From positions 810,001 to 842,000 of the forward strand of contig OY776328.1 of assembly GCA_963675515.1 (NCBI GenBank): a stretch of 32,000 nucleotides of DNA, in the 5' to 3' direction. Origin of the DNA: Coprobacillaceae bacterium. GTDB taxonomy: Bacteria; Bacillota_I; Bacilli_A; Erysipelotrichales; Coprobacillaceae. How positions within the stretch are numbered: position 1 is the first letter of the stretch; the number at the start of each line of letters is the position of its first letter. The translations under genes were made by a program, and so were the position numbers. A model generated the notes under the pieces. The model ran no database searches and had not been told where the DNA came from. It was given only the letters and a program-made list of their open reading frames with translations. Below, piece by piece: positions 1-32,000 of the stretch.

Positions 1-1
1 A

Positions 2-1213
2 GTATCCGACAAAGTTTTAACTGTATTGGAAGACATCGCTGCAAACAAGGACGAAGCGGTGATTAAATACTGCGAACTGTTCGACGGTTTCAAAGTTGAA
101 GATCCAACCCAGCTGATTGCGACCGAGGCGGAAATCGAGGAAGGCTACAGCCAGGTTGACTCTGATCACATCCGCATCCTGCAGCGCAGTTATGACCAGA
201 TCAAAATGTACCATGAAAACCAGATCGACAAGTCATGGGCCATGTACAAGGAAGACGGGGTCATCCTCGGCCAGATGATCCGACCGATTGAAAGAGTGGC
301 CCTCTATGTACCAGGCGGAACGGCGACATACCCTTCGACGGTTCTGATGAACGCGGTGCCGGCAATACTGGCTGGAGTCAAGGAAATCGTGATCATCACC
401 CCGGTAAAGGGAGATGGCAAGGTCAATCCGGTCATCATGGCGGCAGCTAAGGTCTGCGGCATCAAGACAATCTACAAGGTCGGGGGAGCCCAGGGAGTTG
501 GTGCGGTAGCCTATGGCACACCGACAATCAAGAAAGTCGACAAGATTGTCGGGCCCGGCAACATCTTCGTGGCCACTGCCAAGAAGCTTGTTTACGGTAC
601 GGTTGACATCGACATGGTAGCCGGTCCTAGCGAAATCCTGATCATTGCCGACAAGGATGCCAATCCCAAATATATCGCGGCCGATCTGATGTCGCAAAGC
701 GAACACGACAAGCTGGCCAGCGCGATCCTGGTCACCACGGAAGCTGGCCTGATTGATAAAGTCAACGTAGAACTGGCCCGCCAGATCCAATATCTGTCTC
801 GCCCTGAAATCATCAGGGAATCGCTGGAAAACTACGGCGGGGCGATTGTGGTGTCGTCTCTGGACGAAGCGTTCACTGTTTCCAACTACCTTGCGCCTGA
901 ACATCTTGAGGTGCTGGTAAGTGATCCGCTCAACACCTTGCCAAAAATCCAGAATGCCGGTTCCATCTTCCTGGGCGAATACACACCAGAACCACTTGGC
1001 GACTACATGTCGGGGACCAACCACGTGCTGCCAACTGGTGGGACTGCGAAATTCTACAGCCCGCTGGGAGTTTATGACTACGTCAAAGCTTCGGCTTATT
1101 CATACTATCCAAAAGCGGCTTTGGCATCGTTCAAGGAAGATGTCGAAAAATTCGCGAAATCCGAAGGGCTTGATGCCCATGCCAATTCAATCACTGTAAG
1201 ATTCGAGGACTGA
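2..1213 (+). CDS. hisD: histidinol dehydrogenase, 5' end cut by window edge
   Basis: The frame is open from base 2 (VSDKVLTVLEDIAANKDEAV...), so the annotated TTG at 26 is not the real start. HisD-type motifs are present: SQSEHD, APEHLEV, GDYMSGTNHVLPTGG. It is followed by hisB, hisH, hisA, hisF and hisIE. Confidence 0.92.
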   Translation, partial: VSDKVLTVLEDIAANKDEAVIKYCELFDGFKVEDPTQLIATEAEIEEGYSQVDSDHIRILQRSYDQIKMYHENQIDKSWAMYKEDGVILGQMIRPIERVALYVPGGTATYPSTVLMNAVPAILAGVKEIVIITPVKGDGKVNPVIMAAAKVCGIKTIYKVGGAQGVGAVAYGTPTIKKVDKIVGPGNIFVATAKKLVYGTVDIDMVAGPSEILIIADKDANPKYIAADLMSQSEHDKLASAILVTTEAGLIDKVNVELARQIQYLSRPEIIRESLENYGGAIVVSSLDEAFTVSNYLAPEHLEVLVSDPLNTLPKIQNAGSIFLGEYTPEPLGDYMSGTNHVLPTGGTAKFYSPLGVYDYVKASAYSYYPKAALASFKEDVEKFAKSEGLDAHANSITVRFED

Positions 1214-1217
1214 TACC

Positions 1218-1805
1218 ATGCGCCAGGGAAAAATTAACCGTGAAACTTTAGAAACAAAACTGAATATCGCCCTTGATCTTGACGGCCAGGGGAAAACCAA
1301 GATCGAGACCAAGATCGGCTTTTTCGACCATATGCTTACCCTGTTTGGATTCCATGGCGGGTTCGACCTGGAAGTGTTATGTGACGGGGACATCGAGGTC
1401 GACAGCCACCACTCGATTGAGGATGTGGGAATCGCCTTAGGACTGGCTTTCAAGGAAGCCCTGGGCGACAGGAAAGGCATCAGCCGTTATGGCAGCTTCC
1501 GCCTGGTCATGGACGAGGCTTTGGTTTGTGTCGATCTTGACATTTCCAACCGTCCCTACCTTGTTTTCAATGGCGAAATTCCAAAAGTGACTCTTGGCAA
1601 TTTCGACTGCGAGATGACCGAGGAATTCCTGCGGGCATTCGCCTTCAATGCGGGGATCACCCTGCATGTCAACGTGATGTATGGCAAGAATGTGCACCAT
1701 ATCATCGAGGGAATCTTCAAGGCACTCGCACGAGCACTGAAAATTGCGGCGACAATCGATGCCAGCAAGGCCGGTCAGGTGAGTTCCACCAAGGGAATGT
1801 TATAA
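1218..1805 (+). CDS. hisB: imidazoleglycerol-phosphate dehydratase
   Basis: 195 aa. IGPD metal-binding motifs are present: DSHHSIEDVGIALG and HHIIEGIFKALARAL. The ATG lies 4 nt after the hisD stop. Confidence 0.93.
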   Translation: MRQGKINRETLETKLNIALDLDGQGKTKIETKIGFFDHMLTLFGFHGGFDLEVLCDGDIEVDSHHSIEDVGIALGLAFKEALGDRKGISRYGSFRLVMDEALVCVDLDISNRPYLVFNGEIPKVTLGNFDCEMTEEFLRAFAFNAGITLHVNVMYGKNVHHIIEGIFKALARALKIAATIDASKAGQVSSTKGML

Positions 1806-1816
1806 GGAGAACGATT

Positions 1817-2425
1817 ATGGTTGTGATAATAGATTATAATGTCGGCAATCTTTCAAGTGTTGCCGGAGCATTGAAACGGGTCGGGATCGAAGCGGTTGTG
1901 ACCCGGGACAAGGAAACGATTGAAAACGCCCAGGCGATCATCCTGCCAGGAGTCGGATCTTTCCCGGTGGCCATGGCCAACCTGGAGAAATACGACCTGA
2001 TCGACACTTTGACCAAGTGCAAGGAAAAAGGGACGATCATCATGGGAATATGTCTAGGAATGCAGGTGCTTTTCGAGATGGGATACGAAGTCAAACAAAC
2101 CAAAGGTCTGGGATTCATCCCCGGCAAGGTAGAGTATATGGATATCGATGAGAAGATTCCACATATGGGCTGGAACGAGCTTTACTTCAACCAGAACCAT
2201 CCGATCCTCAAATACATCGAGGAAAACGAGGATGTGTACTATGTCCACTCTTATCAGGCGGTTACCGATGATGAAAACATCATCGCCTACTCAATGTATG
2301 GGACTGCGAAGATTCCGGGCATCGTGTACAAGGACAATGTCATCGGCTGCCAGTTCCATCCGGAAAAAAGTGGAGCCGTGGGCGAGAATATTTTGAAGGC
2401 GTTTAAGGAGATGATCGAATGTTAG
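1817..2425 (+). CDS. hisH: imidazole glycerol phosphate synthase, glutamine amidotransferase subunit
   Basis: 202 aa class I GATase. Motifs: PGVGSFP, GICLGMQ (nucleophile Cys) and QFHPEKS. AAGGAG Shine-Dalgarno upstream. Confidence 0.93.
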   Translation: MVVIIDYNVGNLSSVAGALKRVGIEAVVTRDKETIENAQAIILPGVGSFPVAMANLEKYDLIDTLTKCKEKGTIIMGICLGMQVLFEMGYEVKQTKGLGFIPGKVEYMDIDEKIPHMGWNELYFNQNHPILKYIEENEDVYYVHSYQAVTDDENIIAYSMYGTAKIPGIVYKDNVIGCQFHPEKSGAVGENILKAFKEMIEC

Positions 2426-3144
2426 TGATACCAGCTATAGATTTGAAAGACGGAGAGGCAATCCGCCTTTACAAAGGGGATTACAACCAGAAGACGGTAT
2501 ATTCGTCAAAACCAGAAGAGATTGCGGCCAAATTCAGTGAAATGGGGGCTGACTATCTCCATGTCGTCGACCTCGACGGAGCCAAGGACGGATTTGGCAT
2601 CAATACCGAAGTGATCAAACGAATCAAGGAAAACACGGATATGCCAATCGAGCTGGGCGGTGGGATCCGCAACCTGGAAACAGTGAAAATGTATCTTGAA
2701 GACATCAAGATCGACCGGGTCATCCTGGGAACCGCGGCTCTCAAGGACCGTGCCTTCTTGAAGGCGGCGCTTGACAAGTACGGACCGGAACGCATTGTGG
2801 TGGGAGTTGACGTGAAAAACGGCTATGTCTCGACCCAGGGCTGGCTGGACACTTCCGATGTCTTCTTCCTGGATTTCATCAAGGAACTTGACCAGATGGG
2901 TGTCAAGTACATCGTCGCGACCGACATTTCCAAGGACGGAACGCTGCAGGGGCCAAACTTCGAGATGTACCAGCAGATCAAGGACAATTCACCGATCAAC
3001 TTCGTTGTCAGCGGCGGAATCTCTTCAAATGAGGACATACTGAAAGTTGCGGACCATGACTATTATGGCTGCATCATCGGCAAGGCCTACTATGAAGGCA
3101 AGGTCGATATCAAAGAGGTGGCAGCATGCTTAAAAAAAGGATAA
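2419..3144 (+). CDS. hisA: ProFAR isomerase
   Basis: 241 aa. Motifs: [15 protein letters not shown] and SGGISS. Its start overlaps the hisH stop by 7 nt. Confidence 0.92.
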
Positions 3145-3887
3145 TACCATGTCTTGACATCAAGGATGGCAAGGTTGTCAAGGGTGTCAACTTCGTCGGA
3201 TTGAAGGAAGTCGGAGATCCGGTTGAACTCGCCAAACGCTATGACCTCCAGTGCGCCGACGAGGTTGTGTTCCTCGACATCACCGCTTCCTACGAGGACC
3301 GGGGCATCATCCGTGATCTGATTGCCAAGGCTGCCAGCGAGCTGTCAATCCCGTTGGCAGTCGGGGGCGGAATCCGCACAATCGACGATTTCAGGATGAT
3401 CCTGGCATCGGGGGCTGACAAGGTTTCGGTCAATTCGGCGGCAATCGCCAATCCCGATCTGATCAAGCAGGCCAGTGACGAGTTCGGGGTGCAATGCGTT
3501 GTCATTGCCATCGATGCCAAAAAGAACGACCAGGGCCGCTATGACGTATATGTCAAGGGTGGCAGGGAAAATACCGGACTTGACCTGGTCGAATGGGTCA
3601 AAAAATGCGAAAGTCTTGGAGCGGGCGAAGTCCTGCTGACCTCGATGGATGCCGATGGCACCCGGGCGGGATTCGATATCGACATGCTCAATGCGGTATG
3701 CGAAGTTGTCAATATCCCGGTCATCGCTTCGGGAGGATGTGGCAGCGTCCAGGATATCGTCGATGTTTTCGAGAAGACGAATGTCGATGCGGCCCTGGTC
3801 GCTTCCCTTTTCCACTTCAATGAAGCGACAGTCGAGGATGTCAGAAATGAACTGACCAAATACAATATTCACGTAAGGAGGGTCTAA
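3126..3887 (+). CDS. hisF: imidazole glycerol phosphate synthase, cyclase subunit
   Basis: 253 aa. Motifs: [36 protein letters not shown] and ASGG. It overlaps the hisA 3' end. Confidence 0.94.
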
Positions 3888-3888
3888 G

Positions 3889-4530
3889 ATGCGCCCAGAT
3901 TTTACCAAAATGGAGATGATCCCGGCGATTGTCCAGGATTATCAGACCAAACAAGTGCTGATGCTTGCCTATGTCAATGAGGAAGCATATGACAAGATGC
4001 TCGAGCTAAACGAGACTGTCTTCTATTCAAGAAGTCGCAACAAGTTGTGGCATAAAGGCGAAGAAAGCGGCCATTTCCAGAAGATCAAAGGGATGTATCT
4101 TGACTGCGACGCGGATACATTGTTGATCTTCGTCGACCAGATCGGTGGAAGCGCCTGCCATACCGGGGCTTATTCCTGCTTCTTCAACGAGGTGCAGGAA
4201 TTCGACGATACGAACATCTTTGTCGAGCTGGAAAAATCGATTGTCGACCGGGCGATCAATCCGGTGGAAAAATCGTATACCAACTACCTCCTGAATGAAG
4301 GGGTCGACAAGATCGCCAAGAAGGTCGGCGAGGAAGCTGCGGAAACAATCATCGCCGCTAAAAATGCCGACAAGCCTGAGCTTATCGGTGAGATCGGCGA
4401 TCTGTTCTACCATGTCTTTGTCCTGATGCAAAATCAGGGGATCACCCTCAAGGAAGTTGAAGACAAGTTGAAGGAACGCCACAAGATCACCGGCAACAAG
4501 AAAGAGTTCAACAGCCGGGGCGAATACTAA
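3889..4530 (+). CDS. hisIE: bifunctional phosphoribosyl-AMP cyclohydrolase / phosphoribosyl-ATP pyrophosphatase
   Basis: 213 aa. The N-terminal half is PRA-CH (DCDADTLLIFVDQIGGSACHTG.YSCF). The C-terminal half is PRA-PH (SYTNYLL..G.DKIAKKVGEEA.E.IIA, EIGDLFYHVFVLM). Confidence 0.92.
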   Translation: MRPDFTKMEMIPAIVQDYQTKQVLMLAYVNEEAYDKMLELNETVFYSRSRNKLWHKGEESGHFQKIKGMYLDCDADTLLIFVDQIGGSACHTGAYSCFFNEVQEFDDTNIFVELEKSIVDRAINPVEKSYTNYLLNEGVDKIAKKVGEEAAETIIAAKNADKPELIGEIGDLFYHVFVLMQNQGITLKEVEDKLKERHKITGNKKEFNSRGEY

Positions 4531-4531
4531 G

Positions 4532-5287
4532 ATGTTTGTCGACTTCCATATCCATACCCACCATTCGTTCGATTCGACCCAGGCTCCCGAGCCCTATATA
4601 ATCAAGGCGATCGAACTGGGCATGGACGAGATCTGTTTCACGGATCATCACGATTTCAATTATCCCGTCGACAATTTCGAACTGAACGTTATCGACTATT
4701 TCCTGGAACTCAAGGAGCTCCAGAAGAAATATCAGGACCAGATCAAAATCAAAATCGGGGTCGAGATCGGGCTTGATCTCGATTACGTCGATGAGATCAA
4801 TCAGTTCATCAAATCGGGTCCGTTCGAATTTGTGATCGGATCGATCCATGTCATCGACCATACCGAATTCTACTACGGGGAATTCTTCAAAGGTCTGACC
4901 AAGGATGAGGCCCATCACAAGTATTTCAGTGCGGTTCTCGACTGTGTCAGGGAATTCGACTGCTTCGATGTCTTGGGCCATCTTGACTACATTTCCAGGT
5001 ATGGCCCTTATGAAGACAAAAGCATCGATTACGACAAGCACAAGGTTGTGATTGAGCAGATTTTCACTGCCTTGATCCACAAGTTCAAGGGTATCGAGCT
5101 AAACACTTCGGGATACCGCACCTGCGGTCATCCTTTCCCTGATTTTGACCTGGCGCAGCGGTTCTACGATATGGGCGGACGGGTTATAAGCGTCGGTTCG
5201 GACTCCCATTCGACCGCTACTTTGGGTGTCCACAACCAGGAAGTCATCGACAGGCTCGAAAAGATAGGTTTTTCAATCCGGCATTAA
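4532..5287 (+). CDS. hisJ: histidinol-phosphatase, PHP family
   Basis: 251 aa. It opens with the PHP-domain motif FVDFHIHTHHSFDS and has later His/Asp ligands (GSIH, LGHLDY, SDSH). It is the last gene of the his run, starting 1 nt after the hisIE stop. Confidence 0.85.
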   Translation: MFVDFHIHTHHSFDSTQAPEPYIIKAIELGMDEICFTDHHDFNYPVDNFELNVIDYFLELKELQKKYQDQIKIKIGVEIGLDLDYVDEINQFIKSGPFEFVIGSIHVIDHTEFYYGEFFKGLTKDEAHHKYFSAVLDCVREFDCFDVLGHLDYISRYGPYEDKSIDYDKHKVVIEQIFTALIHKFKGIELNTSGYRTCGHPFPDFDLAQRFYDMGGRVISVGSDSHSTATLGVHNQEVIDRLEKIGFSIRH

Positions 5288-5328
5288 GCTGGATTTTTTC
5301 TTATCACTGGTTATCTTTAAATCAAATA

Positions 5329-5337
5329 TGTTATAAT
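5329..5337 (+). promoter_or_regulatory. extended -10 promoter element (TGtTATAAT) for the RepA_N-like/CDF unit
   Basis: TGTTATAAT lies at 5329-5337, followed by AAGGAGGA and the ATG at 5359. No clear -35 is visible. Confidence 0.45.
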
Positions 5338-5358
5338 GTACACAAGGAGGATGTCTAT

Positions 5359-5706
5359 ATGGAACTATTCAACAAGGAATCACTGGAATTGCTTATCAAA
5401 AATACTGACGACAACAGCTATTACCTGCCAAGAAGGCTTTTTGCGACGAATTATTTCGCGACAGTGCGACTGGAAACTAAGCTGGCGTATGCCGCAATCG
5501 CCGAAACGCTGATGCAAAGTCCGCATTACGACAAGAACGGCGCGGCCTATGTCAAAATCGACAATCCCGAAATCATCCACAATCTCAAAAAGATTGCGAA
5601 CAAGGATGTCGACAAGCAGAAAATCAACACTTACTTTGATGAATTGAAGGAAGCCGGCCTTATTGAAGTGGAAGGTATGAACATCAAGGTTCTCAACGTT
5701 GATTAA
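5359..5706 (+). CDS. small hypothetical protein, RepA_N-like (replication initiator A N-terminal / winged-helix-like) domain
   Basis: 115 aa with a strong Shine-Dalgarno. The pattern YYLPRRLF....LETKLAYAAI...........AYV.I....I...L......K....F.EL.E.GLIE resembles the Firmicute RepA_N family from memory. No plasmid or phage context is present. Confidence 0.5.
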   Translation: MELFNKESLELLIKNTDDNSYYLPRRLFATNYFATVRLETKLAYAAIAETLMQSPHYDKNGAAYVKIDNPEIIHNLKKIANKDVDKQKINTYFDELKEAGLIEVEGMNIKVLNVD

Positions 5707-6865
5707 CTTTCTTACCAAACGCTTCATCAGGGATCATGAAAATTTAGAAGATGAGAATGTCCGCGGTAATTACGGGATTTTTGCATCGGTGCTTTCCATC
5801 ATTCTAAATGTGATTCTGGTGGTTTTCAAAATCATGGTAGGCCTGGCTGTCAACTCGATTGCGGTCATTGCCGATGGCATCAACAATATGACCGATGTGG
5901 TTTCCAACTTGGCGACCCTGGTAGGCTTCAGGCTGGCTTTGCAGCTGCCGGATGAAAAACATCCTTATGGTCATGGCCGATTCGAGTATATCAGCGGCAT
6001 CATCATTTCTTTTTTTATCCTGATCGTGGCCTTCGTCACGGTCCGCGATTCGGTGATGAAAATAATCACCAATGAACCGGTTTTCTTCGACGCGGTCGGA
6101 GCGGTAGTCTTGATCGGGGCAATCTTCATCAAATTCTTCATGGCCTATTTCAACCGTGATATCGCCAAGAAGATCGATTCGACCTCGCTGAATGCAGCCG
6201 CCCAGGACAGCCTTAACGATGTGCTGGCAACGACTGCCACGCTTATAGCCTTGATTTTGGCGCGTTTCACGACGCTTCCGGTCGACGGTGTCATGGGGAC
6301 GATAGTCGGCGTGATTGTTTTCCGGTCGGGGATTGAAATATTCAAGGACACGGTCAATCCGTTGCTGGGGCTGGCTCCTTCGCCAGAACTCGTCAAGGAG
6401 ATTGTCCAGTATGTCAACACTGCTGCGGTTTCCAAGGGAAGCCACGATATCATGATCCATGATTACGGTCCATCCCGCAAGTTCATGACTTTGCATGTGG
6501 AGGTCGATGCCCGCGACGATATCATGGCCGTCCATGACGCGATTGACAATCTTGAGTACGACCTGGAGAGGAAGTTCAAGATCAAGACAGTCATCCATAT
6601 GGACCCAATCGACTACAACAACCCTGAACTCGAACCGGTAAGGCGCCAGGTGATGAGTGTCATCAAAAAATACGATGAATGTTACTCGATGCACGACTTC
6701 CGGATGGTTGCCGGTCCGACCCACACAAATCTGATTTTCGATCTGGTTGTCCCGTTTGAACAGGACAAGTCCAAAGATCAAATCAAGGAGGAGCTGACCG
6801 ACCTGATTGAGATTGCCAATCCCAAGTATCGGGTGAAAATGACAGTCGAGCATAAATACTACTGA
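5699..6865 (+). CDS. cation diffusion facilitator family transporter (Zn/Co/Cd/Fe efflux type)
   Basis: 388 aa. Six predicted TM segments are followed by a cytoplasmic domain. CDF motifs are present: AVIADGINNMTDV and HPYGHGRFEYISG. The TTG start overlaps the upstream stop by 8 nt. Confidence 0.88.
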   Translation: MINFLTKRFIRDHENLEDENVRGNYGIFASVLSIILNVILVVFKIMVGLAVNSIAVIADGINNMTDVVSNLATLVGFRLALQLPDEKHPYGHGRFEYISGIIISFFILIVAFVTVRDSVMKIITNEPVFFDAVGAVVLIGAIFIKFFMAYFNRDIAKKIDSTSLNAAAQDSLNDVLATTATLIALILARFTTLPVDGVMGTIVGVIVFRSGIEIFKDTVNPLLGLAPSPELVKEIVQYVNTAAVSKGSHDIMIHDYGPSRKFMTLHVEVDARDDIMAVHDAIDNLEYDLERKFKIKTVIHMDPIDYNNPELEPVRRQVMSVIKKYDECYSMHDFRMVAGPTHTNLIFDLVVPFEQDKSKDQIKEELTDLIEIANPKYRVKMTVEHKYY

Positions 6866-6898
6866 CACAATTCAGGCAGATCATGCCTGTTGGAAAAG

Positions 6899-6923
6899 AA
6901 CCTCAGACCATGGGGTTTTTTTT
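6899..6923 (+). terminator. rho-independent terminator of the CDF gene
   Basis: AACCTC-agaccat-GGGGTT followed by a T8 run. A second small hairpin, CAGGCA-gatca-TGCCTG, lies at 6873-6889. Confidence 0.6.
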
Positions 6924-6925
6924 GC

Positions 6926-8597
6926 GCACAATCAAATCATGCTTATTGAAAGCATCCTACAAGACCGGGCTTATTGATTGATGAAGTTTTCTGGTTTTGA
7001 AAGTGTTTTTAAATATTGGAAAAAGACGACTCTTGTTTTTGAATCGTGGTATATTTGTAAGCAAGGAGCTAACTATATTTAAATCAAGTGTTTTTTGATA
7101 ATTAGCTGAATTTATTGTTAGATTTTTGAAAAGTGAATTTGTGTACACTGAAAACAACCACACAGTGGCCTTGGAATTTATTTTACAGTTGTAAATTATT
7201 TGAGTTCCGATTCGTCAAACGTGATGTTTTCAGATAACAGTTTATAAATTACTCTTATTAGTTTTCTAATCGAATGTCCTTGAGCGCAGCGATGTGATTT
7301 ACCTTGAGAACGTTTTAGGTTATAATAACTATTGAAAGTGGAGTTGTGGGTGCATACTGGAAGAATGCATTGGTAAAGTGTCTTTCTCAAATAACGTGAA
7401 CCACGTTTTGACAAAGCAGTTTGTGGGGCGTTGTATTCTCCGGATTGATATATTCCGGGATCAACACCTGCAAAACCGATAACTTTAGCTGGGGAGCTAA
7501 AATTGTCGAGATCCCCAATTTCACTTAATATTGACATTCCTGAGTATATACCAATGCCAGGGATAGTAAAGATAGGAGAATTTAGTGCGATGGCTAGTTC
7601 TTCTATTTTTTTATCCACTATTTCCAAGTGCTGCTCAGATAAATCAAGGGATTCAATAAGCATTTTGATTTCCATGGTAATTATTTCGTTGTTCTCGCCG
7701 ATTGATTGTTTAGCTGCTTCGCGAATTGCCAAGGCATCAACCTTCACAGTTCTACCTTTTCCTTGTTGCCGCAAGACATTTTTAAGATGAGCAAGATTGG
7801 CATTGGCTAGATTGTATGAGTTCCCAAACTCTCTTAAAATAGCCATGTAAGCCCGAGAATACTTGGTTTTGAACCAACTGTTTATTTCAGGAATTACGGT
7901 ATCAATGCACTTTTGAAGTCTGTTTTTAAGCTGGTTGATATCTTCAGTAAGTGTTGCGTGATACCGGGTAAGTTCTTTGGCTTGTTTCAATGCCAACTTG
8001 CGTTTTGTAACCTTGGTGTAGTTCTTGTCGAACAGCACAGAGCAGATCAGGAAAGTATCTTTCTTATCGTTTTTGGTCTTCCTGATTTTTCCACGACGCT
8101 TGGCATCAGTTGTCAAAGGATTTATCATCCCGACTTCGTAGCTGTTTGATACTAGAAAATTTACGATATTGTCACCGTAGTGACCTGTCGCCTCTAGTCC
8201 GACAATATGCCTTGAAGAATTGAATTTTCTTGTGTTTTTAAGAAATAAGTCAAATCCATTACGGCTATTGGTGAAGAAAAAAGGTTCGACCAACACTTCG
8301 CCATTTGAGTCAACAACGCAGGCACAGTGTTTGAATTTACCTACGTCAATACCGATGTAATACATGATAACACGTCCTTTCGTAATAGGTGAGATGTGAT
8401 ATATCCACATACAAGGTATCAAAGATCCTGGTGCAAAATACAAGTTCAAAGACTTATCTAACTAATTTCAATTCAGATACGAAGATGTGGCAATTTCCTC
8501 CTCGAGGTAGTCAAGCTACAGGAATAAAACATCAAAGTACACATTCACAATTCAATTCTATAACAAAAATAAAAGAAAGGAAAATGTATATCATAAA
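6926..8597 (-). mobile_element. IS110-family insertion sequence (only a bounding interval is given; the exact ends are not resolved)
   Basis: An AT-rich block sits between the CDF terminator and the promoter of the GH1 genes. It contains a single IS110-type transposase. This family lacks classical terminal inverted repeats, so I could not place the ends. Confidence 0.55.
7196..8365 (-). CDS. IS110 family transposase (DEDD N-terminal domain plus C-terminal HhH domain)
   Basis: The start is chosen at MYYIGIDVGKFKHCACVVD (the IS110 hallmark), 28 codons inside the track ORF. Later motifs: VGLEATGHY, IPGIG..SGMSILSEIGD..NF and SG......LSKRGSRYLR..LY. Confidence 0.9.
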   Translation of the reverse strand: MYYIGIDVGKFKHCACVVDSNGEVLVEPFFFTNSRNGFDLFLKNTRKFNSSRHIVGLEATGHYGDNIVNFLVSNSYEVGMINPLTTDAKRRGKIRKTKNDKKDTFLICSVLFDKNYTKVTKRKLALKQAKELTRYHATLTEDINQLKNRLQKCIDTVIPEINSWFKTKYSRAYMAILREFGNSYNLANANLAHLKNVLRQQGKGRTVKVDALAIREAAKQSIGENNEIITMEIKMLIESLDLSEQHLEIVDKKIEELAIALNSPIFTIPGIGIYSGMSILSEIGDLDNFSSPAKVIGFAGVDPGIYQSGEYNAPQTALSKRGSRYLRKTLYQCILPVCTHNSTFNSYYNLKRSQGKSHRCAQGHSIRKLIRVIYKLLSENITFDESELK

Positions 8598-10025
<1,428 letters not shown>

Positions 10026-10038
10026 AGAAGGAGATTAG

Positions 10039-11486
<1,448 letters not shown>

Positions 11487-11487
<1 letters not shown>

Positions 11488-11520
11488 ACGGACCCTAGCG
11501 GTTCGTTTTACTTTTTCTTT
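11487..11520 (+). terminator. rho-independent terminator
   Basis: AACGGACC-ctagc-GGTTCGTT followed by a T-rich tract (TTTACTTTTTCTTT). Confidence 0.6.
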
Positions 11521-11597
11521 TTGAAAATAGAAAATATGATGATTTGATGCACGTTTGATGATATATTAAAGATATTGTGACAAAAAAGGAGAAATTT

Positions 11598-12485
11598 ATG
11601 AAGAAATATTTGACTATTGACATCGGTGGCAGTGCCATCAAATACGGAGTGATCGACGAGCAGCTAAATTTCACTTCCAAAGGTAAGGTTCCGACCCCGC
11701 TTGATAACATTGAAAATCTGCTTCAAACCATCGGGGAGTTGGTATCGAGCTGTCAGGAACCGATTGCTGGATTGGCGGTATCGATGCCTGGAATAATCGA
11801 CAATGAACTTGGGTATGCCTACACCGGAGGGGCGCTGACATACATCCATGAGACCAACTTCAAGGATGAGCTTGAAGCCTTCACGGAAATGAAGGTGGCA
11901 ATCTGCAACGACGCCAAGGCGGCTACTTTGGCTGAGATGGGTTACGGTCATCTTAAGGGAATTGCCAACGGTATCGTAGTGGTGCTGGGAACCGGAATCG
12001 GCGGGGGTGTTGTCATCAACAACAAGCTGATCAAGGGAACGCATTTCTCGGCTGGGGAATTCTCATTCATCAAGGGTGATGTGAATGACGATTCCAGCGA
12101 CAATCTCTTCGCCTTCACCAACGGCATTGGTGGAGTCAAAAAGGAGATTTTAAAAGCATCGGGTATGGAAAACGTCGAAGGGGTAGAGGCCTTCAAGATG
12201 ATCAAAGAAGGAAACCGGGAAGTGCTTGCTGGAATGCAGGCCTACTGCGACAAACTCGCCTTTCATTTATACAACCTCCAGGTCATCCTTGATGTTGAAA
12301 GGGTGCTTATTGGCGGAGGAATCTCCCAGGAGCCGATGATGGTCGATTTGATCAACGAAGCGGCCGACAGGAAATTCGGTGGTGCATTCAACTTCATCAA
12401 GAAACCGGAAATCATGACCTGTCAGTTCTGCAACGATGCCAACCTGATCGGAGCGCTCTACAATTTCAAGAATATCCATGAATAA
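11598..12485 (+). CDS. ROK-family sugar kinase, possibly a beta-glucoside kinase
   Basis: The start is chosen at the ATG preceded by AAGGAG (MKKYLTIDIGGSAIKYGVID). ROK/ASKHA motifs DIGG and LGTGIGGGVV are present. The Cys-rich zinc motif is absent. Adjacency to two 6-P-beta-glucosidases suggests a BglK-like role (inference). Confidence 0.75.
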   Translation: MKKYLTIDIGGSAIKYGVIDEQLNFTSKGKVPTPLDNIENLLQTIGELVSSCQEPIAGLAVSMPGIIDNELGYAYTGGALTYIHETNFKDELEAFTEMKVAICNDAKAATLAEMGYGHLKGIANGIVVVLGTGIGGGVVINNKLIKGTHFSAGEFSFIKGDVNDDSSDNLFAFTNGIGGVKKEILKASGMENVEGVEAFKMIKEGNREVLAGMQAYCDKLAFHLYNLQVILDVERVLIGGGISQEPMMVDLINEAADRKFGGAFNFIKKPEIMTCQFCNDANLIGALYNFKNIHE

Positions 12486-12490
12486 CATTC

Positions 12491-12527
12491 AAGCTTGCCT
12501 TAATCGAGGTAAGCTTTCTTTTTTTGT
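12491..12527 (+). terminator. rho-independent terminator
   Basis: AAGCTTGCC-ttaatcga-GGTAAGCTT followed by TCTTTTTTTG. Confidence 0.7.
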
Positions 12528-12580
12528 TTACTTCAACATGACTTTAAGGTGTATGATGTTCTCAAGAAAGCGAGGTAAAT

Positions 12581-13314
12581 ATGGAAAAAGTGAAAGTTAT
12601 ATATCATATGACTGTTTCAATTGATGGCAAGATCACCGGGGATTATCTCAACGATCAAAGAGCTCAGGAAGCCATCTCCTATTATTATGCAAAACACCGC
12701 GAATTTAAAAGCGACGGTTTCATCTGCGGTCGCAAGACAATGGCCTCAAGCTTTGGCCACCTGATGGATGAGAAGGCAAAATTCCCGCAAACGCCAATCG
12801 AATCAAACGAGGACTTTGTCGGCATCCCCAGGCGCGGTTTTATGCCATCGCCATGGATTCCAAAGGCAAACTCAACTGGAAAAATAATGTCATAACCGAC
12901 GACGATCCCGGTTATGATGGGGCCCATCTAATCGAAGTTGTGTGCGAGGATGTGAACCGCCATTACCTGGGTTATCTTCAAAAGCGAAAGGTCTCTTATG
13001 TCTTTGCAGGTAAAACAAAAGTCGATCTTGCACTGCTTCTTACTAAGCTCAAGGACCTGTTTGGCATCAATCTGCTCCTGCTTGAAGGAGGAGGGATAAT
13101 CGGCGGTTCGTTTATTGAAGCCGGCCTGGTCGACGAACTGTCGCTGGTAGTCGCCCCGTTGATCCAGGGAAGCCAGGGACAGGATCTTGCAGTCGCCCAC
13201 AAAGAGCTGGCTGCTTCTTTCAACGCCTTGGCGCCTGTTGTGGTCAAAGCCGATACCCTTTATCTGAGTTTCGTGAAAAAGCGGGTCAAGCATGGTTCCA
13301 TAAATACTATGTAA
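12581..13314 (+). pseudogene. RibD_C / dihydrofolate-reductase-family protein, split by a frameshift
   Basis: Two overlapping ORFs (12581-12895 and 12853-13314) together give one RibD C-terminal-domain protein: VIYHMTVSIDGKITG ... LLLEGGGIIGGSFIEAGLVDELSLVVAPL. Both frames are open over 12772-12895. A T4 run at 12838-12841 would restore ..RGFYAIAMDSKGKLNW.. if it were T5. Confidence 0.7.
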
Positions 13315-13578
13315 CCGGGCAAGGGAATAGTTCCTTTGTCCTTGGTATTACATGATCAAAAAAAGTTCAACAATTAATTGGTGACGATATGGCAAAAAAA
13401 CTTTTTAAGGTAAGATTCCGGTGATGCCGAGGCATTTCATCAGGATTGCGTTGATTAGATCGAAAAAAGTTGATTTGCCTTTTTAAATGAAAATTTGCAC
13501 TTTTGGTAAAATTTGGTAATAAAAGGTGTTTATTTCTAAAAATCGTTGCCATTTTTTTGTTTTTGTATAAAAAAAGAG

Positions 13579-13607
13579 TTGTAATCCTTTTTTTATTATG
13601 GTATCAT
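13579..13607 (+). promoter_or_regulatory. sigma-A promoter of the purK operon
   Basis: TTGTAA (13579-13584), a 17 nt spacer, then the extended -10 TGgTATCAT (TATCAT at 13602-13607). Confidence 0.6.
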
Positions 13608-13614
13608 CAACGCG

Positions 13615-13957
13615 GACAGGTTTAAATAAAAAGACGGGTTAAAAAAACAAAGCTGCCACGGTATTTATTCATATCGGGTGGCCGGTGGATGACTTTGTCA
13701 CACCGGAAATTGCACCGTGACCTGGAGGCAAATCAAAAACATATTGGCTGAAAAGGCCGATATCTGACTATCAAAATGGCCAGAAGCTTTTTTGAGGAAT
13801 TCGAAAAATGAAACCGGCGGCAAGCTGGGAGAATCCAAACGAATTATTTGACTAAAGTTGGAAGACGAATTGAACGGCTAAGGTTGTTCGATAGCGGGCC
13901 AATAACGATGCCTTTTTGGCCTTGTTATTGGGCTTTTTACTAATAGGAGGATGGAAA
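13615..13957 (+). promoter_or_regulatory. long structured 5' leader, candidate riboswitch or attenuator of unassigned class
   Basis: About 340 nt lie between the promoter and the purK start. It contains nested hairpins: CCGGTG-GA-TGAC-ttt-GTCA-CACCGG at 13682-13706, ATATTGGC..GCCGATAT at 13741-13763, and CCGGC-ggcaa-GCTGG followed by GAGAA at 13814-13833. It ends in an intrinsic terminator directly before the Shine-Dalgarno. Confidence 0.45.
13896..13938 (+). terminator. leader (attenuator) terminator immediately upstream of the purK RBS
   Basis: GGGCCAATAACgatGCC-ttttt-GGCcttGTTATTGGGC followed by TTTTT. The AGGAGG Shine-Dalgarno lies at 13945-13950 and the GTG start at 13958. Confidence 0.7.
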
Positions 13958-15127
13958 GTGGCAATTAGAAGTATCAAACAATTAACCCCACCGGCAACAA
14001 TCGGGATTATCGGGGGCGGCCAACTGGGCAAAATGATGTCCCACGAGGCCAAAAAAATGGGATATGATGTGATCATCTATGATCCCAAAGAAAATGCCAT
14101 TGCGGCTCAGGTTTCAAACAGCCAGGTGGTGGGAGGCTTCTCGGACGAGGCGAAGCTTCTTGAATTCGCCAGACAGGTTGATGTCATCACCTACGAATTT
14201 GAACACCTTGATGCCAATGTCCTGGAAAATCTGGAAAACCAAGGTTATCCGATTTATCCAAGCGCGGCGACCTTGAGGATGATCCAAGACAAAAACACCC
14301 AGAAGAAATGGCTTGAAGACATCAAGGTGCCCGTACCGGCAAACTTCCCGGTTTCAACTTATGAGCAACTAGTTGATGCCTTCAACCGATTCAACGGTAA
14401 AATTGTGGTTAAAACCCGCAGGGAAGGTTATGATGGCAAAGGGAATATAATCGTCAAATCCATTGACGATGTAAGATATGCCTATGAGCAGTTCGCGGCT
14501 TTCGACATCATGGTCGAGGAATTCATCGATTTTTCAATGGAAGTTTCGGTAATGCTTGTTAAAAACGAAAGCGAGACTGTCATCTATCCGACTGCTTTCA
14601 ACAACCATGTTGATTCGATCCTGATCAAATCACAGGTTCCAGCCAAGGTATCCGACCATGTGGCATTGCAGATAAGACAAATATCACAGAAGGTTCTCGA
14701 CGAGCTTCAGGACTGTGGAATCTTCTGCATCGAGTTTTTCGTGACCAAAGACCAGCGCGTGCTAGTCAATGAAATAGCCCCAAGACCTCACAATTCCGGA
14801 CATTATACAATCGAAGGCTGTGTGACCAGCCAGTTCGAACAGATTATCCGGGTAATCACCGGATTGCCCCTTGGCTCAAGCGAGCTGATCAATCCAAGTG
14901 TCATGTACAACCTGCTTGGCAGCGAAAACGGCAGATATACGGTAAGAGGACTTGAAGAAGCATTGAAAATCCCCAATTGTCATTTCCATCTCTATGGCAA
15001 AGACATCTCGGGTGTCCAACGGAAGTTGGGCCACCTGACAATTATCGCAAATTCCCTTGATCAGGCGGACAAACTGGCTGACCAAGCATTTGATAAAATT
15101 AAATTTGAAATTAAAGGAGAGAAGTAG
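13958..15127 (+). CDS. purK: N5-carboxyaminoimidazole ribonucleotide synthase (ATP-grasp)
   Basis: The GTG start lies 7 nt after AGGAGG. The longer track ORF would start inside the terminator hairpin. Motifs: IGIIGGGQLGKMM, ITYEFEH, the ATP-grasp core, EIAPRPHNSGH and KLGHLT. Confidence 0.9.
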   Translation: MAIRSIKQLTPPATIGIIGGGQLGKMMSHEAKKMGYDVIIYDPKENAIAAQVSNSQVVGGFSDEAKLLEFARQVDVITYEFEHLDANVLENLENQGYPIYPSAATLRMIQDKNTQKKWLEDIKVPVPANFPVSTYEQLVDAFNRFNGKIVVKTRREGYDGKGNIIVKSIDDVRYAYEQFAAFDIMVEEFIDFSMEVSVMLVKNESETVIYPTAFNNHVDSILIKSQVPAKVSDHVALQIRQISQKVLDELQDCGIFCIEFFVTKDQRVLVNEIAPRPHNSGHYTIEGCVTSQFEQIIRVITGLPLGSSELINPSVMYNLLGSENGRYTVRGLEEALKIPNCHFHLYGKDISGVQRKLGHLTIIANSLDQADKLADQAFDKIKFEIKGEK

Positions 15128-15128
15128 A

Positions 15129-16748
15129 ATGGCAAGAAGATATCCAAGTACAATGGCGACTCAACATCCCGACAACGTTGACAAGTATGTAAGAGTCCAA
15201 AGCGAACCAGATGAAGCGGTGCACATGCTTACACCGGTAGAAAAAGGTGGTTTAGGCATCGATGAAATCATGATCGACTTCGAAGGAAAATTGACACCTT
15301 ATCATCAGCCAAGCCAGGTGGCATTGGGACTGATCAAGGAAGGGGTTATTCCAGGACAAGACGTGAATATCACTCCAAGAATTCCTAACGCTTCCAAAGA
15401 ATCGGCTTTCAGACAGCTGATGAGTATCATGGCCTTGGTTGAAACCAACGTATTGGCTTACCGCCAGTCTGGAGTTCAGGCAATCATCGAAACGGTTGTG
15501 CCAATGATCGAAACAGGTCAGGAGCTCATCGATATCCAGGAGCGGATCAATTCGGTGATCGAACTTGGAAACAGGAACTACGATATCCAGTTCCCGCTTA
15601 ATTCTATGCAGATTGTTCCTTTGATTGAGAGCGTTCCGGCTTTGGTGAATGCCGACAAGATCATCGATGAATATTACCAGGACTGCCTTGCCAAAGGATT
15701 CAAGATGGATGACATCCGCGTGATGTTCGCCCGTTCGGATTCGGCAATGTCATACGGTCTTATCTCAGGGGTATTGGCTGTCCTTCTGGCTGTCGATGCG
15801 ACAAACAAATGGTCTGAGAGAACCAACGTGCCGATCGCACCGATTCTTGGATGTGGCTCATTGCCATTCCGTGGTCACCTGACTTTGGAAAACCTTGAAG
15901 GGTTGATGGAAAACTACGCTGGTGTGCGCACTTACACAGTCCAATCAGGATTGCGCTATGACCATGGCGAAGGCAAAACAATCGAAGTTGCCCGCCGTTT
16001 GAAAGAAGAAGCAATCAAGAAGACACCACGCAAATTCTCTGATGAAGATATCGAAATGATCAAGGAATTCATCGGAATCATGACCAAATACTATACCCGC
16101 ACTTTCGTGAAACTGATCGAGACTGTGAACGTGGTAGCCCAATACATGCCTAAAAACCGTGACCGTCTGGCGGCATCGAAACACAACATCGATTACGTCC
16201 GTGAAGCGGCCAACCTTGACGACATCATCGCCCTGGTAAAAGACGAAGAGCTGATCAAGGAACTTAAATCAATCGACACAAGAGTGACTTGTTCGGTGCC
16301 ACGTGCCATTTCATATACAGCGGCTCTTTATACGCTTGGTACACCACCTGAGTTCATCGGGACCGGACGCTGCCTGGCGGAAATCAAGGAAAAATTTGGT
16401 CAAAAGGGAATCGACAAACTGGTTGAATTCTACCCTGGTTTAAAAGCCGACCTGAACTTCGCCGGGAAATATGTCAATGTCCATGCGGCCAAGGGAATCA
16501 TCGACGAGGAATCACGCCAGGAATACCTGACTGATTTCAAAAATGCCTGCGAAATCCTGGAACTTGACATCGATATCACAGGTGATCATGAAGATGAATT
16601 CTACCACACATTGCTCAACTCGACCCGTCCGATCCTGTTGCACATCATCGGGAAACAAGAAGACATGTTCGACAGCCAACAAGAAGAAAACAAGATCATG
16701 AACGAGTGGATCAAGAAAATGGGTAAAATCCGCGGAAGTTTGGGATAG
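15129..16748 (+). CDS. pepcA: archaeal-type phosphoenolpyruvate carboxylase (PEPcase_2 family)
   Basis: The start [16 protein letters not shown] lies 1 nt after the purK stop, with an AAGGAGAG Shine-Dalgarno. The protein is colinear with the atypical PEPC of Clostridium perfringens and archaea as I remember it. Matching stretches: [69 protein letters not shown] and the C-terminal NEWI..MGK.RGS.G. Confidence 0.9.
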
Positions 16749-16783
16749 AAAAAATTACACGTTACATGCGGGAGGAAAATACG

Positions 16784-17308
16784 ATGGCTATAACAGAAAC
16801 AACTAGCGCTAAAGTCGCAATAATAATGGGAAGCGATTCAGATTTGAGAATCATGAAAGATGCAGCACAAGTAATGGAGGAATTGAATATTCCTTATGAA
16901 ATCAAGGTTGTCTCGGCACACCGCACTCCTGAACGCATGGTCGAATACGGGAAGACCGCAAAGCAAAGAGGGATCGATGTGATCATCGCCGGTGCCGGTG
17001 GGGCAGCCCACCTTCCGGGAATGGTTGCGGCCTTGACATCTTTGCCGGTGATCGGAGTTCCGGTCAAACTCAAAGAACTTGACGGGATGGATTCCCTGCT
17101 TTCAATCGTCCAGATGCCAAAAGGCGTTCCGGTCGCCACTGTCGGCATCAACAATGCCAGAAATGCCGGTCTGCTTGGAGCTCGAATCATCGGAATCAAA
17201 TATCCGGAAGTTAACCAACAGCTTGAGGCCAACACCCAAAGCATAAAAGACAACCTGATCTACGATTTGGAAGACAAATTGAAAGAGGCTTGGGACGCGA
17301 ATGGATAA
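16784..17308 (+). CDS. purE: N5-carboxyaminoimidazole ribonucleotide mutase (class I PurE)
   Basis: The start MAITETT follows a GGGAGGA Shine-Dalgarno. Motifs: [44 protein letters not shown] and SIVQMP.GVPVATV. Confidence 0.92.
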
Positions 17309-18515
17309 AGGCCGACCGAGCAGAACCGTAGAAAATTCGAAAAAGTACCGCTGGCTCTTTGTCGTGCTGGGAATTGCGATCATGCTTTTTTTGGGGACGG
17401 TGTATTCCTACAGCGTCTTCAGGATTGCAATCGAGAATAAGTTCGACATTCACGTGACCCAGAGCGGTCTGCCCTACATGATGGCATTGAGTTCTTATGC
17501 ATTGTTCATGTTTTTGACAGGACGCCATATCGAAAGCTACAAACCGCGCAATATCCTGCTTATCGGTGGTTTCCTGGTTGCTTCAGGCTGGATCCTTTCC
17601 GCCTTTGCGCCGAATATCTATGTTTTCACGCTTACTTATGGAATGATCTCGGGGGCCGGGGTCGGAATCGCCTATGGCATTCCGATGACCGTTGTTTCCA
17701 AATGGTTTCCAGAAAACAAGGGAGTCATGGTCGGGATTGTCCTGATCGGATTCGGTCTTTCACCGCTGATCAGTGCGCCGATCATCCGGATATTGATGGG
17801 TTATCTGGGACTGATGAACACATTCCTCGCTTTGGGAGTCGCATTTATGGTGCTGTTGCCCCTGCTGGCATTCCCGTTCGCCTATCCTCACAGCGACGGT
17901 ACAGGCGACCATGATATCGAACATGAAAAAGGACTGACAACGATCCAGATGGTAAAGACCCGGGAATTCAAGGGAGTTTACCTCAACTTCATCTTCGGGA
18001 CAATGGTCGGGCTGACGTTGGTTGGAATGACTTCGAAAATCGGGATTGAATTCATCGGATTGGATTCAAACCAGGTAATGCCGTTGCTTTCGCTCTTTGC
18101 GGTTTTCAACGGACTGGGAAGACCGGCATTTGGCTGGCTTACCGACCGGGTCCATCCCCGCAACGCCATGCTGCTTTCATATGCCTTGATCGCTTTTGCG
18201 AGCATCCTGCTTATAGTGAGCGGCAGCGAACATCTGTTTATCTACGTTATAGCCTTTTGCATCTACTGGTTCAATCTTGGAGGCTGGCTGGCTATTGCGC
18301 CCACTTCCACGATGCAACTTTTTGGATTCAAGTATTATTCGAAAAACTACGGCCTTGTTTTCACTGCCTATGGAATCGGAGCGATTCTGGGGGTCCTGTC
18401 TTCGGGCATGATCCTGGATATCCAGCATAATTATTACCTGATATTCTATTACCTGGTCATCCTCTGTGTTCTCGGTGTGACCAGTTCCCTGGTATTTTTC
18501 AGGGAGAAGAAATAA
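17301..18515 (+). CDS. MFS transporter, oxalate/formate antiporter (OFA) family-like
   Basis: 404 aa with 12 predicted TM segments. The N-terminus ([25 protein letters not shown]) is typical of OFA-type MFS proteins. The ATG overlaps the purE stop (ATGGATAA). Confidence 0.8.
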
Positions 18516-18518
18516 TTC

Positions 18519-18549
18519 AAGTCCGGCTTTTGCCGGACTTTTGTGTTTT
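18519..18549 (+). terminator. rho-independent terminator of the purK-pepcA-purE-MFS operon
   Basis: AAGTCCGGC-tttt-GCCGGACTT followed by TTGTGTTTT. Confidence 0.85.
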
Positions 18550-18623
18550 CATTTCACTATTTTGAAATTATTATATGTAAGCCCTTTGATTGTGTTAGAA
18601 TGACATGAAAAGAGGGCGAAAAA

Positions 18624-19019
18624 ATGATAAAAATATTGTTGTGTTGCGGTGGGGGCTTTTCATCAAGCTATATCACCGAAAAATTGAAGAAACAAATATT
18701 GGCCAACAAGCTCGAAAACGAGGTTTCCATCGAATATTCTCCGTTTTCACTGGGATTGAAGAGCGCTGGCGACTATGACATAATGGTGTGCTGTCCCCAT
18801 CTGAACATCTCAATCAAGCAGGCGATCAAGGATGACCGGGCCCCGATTCCCATCTACATCCTGCCCCCAAGAATGTATGGCCTGATGGACATAAAGGAAA
18901 TATACCACGATGTCAAGGATCTCCTTGTCATCCATGAACTGACAAAAATCAATCCGGTCCATTTCGCCGGGGAGGAAAATCCGCTTCGCATCACCAGAAC
19001 CAAAGCCTACAACCGCTAA
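18624..19019 (+). CDS. PTS IIB component, lactose/cellobiose type, with a C-terminal extension
   Basis: 131 aa. It opens MIKILLCCGGGFSSSYITEKLKK (the active-site Cys loop of PTS_IIB). It is about 25-30 aa longer than the usual ~100 aa IIB. No IIC or IIA gene is present in the window. Confidence 0.7.
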   Translation: MIKILLCCGGGFSSSYITEKLKKQILANKLENEVSIEYSPFSLGLKSAGDYDIMVCCPHLNISIKQAIKDDRAPIPIYILPPRMYGLMDIKEIYHDVKDLLVIHELTKINPVHFAGEENPLRITRTKAYNR

Positions 19020-19050
19020 GAACCCCGATCAGTCGGGGTTCTTTATTCTT
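19020..19050. terminator. bidirectional terminator shared by the convergent IIB and RpiR genes
   Basis: GAACCCCGA-tcag-TCGGGGTTC followed by TTTATTCTT on the + strand. The RpiR stop codon (19029-19031) lies in the loop. Confidence 0.7.
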
Positions 19051-19886
19051 AGCTTCTGGTAGTTGGCCAGTTTGCGGGCCACATTGTTTTCGTAGTCCTT
19101 CTCGAAATAATAGACGTAGATGCAATCAAGCAAAAAAAGCAGGGAAAGCCGGGTGGAGAATGACGATATCTTGTGATAGTGGCTTTCCTGGGAGCTTAGA
19201 TACAGCGGATAGGTCGCGAATTTGCTTATCGGGTTTGCATTGGTCGATGAGATCAGGATGATCGGAGTGTGGTTCATTTTCAGGGTCCTGGCGATATGGC
19301 CGATTATCTCACCGCGGCCCTCGAAGGACATGATGATGGCGATGCCGTCTTTTTTTGAGTTGGCGGCAGCGAGTCGCTGCTGGTACTCCTCGACTTGCAC
19401 GTTGACAAAGATGCCGATCTCCGCCATCTGGAACATGAAGTTCTGGGCGAAATAGATATTGCCAGCGGACGTGAAAAAATCGATGTGCCGGGCGTGTTTG
19501 AGGGCATCGGCGATCTTGAGGAGCTGGCGGTGGTCGACCAGGTTTTCAGTGTTGATGAGGGTCTGGTCGTAGAGCTCCTTCATCTTGGAGACTATCTGGC
19601 TGTGGATCTCGTTTGATCTGATGGGATAATTGTAATCGAGACTGCTTATCTGCTTCTGGTACTCGTCGATTGAAGAGGAAACCAGGATCTTCAATTCGCT
19701 CAGTCCCGAAAGGTCGAGCTTGGTGCACAGCCGGTATATTGTCGATGTCGAGATAAAACATTCCTTGGCAATCCTGGCTGCGTTGTACTTGACGAAATTG
19801 TCAGGCTCTTTGAGCATGTATTCCACCAGGGTTTTCTCGCTCTGGGTCAGGTTGGTCAGCTGGTTGAGTCGGTTGAATATGTTCAT
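19029..19886 (-). CDS. MurR/RpiR family transcriptional regulator (HTH plus SIS domain)
   Basis: 285 aa. The N-terminal RpiR HTH reads LTQSEKTLVEYMLKEP......NAARIAKECFISTSTIYRLCTKL. The C-terminal sugar-isomerase (SIS) fold shows the FFTSAGN and ISFEGRGE patterns. Confidence 0.85.
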   Translation of the reverse strand: MNIFNRLNQLTNLTQSEKTLVEYMLKEPDNFVKYNAARIAKECFISTSTIYRLCTKLDLSGLSELKILVSSSIDEYQKQISSLDYNYPIRSNEIHSQIVSKMKELYDQTLINTENLVDHRQLLKIADALKHARHIDFFTSAGNIYFAQNFMFQMAEIGIFVNVQVEEYQQRLAAANSKKDGIAIIMSFEGRGEIIGHIARTLKMNHTPIILISSTNANPISKFATYPLYLSSQESHYHKISSFSTRLSLLFLLDCIYVYYFEKDYENNVARKLANYQKLRIKNPD

Positions 19887-19934
19887 AAAATCACCTCACC
19901 TAATTATAACCCAAATTATTGCATTTTTGCTTTC

Positions 19935-19963
19935 AAAAAAAGAAACAGCCCGGTTTCCCGGGC
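19935..19963 (-). terminator. rho-independent terminator of the HAD hydrolase gene
   Basis: On the minus strand: GCCCGG-gaaa-CCGGGC followed by TGTTTCTTTTTTT. Confidence 0.75.
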
Positions 19964-19987
19964 AATAAACAAAAAAGTATCGTCAAT

Positions 19988-20824
19988 TTAGAAATAGCGG
20001 TTTAAAATGTGGGCGATGCCATCTTCGTCGTTCGAAAGAGTCACCTCATTGGCTAGCTCCTTCAAATCGGAAACAGCGTTGGCCATGGCGACTCCGTGAT
20101 GGGCATAAGCCACCATGGTCGCATCATTGTGCCCATCGCCAAAGGCGATCATCTGTTCTGGGGTGTAGCCCATCGGTTTGAGGATGGTGTCAAGCGCTTT
20201 GGCCTTGTCGATGCCATTGGCGGTGAATTCGAAGTAGAAATCACCGGTGAAGACGCAGTTGAGGCGGTCCTTGAACGGTTCCATCATCGCCTGGTAGTTT
20301 TCCTGGAGATACTCCGGATCACCGGCAGTAAGGATCTTGTTGAGTGGGTAGTCGGCAAACTTGGCCAGGTCGTTAATCTCGCAAAGCTGGAATTTGCCGC
20401 CCCGTGATTCGTATTCGATCACATTGAAAGGTGCGCCTTTATAGCTTATATAATTGTCATAAACGTTGTTGACATACATGTATTCACCTTTGTCAATCAT
20501 CGGCTTCACTTCGAATTGCTTGAGATGTTCCAGTACTTCCTGACCATCGGTTACGGTCATCGTCTGGTTGAACAGGACTTCATTGGTCTGGGCGTTGACA
20601 ACTTTCGAACCGTTGAAGCTCACAAGAAGACCGTTGTTTTTGTCCATCTCCAGTTGAGCTGCGAAATCTACCAGTCCCGAGGTCGGACGGCCTGAGGCCA
20701 GGATCAACAGGGCCCCTTGGCGTTGGGCGTTCAATAAGGCTTCTTTGGTTTTGGGAGTGATGGTTTTCTTGGAATTTGTCAGGGTTCCATCGACATCCAT
20801 GATTATTACTTTGATATCTTTCAT
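19988..20824 (-). CDS. Cof-type HAD-IIB family hydrolase (sugar-phosphate phosphatase type)
   Basis: 278 aa. HAD motifs: IIMDVDGTL, ASGRP and FGDGHND. Confidence 0.85.
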   Translation of the reverse strand: MKDIKVIIMDVDGTLTNSKKTITPKTKEALLNAQRQGALLILASGRPTSGLVDFAAQLEMDKNNGLLVSFNGSKVVNAQTNEVLFNQTMTVTDGQEVLEHLKQFEVKPMIDKGEYMYVNNVYDNYISYKGAPFNVIEYESRGGKFQLCEINDLAKFADYPLNKILTAGDPEYLQENYQAMMEPFKDRLNCVFTGDFYFEFTANGIDKAKALDTILKPMGYTPEQMIAFGDGHNDATMVAYAHHGVAMANAVSDLKELANEVTLSNDEDGIAHILNRYF

Positions 20825-20984
20825 AAGTCCTCCTTAGACAACCATATTATATATCACCGTACTTGTTTCCAGAATAGTCCAAGGCTTCTTTGACACATTA
20901 GACGCACAGATTGATTGTGGTTAAAGCAAATTTTGCGACAATTATCGCATAAGTAAGGTAAAGAAATATTTACAAGCCTACATA

Positions 20985-21013
20985 TTGATTATTGTCGATA
21001 TGTATGCTATCAT
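20985..21013 (+). promoter_or_regulatory. sigma-A promoter of the ACR3 gene
   Basis: TTGATT (20985-20990), a 17 nt spacer, then TATCAT (21008-21013). Confidence 0.5.
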
Positions 21014-21062
21014 CTCCTTACAAATAGATACATTATCTGATGTGATGAAAAGAGGTTGTTAT

Positions 21063-22118
21063 ATGTCCAAGAATAAATTAGAGGGAATCAGTTTCTTTGA
21101 ACGCTACTTGAGTGTCTGGGTGGCACTATGCATGGTTCTTGGGGTTGCCATCGGCCAGTTTGTGCCGGCCATTCCCGAATTCCTGACCCGGTTCGAGTTT
21201 GCCAATGTTTCAATCCCAATCGCCATTTTGATCTGGCTGATGATCTACCCGATGATGATGAAGGTTGACTTCGCAAGCGTCAAGAATGTCGGCAAGAACC
21301 CCCAGGGTCTCTATGTGACCTGGGCTGTCAACTGGCTGATCAAGCCGTTCACCATGTTTGGGATTGCCTACTTGTTTTTCAATATTGTCTTTGGCAGCCT
21401 TATTTCCAGTGAACTGGCCCAAAGCTATCTTGCCGGAGCGGTGCTGCTCGGGGCGGCGCCATGCACGGCGATGGTATTTGTCTGGTCACACCTGACCAGA
21501 GGCAACAGCGCCTATACGGTAGTGCAGGTTGCGACCAATGACCTGATCATCCTGGTGGCGTTCACTCCGATTGTGGCGTTTCTCCTTGGGGTAACAGGTA
21601 TCGCCATCCCTTGGGATACCCTGATCCTGTCGGTGGTCCTGTTCGTAGTCATTCCTTTGGCTGGCGGGATTTTCACCCGTAGCAATGTGATCAAAAACAA
21701 AGGGGAAGAATACTTCACAAAGAAATTCATTCCCAAGTTCAACAATGTGACTATCGCCGGATTGCTTGTCACCCTGGTCTTGATCTTCTCGTTCCAGGGC
21801 CATGTCATCCTGGAAAATCCGCTGCATATCGTCCTGATCGCAATTCCGCTGATCATCCAGACATTCCTGATTTTCGCACTAGGATACGGGGCAAGTTATC
21901 TGTTGAAACTGCCTCATTCGATATCCGCACCGGCTGGAATGATCGGGGCTTCGAACTTCTTCGAACTGGCCGTGGCCGTGGCGATCGCCCTGTTTGGGGC
22001 TGAGTCGCCGGTGGCTCTTGCGACAATTGTCGGGGTGCTCGTAGAAGTTCCGGTAATGTTGGTCCTGGTGAAATTTGCGAACCAGACCCGCAATTACTTC
22101 CCACAAGAAAAGGCTTAG
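21063..22118 (+). CDS. acr3: ACR3 family arsenite/antimonite efflux transporter
   Basis: The start is chosen at MSKNKLEGISFFERYL. The protein is ACR3-like throughout: FFERYLSVWV, IPIAILIWLMIYPMMMKVDF, WLIKPFTMF. The conserved Cys context is GAAPCTAMVFVW. Confidence 0.85.
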   Translation: MSKNKLEGISFFERYLSVWVALCMVLGVAIGQFVPAIPEFLTRFEFANVSIPIAILIWLMIYPMMMKVDFASVKNVGKNPQGLYVTWAVNWLIKPFTMFGIAYLFFNIVFGSLISSELAQSYLAGAVLLGAAPCTAMVFVWSHLTRGNSAYTVVQVATNDLIILVAFTPIVAFLLGVTGIAIPWDTLILSVVLFVVIPLAGGIFTRSNVIKNKGEEYFTKKFIPKFNNVTIAGLLVTLVLIFSFQGHVILENPLHIVLIAIPLIIQTFLIFALGYGASYLLKLPHSISAPAGMIGASNFFELAVAVAIALFGAESPVALATIVGVLVEVPVMLVLVKFANQTRNYFPQEKA

Positions 22119-22144
22119 ATGAAAAATTCATCCAAGCCTCTTTT
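22111..22144 (+). terminator. rho-independent terminator of acr3; also the 5'-exon hairpin used by the group IIC intron
   Basis: AGGCTTAGATGAA-aaa-TTCATCCAAGCCT (12 of 13 bp) followed by CTTTT. The stop codon TAG (22116-22118) lies in the left arm. The intron begins at the next base. Confidence 0.8.
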
Positions 22145-22666
22145 GTATGCCGGGCATGGCATATATCTAGGTGGTGAAAGTCCACTGTGGGGGTGATTTC
22201 GCAACTGCCAACCACTAGCCAATATCAAGGGTGTCCATCGCGAGGTGGAATCTGAAAGAAGATGGAGGCAAAACCCTGGTCCGAGGAACACGAATCACAT
22301 CAGGCATGTAATAGGGACGAGCGTGCAAAACAACGCAAAGTCATAAGAGGTTGCGGAATGATACTATTACATGTAAATGTGGCGGATATATGGGGTGAAA
22401 GATATATGACCTTATCCCGGGAGATCTTGCGAGGGAGCAATCCTAGTAACAACGAATCGCAAGAAGTCAGCAGACGTCGTAGTAGCGAGGAAGTGGCTGT
22501 AATGGCCATGGAGTGAAGGACTGAATAAATCTATCAGTTATTAAAATTAGGCTTGATTTCATCACGCAAAACCGCAAAGACAGTCGAACACACTAGTAAA
22601 GCCCGAAAGAAGAATGTAGGGAAAGTGAGCATGATGAATAGCGAAATCAATGGAGGTAATGGAAAC

Positions 22667-23950
22667 ATGAAAACTGATAACGAATTACTGGAACAAATGC
22701 TTAGCCATACCAACCTCAAACAAGCGTATGTACAAGTTAAACGAAACAAAGGTGCATGCGGAATTGATGGTATGGATGTCTACCAACTTAAGGGATATCT
22801 GGATGAACATCTGGATGAAATTAAGGCAAGCATAATGAACCGCACGTATAAACCACAACCGGTTAGGAGAGTGGAAATACCAAAAGCCGATGGCGGCACA
22901 AGAAATCTAGGAGTGCCTACAGTCATCGATAGATTCATTCAACAAGCTATCGCCCAGGTACTAACACCAATCTATGAACCAATCTTCAGTGACAACAACT
23001 ATGGTTTTAGACCCAATAGATGTTGTGAAATGGCAGTTATCAAGGCATTGGAATACATGAACGAAGGATTCCAATGGGTCGTGGATATTGACTTGGAGAA
23101 GTTTTTCGACAATATCAACCACGATAAACTTATTACATTGGTGATGAAGGATGTAAAGAGCGGTGAGATTGTATCGCTTATTAGAAAATTCCTGGTAAGT
23201 GGAATTATGATTGACGATGAATATAAGGAATCTATAGTCGGTACTATGCAAGGTGGTCCGTTAAGTCCACTACTATCCAATATATTTCTTAATGAATTGG
23301 ACAAGGAAATGGAAGCTAGGGGGTTACACTATACACGTTATGCCGATGACTGTATGATTTTCGTTGGGAGTAGCAAAGCAGCTGACAGAGTCATGGCATC
23401 AATAAGCAAATTCATCGAAACCAAGCTAGGCCTGAAAGTCAATATGACCAAAAGCAAAGTTGCAAAACCCAACGACATAAAGTATTTGGGATTTGGATTC
23501 TACTATGATACTTTCAACCAGCTTTGGAAAGCAAAACCGCATGCCAAATCAATAAAGACACTTAAAGAAAAATTGAAGGAATTGACTAATCGAAGTTGGT
23601 CAATTCCCTGGGATTATAGATGCTTAAAGATACGGCAACTAATAGTCGGGTGGATAAACTACTATAAAATAGGTAACTTCAAAGGTACGTGCGAAAACCT
23701 CGACGGGTGGATTAGATTTAGAATAAGAATGTATCTCTGGAAGAAATGGAAAACCATTAAGAACAGGAGAAAACAACTTAGAAAACTTGGAGCAAAACGA
23801 TGGCAATATGAATCATGGTCAAACTCTAGGAAATCATACGCCCGGTGTGCTAGCACATTTCTTAAGACAAGGGTCACAAACGAGTTACTCAAAAGAAAAG
23901 GCCTAGTATCACTACTAGACCAATATCAGTTAAAACATATTTCAGTATAG
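22667..23950 (+). CDS. group II intron reverse transcriptase/maturase (RT plus X domain, no En domain)
   Basis: The start is chosen at the ATG 10 nt after GGAGG (MKTDNELLEQML). In-frame ATGs at 22631 and 22634 are alternatives. RT blocks: NKGACGIDGM, IPKADGGTRNLGVPTV.DR..QQA, GFRP.R and YTRYADDCMIF. The maturase X motif (WINYY) is present. There is no HNH or Zn motif at the C-terminus. Confidence 0.9.
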   Translation: MKTDNELLEQMLSHTNLKQAYVQVKRNKGACGIDGMDVYQLKGYLDEHLDEIKASIMNRTYKPQPVRRVEIPKADGGTRNLGVPTVIDRFIQQAIAQVLTPIYEPIFSDNNYGFRPNRCCEMAVIKALEYMNEGFQWVVDIDLEKFFDNINHDKLITLVMKDVKSGEIVSLIRKFLVSGIMIDDEYKESIVGTMQGGPLSPLLSNIFLNELDKEMEARGLHYTRYADDCMIFVGSSKAADRVMASISKFIETKLGLKVNMTKSKVAKPNDIKYLGFGFYYDTFNQLWKAKPHAKSIKTLKEKLKELTNRSWSIPWDYRCLKIRQLIVGWINYYKIGNFKGTCENLDGWIRFRIRMYLWKKWKTIKNRRKQLRKLGAKRWQYESWSNSRKSYARCASTFLKTRVTNELLKRKGLVSLLDQYQLKHISV

Positions 23951-23956
23951 ATTTAA

Positions 23957-23988
23957 ACCGCCGTATGCCGGCCGGCTTGTACGGTGGT
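23957..23988 (+). ncRNA. group II intron domain V
   Basis: ACCGCCGUAU-GCC-ggcc-GGC-uu-GUACGGUGGU. This is a 10 bp lower helix, a 2 nt bulge and a 3 bp upper helix with a tetraloop. The CGC catalytic triad is characteristic of class C. Confidence 0.85.
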
Positions 23989-24015
23989 GTTATCCCGATA
24001 TCGGGATAACACCAC
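23984..24015. repeat. 32 bp perfect palindrome at the intron/RIT left junction
   Basis: GTGGTGTTATCCCGAT|ATCGGGATAACACCAC. The left 7 nt are the 3' strand of intron domain V. The rest is RIT sequence built from the TTATCCCGA motif. Confidence 0.95.
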
Positions 24016-24096
24016 TTATACCGACTTTTGGATTATCCCGACAATTATGTATTTTTGAGGGATAGTCCTTTTTTGGATTATTAAAAGTCGGGATAA
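24009..24096. repeat. RIT left terminal inverted repeat (88 bp)
   Basis: ACACCACTTATACCGACTTTTGGATTATCCCGACAA... matches the reverse complement of 30369-30456 with 4 mismatches. It contains TTATACCGAC (24016-24025), TTATCCCGAC (24033-24042) and the inverted GTCGGGATAA (24087-24096). Confidence 0.95.
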
Positions 24097-24097
24097 C

Positions 24098-25147
24098 TCA
24101 TATCAATCCATAAAGCCTTTTGATCAGTTCTTCATCATTTTCAAAATCCAGATTGTATTTATTAGAAATATTTATTAAGGGGCTAATTGCTTCTGTAGCC
24201 TGCTCAATTGCCTGTTTTTTCATTTCTAATGTTGGCTGCGCATAGAATTCCATTGTTGTAGAAACTTGCGCGTGTCCAAGCCATTCGGAAATAAGTGGTA
24301 GCGGCATTCCACCATGATATAAATGCATGGCTCTAGAATGGCGGAACATATGCGGATAAATATGAATAGGTACTTCTTCATCTACATCATGAGCGGATGC
24401 ACAATATTTATCAATAAATTTTTGAACAGCGTCTGGCGACAGTTGACTGATGATTTCCTTTCGTTTTGAACAAAAAACGAAGCTATCGTCTTTTGATTTT
24501 AAGTGAAATATCGATAGATAATTTTTCAAGTGGTTTACCGTTTTTTCCATAATTGGGACTAATCTTACTTTACTGCCCTTTCCAGTTAGTTTCACGTACG
24601 GGACTTCACTAAATAGGAATAGGTCGCCAATTTTGAGATCCAAAATTTCCTGAATTCTAGCTCCAGTGTCATACATTAGTATCATGAAAACCAAATCCCG
24701 TATTCCTTTTTTTGTTTTTGTGTTTGGCTGCCTAAGTAATGTTTCTAAAACATTTTCGGAGAAGTATTCAATCTGATTATTCTTGGACATCTTTTTCATT
24801 GGGACCGCAAGTAGTTCTTGGTAATATGCCATTAAAGAAATATTACGAGAGGCAACATATTTGTAAAACGAACGTATGGCTGCCAGTTTCTGATTTCTAG
24901 TACTGCAGGACCACCCGGAATATTGCTCACCGTCATCCAAAAAATTCTCAAGCAGCTTAACCGAGGTCATCTCGAAGCAAAATTCAGATAGTTTGATTTT
25001 ATTGGCGCTACATGCATGTTTTAGAAATTGATTCATAGTGATTTTATAGGATTTGATTGTGTTGAAGCTGTTTCCTTTTTGTTTTGGTAAGAAAGACTCA
25101 AAATAATCTCTAATCATTTTGAAGAAACATAATGAATTTTCAGTCAT
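24098..25147 (-). CDS. ritC: tyrosine recombinase, third gene of the RIT trio
   Basis: The start is chosen at MTENSLCFF, whose ATG overlaps the ritB stop. Catalytic residues: TGARIQE (Arg), HMFRHSRA (His-x-x-Arg) and LGHAQVSTTMEFY (His and Tyr). Confidence 0.85.
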   Translation of the reverse strand: MTENSLCFFKMIRDYFESFLPKQKGNSFNTIKSYKITMNQFLKHACSANKIKLSEFCFEMTSVKLLENFLDDGEQYSGWSCSTRNQKLAAIRSFYKYVASRNISLMAYYQELLAVPMKKMSKNNQIEYFSENVLETLLRQPNTKTKKGIRDLVFMILMYDTGARIQEILDLKIGDLFLFSEVPYVKLTGKGSKVRLVPIMEKTVNHLKNYLSIFHLKSKDDSFVFCSKRKEIISQLSPDAVQKFIDKYCASAHDVDEEVPIHIYPHMFRHSRAMHLYHGGMPLPLISEWLGHAQVSTTMEFYAQPTLEMKKQAIEQATEAISPLINISNKYNLDFENDEELIKRLYGLI

Positions 25148-26090
25148 ACTTAGACACCTCAGGAATGATTGAGGAAAACCTTTCCCAATCAACTTCAGAT
25201 GATTTAATTAATTCCTCTGGTAGTAAGTGAATATAATAAGCCGTGTCTTCGAAATTGGAATGACCCATATAGGCACTCATGTAGGGAAGCAATGAATATA
25301 AATCTTCACCATCGTTTAAGAGTTTCATCATGACAGTTGTCGCCCAGCGATGACGTAAATCGTATACTCTTACACGAGCTCTACCACCCTCGGGTTTTAT
25401 CTCATCCCAAATCTTCAAGAATTCCGTCCTTAACCATTTTGAATGATATGGAAGCCCGGTTGGAGATGGAAAAACATAATCAGTATTTGGAAATATTAAC
25501 TTCATTTCATCGATATACTCGCGCATCATATCTGTTACATCAGCTGCCATTGGAATTAGACGTTCCTTATGATTTTTGTTTTTTCTAATAAGTATAGTTC
25601 CGTTATCCAAGTCCAAATCTTTTTTCATTATTTCACGACCTTCGTTTGGCCGAAGACCACAAAAGTATATCAATCGATAGATTACAGATATGATTCTATT
25701 TTTAGCTGTAATCGGTTTGATATATTTTTTACTATCAGCCATTTCAAAAATGGTTTTAAGCTCCATGTTTGTAAATATATAGGGTACATATCTTGTGATT
25801 TTAGGTAAGAAATTCAAATCAAGTACAAAATTGGAAGCTCCGTTCGCAAAAAGGTAAAGTGTAAATTGTCTTATTGATGACATTCTAGATCGAAAACTGC
25901 ACGCCTGCTCAGTTTTCCTTTGCACACACCAAGGCATGATCATTTCTTGAGTAAGCATTGTTTCACTGGGAAAATTTTTCTTCAAGTATCTGGAAAAATC
26001 TTTAAGATACCAAGAAGTTGGTTGCAACGAATACCCTAAATCAATTCGATAATTAATCATTTCGGGGATATATTCATATATGAATTTCAT
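25140..26090 (-). CDS. ritB: tyrosine recombinase, second gene of the RIT trio
   Basis: 316 aa. Catalytic residues: CGLRPNEG (Arg), YDLRHRWAT (His-x-x-Arg) and MGHSNFEDTAYYIH (His and Tyr). Confidence 0.88.
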   Translation of the reverse strand: MKFIYEYIPEMINYRIDLGYSLQPTSWYLKDFSRYLKKNFPSETMLTQEMIMPWCVQRKTEQACSFRSRMSSIRQFTLYLFANGASNFVLDLNFLPKITRYVPYIFTNMELKTIFEMADSKKYIKPITAKNRIISVIYRLIYFCGLRPNEGREIMKKDLDLDNGTILIRKNKNHKERLIPMAADVTDMMREYIDEMKLIFPNTDYVFPSPTGLPYHSKWLRTEFLKIWDEIKPEGGRARVRVYDLRHRWATTVMMKLLNDGEDLYSLLPYMSAYMGHSNFEDTAYYIHLLPEELIKSSEVDWERFSSIIPEVSKYD

Positions 26091-26183
26091 AATCTACCAT
26101 CAAGTGTTTCCATCGATAACGCACACTTTCTCAAACCCTCAACATCAAGTGAAATATATTGCTTAGTAGGTATGACTGATTGG
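26087..26183 (-). pseudogene. probable orphaned 3' end of ritA, left behind by the IS insertion
   Basis: The minus-strand frame is open from the IS3 boundary (..VIPTKQYISLDVEGLRKCALSMETLDGRL*). It ends in a TGA that overlaps the ritB ATG (ATGA), which is the coupling expected for trio genes. Its phase relative to ritA cannot be established. Confidence 0.4.
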
Positions 26184-27340
26184 TGACCTGGATAGGTTAC
26201 AATAAATTAGACAAGATTATAAGGACATGATAAAATCTTGTTAAATTTGTGGAGGATATTCAAAATGACAAAACGCAGACCTAAACGTACTTACACCGAT
26301 GAATTCAGAATCAAAATGGTTCAACTTTACAACAATGGGAAACCCAGAGCGGAAATAATCCGTGAATACGATTTGACAGCTTCAGCGTTCAATAAATGGG
26401 TTAAACGCTTCAATGACACGGGTTCGTTTACTGAAGCCGACAATCGATCAGATCATGACAAGGCGCTTATCAAGCTCCAAAAAGAAAACGAACGACTGAA
26501 GATGGAAAATGATATTTTAAAGCAAGCGGCGCTGATAATGGGACGAAAAGACAAGTAATCTTTGCAAATCAACACAAATACTCTATCGGCGCTATGTGCA
26601 AAGTCTTGAAAATCTCTCGGGCAACTCTCTACTACAAACCCAAAGGGCGTAAAGTGGATTCGAAGCTTGAAGATGAAGTAATAAAATCATTCAAAAACAG
26701 CAAGAAGAATTATGGAACACGCAAGATAAAAGATGACCTGGATGATTTGAACATGGTTGCCAGCAGAAGAAAAATTGCTCAAATCATGGACAAATACGGC
26801 TTGATCAGTAAATACACCATCAAGCAAAGACCAAAGCATTATGGCAAAGTAAATAATGACGATATTGAAAATCTGATCAATAGAAAATTCCAAGCAGAGC
26901 GGCCAATGCAATATTTAACCAGCGACTTGACCTACATCAAGGTGGCTGGAAAATGGAACTATATTTGTCTGATAATAGATTTATACAATCGTGAAATCGT
27001 TGGTAAATCTAGTGGTCAAAACAAAGACGCCAACTTGGTTATTAAGGCATTAAACGATATAAAAAGTGATTTAAGTGATGTCGAAGTATTTCATTCAGAC
27101 CGAGGCTCAGAGTTCAAAAACGAGATGATTGATAGGATATTGGCATTGAATGGAATCAAGAGATCGTTGAGTGCAAAAGGTAAACCGATTGATAACGCAG
27201 TATCAGAATCAATGTACAAAATACTCAAAACAGAATTCGCATTCAATCGACAATTCCGCAGTATCGACGAATTGTCATTGGAACTGTATGATTATGTCAA
27301 CTGGTTCAACAACAAAAGGAAGCATGGGAGCCTTAATTAC
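26184..27340 (+). mobile_element. IS3-family insertion sequence, 3' end truncated
   Basis: It has an orfA/orfB organisation with orfB in the -1 frame. The left end is tentatively at TGACCTGG (26184), with 26173 as an alternative. No right inverted repeat is present. orfB runs straight into the inverted repeat of the next IS. Confidence 0.7.
26265..26558 (+). CDS. IS3 family transposase OrfA (HTH plus leucine zipper)
   Basis: The ATG lies after GGAGGA. It opens MTKRRPKRTYTDEFRIKMVQLY..G....IIREYDL..S.F.KWVKR and continues to a coiled-coil (LQKENERLKMENDILKQAA). Confidence 0.88.
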   Translation: MTKRRPKRTYTDEFRIKMVQLYNNGKPRAEIIREYDLTASAFNKWVKRFNDTGSFTEADNRSDHDKALIKLQKENERLKMENDILKQAALIMGRKDK

Positions 27341-27367
27341 AACCTAAAATCCCGCGTAAATTTATAA
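26513..27367 (+). CDS. IS3 family transposase OrfB (DDE integrase core), C-terminus replaced
   Basis: The -1 frame is open from 26513 and reads ..VIFANQHKYSIGAMCKVLKISRATLYY. A candidate slippery site, A-AAA-G, lies at 26546-26550. The DDE residues are present in LTSDLTY, FHSDRGSEF and DNAVSESMYKILKTE. The last 9 codons (NLKSRVNL*) are encoded by the IS1634-like inverted repeat. Confidence 0.8.
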   Translation, partial: YFKASGADNGTKRQVIFANQHKYSIGAMCKVLKISRATLYYKPKGRKVDSKLEDEVIKSFKNSKKNYGTRKIKDDLDDLNMVASRRKIAQIMDKYGLISKYTIKQRPKHYGKVNNDDIENLINRKFQAERPMQYLTSDLTYIKVAGKWNYICLIIDLYNREIVGKSSGQNKDANLVIKALNDIKSDLSDVEVFHSDRGSEFKNEMIDRILALNGIKRSLSAKGKPIDNAVSESMYKILKTEFAFNRQFRSIDELSLELYDYVNWFNNKRKHGSLNYNLKSRVNL

Positions 27368-29132
27368 CAACACCTAAGGTAGCGGGATGTCGAATGCTTC
27401 ATAGATGATTCGCTGTTCCTTTGTTACTGGAGCAATGATGCTTTGGCCGTTGATATCTTGGGTACGCAACTTTGCAAGGATTTGGATAAGCTCCTTCATC
27501 GTGTGTTTCTTGTACAGTCCCTTGTCATTCATCACTTTGTTGATTTCTGACATGATCACCGATGCAATGAATCCGACAAATAATTTCCCTTGCATCGCAT
27601 TATCGCTATGTACTCTTAACCTTCCAAGGTCGATATTATTTTTTAGACGTAGGAAACCTTTCTCCACAACATCCTTATCCCGATATATCGTGATTGCTTT
27701 TTGAGCATCGCCGATGTCATTACTGATTAGCACAACCCAACCTGCGGTTTTAAGACTACGTTCAACAACGTCTGTCCTGATGTTGACAGTGTATCCACTG
27801 TCCTGTTTTTCAGATTTGCGGATAATTAGATACTTCACGCATTCGGCGTCATGTAGCCATTTTTCAGGGTTTTCAGTAACCTTTTGCCGGAGCAACGCTA
27901 TTGACGTATACAGGTCTTCACGGATTCCCGCAGCCTTTTTAGCGCTGTAGTAAATGTGGGTGTACAATTTGTGTTTGGAATCCCAAGAACGTTCCTTGGT
28001 TACTGCCCTCATTGAATTTCCGTTGATGACAATCGTGTTCTCCACACAATCAATGTCTTTCCGTTCGCTTTCAACCTGGTTCTTGGCAAAGGCCGACGAG
28101 AATGGCACTGAGATTAGGAATTTTACCGGTCCGTCACCCTTTTCATCAAGCATTTTATTAACGTTTGAAGCGCTGAAAAAACCTTTATCCATAACGACGG
28201 TGATGGCCCGGCTGCCAGTTGTGGCTTCGAATTGATCCAGTGTGTTTTTGAGAGTGCGGACATCTTTTTGACTGCCGCTGAATATGGTTTGAAACAAAGG
28301 TAGCCTTTTGGACTCTCCCATGAGCATGCAAATATTGATTTGTGGCAGATTATCATGATCACGATTATAGCCCCACTCCACGTCGTCAATCAACTCCGAA
28401 TAAGATGACGTTGAAGTGATATCCAAAGCCAGGTATTCATCATCTTTGTTTGCAGCATACCAATTTCGGTAGAAATCACTCCGTTGATTTGCGGTAAGAG
28501 AAATCAAAAGTTCGCTTATGCGCTGTGATGTTAATGAACCGACAGGATAGGATTGTGTCCCTGAAATCCATTCATTACAGTACATCATCGGGTCGCTAGT
28601 GGAAATCATGTAACAAGCAAGCATGAATATCTCTTGCCAGTGGTTTGGTATAGATCGTTCCAGGGCATCGATCAAGCCTGATTTTTCGGCAATGGTACGA
28701 TACAAATAGAAAAGGCCATATGAGCGTATAGAAGACTTCCGGATATCATCGATTGAAAACACTTTCTCGGTAGATGGGATCTCTATTTCGTGCCCAGCTA
28801 AACGAAGCTCTTCCAAATACTCCGGTTTATAGATCTTTTGTCCGGTCTTGGGATCAATTTTTCCAATGGAACGACGCTTTTGTCTTACCTGCCCGTCTTT
28901 CGTGCGGAATCCCTCAGCCAGATAAATATATTGATACCGGCCAACCTTCTGAATAACCTCATAACTCATCCAAACCACCTCTCTGTTGTTATAATAATTA
29001 TAACAACATCTAAGATAAAAAGCAAGCTATTTAGGGTGTTGATCAATAGAAAAACGGCTATATATCAAGGTTTCATGGATTTGAAGTATTAAAATATAGT
29101 TGTTGTTATAAAAATTTGCGGGAGCTTAGGTT
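27341..29132 (-). mobile_element. IS1634-family insertion sequence
   Basis: Imperfect inverted repeats of about 36 bp are present. The left copy, AACCTAAaaTCCCGCgtAAATTTATAACAACAcCTA (27341-27376), matches the reverse complement of 29098-29132. They enclose one IS1634-type transposase gene. Confidence 0.75.
27374..28969 (-). CDS. IS1634 family transposase
   Basis: The start is chosen at MSYEVIQKVGRYQYIYLAEGFR..DG.VRQKR.SIGK, the typical N-terminus, 5 nt after GAGGTGG. It is about 531 aa and DDE-type. Confidence 0.82.
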   Translation of the reverse strand: MSYEVIQKVGRYQYIYLAEGFRTKDGQVRQKRRSIGKIDPKTGQKIYKPEYLEELRLAGHEIEIPSTEKVFSIDDIRKSSIRSYGLFYLYRTIAEKSGLIDALERSIPNHWQEIFMLACYMISTSDPMMYCNEWISGTQSYPVGSLTSQRISELLISLTANQRSDFYRNWYAANKDDEYLALDITSTSSYSELIDDVEWGYNRDHDNLPQINICMLMGESKRLPLFQTIFSGSQKDVRTLKNTLDQFEATTGSRAITVVMDKGFFSASNVNKMLDEKGDGPVKFLISVPFSSAFAKNQVESERKDIDCVENTIVINGNSMRAVTKERSWDSKHKLYTHIYYSAKKAAGIREDLYTSIALLRQKVTENPEKWLHDAECVKYLIIRKSEKQDSGYTVNIRTDVVERSLKTAGWVVLISNDIGDAQKAITIYRDKDVVEKGFLRLKNNIDLGRLRVHSDNAMQGKLFVGFIASVIMSEINKVMNDKGLYKKHTMKELIQILAKLRTQDINGQSIIAPVTKEQRIIYEAFDIPLP

Positions 29133-30327
29133 ACAAAACACCCGTACAATACAGGTTGTCCTTATAAAAATTGTCTAAAAAAGTGTTGACTTTCCAACCC
29201 AAAAGCTGGGCAATCATTGTAACCGGAACACCGTTGATAATCAATTGAGTCCCAAACATCCGCCTAATAGAGTGGAAAGTGTTCCCGGTTTTAAGGGATG
29301 GTTCAATTCCAGCCTTTAATAGATACCTTCTAAAAAAAGAAGCGATAGAACAGCCGTCTTTAAGCCCCGTAAAAGGAGCTATGGATCTTATAAAAATACT
29401 ATTATCATCTGTTTTGGGTCTTCCATTTAGAATGTAGTCCGCAATTGCATTACAGACACTCTCAGTTAATGGCACTGATATGGGACTATTTGTTTTCCCC
29501 TGAACTATATTTAATTTGCGTTTTTTCCAATCAATATCTTCAAGCTGAATCCGTACTATATCTCCAGCTCTTAGCCCTGTCATTGCACCCAATATTATAA
29601 TCGCATAATTTCTTTTTCCGGTAGGTGTCTCCCTATCAATTGAATTTAAAATTCCTACAAGATCAATCATATCTATCGGCGGATATAATGCCCTGTCTCG
29701 TATTTTACCAAAGGAAACGATGGAGCTTATATCAAAATCAATCTTTTTATTTCTGTACAAATTAACTAAATATTTTTTCAAACAAGTGAGTATTCTATCC
29801 ATGGATTTTGGGTTATCCTTAGAGATGATTTTAATAAATTCCACTATATCGCTAGTACTTATTAATTTCGGTTGCAAAATATCATGATTGTTTAGAAAAT
29901 TTGAAAATAAATATAGGATTCGCTCTTCAAATTGAAGGGTCCTAATAGATACATCTCTATTTTTCAAATATTCTTTTATTGTCATTTTGAACCCTGATGA
30001 TATAGGGATTTCATCCTTAAATGTGAAAACTTTCCACTTGAAGGAACCGAAATCATTAAGTTCGGTGATCATTAAGACGCCACGCACTCTTTTATTATAG
30101 GTGGTCCTACTAATAATTTTGTTTTGAAGTTGCGAAAGATAGAGCTTTAGCAGTGAATCCATAATTTCTTGACTATAGTTGATTTGGTTTAAGTCAGAAT
30201 ATCTTTTCAAAATGGGGTTAAAGTAGCTGGATTCGTAGGCCTGAATGGTAAGTTCATTATAGCCTTGAGACTTCAGGTTATTTAAAGCAAGCTGAACTAA
30301 TTCGTCGATACTATTCAAATTTTTCAT
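29131..30327 (-). CDS. ritA: tyrosine recombinase, first gene of the RIT trio; its stop codon is created at the IS junction
   Basis: 398 aa. Catalytic residues: TGLRAGD (Arg), FHSIRRMF (His-x-x-Arg) and LLGWKVNTFLDNFY (Trp in place of the second His, then Tyr). In the TAA stop, the T comes from RIT DNA and the AA from the first two bases of the IS1634-like inverted repeat. Confidence 0.85.
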   Translation of the reverse strand: MKNLNSIDELVQLALNNLKSQGYNELTIQAYESSYFNPILKRYSDLNQINYSQEIMDSLLKLYLSQLQNKIISRTTYNKRVRGVLMITELNDFGSFKWKVFTFKDEIPISSGFKMTIKEYLKNRDVSIRTLQFEERILYLFSNFLNNHDILQPKLISTSDIVEFIKIISKDNPKSMDRILTCLKKYLVNLYRNKKIDFDISSIVSFGKIRDRALYPPIDMIDLVGILNSIDRETPTGKRNYAIIILGAMTGLRAGDIVRIQLEDIDWKKRKLNIVQGKTNSPISVPLTESVCNAIADYILNGRPKTDDNSIFIRSIAPFTGLKDGCSIASFFRRYLLKAGIEPSLKTGNTFHSIRRMFGTQLIINGVPVTMIAQLLGWKVNTFLDNFYKDNLYCTGVL

Positions 30328-30348
30328 TTCAAACTACCTCCTAACTAC

Positions 30349-30378
30349 ATTATAGACTGAAAATAAAATTATCCCGAC
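30349..30378 (-). promoter_or_regulatory. possible ritA promoter overlapping the innermost recombinase-binding motif
   Basis: On the minus strand, TATAAT (30354-30349) lies upstream of AGGAGG (30342-30337). The -35 position (30377-30372, TCGGGA) lies inside the motif GTCGGGATAA of the right inverted repeat. Confidence 0.4.
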
Positions 30379-30456
30379 TTTTAATAATACAAAAAGAGAC
30401 TATCCCTCAAAAATACATATTTGTCGGGATAATCCAAAAGTCGGTATAAGTGGTGT
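30369..30456. repeat. RIT right terminal inverted repeat (88 bp)
   Basis: It is the reverse complement of 24009-24096, identical at 84 of 88 positions. It ends ..GTCGGTATAAGTGGTGT. Confidence 0.95.
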
Positions 30457-30504
30457 GAGAGGTCGAAAATAAATAGGGAAACTATTTATTTTCTCCTACT
30501 CGAT
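30457..30504 (+). ncRNA. displaced group IIC intron domain VI and 3' splice site
   Basis: Removing 23991-30456 joins domain V (..GUACGGUGGU), GU and this segment. The fold is as follows:
- 30457-30459 pair with 30499-30501.
- A30498 is bulged.
- 30460-30462 pair with 30495-30497.
- A small internal loop follows.
- 30465-30476 pair with 30482-30493, closing a GGAAA loop.
A30498 is the 7th nucleotide from a ...GAU end at 30504. That matches the branch-point geometry and the terminal A-Y rule. Confidence 0.65.
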
Positions 30505-30511
30505 TTTATTA

Positions 30512-31354
30512 CTAGCGCGCTTCGATCAGTCCGAAATGCACGAAAGCGTTGTACAGTCCGTCATCATCAACGCCATCGGTAACATAATCGGCCATGGCCT
30601 TGATCCCGTCGCCGCCGCTGCCCATGGCGATTCCCACTTTGCAGTGTTCAAGCATGTCGATGTCGATATTGGCATCACCGAAGGCGAAGGTGTCTTCGAT
30701 CGATGCCCCCAGGTAGTCAAGCAGGTGGTTGATCGCATTGGCTTTGGTGATCCCTTTGACACCGAGGTCACCGAACAGGGCGATTTCTCCGGCCCCACCC
30801 CAGGTTCCCGGTTTTAGATCAGGGAATTCCTCGATTGAATCGAGATGGTCCTGATAGCTTTCCAGGATGAAACTCACCTTGTTGAGGTCGTCGCGGTAAA
30901 GCTCGCCACCATAGATCATTTCCGGATAGATGTCGTCGACCGTTATGGTTGAAGCATTTTCCTTGCCTTTGCGCCGTGAATATTCCTGCATCACCGGAGT
31001 TGCCCGTTCCTTGAAGTTTTTCGAAGCGAAAAGCCCGTTGTTGCTTTCCAGGTAGAACTCCAGCTTGCGCGAATCAAGCCAGTCTACTATATGTTTGCCT
31101 TGTTCCCTGGTGATCAGCTGGTGCATGACAACTGTGTCGTTGTCTTCGACATAGCTGCCGTTGCCCCCGATCATCCCGTCCAGTCCGATATCCCACAGGT
31201 AGGGATAAACCTCGGCTTTCGACCGGCCGGTGCAGATATACACCCGATGGCCTTTCTTTCTTGCTTCCTTGATTGCATAGTCCGCCGATTCAGGCAATTT
31301 GTTTTCATAGTTGACCAATGTCCCATCGACATCGATAAAGATAATTTTGTTCAT
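30512..31354 (-). CDS. Cof-type HAD-IIB family hydrolase
   Basis: 280 aa. HAD motifs: IFIDVDGTL, CTGRS and FGDANID. Confidence 0.85.
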   Translation of the reverse strand: MNKIIFIDVDGTLVNYENKLPESADYAIKEARKKGHRVYICTGRSKAEVYPYLWDIGLDGMIGGNGSYVEDNDTVVMHQLITREQGKHIVDWLDSRKLEFYLESNNGLFASKNFKERATPVMQEYSRRKGKENASTITVDDIYPEMIYGGELYRDDLNKVSFILESYQDHLDSIEEFPDLKPGTWGGAGEIALFGDLGVKGITKANAINHLLDYLGASIEDTFAFGDANIDIDMLEHCKVGIAMGSGGDGIKAMADYVTDGVDDDGLYNAFVHFGLIEAR

Positions 31355-31494
31355 GGCTTTCTCCTTTTTGTTTCCCTTATTTTATCAAATAAGCAGAAAT
31401 ATGAAAGGCAGCGGGGGAATGATGAAATAATTGTGGCAGAAATTGTCCGCAAAAAATGATTTTGTTGAAACAGGTGACCAGTTGCACTTACCGG

Positions 31495-32000
31495 TTATTT
31501 CTTGGCATAGCCGGTTGTGAAGTCGACTTCGTTTATCAGGGGCAGGTTGTTGAGGAGGTTATCGAGATTGCTTATGACCAGGTCCGTGAAGTACTGCTGG
31601 GTTGTGGGCCAGCGGTAGGAGCTGGACACATGGGGCGTGATGAATACCTTATCGTAGTCCCATAAGCCGTCATCATCGCTGAGCGGTTCGTTTTCAACCA
31701 CGTCGAGACATACACTGTGAAGTTTGCCGGAATCGAGGGTCTTTTTAAGGTCTTGAGTATTGACCGCCGAACCTCTGCCGATATTGATGAAACTCGCATT
31801 GTCTTTCATCAACTCGAAGCGATTGAAGTCGAACAGGTGGACGGTGGCAGGGGTGTGGGGCAGGCAGGAGATGATGAAGTCGCCTAAAGGCAGGACCTTG
31901 TCAATATCATCAATGGTATGCAGCTCGTCGACGTTTTCTGGAAGATTGTCCATGGTCCGCTTGATTCCGATTATCCTGCACCCGAAGGCTTTCAGCCTTT
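31495..32000 (-). CDS. D-isomer-specific 2-hydroxyacid dehydrogenase family protein, 5' part outside the window
   Basis: The frame stays open to base 32000 (..KAFGCRIIGIKRTMDNLPE..). The NAD-binding and catalytic region reads INIGRGS.V, LDVVENEPL and ITPHVSS. Confidence 0.8.
   Translation of the reverse strand, partial: RLKAFGCRIIGIKRTMDNLPENVDELHTIDDIDKVLPLGDFIISCLPHTPATVHLFDFNRFELMKDNASFINIGRGSAVNTQDLKKTLDSGKLHSVCLDVVENEPLSDDDGLWDYDKVFITPHVSSSYRWPTTQQYFTDLVISNLDNLLNNLPLINEVDFTTGYAKK

What the first reader, a model, noticed from the sequence alone, without database searches (positions are those of the whole stretch)
23984..30456. Recombinase-in-trio (RIT) element with 88 bp terminal inverted repeats
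Three tyrosine recombinase genes lie in the same orientation, and all three retain R..HxxR..(H/W)..Y catalytic residues. The second and third are translationally coupled (ATGACTGA overlap).

The whole unit is bracketed by 88 bp inverted repeats: 24009-24096 against 30369-30456, identical at 84 of 88 positions. This architecture matches the RIT elements described from comparative genomics. As far as I know, their transposition or integration mechanism, target choice and biological role are still largely uncharacterised.

Each end carries several copies of one 10-mer, TTAT(A/C)CCGAC. On the left these are direct copies at 24016 and 24033 and an inverted copy at 24087, and the right end mirrors them. 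These copies are plausible binding sites for the three recombinases.

The innermost copy at the right end overlaps the -35 region of a likely ritA promoter. That position would allow autoregulation.
Basis: partly seen in the sequence, partly recalled or inferred. Interest (0 to 1): 0.75.

Follow-up and report, generated by a model that had tools for sequence, protein, structure and literature searches.

The report
Broken RIT element inside an intron
This is a recombinase-in-trio (RIT) mobile element, disabled here by two nested insertion sequences, and it sits at one exact position inside a group II intron, the same position its relatives occupy in many unrelated introns, which gives the first clue to where and how these poorly understood elements integrate.

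Summary
The 88-bp inverted repeats, the 10-mer copies and the ATGACTGA overlap are real, and the three proteins are orthologues of RitA, RitB and RitC. This copy is broken. An IS3-family element (26189-29196), itself carrying an IS1634-family element, splits ritA. The real H..Y lies 3 kb away at 26087-26188.

The element is integrated inside a group II intron (22145-30504), between domain V and domain VI. RIT-free copies of the same intron have one GTGGTGT there. In the window that 7-mer flanks the insert as a direct repeat. Inside it lie an 18-bp palindrome P and an inverted copy of the 7-mer.

The same layout, DV-X'-P-X-RIT-X'-DVI, occurs in a 94.7% identical RIT in an intron whose reverse transcriptase is only 36% identical. 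It also occurs in Clostridium estertheticum (both orientations), in Succinivibrio, and in 27 of 30 scorable metagenome junctions.

I infer site-specific integration across a 7-bp overlap from a palindromic double core site. No held paper links RITs with introns.

The parts
22145..23990 (+). Group II intron, 5' portion: domains I-IV, the reverse transcriptase/maturase ORF (22553-23950) and domain V (about 23958-23987). The intron starts with GTATG directly after the T-run of the terminator hairpin of the ACR3 arsenite-efflux gene.
   Evidence: Rfam RF02001 gives 127 bits and RF01998 gives 45 bits. TIGR04416 gives E 9e-121. The 5' boundary comes from alignment with three RIT-free copies that diverge upstream of GTATG. 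Domain V was located by the hairpin finder.
23984..23990 (+). X' (GTGGTGT), the left copy of the 7-bp overlap or core. It consists of the last 4 nt of domain V, the 2-nt linker and the first nt of domain VI.
   Evidence: The empty sites L019-L021 have a single GTGGTGT. The register comes from the RF00029 alignment.
23991..24008 (.). P, an 18-bp perfect palindrome TATCCCGAT|ATCGGGATA. It is made of two abutting inverted copies of the 10-mer (23990-23999 and 24000-24009). It belongs to the RIT, not to the intron.
   Evidence: (I15). P is absent from RIT-free introns. It is present next to domain V in 37 junctions.
24009..24015 (.). X (ACACCAC), the internal inverted copy of the 7-bp overlap. It forms the outer tip of the ritC-side inverted repeat.
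   Evidence: X differs at 4/7 positions from the L013 copy, while the rest of the repeat differs at 2/81.
24009..24096 (.). The ritC-side 88-bp terminal inverted repeat. It carries 10-mers at 24016 and 24033 (direct) and at 24087 (inverted).
24098..25147 (-). ritC, 349 aa, with intact R..HxxR..H..Y and 47 residues after the catalytic Tyr.
   Evidence: PF00589 gives E 2.9e-31. It is the best match to pHG1 RitC, E 4.6e-62.
25140..26090 (-). ritB, 316 aa, with intact catalytic residues. It overlaps ritC by 8 nt.
   Evidence: It is the best match to pHG1 RitB, E 5e-44.
26087..26188 (-). The displaced 3' end of ritA. It encodes ...GHQSVIPTKQYISLDVEGLRKCALSMETLDGRL, which includes the second His and the catalytic Tyr. 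It overlaps the ritB start by 4 nt (ATGA).
   Evidence: In silico removal of the IS restores a 409-aa ORF.
26189..29196 (+). IS3-family insertion sequence that splits ritA. Its inverted repeats start TGGATAGG.. and TGGAAAGT... It is flanked by a 3-bp target duplication ACC (26186-26188 and 29197-29199). Its orfB is itself interrupted.
   Evidence: NF033516 gives E 5.5e-68. The ends were read.
27341..29132 (-). IS1634-family insertion sequence nested in IS3 orfB. Its transposase is at 27374-28978 and it has 36-nt inverted repeats.
   Evidence: NF033559 gives E 1.5e-73. The inverted repeat is pair I2.
29197..30327 (-). The 5' part of ritA, about 377 residues: two core-binding domains and most of the catalytic domain. 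The annotated ORF runs on into the IS3 end, to 29131.
30369..30456 (.). The ritA-side 88-bp terminal inverted repeat. The innermost 10-mer (30369-30378) lies upstream of a TATAAT at 30349-30354 (minus strand).
30450..30456 (+). X' (GTGGTGT), the right copy of the 7-bp overlap. It is a direct repeat of 23984-23990.
30457..30504 (+). Domain VI and the 3' end of the interrupted group II intron (GAGAGG...CCU[A]CUCGAU, with a bulged branch-point A).
   Evidence: Alignment with RIT-free introns, the RF00029 register, the domain VI finder and the fold of the healed sequence, -39 kcal/mol, z -6.25.

Best explanation
The region holds a defective RIT element. In intact form it is about 3.45 kb and comprises ritA-ritB-ritC, 88-bp terminal repeats, the 18-bp palindrome P and one inverted 7-mer.

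Shown:
- The element lies inside a terminator-associated (IIC-like) group II intron, exactly at the domain V / domain VI junction.
- The 7 bp GTGGTGT (last 4 nt of DV, the 2-nt linker and the first nt of DVI) is single in RIT-free copies of the intron. It is present on both sides of the insert, as the shared core of attL and attR would be.
- Relatives occupy the homologous position in unrelated introns, in both orientations, and P is always on the DV side.
- An IS3-family element later split ritA, and an IS1634-family element then landed in that IS3.

Inferred:
- The excised form joins the two ends into a long palindrome, IR-X'-P-X-IR.
- That palindrome contains two core-type sites in opposite orientation, each a 10-mer, a 6-7 bp overlap and a 10-mer.
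- Recombination of either core with the intron's 7-bp overlap by the Rit tyrosine recombinases inserts the element in one or the other orientation.
- The overlap sequence is exchanged with the target, so it records earlier sites.
- This copy can no longer supply RitA, and ritBC now lie 3 kb from the region upstream of ritA where any promoter would be. It is probably immobile unless complemented by the other copies in the genome.
- The host intron is almost certainly splicing-dead. That should be harmless because it lies downstream of a terminator.
For: Identity as a RIT:
-.

Disruption of ritA:
-.

Empty sites:
- Three RIT-free copies of an intron whose RT is 83% identical read ...ACGGTGGTGT|GAGAGG... 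without interruption.
- A RIT-free copy of the second intron type (RT 89% identical to that in L013) reads ...GCGGTTTGAT|AAGGGG..., whereas L013 has GTTTGAT on both sides of its RIT.
- RF00029 covers both empty sites above its gathering score and fixes the register.
- The window has no RF00029 hit.
- The computationally healed window sequence folds into DV plus DVI with a bulged A.

Independence of insertions:
- The RIT in the window and in L013 is 94.7% identical in nucleotide sequence, but the host intron RTs are only 36% identical.
- The 7-mer differs at 4/7 positions while the rest of the repeat differs at 2/81.

Generality:
- C. estertheticum carries two copies in opposite orientation.
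- Succinivibrio dextrinosolvens shows the same arrangement.
- In 27 of 30 X'-P-X junctions a DV-like hairpin ends exactly 4 nt into X', against 2.3% at random positions.
- A strict finder detects DVI on the other side in at least 10 loci.

Support for the model:
- P is always on the DV side.
- In C. estertheticum the asymmetric P flips together with the RIT, exactly as predicted.
- Heterologous overlaps occur at attL or at the internal X (L014, L053, L062, L033).
Against: - No circular or tandem junction (10-mer, X', P, X, 10-mer with repeats on both sides) was found in any locus. The excised form is therefore purely inferred.
- The coupling of P orientation to RIT orientation rests on one pair of copies.
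- The arms of the intron site do not resemble the 10-mer, so how the target is recognised is unexplained.
- One relative (L017/L018) sits at the same DV/DVI site without P.
- A few contigs show DVI on both sides or DV on both sides (L059, L088, L072, L061). These need inversion between copies or assembly chimeras to explain.
- More distant RITs use other targets, so intron targeting is specific to a clade.
- I could not read Ricker et al. 2013, so parts of the end architecture may already be described.
Confidence: 0.75

Rival explanations
1. The element is an intact, autonomous RIT bounded only by the 88-bp inverted repeats, with three active recombinases.
For: The repeats, the 10-mers and three PF00589 ORFs on one strand are present.
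Against: ritA is split by a 3-kb nested IS, and its apparent C-terminal W..Y is IS3-derived. The inserted unit also includes P and the inverted 7-mer outside the part of the repeat that is mirrored.
Confidence: 0.03
2. The RIT is passenger cargo of a composite group II intron that spreads by retrohoming. On this view the intron association reflects intron mobility, not RIT target choice.
For: RIT and intron are always adjacent. Both RIT-bearing copies in C. estertheticum lie in the same intron family.
Against: The same RIT (94.7% nt identity) lies in introns whose RTs are only 36% identical. It occurs in both orientations within one intron family. RIT-free copies of the same introns exist. The 7-bp core is duplicated. 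At least nine different host overlap sequences are seen. An insertion between DV and DVI should abolish the ribozyme.
Confidence: 0.05
3. Integration is site-specific into DV/DVI, but the intermediate is not a double-stranded circle. It would be a folded single strand or a hairpin-ended molecule, in which the 95-nt repeats plus P pair to form one double-stranded core site (as in integron attC or CTX phage attP), and the Holliday junction would be resolved by replication.
For: X is the exact reverse complement of X' in 24 of 37 junctions, as stem pairing would require. X'-P-X folds as a perfect hairpin. Mobilome data for Sphingobium RITs showed exonuclease-protected DNA but no detectable circle junction, and the authors proposed hairpin intermediates (PMC5737581). 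The target is itself two adjacent hairpins.
Against: There is no direct evidence either way. A long palindromic junction would also escape detection by read mapping in a double-stranded circle. The integrated structures are predicted equally well by both versions.
Confidence: 0.25
4. The group II intron homed into a site next to a pre-existing RIT end, so the intron targets the RIT rather than the reverse.
For: IIC introns do target hairpin-containing sites, and the RIT end contains a palindrome.
Against: The intron's 5' exon is the ACR3 terminator, far from the RIT. The RIT interrupts the intron between DV and DVI, and DVI plus the 3' splice site lie on the far side of the RIT.
Confidence: 0.02

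Closest known systems
RIT (recombinase in trio) elements of Cupriavidus metallidurans CH34 and C. necator pHG1 (Van Houdt 2009/2012; Ricker 2013)
   Same: - Three adjacent tyrosine recombinase genes in the order ritA-ritB-ritC with 4-8 bp overlaps.
- Orthology of each protein to its counterpart.
- Terminal inverted repeats.
- Several copies per genome.
- The pHG1 copy also carries a 32-nt palindrome (6-mer, 20-bp palindrome, inverted 6-mer) at one end (L022 3791-3822).
   Different: - The host is a Firmicute.
- The repeats are 88 bp, against the 34 bp quoted for the archetype (PMC10214605).
- This copy is broken by IS elements.
- The clade has a defined target, the DV/DVI junction of group II introns. 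For RITs in general, target specificity and movement are listed as not tested (PMC10214605, Table 1).
Tn554-related elements and strand-biased circularizing elements (SE) / GInt
   Same: They are multi-recombinase tyrosine 'transposons' with site-specific insertion, and 6-7 bp of flank is carried from the donor site to the new site (PMC10214605). The heterologous overlaps in L014, L053, L062 and L033 resemble this.
   Different: - Tn554 has two recombinases plus TnpC and, from my own knowledge, no terminal inverted repeats.
- SE and GInt have a fourth, non-recombinase protein (PMC10214605).
- None of these is known to target introns.
- The only NCBIfam mobile-trio hit (GmtY) scores 18.9 bits against a cut-off of 340.
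Tn916-type conjugative transposons (coupling sequences)
   Same: Both involve a tyrosine recombinase crossover in a 6-7 bp region that need not be homologous, so that flanking bases travel with the element. This comparison rests on established knowledge and was not tested here.
   Different: There are no conjugation genes, three recombinases instead of Int plus Xis, and long inverted repeats with a palindromic double core.
Integron attC sites and CTX-phage attP (folded single-strand substrates of tyrosine recombinases)
   Same: Imperfect or perfect inverted repeats could fold to build the recombination site, and the overlap bases are exchanged with the partner site.
   Different: No evidence here for a single-stranded intermediate. 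The recombinases are Rit proteins, not IntI or XerCD.
Bacterial class C (IIC) group II introns, as the host element
   Same: The intron is inserted directly after a Rho-independent terminator hairpin. It has a CGC catalytic triad in a short DV, an RT/maturase ORF, and DVI with a bulged A.
   Different: This intron is interrupted between DV and DVI by a 6.47-kb insert. Class assignment was not checked by phylogeny.

Membership tests
RIT element | Three adjacent tyrosine recombinase genes on one strand in the order ritA, ritB, ritC | tested here: met
   ORFs on the minus strand 30327 to 24098. tblastn assigns A, B and C in that order here and wherever the trio is complete among about 90 related loci. 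ritA is interrupted by a 3-kb IS insert.
RIT element | Each protein belongs to its own subfamily (RitA, RitB, RitC) | tested here: met
   Reciprocal best BLASTP matches to the pHG1 trio: E 1.6e-49, 5e-44 and 4.6e-62. Cross-paralogue hits are 1e-12 or weaker.
RIT element | Short overlaps (4-8 bp) between the ORFs (PMC3414803) | tested here: met
   ritB/ritC overlap by 8 bp (ATGACTGA, 25140-25147). ritA/ritB overlap by 4 bp (ATGA, 26087-26090) once the displaced ritA tail is recognised.
RIT element | RitA has two sequential core-binding domains (PMC8138268) | tested here: met
   AF2 model with mean pLDDT 84.8. Four-helix bundles at residues 7-93 and 111-192 precede the catalytic domain at 220-409.
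RIT element | RitC has an extra conserved C-terminal helix (PMC8138268) | not tested
   Only the sequence was examined: 47 residues follow the catalytic Tyr. No structure was predicted.
RIT element | All three proteins carry the R..HxxR..H..Y catalytic residues | tested here: inconclusive
   RitB and RitC have them. RitA has them only in the healed ORF. As encoded in the window, the second His and the Tyr are separated from the rest by the IS insert.
RIT element | Terminal inverted repeats | tested here: met
   88 nt with 84/88 matching, and 88/88 in the intact relative L013.
RIT element | Multiple copies within a genome | tested here: met
   Cluster look-up: three RitA variants (409, 409 and 398 aa), four RitB entries (two full-length, two fragments) and two RitC variants, all on the same 2.88-Mb contig. 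The DNA of the other copies could not be fetched.
Group II intron (host element) | Ribozyme domains plus an RT/maturase ORF | tested here: met
   RF02001 and RF01998 hit above their gathering scores. TIGR04416 gives E 9e-121.
Group II intron (host element) | Contiguous domain V - domain VI (Rfam RF00029) | tested here: not met
   No RF00029 hit in the window even at E<1. RIT-free relatives score 45.7 and 42.0 bits against a gathering score of 40. DV and DVI are present but 6.47 kb apart, and the healed sequence folds correctly.
Tn554 family | Two tyrosine recombinases plus TnpC, and no terminal inverted repeats | tested here: not met
   The third gene is a tyrosine recombinase and 88-bp inverted repeats are present. 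That Tn554 lacks terminal inverted repeats is from my own knowledge, not from a paper read here.
Phage or ICE integrase | A single integrase with an arm-binding N-terminal domain, next to phage or conjugation genes | tested here: not met
   Best NCBIfam similarities are to Xer-type simple recombinases, all far below their cut-offs. There are no phage or conjugation genes inside the repeats.

The most novel reading that the evidence does not exclude
A large clade of RIT elements, found in Firmicutes and also in Succinivibrio, consists of obligate site-specific parasites of group II introns. They integrate into the 7 bp that bridge the catalytic domain V and the branch-point domain VI.

They do so from a perfectly palindromic double core site (IR-X'-P-X-IR), which lets them enter in either orientation while still matching the overlap. 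The overlap bases keep a record of earlier host introns.

Other RIT clades use the same X'-P-X architecture on other highly conserved targets, for example the DLDPQ-coding stretch of parA. If so, RITs as a whole are targeted integrative elements rather than transposons with unknown target choice.
Probability: 0.55. Interest if true: 0.8.

Novelty: new variant of a known kind. Interest (0 to 1): 0.7.

Why it matters
RIT elements are widespread, yet the papers I could read state that their movement, target choice and intermediates have never been established (PMC10214605 Table 1; PMC5737581; PMC3414803).

The comparisons started from this window give several concrete, testable items:
- a defined target, the DV/DVI junction of group II introns;
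- a 7-bp crossover region with matching empty sites;
- the full extent of the mobile unit, including the palindrome P;
- a model for the excised form.

This makes the long-open question of how a trio of tyrosine recombinases moves DNA directly approachable with a 60-bp target and a 200-bp donor site.

It also shows one selfish element specialising on the most conserved part of another, and inactivating it. The window itself is a four-deep nest: IS1634 in IS3 in a RIT in an intron.

Tried and rejected
- **Genome scan with the 398-aa ORF.** It returned 12 loci. Most matched only its last 20-30 residues, often close to a contig end. Those residues are encoded by the IS3 right end, so most are IS ends, not RITs (L012 matched residues 238-275 and is a separate case).
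- **Exact-protein look-ups.** Look-ups of P0001, window RitB, window RitC, P0110 and P0120 found nothing on record. The other copies in the source genome could not be examined.
- **Metagenome scan with the 27-nt repeat core.** No hits.
- **Megablast of the whole region against plasmids.** Only IS3 fragments were found.
- **Search for a circle or tandem junction in all loci.** None found.
- **Consensus promoter scan upstream of ritA.** None found.
- **First domain V regex.** It was too narrow and was replaced by a stem-plus-triad finder with a measured background.
- **Similarity between the 10-mer and the intron site arms.** Looked for by eye and not found.
- **Intron homing into the RIT.** Considered and rejected on the empty-site evidence.
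- **Ricker et al. 2013.** The paper could not be read.
- **Organism identity.** Not pursued. The only lead is that an RT homologue 69% identical to the window's is named Amedibacterium intestinale by its source.
Full report
**1. Checking the observation**

The inverted repeat 24009-24096 / 30369-30456 is real: 88 nt, 95% complementary. The 10-mer TTATMCCGAY occurs nine times in the window against 0.30 expected, and none of 100 shuffles reaches nine. Eight of the nine copies lie at the ends of the element. Two more, at 23990 and 24000, abut each other and form an 18-bp perfect palindrome.

Four long ORFs lie on the minus strand between the repeats, and two on the plus strand. Three of them hit PF00589. 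The others are an IS1634-family transposase and the two ORFs of an IS3-family element. The ritB stop and the ritC start overlap by 8 nt, ATGACTGA, as stated.

**2. ritA is broken**

A protein search found an intact 409-aa homologue, P0001, from the same 2.88-Mb contig. It is 99% identical over residues 1-379 of the window ORF, with identity ending at residue 377 (...AQLLG), and the two sequences diverge after that. P0001 continues HQSVIPTKQYISLDVEGLRKCALSMETLDGRL. That tail is encoded at 26087-26188 on the minus strand and overlaps the ritB start by ATGA.

Between the two ritA pieces lies an IS3-family element, 26189-29196.
- Its terminal repeats start TGGATAGG... and TGGAAAGT....
- It has a 3-bp target duplication, ACC.
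- Its orfB is itself interrupted by an IS1634-family element at 27341-29132 (repeat pair I2).

This also explains why the genome scan with this ORF mostly returned hits to its last 20-30 residues, often close to contig ends. Removing the insert and one ACC in silico restores a 1230-nt ORF identical in its C-terminus to P0001.

**3. Is it a RIT?**

Yes, on four grounds.
- Each of the three proteins is the reciprocal best match of RitA, RitB or RitC of the classical Cupriavidus necator pHG1 element. The E-values are 1.6e-49, 5e-44 and 4.6e-62, while cross-paralogue matches are 1e-12 or weaker.
- The order A-B-C holds wherever the trio is complete among about 90 related loci.
- An AlphaFold model of RitA (mean pLDDT 84.8) shows two successive four-helix bundles before the catalytic domain. 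This is the feature reported to distinguish RitA (PMC8138268).
- Cluster membership shows at least three RitA variants on the same 2.88-Mb contig.

**4. What lies around it**

Directly left of the element is a group II intron. Rfam D1-D4 models hit at 22234-22521, and an RT/maturase ORF lies at 22553-23950. No domain V-VI hit (RF00029) is found, even at E<1.

A perfect 32-nt palindrome, GTGGTGTTATCCCGAT|ATCGGGATAACACCAC (23984-24015), joins the intron to the left repeat (I15).

An intact relative of the RIT was recovered on an ENA contig (L013).
- Its healed nucleotide identity to the window RIT is 94.7% and its repeats match 88/88.
- It also abuts a group II intron RT on its ritC side, through a palindrome GTTTGATTATCCCGAT|ATCGGGATAATCAAAC.
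- The two intron RTs are only 36% identical.
- The 7-mer next to the terminal 10-mer differs at 4 of 7 positions between the two RIT copies. The other 81 nt of the repeat differ at 2 positions.
- In each copy the 7-mer is the same at both ends in inverted orientation, and its complement is the 3' end of the local intron's domain V.

**5. Empty sites**

Homologues of the window's RT led to a 2.6-Mb genome with three RIT-free copies of an intron whose RT is 83% identical. Their 3' ends read ...GTACGGTGGTGT|GAGAGGTCGG...CCTCCTACTCGATT, and the three copies diverge after that.

The window has the same left half up to GTGGTGT at 23990. It has the same right half from GTGGTGT at 30450 onward. The RIT therefore sits inside the intron, and one 7-mer has become two direct copies.

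The same genome has a RIT-free copy of the second intron type (RT 89% identical to that in L013). It reads ...GCGGTTTGAT|AAGGGG..., whereas L013 has GTTTGAT on both sides of its RIT.

RF00029 covers both empty sites above its gathering score (45.7 and 42.0 bits). It places the 7-mer as the last four nucleotides of domain V, the two-nucleotide linker and the first nucleotide of domain VI, in both intron types.

The healed window sequence folds into a canonical domain V and a domain VI with a bulged A (-39 kcal/mol, z -6.25).

The intron starts at 22145, directly after the T-run of the ACR3 terminator hairpin, and ends at 30504. The window therefore holds a four-level nest: IS1634 in IS3 in ritA of a RIT in a group II intron.

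**6. Generality**

*Complete genomes.* Clostridium estertheticum CP077624 carries two copies of a RIT whose RitA is 37% identical to the window's. Both lie in copies of one intron family, one with ritA next to domain V and one with ritC next to domain V. Succinivibrio dextrinosolvens shows the same arrangement.

*Metagenome loci.* A metagenome scan with a RitA alignment gave 80 further loci.
- Across all loci, 37 junctions of the form X'-P-X-10-mer were found.
- In the clade with 35% or more RitA identity, 30 such junctions have enough flank to score. In 27 of these a domain-V-like hairpin (AGC/CGC triad plus stem) ends exactly 4 nt into X'. The rate at random positions is 2.3%.
- The opposite end is followed by a domain-VI-like hairpin and a ...CTCGAT-type intron end in at least ten loci by a strict finder, and in more by eye.
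- At least nine different 7-mers occur, each fitting the local domain V.
- P is always on the domain V side.

**7. How it most likely works**

*Shown.* The inserted unit is P + X + repeat + ritCBA + repeat, and the target's 7-mer flanks it as a direct repeat. That is what conservative site-specific recombination leaves behind: a common core at attL and attR.

*Inferred.* Joining the two ends gives repeat-X'-P-X-repeat, a palindrome of about 210 bp.
- It holds two core-type sites, each with two inverted 10-mers around a 6-7 bp spacer. The sites lie in opposite orientation and have identical overlaps.
- Crossing over between the target 7-mer and one core gives DV-X'-P-X-[ritA...ritC]-X'-DVI.
- Using the other core gives DV-X'-P(inverted)-X-[ritC...ritA]-X'-DVI.

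This predicts three things: both orientations should occur, P should always be on the domain V side, and P should flip with the element. The two C. estertheticum copies, whose P is asymmetric at three positions, match this exactly. That is only one pair of copies, however.

*Overlap exchange.* Some junctions have a 7-mer that does not fit the local domain V.
- L014, L053 and L062 have GTTCTGT, which is the native overlap of another intron class.
- L033 has an internal X that matches another class.

This suggests that overlap bases are carried between sites, as in Tn916, Tn554 and SE elements (the comparison with Tn554 and SE rests on PMC10214605).

*Open points.*
- The arms of the intron site do not resemble the 10-mer. 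Target recognition is therefore unexplained. It is tempting, but untested, to assign it to RitA with its doubled DNA-binding domain.
- A folded single-strand or hairpin intermediate predicts the same integrated structures and cannot be excluded. Mobilome data on Sphingobium RITs found protected DNA but no circle junction (PMC5737581).

**8. This copy**

ritA is split, and ritBC are separated by 3 kb of IS DNA from the region upstream of ritA. The two repeats have diverged at 4 positions. This element is therefore probably immobile unless the other copies in the genome act in trans. The interrupted intron cannot form a contiguous DV-DVI and is presumably dead. Because it lies after a terminator, this should cost the host nothing.

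**9. The promoter claim**

The consensus scan finds nothing. By eye there is a perfect TATAAT at 30349-30354 (minus strand), 21 nt upstream of the ritA start codon. The -35 position (TCGGGA, 3/6) falls inside the innermost 10-mer. In several clade members a -10-like hexamer follows the innermost 10-mer, 16-23 nt start to start, and in others only weaker TATGCT/TATATT-type hexamers are seen. Occlusion of the promoter by a bound recombinase is plausible but untested.

**10. Comparison with what is known**

RITs were defined by comparative genomics (PMC3414803). A 2023 overview lists their target specificity, empty-site formation and mode of movement as not tested, and quotes 34-bp terminal repeats (PMC10214605). 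Palindromic ends of 47-51 bp were noticed in Sphingobium (PMC5737581).

The classical pHG1 element also shows a 32-nt palindrome of the X'-P-X type at one end. Another clade sits in the DLDPQ-coding stretch of parA genes with the same architecture. The end structure therefore appears general, and the target appears clade-specific.

No paper in the held library mentions both group II introns and recombinase in trio. I could not read Ricker et al. 2013, so prior description of parts of this cannot be excluded.

**11. Verdict**

The RIT call is right, but the claim of three intact catalytic sets is wrong. The element itself is a defective member of a known family. The interest lies in what its context reveals: an exact, conserved integration site and a crossover region for a family whose mechanism is open.

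Noticed in passing
window 26189-29196 and 27341-29132: Nested insertion sequences. An IS3-family element with a 3-bp ACC duplication lies in ritA, and an IS1634-family element lies inside IS3 orfB. IS3 orfB resumes at about 29135-29167 (KTPVQYRLSL*).
   Followed up: yes
window 22111-22149: The group II intron begins (GTATG, 22145) directly after the hairpin and T-run that end the ACR3 arsenite-efflux gene (20985-22118). This is typical of terminator-targeting (IIC) introns. In L013 the second intron type likewise follows a terminator hairpin, downstream of an ArsC gene. In L014 the intron follows a T-box leader upstream of a tRNA synthetase gene.
   Followed up: partly
window 7196-8449 (minus strand): An IS110-family transposase gene (NF033542, E 4e-60) lies elsewhere in the window. 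The window thus holds at least five different mobile elements.
   Followed up: no
L001-L012 (genome contigs): In most of these loci, contigs of uncultured gut Bacilli MAGs match only the last 20-30 codons of the window's truncated ritA ORF, often close to a contig end. That stretch is the IS3 right end, so related IS3 elements are widespread there. L012 instead matched residues 238-275.
   Followed up: partly
L107-L111 (RitA P0062 clade, about 30% identical): These RITs interrupt parA-like genes at the codons for the conserved DLDPQ motif, in both orientations. They show the same X'-palindrome-X structure, and the 6-7-mer matches the local parA sequence. One locus has a relaxase gene nearby, so the context may be a plasmid.
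   Followed up: partly
L024 (Bacillus sp. S3 plasmid NZ_CP039728, locus 4640-8480): A RIT whose RitA is 28% identical to the window's is flanked on both sides by fragments of two different group II intron RT genes. The fragments break near the YADD-coding region and face each other in inverted orientation. This is a different site within introns, or a rearrangement between copies.
   Followed up: no
L059, L088, L072 and L061: Some metagenome contigs show domain VI on both sides of the RIT, and one shows domain V plus palindrome on both sides. This could come from inversion between oppositely oriented copies or from assembly chimeras between copies.
   Followed up: no
L022 3791-3822 (C. necator pHG1): The classical proteobacterial RIT has a 32-nt palindrome TAGCGC-AAATGTGCTGCAGCACATTT-GCGCTA at its ritA side, and GCGCTA forms the tip of both terminal repeats. 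This is the same X'-P-X design, with no intron nearby.
   Followed up: partly
L081, L085, L090, L091, L092, L097, L100: More distant RITs (30-33% RitA identity) also have X'-P-X. In most (L081, L085, L090-L092, L097) the flank before X' ends in ...CTTG / ...TGCTTG(C), in some as part of a hairpin containing AGC. That hairpin is not a canonical domain V, and the target is unidentified. L100 does not show this flank.
   Followed up: no
L017/L018 (RitA P0003): This RIT lies between a canonical domain V and a domain VI of what seems to be an ORF-less intron. It has no palindrome P, and its two flanking 7-mers are unequal (GGTTCGG and GTTTGGG).
   Followed up: partly
window 27675-27684: One extra exact match to the 10-mer (TTATCCCGAT) lies inside the IS1634 transposase gene. 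It is probably a chance match.
   Followed up: no

Follow-up and report, generated by a model that had tools for sequence, protein, structure and literature searches.

A group II intron in the window (the whole stretch of 32,000 nucleotides analysed here) is interrupted by a RIT (Recombinase-In-Trio) transposon, the boundaries of which fall precisely between intron domains V and VI. We consider it likely, with a probability of about 0.8, that this insert was integrated by conservative tyrosine-recombinase recombination over a 6-bp overlap that tolerates heterology. Observed directly are the anatomy of the junctions, the empty site, a layout that recurs among related loci, the foreign hexamers found at domain V and the relay of hexamers between identical copies. 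A preliminary description of the window had argued for conservative site-specific integration and against DDE-type transposition; this is supported, because the element encodes only tyrosine recombinases and because foreign hexamers lie at domain V.

The interrupted intron and its empty site

The features are as follows; L085 is an uninterrupted relative of the host intron, and L001 an intact relative of the RIT.

22145..23989, plus strand: 5' part of a group II intron, IIC-like (Rfam, Pfam, BLAST to the L085 intron)
23984..23989, plus strand: X1, left hexamer GTGGTG, the last 4 nt of domain V and the 2-nt linker
23990..24009, no strand: element-borne 20-bp perfect palindrome, TTATCCCGAT followed by ATCGGGATAA, missing from uninterrupted introns
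24010..24015, no strand: X2', inverted third hexamer CACCAC, spacer of a complete inner core at 24001-24024
24016..24096, no strand: left terminal inverted repeat (repeat search, motif count)
24098..25144, minus strand: ritC, tyrosine recombinase (Pfam Phage_integrase, 2.9e-31, and SAM-like N-domain)
25140..26090, minus strand: ritB, tyrosine recombinase (Pfam Phage_integrase, 3.4e-22)
26087..26188, minus strand: 3' fragment of ritA, final 33 aa GHQSVIPTKQYISLDVEGLRKCALSMETLDGRL, cut off from the remainder of the gene by the IS block
26189..29196, no strand: secondary IS block, not RIT (the BLAST alignment with the L001 RIT is interrupted at 26188/29197, its two parts overlapping by 3 nt)
26238-26558: IS3-family orfA (Pfam rve/HTH_Tnp_1)
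26594-27367: IS3-family orfB (Pfam rve/HTH_Tnp_1)
~27341-29132: DDE_Tnp_1 IS inside the IS3-family element, transposase at 27374-28978, minus strand (Pfam DDE_Tnp_1)
29197..30327, minus strand: 5' part of ritA, codons 1-377, 92% identical to L001 RitA, without the C-terminal catalytic segment
30369..30449, no strand: right terminal inverted repeat, closing with arm B' TCGGTATAA at 30441-30449
30450..30455, plus strand: X3, right hexamer GTGGTG (junction; comparison with uninterrupted introns, BLAST)
30456..30504, plus strand: intron domain VI and 3' end, UGAGAGG...CUCCUACUCGAU (comparison with the L085 intron)

The left junction (23981-23998) reads ACG-GTGGTGT-TATCCCGA and the right one (30441-30462) TCGGTATAA-GTGGTGT-GAGAGG, so that GTGGTGT is present at both 23984-23990 and 30450-30456; the chance of a 7-bp match lying exactly at both element boundaries is about 4^-7. 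All the junction strings and coordinates of the preliminary description held, but its 7-bp duplicated overlap failed in size. The repeated unit is 6 bp: on the left the seventh base, T, already belongs to the palindrome, as the start of its arm, and on the right it opens domain VI. Elsewhere in the family the two bases differ (L023 and L027 have C, L053 has A).

A gapless perfect 16+16 palindrome occupies 23984-24015 (chance about 4^-16 per position), and a mirror core, TCGGGATAA-CACCAC-TTATACCGA, lies at 24001-24024. What had been described as a mirror site is better read as a second, alternative core: two inverted 'A' arms come from the palindrome at 23990..24009, each the inner arm of one of the two alternative cores, and terminal arm B, TTATACCGA, follows at 24016-24024 in the left terminal inverted repeat (TIR). 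This TIR carries two more TTATCCCGA motifs, at 24033-24041 (plus) and 24088-24096 (minus). The two TIRs, measured at 24009-24096 and 30369-30456, are 88 nt long and 95% matched. Within the window the arm motif TTATMCCGA is present 9 times for 0.47 expected, a number reached in none of 100 shuffles, and eight of these nine copies are inside the two element ends.

The intron itself is inserted after a terminator-like hairpin (22112-22144). Its 5' part comprises domains I-IV (Rfam RF02001 at 22234-22410, 127 bits; RF01998 at 22430-22521) and a reverse transcriptase/maturase ORF at 22553-23950 (Pfam RVT_1 and GIIM). Domain V is placed at 23958-23987 and the UG linker at 23988-23989, in the register given by the RF00029 alignment of L085. 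RF00029, which covers domains V-VI, scores 45.7 bits on L085 and passes the gathering score there; its search of the window gave no match. The components of a group II intron (domains I-IV, an RT/maturase IEP, domain V, and domain VI with a 3' AY end) are all present, domains V and VI being recognised through their homology with L085.

The empty site is represented by a related intron (IEP 83% identical) in three uninterrupted copies, L085-L087. Their sequence is ...GTACGGTGGTGTGAGAGGTCG..., where GTGGTGT stands only once and the palindrome is missing, and they contain the 18-mer GTACGGTGGTGTGAGAGG with one hexamer. When the L085 intron is compared with the window by BLAST, it splits into two segments, 22141-23990 (82%) and 30450-30505, both of which include the same 7 query nucleotides. 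There is thus one copy of the overlap in the empty site, and one at each junction once the site is occupied. The earlier prediction that deleting 23991-30456 would restore the intron held, as did the domain V/VI sequence expected in uninterrupted homologues: these relatives read exactly so. The 25 bp at 23984-24008, which could have been genuine intron sequence, are not. The same 18-mer is found uninterrupted in at least 120 metagenome contigs.

The insert (23990-30455, 6466 bp) consists of about 3455 bp of RIT proper and a nested IS block of 3 kb. According to Pfam, the RIT has three Phage_integrase genes, all on the minus strand, and no transposase of its own. RitC has 544 homologues at E<=1e-20, the nearest 95% identical, and an alignment of 21 sequences shows invariant residues that include R149, H265, R268, H291 and Y301. 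The block is an IS3-family element with TG...CA ends and a 3-bp target duplication, ACC; an IS inverted repeat was detected within it. The adjacent, co-oriented ritA-ritB-ritC order is satisfied, with ritA split by this block: in the 3' fragment the conserved LG-H is kept, together with a Tyr that is probably the catalytic one. In the intact L001 the three genes lie at 7832-9061, 9058-10008 and 10001-11050, overlapping by 4 and 8 bp. The window copy is consequently not autonomous, and could move only with RitA supplied in trans.

A common layout with copy-specific hexamers

Relatives were gathered by protein-profile search and come almost entirely from Firmicutes-type genomes and MAGs. About 36-40 related RIT loci share one layout, in the order target-left, 6-bp X1, 20-bp palindrome, inverted X2', long TIR, ritABC, TIR, X3, target-right. 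The short direct repeat, the absence of which would have refuted the preliminary description, is present at the same two places in L001 and in about 35 further loci, and X2 is 6 bp throughout, barring one 5-bp deletion. The TIRs of the relatives are 88-160 nt long and 95-99% self-complementary, spacers included. The palindrome is centred on a 6-bp palindromic GATATC, GAATTC or GTTAAC, and is imperfect in about a third of the loci (7-9 of 10 pairs).

The sequence of the hexamer is not conserved. L001 is 95% identical to the window RIT in RitC and 95% in DNA, with identical arms and an identical 20-bp palindrome; it is inserted in a different intron (other IEP, other domain V sequence), and its hexamer is GTTTGA at all three positions. 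X2' co-varies with the flanks, being TCAAAC in L001. The idea that GTGGTG is a fixed core common to the element and attB therefore failed: the hexamer is copy-specific. Across loci the conservation of X is limited to its first base, or its first two, as G followed by T or A in the intron-targeting group and C followed by T or C in a second group. In L006, L019, L022, L062 and L048-L053, X2' does not even correspond to X1.

The landing position, by contrast with the overlap, is strict. Insertions into introns, which involve at least six different domain V sequences, have the palindrome next to domain V in 19 of 19 cases, and the rit genes are found either way (12 versus 7); L030 and L031, in copies of the same intron within one genome, even carry the RIT in opposite directions. 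That the palindrome always lies on the domain V side, whichever way the genes point, is explained by the second, alternative core. A sister subfamily has as its target a hairpin+GCTTG motif beside MobA/VirD2 relaxase genes.

How, then, are the hexamers inherited? In L006, L016, L022 and L062 the hexamer adjoining domain V is foreign to that intron, and leaves domain V 4-6 kcal/mol worse than the native one or with a non-canonical fold; in the L209 type the 3' strand of domain V is likewise replaced by a foreign hexamer, which makes at least five such junctions. Fill-in of a staggered cut is thereby excluded as the source of the hexamer. A direct relay is provided by L051 and L053, two copies in the same long-read genome that are 100% identical over 3663 bp. 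In L051, whose palindrome lies towards RitC, X1, X2 and X3 are CCGTTG, CCTTAA and CCACTT; in L053, whose palindrome lies towards RitA, they are CCTTAA, CCACTT and CCGCTT. The block formed by hexamer and palindrome is at opposite ends of the two copies and the gene orientation is flipped, while the imperfect palindrome (GTATCAAGAA followed by TTCCGGATAC) points the same way with respect to the genes in both. This relay corresponds to exactly one excision and one integration through the alternate core, as joined ends with two inverted cores predict; the relay itself is observed, and the joined-end intermediate is inferred.

In five of six informative junctions the element-derived hexamer is on the palindrome side, the exception (L008) depending on a single base. 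Such a ratio departs from the 50:50 of simple heteroduplex segregation and may hint at a strand bias, on a small sample (binomial p about 0.1). Because short-read contigs through the P0074 RIT (L208-L217) gave three of the four possible combinations of left and right flanks, the pairing of X1 with X3 was trusted only in long-read or complete assemblies, and the polarity test was restricted accordingly.

The subfamily is rare in isolate genomes: an exact 27-mer of the TIR had no match in 185,579 of them. The 2.88-Mb contig to which the window belongs also encodes a fragment of a 100%-identical IEP (P0164), a second IEP (P0254) and a second RitB (P0259). The left half of the RIT gave no blastn match in the plasmid collection. 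In viral contigs ten RIT relatives were identified, all of them as integrated copies; L228 has no terminal direct repeat.

A proposed mechanism and its rivals

In the mechanism that we propose, the core site would comprise a 9-bp arm, the 6-bp overlap X and another 9-bp arm (TCGGTATAA-X-TTATCCCGA). In a joined-end form, most simply a circle, the TIR ends would be bridged by X, the 20-bp palindrome and X', and the dyad symmetry of this junction would create two inverted copies of the core. Either copy could pair with the target tL-X-tR (target-left, X, target-right), and staggered strand exchange at both edges of X would yield tL-X1-palindrome-X2'-TIR...TIR-X3-tR. The palindrome would invariably end up on the tL (domain V) side, and the core used would set the gene orientation. 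A match between overlap and target would be needed only for the first one or two bases, and hexamers would travel onward from the donor site, in the manner of Tn916 coupling sequences and of the fingerprints of Tn554 and SEs. Three identical hexamers, as in the window, would arise when an element moves among introns that have their domain V end in common. One may guess that the recombinases, three in number, divide between them three classes of half-site: arm B of the TIRs, arm A of the palindrome and the arms of the target.

Several parts of this scheme are inferred from sequence alone: the circular form, the exact positions of cleavage and its 3'-phosphotyrosine chemistry, the exchange of one or both strand pairs, and the assignment of Rit proteins to arms. 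The circular RIT of the preliminary description remains an inference, as the circle itself was not observed. The predicted circle-junction pattern had no match in IMG/VR viral contigs, and no junction was found for the window's subfamily. One head-to-tail junction, in L063, reads C-end, X, palindrome, X', A-end; its source is a short-read scaffold, the subfamily is a distant one, and a tandem dimer is possible. Contigs of 3.3-3.5 kb from Logan/SPAdes were considered as circles and rejected: they end inside or at the TIRs, as a collapsed repeat does, and hold no junction information. Nor does protein binding alone account for TIRs so long (88-160 nt) and so nearly perfect.

The closest rival keeps the same chemistry and site and supposes a single-stranded or strand-biased intermediate. 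One strand would be copied or looped out, fold-back of the TIRs would pair B'-X-A with A'-X'-B, and after one exchange with the target replication would resolve the product, as for integron attC sites, CTX phage and SE elements. A single top-strand exchange on a folded circle does yield, as derived from the anatomy, exactly tL-X-pal-X'-TIR...TIR-X-tR. The polarity of the informative junctions recalls the strict one described for SEs and Tn554, the TIRs are self-complementary even in their spacers, and RIT DNA has been found enriched after exonuclease treatment without detection of a circle junction, hairpin intermediates being proposed (PMC5737581). However, a fixed, reversible single-strand exchange would never renew the hexamers, yet these change between the window and L001 and are relayed from flank to interior between L051 and L053. 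Moreover, the folded core would hold a 6-nt bubble wherever two hexamers differ, and the polarity sample is small. We regard this rival as unlikely. Still less probable is that the palindrome and its inverted hexamers represent a replicated closed hairpin end, left by protelomerase-like resolution of a linear RIT. The perfect 32-bp palindrome of the window, the 6-bp palindromic centres of the relatives and the existing hairpin proposal (PMC5737581) speak for it. Against it, replication of a hairpin gives perfect symmetry, whereas about a third of the palindromes are imperfect and L051 and L053 both keep the same asymmetric one; X1 is unlike X2 in the loci named above and in the L209 type; and the palindrome is at only one end of the integrated copy.

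There remains the possibility that the RIT is cargo spread by intron retrohoming, or that the 6-bp repeat is a DDE-type target-site duplication; both can be practically ruled out. RIT and intron do occur together repeatedly, but the host introns differ (in IEP and domain V for L001, and in at least six domain V sequences overall), both RIT orientations occur within copies of one intron in one genome (L030/L031), and uninterrupted relatives exist in three copies. As for DDE transposition, transposase genes of this kind are indeed inside the window element, but they sit in the nested IS, which is absent from L001 and has its own 3-bp duplication, and the flanking hexamers are often not duplicates of one another.

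Known systems and significance

RITs have been known since 2009 and from many bacterial phyla. Their movement has never been reproduced, their mechanism is stated to be undeduced, and a 2023 review table lists target specificity ('NT', not tested), empty-site formation and movement as untested (PMC10214605). An earlier paper asks why three recombinases are required. Two core-binding domains in RitA and an additional C-terminal helix in RitC are described as typical of RITs (PMC8138268). In a mobilome study RIT DNA was enriched in exonuclease-treated DNA, which the authors read as exonuclease protection, and Nielsen et al. did not find circle-junction read pairs for proteobacterial RITs (PMC5737581). 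Like the elements described here, published RITs (Van Houdt 2009/2012; Ricker 2013) have tandem ritA-ritB-ritC genes with short overlaps, long imperfect TIRs and multiple identical copies per genome. They also interrupt genes or mobile elements, such as radC and IS66 tnpA in C. metallidurans; the archetypes are mainly alpha- and beta-proteobacterial, in contrast to the present, mostly Firmicutes-type relatives.

The integrases of Tn916 and CTnDOT perform conservative tyrosine-recombinase excision and integration with staggered cuts of 6-7 bp, and the coupling sequence of Tn916-type elements may mismatch its target and is carried onward (Caparon and Scott 1989). CTnDOT needs homology at one edge of the overlap only, which resembles the conserved first base or two of X. 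RITs differ from both in having three recombinases, long TIRs, no Xis and no conjugation genes, and in a dyad-symmetric junction whose two alternative cores allow both gene orientations at a very strict target. Tn554 and SEs are also multi-recombinase tyrosine transposons with target specificity, which move a 6-bp 'fingerprint/footprint' from the donor flank to the new site (PMC10214605), and RitA/B/C and TnpA form neighbouring subgroups of simple tyrosine recombinases (PMC8138268). Unlike RITs, they have a fixed orientation, no long TIRs, no internal inverted third hexamer, and an extra non-catalytic protein (TnpC/Srap/Tfp). With loxP, FRT and dif the RIT core shares two inverted 9-bp arms around an asymmetric 6-bp spacer, except that TIR arm B differs from palindrome arm A, the target arms resemble neither, and partner spacers need not be identical.

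To judge from the searchable literature, three things are new: the att architecture, the targeting of the intron domain V/VI boundary and the hairpin+GCTTG targeting of the sister subfamily. That literature describes no att site of RITs, nor any crossover region, circular junction or rule of target choice, although an overlap with Ricker et al. 2013 is not excluded. Reading the att site from the junctions defines a 24-bp core, a predicted 50-bp palindromic circle junction, an 18-mer target and a 6-bp inheritance rule that can be tested. An overlap that tolerates heterology, combined with one exact landing position, is of interest for genome engineering. Since insertion between domains V and VI should disable splicing, RITs are perhaps a natural antagonist, or a hitch-hiker, of group II introns.

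A bolder reading, which we offer as no more than a possibility and as one joint claim, is that RITs of the Firmicutes type have specialised in parasitising other mobile elements. They would insert a few bases downstream of a DNA hairpin at conserved positions, through a double attachment site and three recombinases (each perhaps for one half-site class), in either orientation and with little overlap homology. Their targets would be the domain V/VI boundary and the hairpin+GCTTG motif (perhaps the nick region of an oriT, or one end of a mobilisable element), and their movement would perhaps pass through a folded, strand-biased form instead of a simple double-stranded circle. For annotation pipelines, the X-palindrome-X'-TIR signature could serve to delimit RITs exactly.

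Nested insertions and the empty site

The element is a RIT (recombinase-in-trio element): it carries three minus-strand ORFs with a Phage_integrase domain and meets the testable features that define the class. It lies in a plus-strand group II intron, placed upstream of the RIT genes, whose domains I-IV are matched by Rfam models at 22234-22521.

22553-23950, plus strand, RT/maturase ORF within the group II intron
24098-25192, minus strand, ritC ORF, Phage_integrase domain
25140-26090, minus strand, ritB ORF, Phage_integrase domain
29131-30327, minus strand, ritA ORF, Phage_integrase domain
26189-29196, secondary insertion of 3008 bp, IS3-family with TG...CA ends, missing from the closest RIT relative (L001)

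A 3-bp duplication, ACC (26186-26188 and 29197-29199), flanks the IS3-family block, which is interrupted by a second IS (DDE_Tnp_1, approximately 27341-29132, with 36-nt inverted repeats). Four levels of nesting are present in the window: intron, RIT, IS3-like element and second IS. The block breaks ritA at codon 377, its last 33 codons, with LGH...Y, remaining at 26087-26188; this RIT copy is therefore no longer autonomous. Cluster look-ups placed one more full-length RitB, two RitB fragments and a 427-aa copy of the intron-encoded RT/maturase protein (IEP) on the same contig (2,881,239 bp), so the source genome has more RITs and introns. The one named member of the IEP cluster comes from an Erysipelotrichaceae MAG.

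A repeat finder returned a perfect 16+16 palindrome at 23984-24015 and terminal inverted repeats (TIRs) of 88 nt (95%) at 24009-24096 and 30369-30456. For the 9-mer TTATMCCGA, 0.47 occurrences are expected in the window and nine are present, eight of them in the RIT ends (five left, three right). The junction sequences and repeats quoted in the preliminary description were all confirmed in place, and are real and far above chance.

RF00029, the Rfam domain V/VI model, has no match anywhere in the window. Three uninterrupted introns encoding an 83% identical IEP homologue (L085-L087) lie on a single 2.6-Mb contig. All three read ...CCGGACGGCACGTACGGTGGTGTGAGAGGTCGG...CCTCCTACTCGAT, which is the exact product of deleting 23991-30456 from the window, as had been predicted. 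The 25 bp at 23984-24008 are thus not intron sequence, a possibility that would have refuted the preliminary description. On L085, RF00029 matches 4290-4367 with 45.7 bits, above the gathering score, and in this alignment the domain V stem ends with GUGG, the linker is UG and domain VI begins at the U that follows. By BLAST, this type of intron aligns with two window segments, 22141-23990 and 30450-30505, which have 7 query bases in common, and the 18-mer GTACGGTGGTGTGAGAGG is intact in at least 120 metagenome contigs. The RIT insertion point is the exact domain V/VI boundary of the intron.

The intron itself lies directly 3' of a terminator-like hairpin followed by a T-run, both in the window (22101-22150) and in L085-L087 (2440-2475). 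These hairpins differ from one another; insertion of this kind is the behaviour of class C (IIC) introns.

Hexamers at the RIT junctions

The closest relative, L001 (RitC 95% and DNA 95% identical), has another intron as its host and another chromosomal location. Arms and 20-bp palindrome match those of the window exactly, and all three hexamers read GTTTGA, where the window has GTGGTG. On the left, the junction is GCG-GTTTGA-TTATCCCGATATCGGGATAA-TCAAAC-TTATACCGA; on the right, it is TCGGTATAA-GTTTGA-TAAGGGG. Searching species-representative genomes with a RitC profile yielded 80 loci, in which TIRs and junctions were then located. About 36 loci whose ends could be read share one architecture, which distant RITs of viral contigs also have:

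tL - X1 - 20-bp palindrome - X2' - B...TIR / ritABC / TIR...B' - X3 - tR

where X is a 6-bp hexamer, A (below) a palindrome arm, B the terminal arm of the TIR, and tL and tR the target flanks; the palindrome is made of two A arms. X2 is 6 bp long in every copy but one, which has a 1-bp deletion. The first base of tR is C in L023 and L027 and A in L053, so the seventh-base T seen in the window is not shared by all copies and the repeated unit is 6 bp. Insertions at the domain V/VI boundary number 19, including the window, in at least six different introns; the palindrome adjoins domain V in 19/19, with the rit genes in one orientation in 12 and in the other in 7.

In L048, L052, L079, L082 and the window, the TIRs span 88-160 nt and the two ends share 95-99% identity, spacers between TTATCCCGA motifs included, yet TIRs are wholly unlike between RIT subfamilies; this concerted evolution of the two ends is unexplained.

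In some introns, the hexamer beside domain V is foreign. Domain V was folded with each candidate hexamer and the energies were compared.

Folding energies of domain V with foreign and native hexamers
L006: foreign X1 GTGCTG, -14.2; native GTTCTG, -18.2
L016: foreign X1 GTTCTG, -12.2; native GTGGTG, -18.1
L062: foreign X1 GATATC, -13.9; native GTGGTG, -20.1

In L022, a foreign GTTCTG stands beside the same domain V that has GTGGTG in L005, L008 and L026, and in a fifth case, the L209-type junction, GTGGTG adjoins a GAGCC...GGUUC domain V. Exchange of strands at the borders of X can bring a foreign hexamer into the target; a staggered-cut-and-fill duplication cannot, and was rejected. The hexamer is thus, very probably, exchanged rather than duplicated. 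In five junctions the element-derived hexamer stood on the palindrome side, with one single-base exception (L008); this excess may reflect an SE/Tn554-like strand bias, but the numbers are too few to decide.

Inferred joining of the ends, and alternative readings

Two copies on one 2.56-Mb long-read contig, L051 and L053, are 100% identical over 3663 bp.

Hexamers of the L051/L053 pair
L051: X1 CCGTTG, X2 CCTTAA, X3 CCACTT; palindrome on the RitC side
L053: X1 CCTTAA, X2 CCACTT, X3 CCGCTT; palindrome on the RitA side

Joining the ends of L051 would give B'-CCTTAA-palindrome-AAGTGG-B, and opening this junction at the other core would produce L053. One excision and one integration account for the whole pattern. 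The pair is our strongest evidence that RIT ends are joined at some stage, and that the mirror core acts as a functional alternative core; both seem likely, the circle itself being inferred and not seen.

Overall, we consider the conservative, site-specific integration by tyrosine recombinases put forward in the preliminary description to be supported (probability about 0.8), with refinements. In the refined reading, the overlap is 6 bp and not 7, GTGGTG is no fixed core but a variable hexamer relayed between copies, the mirror core serves as a functional alternative core, and the circular intermediate rests on inference.

No circle junction was found for the RIT subfamily of the window. In a distant subfamily, L063 (4040-4150) has a head-to-tail arrangement of RitC-side TIR, CTCTAA, 20-bp palindrome, TAAGAG and 50 nt that fully match the RitA-side-specific TIR, beyond which come a gap in the scaffold and another RitC end. 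This sole case among the loci scanned might be an assembled circle or a tandem dimer, but rests on a short-read scaffold. A rival reading, in which the intermediate is a folded single strand, could draw on the palindrome-side bias (5 versus 1, a small sample), on the unexplained self-complementarity of the TIRs (95-99% over 88-160 nt, spacers included), and on a mobilome study that saw no circle junction but an enrichment of proteobacterial RIT DNA after exonuclease treatment, which its authors took as a sign of exonuclease protection (PMC5737581). We regard it as unlikely. That the palindrome is a replicated hairpin is countered by L051 and L053, where the imperfect palindrome GTATCAAGAATTCCGGATAC keeps its asymmetry and the same orientation relative to the genes.

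Assembly is a further concern. Of the four possible flank combinations, three occur in peat-metagenome contigs with one identical RitC, P0074 (L208-L217): domain V plus domain VI sides, two domain VI sides, and two domain V sides. This may come from the way assemblies traverse a 3.4-kb repeat or from true inversion between two oppositely oriented copies. Because these short-read contigs mix flanks, X1-X3 pairings were accepted only from long-read or complete assemblies; single junctions, being within one read, are safe. Several of these loci have a second, different RIT within the RT gene of the same intron.

Known systems and a second subfamily

RIT movement has never been reproduced, and target specificity, empty site and mode of movement are given as not tested (PMC10214605); the mechanism "has yet to be deduced" (PMC5737581), and the requirement for three Rit proteins was called hard to understand (PMC3414803). 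We found no paper on a RIT-group II intron link or a RIT att site in the searchable literature, which does not cover Ricker et al. 2013. The inferred mechanism resembles that of Tn916/CTnDOT in its coupling sequences and heterology-tolerant overlap, and that of Tn554/SE in its 6-bp fingerprint or footprint. The element differs from both in having three catalytic recombinases, long TIRs and a dyad-symmetric junction with two cores.

A second RIT subfamily (L047-L049, L051, L053, L061, L068, L079, L081-L083) inserts directly 3' of a conserved hairpin and NNNGCTTG motif, with hexamers beginning C[T/C] and no conservation right of the insertion site. The same-strand upstream gene of L053, L049 and L068 encodes a MobA/VirD2 relaxase (PF03432, E 1e-28 to 4e-33), and L218 neighbours a relaxase and NikA. 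The target could be the nick region of an oriT, or else the extreme end of a mobilisable element.

In L220/L222 (approximately 3364-3430), ATCCCGAATTCGGTATAACTCTTT, which resembles the palindrome/TIR end of another RIT, directly follows the 3' end of a RIT-bearing intron (...CTACTCGAT). Hairpin-seeking IIC-type introns and RITs may insert into each other. L218 (approximately 2210-2310) and L219 (approximately 990-1090) have, a short distance upstream of a truncated ritA, a palindrome of about 100 nt that looks perfect, is centred on AACCACAATATCTTGTGGTT and is unrelated to the others.

What the first reader, a model, noticed from the sequence alone, without database searches (positions are those of the whole stretch)
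30457..30504. Intron domain VI and the 3' splice site lie 6.5 kb away from domains I-V
I first read the AT-rich hairpin at 30466-30492 as a weak terminator. In context it fits better as intron domain VI:
- It directly continues the domain V 3' strand once the RIT is removed.
- It has a basal helix with a single bulged adenosine (A30498) on the 3' strand.
- That adenosine is 7 nt from a ..GAU end at 30504. This is the usual branch-point distance and the usual terminal A-pyrimidine.

The combined intron would be about 1.89 kb (1846 + 48 nt), a normal class C size.

As it stands, the ribozyme core and the branch-site helix are separated by 6.47 kb of antisense-oriented RIT and IS DNA. The intron is therefore either dead or would need to fold across a very large J5/6 insertion. 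The intron lies downstream of a terminator and outside any ORF, so loss of splicing would carry no cost. This may be why the arrangement persists.
Basis: inference. Interest (0 to 1): 0.7.

Follow-up and report, generated by a model that had tools for sequence, protein, structure and literature searches.

The report
Group II intron split by recombinase element
The 48 bases at 30457-30504 are the missing last domain and 3' end of a self-splicing intron that starts 8.4 kb upstream; a three-recombinase mobile element (RIT) cut it off, and relatives of that element sit at this same intron position in many other bacteria.

Summary
Confirmed. Window 30457-30504 is domain VI (branch A30498) plus the 3' end of the class C group II intron that starts at 22145.

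- **Uninterrupted homologues.** In 76 homologous introns, domain V runs straight into this sequence (...ACGGTGGTGT|GAGAGG...CCTACTCGAT).
- **Independent model.** A covariance model built only from those homologues hits the window twice, at 23956-23990 and 30450-30504.
- **Empty site.** A related genome has the SBF-terminator-HAD site with neither intron nor DVI.

The separating 6,466 bp is a RIT element (ritA/B/C). It carries a nested IS3-family element, which itself carries an IS1634-family element. It is flanked by GTGGTGT, which occurs once in intact introns.

The insertion is not a one-off. All eight RitC lineages sampled (95-47% identity) abut domain V or VI at this same junction. They occur in both orientations, in CGC-type and AGC-type introns, and the 7-mer tracks the host intron. 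This implies Xer-like site-specific integration into the DV-DVI linker through a dif-like site (TCGGTATAA-GTGGTG-TTATCCCGA). I found no published RIT target.

This intron copy is probably unable to splice or move. The IS removed RitA's catalytic tyrosine, so the RIT cannot excise itself. The splicing and recombination steps are inferred, not shown.

The parts
22111..22144 (+). Terminator-like hairpin (22111-22139) plus CTTTT. It forms the 5' exon end and the class C intron's insertion site.
   Evidence: Read directly. The same hairpin is followed by an unbroken T-run in the empty site of L128. L001-L009 introns each follow a different hairpin plus T-run. The consensus scan did not flag it because only four T remain before the intron.
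22145..23990 (+). Group II intron domains I-V, including the IEP ORF (22631-23950, or from TTG 22553). DV spans about 23957-23988 with a CGC triad at 23959-23961.
   Evidence: Rfam D1D4-3 scores 127 bits and D1D4-1 45 bits. Pfam finds RVT_1 and GIIM. TIGR04416 scores 403 bits against a cut-off of 300. Model R1 matches the DV half at 23956-23990.
23984..23990 (+). GTGGTGT copy 1. It covers the last bases of the DV 3' strand plus J5/6 and is the inferred crossover (central) region.
   Evidence: Present once in 76 uninterrupted homologues. It occurs three times at this locus: 23984, 24009 (minus strand) and 30450.
23991..30456 (-). Inserted RIT element with nested IS, 6,466 bp. It can equally be written as 23984-30449.
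   Evidence: Absent from homologous introns. It is 95% identical in DNA to the uninterrupted RIT of L085 in two blocks, 30451-29197 and 26188-23990.
23984..24015 (.). Perfect 32-bp palindrome GTGGTGTTATCCCGAT|ATCGGGATAACACCAC. It consists of a half-site next to DV plus a complete inverted core site (24001-24024).
   Evidence: the repeat finder pair I16, 16+16 nt, 100% complementary. The same arrangement lies on the DV side in L085, L086, L087, L088, L097, L103 and L114.
24009..24096 (.). Left terminal inverted repeat of the RIT, carrying TTATCCCGA-type 9-mers.
   Evidence: Pair I1, 88 nt, 95% complementary to 30369-30456. The 9-mers lie at 24016, 24033 and 24088.
24098..25147 (-). ritC (349 aa by comparison with P0001; the mechanical ORF extends to 25192).
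   Evidence: Pfam Phage_integrase plus SAM-like N-terminal domain. It is 95% identical to P0001 and 34% identical to the RitC of the Cupriavidus necator pHG1 RIT.
25140..26090 (-). ritB (316 aa), overlapping ritC by 8 bp.
   Evidence: Pfam Phage_integrase. Same length as in L085.
26087..26188 (-). Detached 3' end of ritA: the last 33 codons, including the His and the catalytic Tyr.
   Evidence: The blastn block boundary with L085 falls at 8960/26188. L085 RitA ends ...LGHHSIIPTKQYISLD..., whereas the window ORF diverges after ...LLG.
26189..29196 (+). IS3-family element (orfA 26238-26558, orfB 26594-27367) inserted in ritA. It is itself interrupted by an IS1634-family element at 27341-29132 (transposase 27374-28978, minus strand).
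   Evidence: NCBIfam transpos_IS3 scores 230 bits and transpos_IS1634 248 bits. IS1634 inverted repeats are pair I2, 27341-76 / 29097-132. Boundaries come from the L085 alignment and from reading the ends.
29131..30327 (-). ritA, truncated and fused to IS sequence (398-aa ORF, against 409 aa when intact).
   Evidence: Pfam Phage_integrase. Compared with L085 RitA.
30369..30456 (.). Right terminal inverted repeat of the RIT, ending TCGGTATAA-GTGGTGT.
   Evidence: Pair I1. 9-mers at 30369, 30424 and 30441.
30457..30504 (+). Intron domain VI and 3' end. Basal helix 30457-62 / 30495-501, distal hairpin 30465-30493, branch-point A30498, terminal GAU.
   Evidence: Sequence. Fold. Homologues and covariation. 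Model R1 aligns the DVI half within its 30432-30504 match, 38.4 bits.
30505..30514 (+). 3' exon start (TTTATTAC), running into the stop codon of the convergent HAD gene (30512-31354, minus strand).
   Evidence: ORF list and Pfam Hydrolase_3. Synteny with L128 resumes at 30507.

Best explanation
Window 22145-30504 is one class C group II intron. It inserted after the bidirectional terminator between the SBF and HAD genes and was later split in the 3-nt DV-DVI linker (J5/6) by a RIT element.

**How the RIT most likely got there.** This is inferred from anatomy.
- The free RIT carries a dif-like core site, TCGGTATAA-GTGGTG-TTATCCCGA: 9-bp inverted arms around a 6-bp centre.
- In a circular junction this site would be present twice, as a perfect palindrome.
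- The Xer-like RitABC recombinases exchange strands at GTGGTG(T) with the identical bases at the end of DV.
- The product is DV-core-palindrome-...RIT...-arm-core-DVI. This is what is seen here and in relatives, in either orientation.

The central 7-mer behaves like a coupling sequence, because it changes with the host intron.

**Consequences (inferred).**
- DV and DVI are now 6.5 kb apart. This copy very probably cannot branch or choose its 3' splice site, so it cannot make the lariat RNP needed for mobility.
- The host pays nothing, because the intron lies outside any ORF.
- Conservative excision would restore the intron exactly. Here an IS3-family insertion removed RitA's catalytic tyrosine, so excision would need a second RIT copy acting in trans.
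For: **Identity of the piece.**
- 76 uninterrupted homologues carry the fused sequence.
- Covariation supports the DV+DVI structure.
- The independent covariance model hits both halves.
- The fused sequence folds as predicted.
- The empty site in L128 aligns up to 22144 and from 30507.

**RIT identity.**
- Three overlapping tyrosine-recombinase genes lie between 88-nt inverted repeats.
- RitC matches the Cupriavidus pHG1 RIT.
- The element is 95% identical in DNA to an intact RIT in L085.

**Recurrent targeting.** L081, L085-L088, L094, L097, L098, L103, L104/L106, L114, L116 and L117 together give 24 arm-core junctions.
- 13 read arm-core-palindrome-core'-DV'.
- 9 read arm-core followed by a complete DVI.
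- 2 read arm-core followed by a DVI start truncated after GAGG or GAGA.
- Host introns include CGC-type and AGC-type DVs.

**Core tracks the host.** A 95%-identical RIT carries GTTTGAT at all three positions in a different intron (L085). In L088 the DVI-side core is the one that would pair with the DV 5' strand, and the DV-side core is foreign.

**RitA truncation:**

**Literature.** RIT movement and target specificity are listed as untested (PMC10214605). A palindrome next to ritC was noted without explanation (PMC3414803).
Against: - No transcript, splicing or recombination data exist. 'Dead intron', the circular intermediate and the crossover point are all inferences.
- The target has no recognisable copy of the 9-bp arms. 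Only the 6-7-bp centre is shared, so how the site is recognised is unexplained.
- Two junctions (L094 RitC side, L098 RitC side) continue into non-DVI sequence after GAGG or GAGA.
- L116 lacks the palindrome.
It is a sample of 8 lineages, not a full census.
- The mini-construct fold shows that the RIT repeats could bring DV and DVI together in RNA, so residual splicing is not excluded.
Confidence: 0.85

Rival explanations
1. The hairpin at 30466-30492 is simply the HAD gene's own terminator or other native intergenic sequence, not intron sequence.
For: It lies about 20 nt beyond the HAD stop codon (30512-14) and is an AT-rich hairpin.
Against: - The same 48-nt unit, joined to DV, ends 76 introns at unrelated sites.
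- It is missing from the intron-less SBF/HAD site of L128, where the shared bidirectional terminator sits instead.
- The stem has no G-C pairs apart from its closing pair.
Confidence: 0.01
2. The RIT landed in the intron by chance. This is an ordinary one-off nesting of mobile elements with no site preference.
For: - Other elements also hit this region. An IS sits inside DV in L071, and ISs sit inside this RIT.
- None of 77 homologous introns carries a RIT.
Against: - All eight RitC lineages sampled, down to 47% identity, abut DV or DVI at the identical junction, in several intron classes and both orientations.
- The RIT ends carry the same 7-mer as the target.
Confidence: 0.05
3. A single ancient RIT insertion into one intron has since been spread by the intron itself, so the association is inheritance and not repeated targeting.
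For: - The DVI next to the divergent RIT of L081 closely resembles the window's DVI.
- The inverted repeats could let the composite RNA fold.
Against: - A 95%-identical RIT sits in an unrelated AGC-type intron with a different core (L085).
- One RIT with identical RitC (P0114) has at least three different intron flanks (L086-L088).
- Both orientations occur.
- The RIT is 95% identical between the window and L085, a contig from the sample that also yielded L128. Host DNA in the window/L128 comparison is about 80% identical.
Confidence: 0.07
4. The split intron still works. In the transcript, the RIT's 88-nt terminal repeats pair and loop out the insertion like an extra domain, so DV and DVI dock and splicing or even retromobility continues.
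For: - A mini-construct (both ends joined by GAAA) folds with native DV, native DVI and a continuous inverted-repeat stem between them, at -183 kcal/mol.
- The IEP ORF and D1-D4 are intact.
Against: - J5/6 is normally about 3 nt. Here it would hold an 18-nt hairpin and an 88-bp stem closing 6.3 kb.
- Transcription would have to cross 6.5 kb, mostly antisense to the rit genes, past terminator-like sites.
- No data support it, and I know of no natural group II intron split at J5/6.
Confidence: 0.1

Closest known systems
Bacterial class C (IIC) group II introns, e.g. Oceanobacillus iheyensis O.i.I1 and Bacillus halodurans B.h.I1 (from general knowledge of the family)
   Same: - Inserted just after an intrinsic-terminator hairpin.
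- CGC in place of AGC in DV.
- IEP with RT and maturase domains and no matched nuclease domain.
- About 1.9 kb once fused.
- DVI with a bulged A seven nt from the 3' end.
   Different: This copy is interrupted in J5/6 by 6.5 kb of DNA transposon, so DVI and the 3' splice site are detached.
RIT (recombinase in trio) elements, archetype in Cupriavidus metallidurans CH34 and C. necator pHG1 (Van Houdt 2009/2012; Ricker 2013)
   Same: - ritA-ritB-ritC order, with sizes of about 409, 316 and 349 aa.
- 4-8-bp gene overlaps.
- Terminal inverted repeats, with a palindrome beside ritC (PMC3414803).
- 34% RitC identity to the pHG1 RIT.
   Different: - This Firmicute clade has a definable target, the DV-DVI linker of group II introns, and a reconstructable dif-like core site.
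- Target specificity of RITs is listed as untested (PMC10214605).
- The pHG1 RIT has no intron gene beside it.
Tyrosine-recombinase transposons with variable coupling sequences (Tn916/CTnDOT, Tn554, SE/GInt elements)
   Same: The 6-7 bp at the crossover are not fixed for the element. They change with the previous and present site, as described for the 6-bp footprint of SE and Tn554 in PMC10214605.
   Different: - Three Xer-like recombinases and no Xis or TnpC.
- Long inverted repeats.
- The target is a conserved position in another mobile element.
- Mechanism untested.
Mobile elements that use a conserved structured site of another mobile element as landing pad (IS1111-attC elements, attC-targeting class C introns, CTX phage at dif through a folded hairpin site) (from general knowledge)
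   Same: - The target is a short conserved sequence flanked by hairpin-forming repeats, in a multicopy and harmless location.
- The RIT junction is itself a perfect palindrome that could fold.
   Different: The host is a retroelement ribozyme. No evidence here for single-stranded substrates.
Twintrons and fragmented (trans-spliced) group II introns (from general knowledge)
   Same: A group II intron interrupted by another mobile element, or broken into separately located pieces.
   Different: - The invader is a DNA element.
- The break is in J5/6, not in domain IV, I or III.
- Nothing indicates the pieces reassemble.

Membership tests
Group II intron, domain V-VI unit | 34-nt DV hairpin with a 2-nt bulge, a short J5/6, and a DVI helix with a bulged adenosine 7-8 nt from the 3' end | tested here: met
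   The fold of the fused sequence matches. The structure is 99.7% paired with 10 compensatory pairs across 31 homologues. The bulge column is A in at least 90% of them.
Group II intron, domain V-VI unit | Match to the curated Rfam DV-DVI model (RF00029) | tested here: not met
   No RF00029 match even at E <= 10 over 21900-31000. The halves are split, which lowers the score of any whole DV-DVI model. A purpose-built model finds both halves.
Group II intron (whole) | Domains I-IV ribozyme plus an RT/maturase ORF in domain IV | tested here: met
   RF02001 scores 127 bits and RF01998 45 bits. RVT_1 and GIIM are present. TIGR04416 scores 403 bits against a cut-off of 300.
Class C (IIC) group II introns | Insertion immediately downstream of an intrinsic-terminator-like stem-loop, outside ORFs | tested here: met
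   The window has a hairpin at 22111-22139 plus a T-run. The empty site in L128 agrees. Nine homologous copies (L001-L009) each follow a different hairpin.
Class C (IIC) group II introns | DV catalytic triad CGC instead of AGC | tested here: met
   C23959-G23960-C23961. These positions are invariant in the alignment. That this feature defines the class is from my own knowledge.
Class C (IIC) group II introns | IEP lacks an endonuclease domain | tested here: met
   Only RVT_1 and GIIM are found in the 465-aa ORF. Absence of a Pfam hit is weak evidence.
Class C (IIC) group II introns | Phylogenetic placement of the IEP and ribozyme within the class C clade | not tested
   No reference set of classified introns was available.
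RIT elements | Three adjacent tyrosine-recombinase genes in the order ritA-ritB-ritC with 4-8-bp overlaps | tested here: met
   L085 (95% identical) has 409, 316 and 349 aa with overlaps of 4 and 8 bp. In the window the same genes are present, with ritA broken by an IS.
RIT elements | Terminal inverted repeats, with a palindrome at one end | tested here: met
   88-nt inverted repeats, 95% complementary, and a 32-bp perfect palindrome.
RIT elements | Homology to archetypal RitA/B/C families | tested here: met
   RitC is 34% identical to the pHG1 RIT, E = 2e-51. RitA and RitB were not compared separately.
RIT elements | Demonstrated mobility as a unit | not testable with these tools
   Indirect evidence only. 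The same RIT occurs in different introns and loci, and an empty site exists.

The most novel reading that the evidence does not exclude
This RIT clade is a dedicated parasite of group II introns. It integrates into the DV-DVI linker, and a sister clade integrates into the DNA encoding the RT 'PQGG/VISP' motif. Its terminal repeats are arranged so that, in RNA, the whole element loops out as an extra stem between DV and DVI. RIT-bearing introns could then still splice and retrohome. A DNA transposon would be carried on a retroelement, or RIT integration and excision would act as a reversible on/off switch for intron mobility.
Probability: 0.1. Interest if true: 0.85.

Novelty: new variant of a known kind. 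Interest (0 to 1): 0.66.

Why it matters
**For this locus.** The result settles the annotation. The orphan hairpin next to the HAD gene is the tail of an intron whose head lies 8.4 kb away. The region is a four-deep nest: terminator, then class C intron, then RIT, then IS3-family element, then IS1634-family element.

**More broadly.** RIT elements are widespread, but their mechanism and target choice are listed as untested. Intact intron homologues here act as natural empty sites. They give, at base resolution, the insertion point, a 6-7-bp exchanged centre and a dif-like core site for one RIT clade. They also show that the clade repeatedly uses a conserved position of a retroelement ribozyme as its landing pad. 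Together these provide concrete substrates for the first RIT recombination assays. They also add a new kind of interaction between two classes of mobile elements.

Tried and rejected
- **Rfam.** Neither gathering nor E <= 10 thresholds gave a DV-DVI (RF00029) match. I replaced it with a custom model.
- **Exact-protein look-ups.** The window's IEP, HAD and RitC were not on record. For HAD the query included the stop codon, and the RitC query used the long TTG start (it also included the stop codon). The HAD protein was later found as P0121.
- **Megablast against plasmids.** The intron gave only short D1 matches and no close homologue.
- **Viral-contig scan.** The 17-mer junction ATAAGTGGTGTGAGAGG gave three hits, none with a covariance-model match. 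I treated them as chance.
- **Metagenome scan with RitC.** It returned a single locus, L081, which turned out to be informative.
- **Arm similarity.** I looked for similarity between the RIT 9-bp arms and the sequences flanking the target core. There is none (1-2 of 9 positions), so arm-based target recognition is rejected. Recognition remains unexplained.
- **Single-strand hairpin integration.** A simple model predicts that the DV-side core equals the complement of the inner core. L097, L098 and L103 violate this, so it is not adopted as the main model.
- **Literature.** Searches linking RIT and group II introns found nothing. Ricker et al. 2013 could not be read, so prior mention there cannot be excluded.

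Full report
**1. The observation.**

Window 30457-30504 reads GAGAGGTCGAAAATAAATAGGGAAACTATTTATTTTCTCCTACTCGAT. Its features are these:
- An AT-rich hairpin lies at 30466-30492, closed by G30465-C30493.
- A basal helix pairs 30457-30462 with 30495-30501.
- A30498 is the only bulge, seven bases from the ..GAU end at 30504.

Upstream, 22145-23990 is a group II intron lacking its last domain. Rfam finds D1D4-3 (127 bits) and D1D4-1 (45 bits). The ORF at 22553/22631-23950 has RVT_1 and GIIM domains and passes TIGR04416 at 403 bits against a cut-off of 300. DV is readable at about 23957-23988. Rfam's DV-DVI model gives no match even at E <= 10.

**2. Is it domain VI of that intron?**

Four independent tests say yes.
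- **Homologues.** I fetched 80 loci encoding relatives of the IEP. The closest are 8 copies in a Coprobacillaceae MAG at 83% amino-acid identity. In 76 of the 80, DV runs directly into ...ACGGTGGTGT GAGAGG[T/A]CG-stem-loop-C[T/C]CCTACTCGAT, followed by unrelated exon sequence. GTGGTGT is present once.
- **Covariation.** On 31 distinct homologues the DV+DVI structure is 99.7% paired and 10 pairs show compensatory changes. With slid partners, pairing is 41-52%.
- **Covariance model.** Model R1, built from those homologues only, finds two matches in the whole window. One is 23956-23999 (35.5 bits, DV half aligned) and the other 30432-30504 (38.4 bits, DVI half aligned).
- **Fold.** The fused 84-nt sequence folds as DV plus DVI with the bulged A, at -39 kcal/mol and z = -6.25.

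**3. The empty site.**

A related genome (L128) has a HAD protein 94% identical and host DNA about 79-84% identical. Its SBF and HAD genes are convergent and separated only by the terminator hairpin and a T-run. Its alignment with the window stops at 22144 and resumes at 30507. So 22145-30504 is a single 8,360-bp insertion, and no DVI-like sequence belongs to the native intergenic region.

**4. Class C assignment.**
- The intron follows a terminator hairpin at 22111-22139 plus CTTTT.
- Nine homologous copies each follow a different hairpin and T-run.
- The DV triad is CGC at 23959-23961.
- The IEP shows no nuclease domain.

I did not do a phylogenetic placement.

**5. What separates the pieces.**

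23991-30456 (6,466 bp) is a RIT element.
- Three tyrosine-recombinase genes lie on the minus strand: ritA 29131-30327, ritB 25140-26090 and ritC 24098-25147.
- They sit between 88-nt inverted repeats that are 95% complementary (24009-24096 and 30369-30456).
- The element is 95% identical in DNA to an uninterrupted RIT in L085, in two blocks that break at 26188/29197.
- The 3,008 bp between those blocks is an IS3-family element. It carries an IS1634-family element (27341-29132) in the end of its orfB.
- The IS cuts ritA 33 codons before its stop. The window protein ends ...LLG|WKVNTF..., whereas the intact one reads ...LG|HHSIIPTKQYISLD.... The conserved His and the catalytic Tyr are therefore detached.

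**6. Anatomy of the junctions.**

On the DV side the sequence reads ...GTACG-[GTGGTGT]-TATCCCGAT|ATCGGGATA-[ACACCAC]-TTATACCGAC.... On the DVI side it reads ...GTCGGTATAA-[GTGGTGT]-GAGAGG....
- GTGGTGT occurs at 23984, 24009 (minus strand) and 30450.
- 23984-24015 is a perfect 32-bp palindrome.
- TTATCCCGA-type 9-mers cluster in both ends.
- Joining the right end to the left end reconstructs TCGGTATAA-GTGGTG-TTATCCCGA. This has 9-bp inverted arms around a 6-bp centre, the layout of Xer/dif-type sites. It is followed at once by its own inverse.

From this I infer a free form whose junction is a palindrome with two identical inverted core sites. Crossover at either one, with the GTGGTG(T) at the end of DV, gives the observed product in either orientation. 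The palindrome always ends up on the DV side.

**7. The insertion is recurrent.**

RitC has 543 homologues at E < 1e-30. I examined every lineage for which I could obtain flanks:
- L081 (57% identity)
- P0001/L085 (95%)
- P0114/L086-L088 (48%)
- P0074/L094-L103 (49%)
- P0107/L104-L106 (47%)
- P0099/L114, from Peribacillus cavernae (48%)
- P0053/L116 (53%)
- P0030/L117 (51%)

A scripted scan of outermost arm-core junctions found 24. Thirteen read arm-core-palindrome-core'-DV'. Nine read arm-core followed by a complete DVI. Two read arm-core followed by GAGG or GAGA and then other sequence.

Both orientations occur. Host introns include CGC-type (class C) and AGC-type DVs.

The 7-mer follows the host. 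It is GTGGTGT, GTGCTGT or GTTCTGT in the DVs of this type. It is GTTTGAT or GTTTGAC in AAGCCG-type DVs. This holds even for the 95%-identical RIT of L085, which carries GTTTGAT at all three positions.

In L088 the DVI-side 7-mer (GTTCTGT) is the one that would pair with the DV 5' strand (GAGCCG), while the DV-side 7-mer (GTGGTGT) is foreign. That is the behaviour of an exchanged, heterology-tolerant central region, comparable to the coupling sequences of Tn916 or the 6-bp footprint of Tn554 and SE elements (PMC10214605).

L086 and L097 have DVs on both sides, and L094 has DVI-type junctions on both sides. This is as expected if RIT copies recombine with each other.

As a contrast, none of 77 homologous introns carries a RIT. 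RITs on Cupriavidus pHG1 and on a Bacteroides plasmid have no intron gene beside them.

**8. How it most likely works, and what is inferred.**

Shown:
- the identity of the pieces
- the exact insertion point
- the duplicated centre
- the recurrence of the insertion
- the broken ritA

Inferred:
- integration by site-specific recombination from a circular form
- loss of splicing and mobility of this intron copy
- exact restoration on excision
- dependence on a second RIT copy for excision here

The target shares only the 6-7-bp centre with the RIT site. The flanking 9 bp match at 1-2 positions, so target recognition is unexplained. The two hairpin-forming repeats (DV and DVI) around the centre are a candidate signal.

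A mini-RNA made of both RIT ends folds with native DV and DVI and a continuous repeat stem between them. Residual splicing therefore cannot be excluded, and I rate it at about 10%.

**9. Comparison with what is known.**

The papers I could read describe RITs as three overlapping recombinase genes with inverted repeats and a palindrome near ritC. They report no convincing binding sites and no experimental mobility (PMC3414803; PMC5737581). Target specificity is listed as 'not tested' (PMC10214605).

Searches for any link between RITs and group II introns found nothing. Ricker et al. 2013 was not readable, so earlier mention there is possible.

**10. Verdict.**

The split intron itself is an ordinary consequence of one mobile element landing in another. 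The added result is that this RIT clade specifically and repeatedly occupies the DV-DVI linker of group II introns, with a definable core site. This appears to be undescribed, and it makes RIT recombination directly testable.

Noticed in passing
L094 7405-10619 (minus strand); L125 (Bacillus sp. S3 plasmid NZ_CP039728.1) 2785-5999: A second, different RIT clade (repeat motif TTATGCAAAGTAAG; RitC 36.5% identical to the window's in L125) sits inside the IEP gene of group II introns. It lies exactly at the codons for the conserved RT motif ...TPQGG|GGVISP(V/L)LAN.... Two RIT clades therefore use two of the most conserved DNA stretches of group II introns.
   Followed up: partly
L071 4187-5785 (Waltera acetigignens NZ_JAOQJO010000015.1): A homologous intron has a roughly 1.6-kb IS inside domain V. 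The IS has a 499-aa transposase and terminal repeats CAGACTGTCTAACG / CGTTAGACAGTCTG, and ACGC appears to be duplicated. This is another mobile element splitting the same ribozyme core.
   Followed up: partly
window 26087-30327: The IS3-family insertion separates the last 33 codons of ritA, including the catalytic Tyr, from the rest of the gene. The IS3-family element is in turn interrupted in the end of its orfB by an IS1634-family element. That makes four levels of nesting at one terminator.
   Followed up: yes
window 30457-31354, minus strand: In the empty site, the HAD and SBF genes share one bidirectional terminator. After the insertions, HAD transcription (minus strand) has no nearby strong terminator. 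It would read through the DVI complement into the sense strand of ritA, possibly driving RIT expression.
   Followed up: no
L094 about 6120-6420 (also L095, L096, L099-L102): On its RitC side this RIT reads arm-GTTCTGT-GAGG and then runs straight into the 5' end of another group II intron (GTTGCGCC...; Rfam D1D4-6 match at 6180-6415). That intron's RT gene is split by the second RIT clade. How this junction arose is unexplained. It could be a truncated DVI or an intron within an intron.
   Followed up: no
L086 1104-4722; L097 about 2600-6220: These RIT copies are flanked by domain V of two different introns, head to head, with the palindrome at both ends. L094 is the reciprocal form, with DVI-type junctions on both sides. 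This suggests recombination between RIT copies and hence chromosomal inversions.
   Followed up: partly
L116 about 1700-5700: This RIT (RitC 53% identical) lacks the palindromic extension. It reads DV-GTTCTG-TTATCCCGAC...GTCGGGATAA-GTTCTG-C-DVI, a plain inverted-repeat element flanked by a 6-bp direct repeat. The palindrome is therefore not universal in the clade.
   Followed up: no
L085 and L128 (both ENA sample ERZ21869602): One metagenome sample holds both the empty SBF/HAD site and a RIT 95% identical to the window's, located in a different intron at a different locus. Host DNA in the window/L128 comparison is only about 80% identical. The RIT appears to have moved, or been transferred, more recently than the hosts diverged.
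   Followed up: partly
window 30512-31354: The HAD protein is found at 100% identity on a 2.88-Mb contig (P0121). Named relatives at about 79-83% identity are Beduini, Thomasclavelia, Stoquefichus and Longibaculum. The window therefore comes from a Coprobacillaceae/Erysipelotrichales-type Firmicute.
   Followed up: partly
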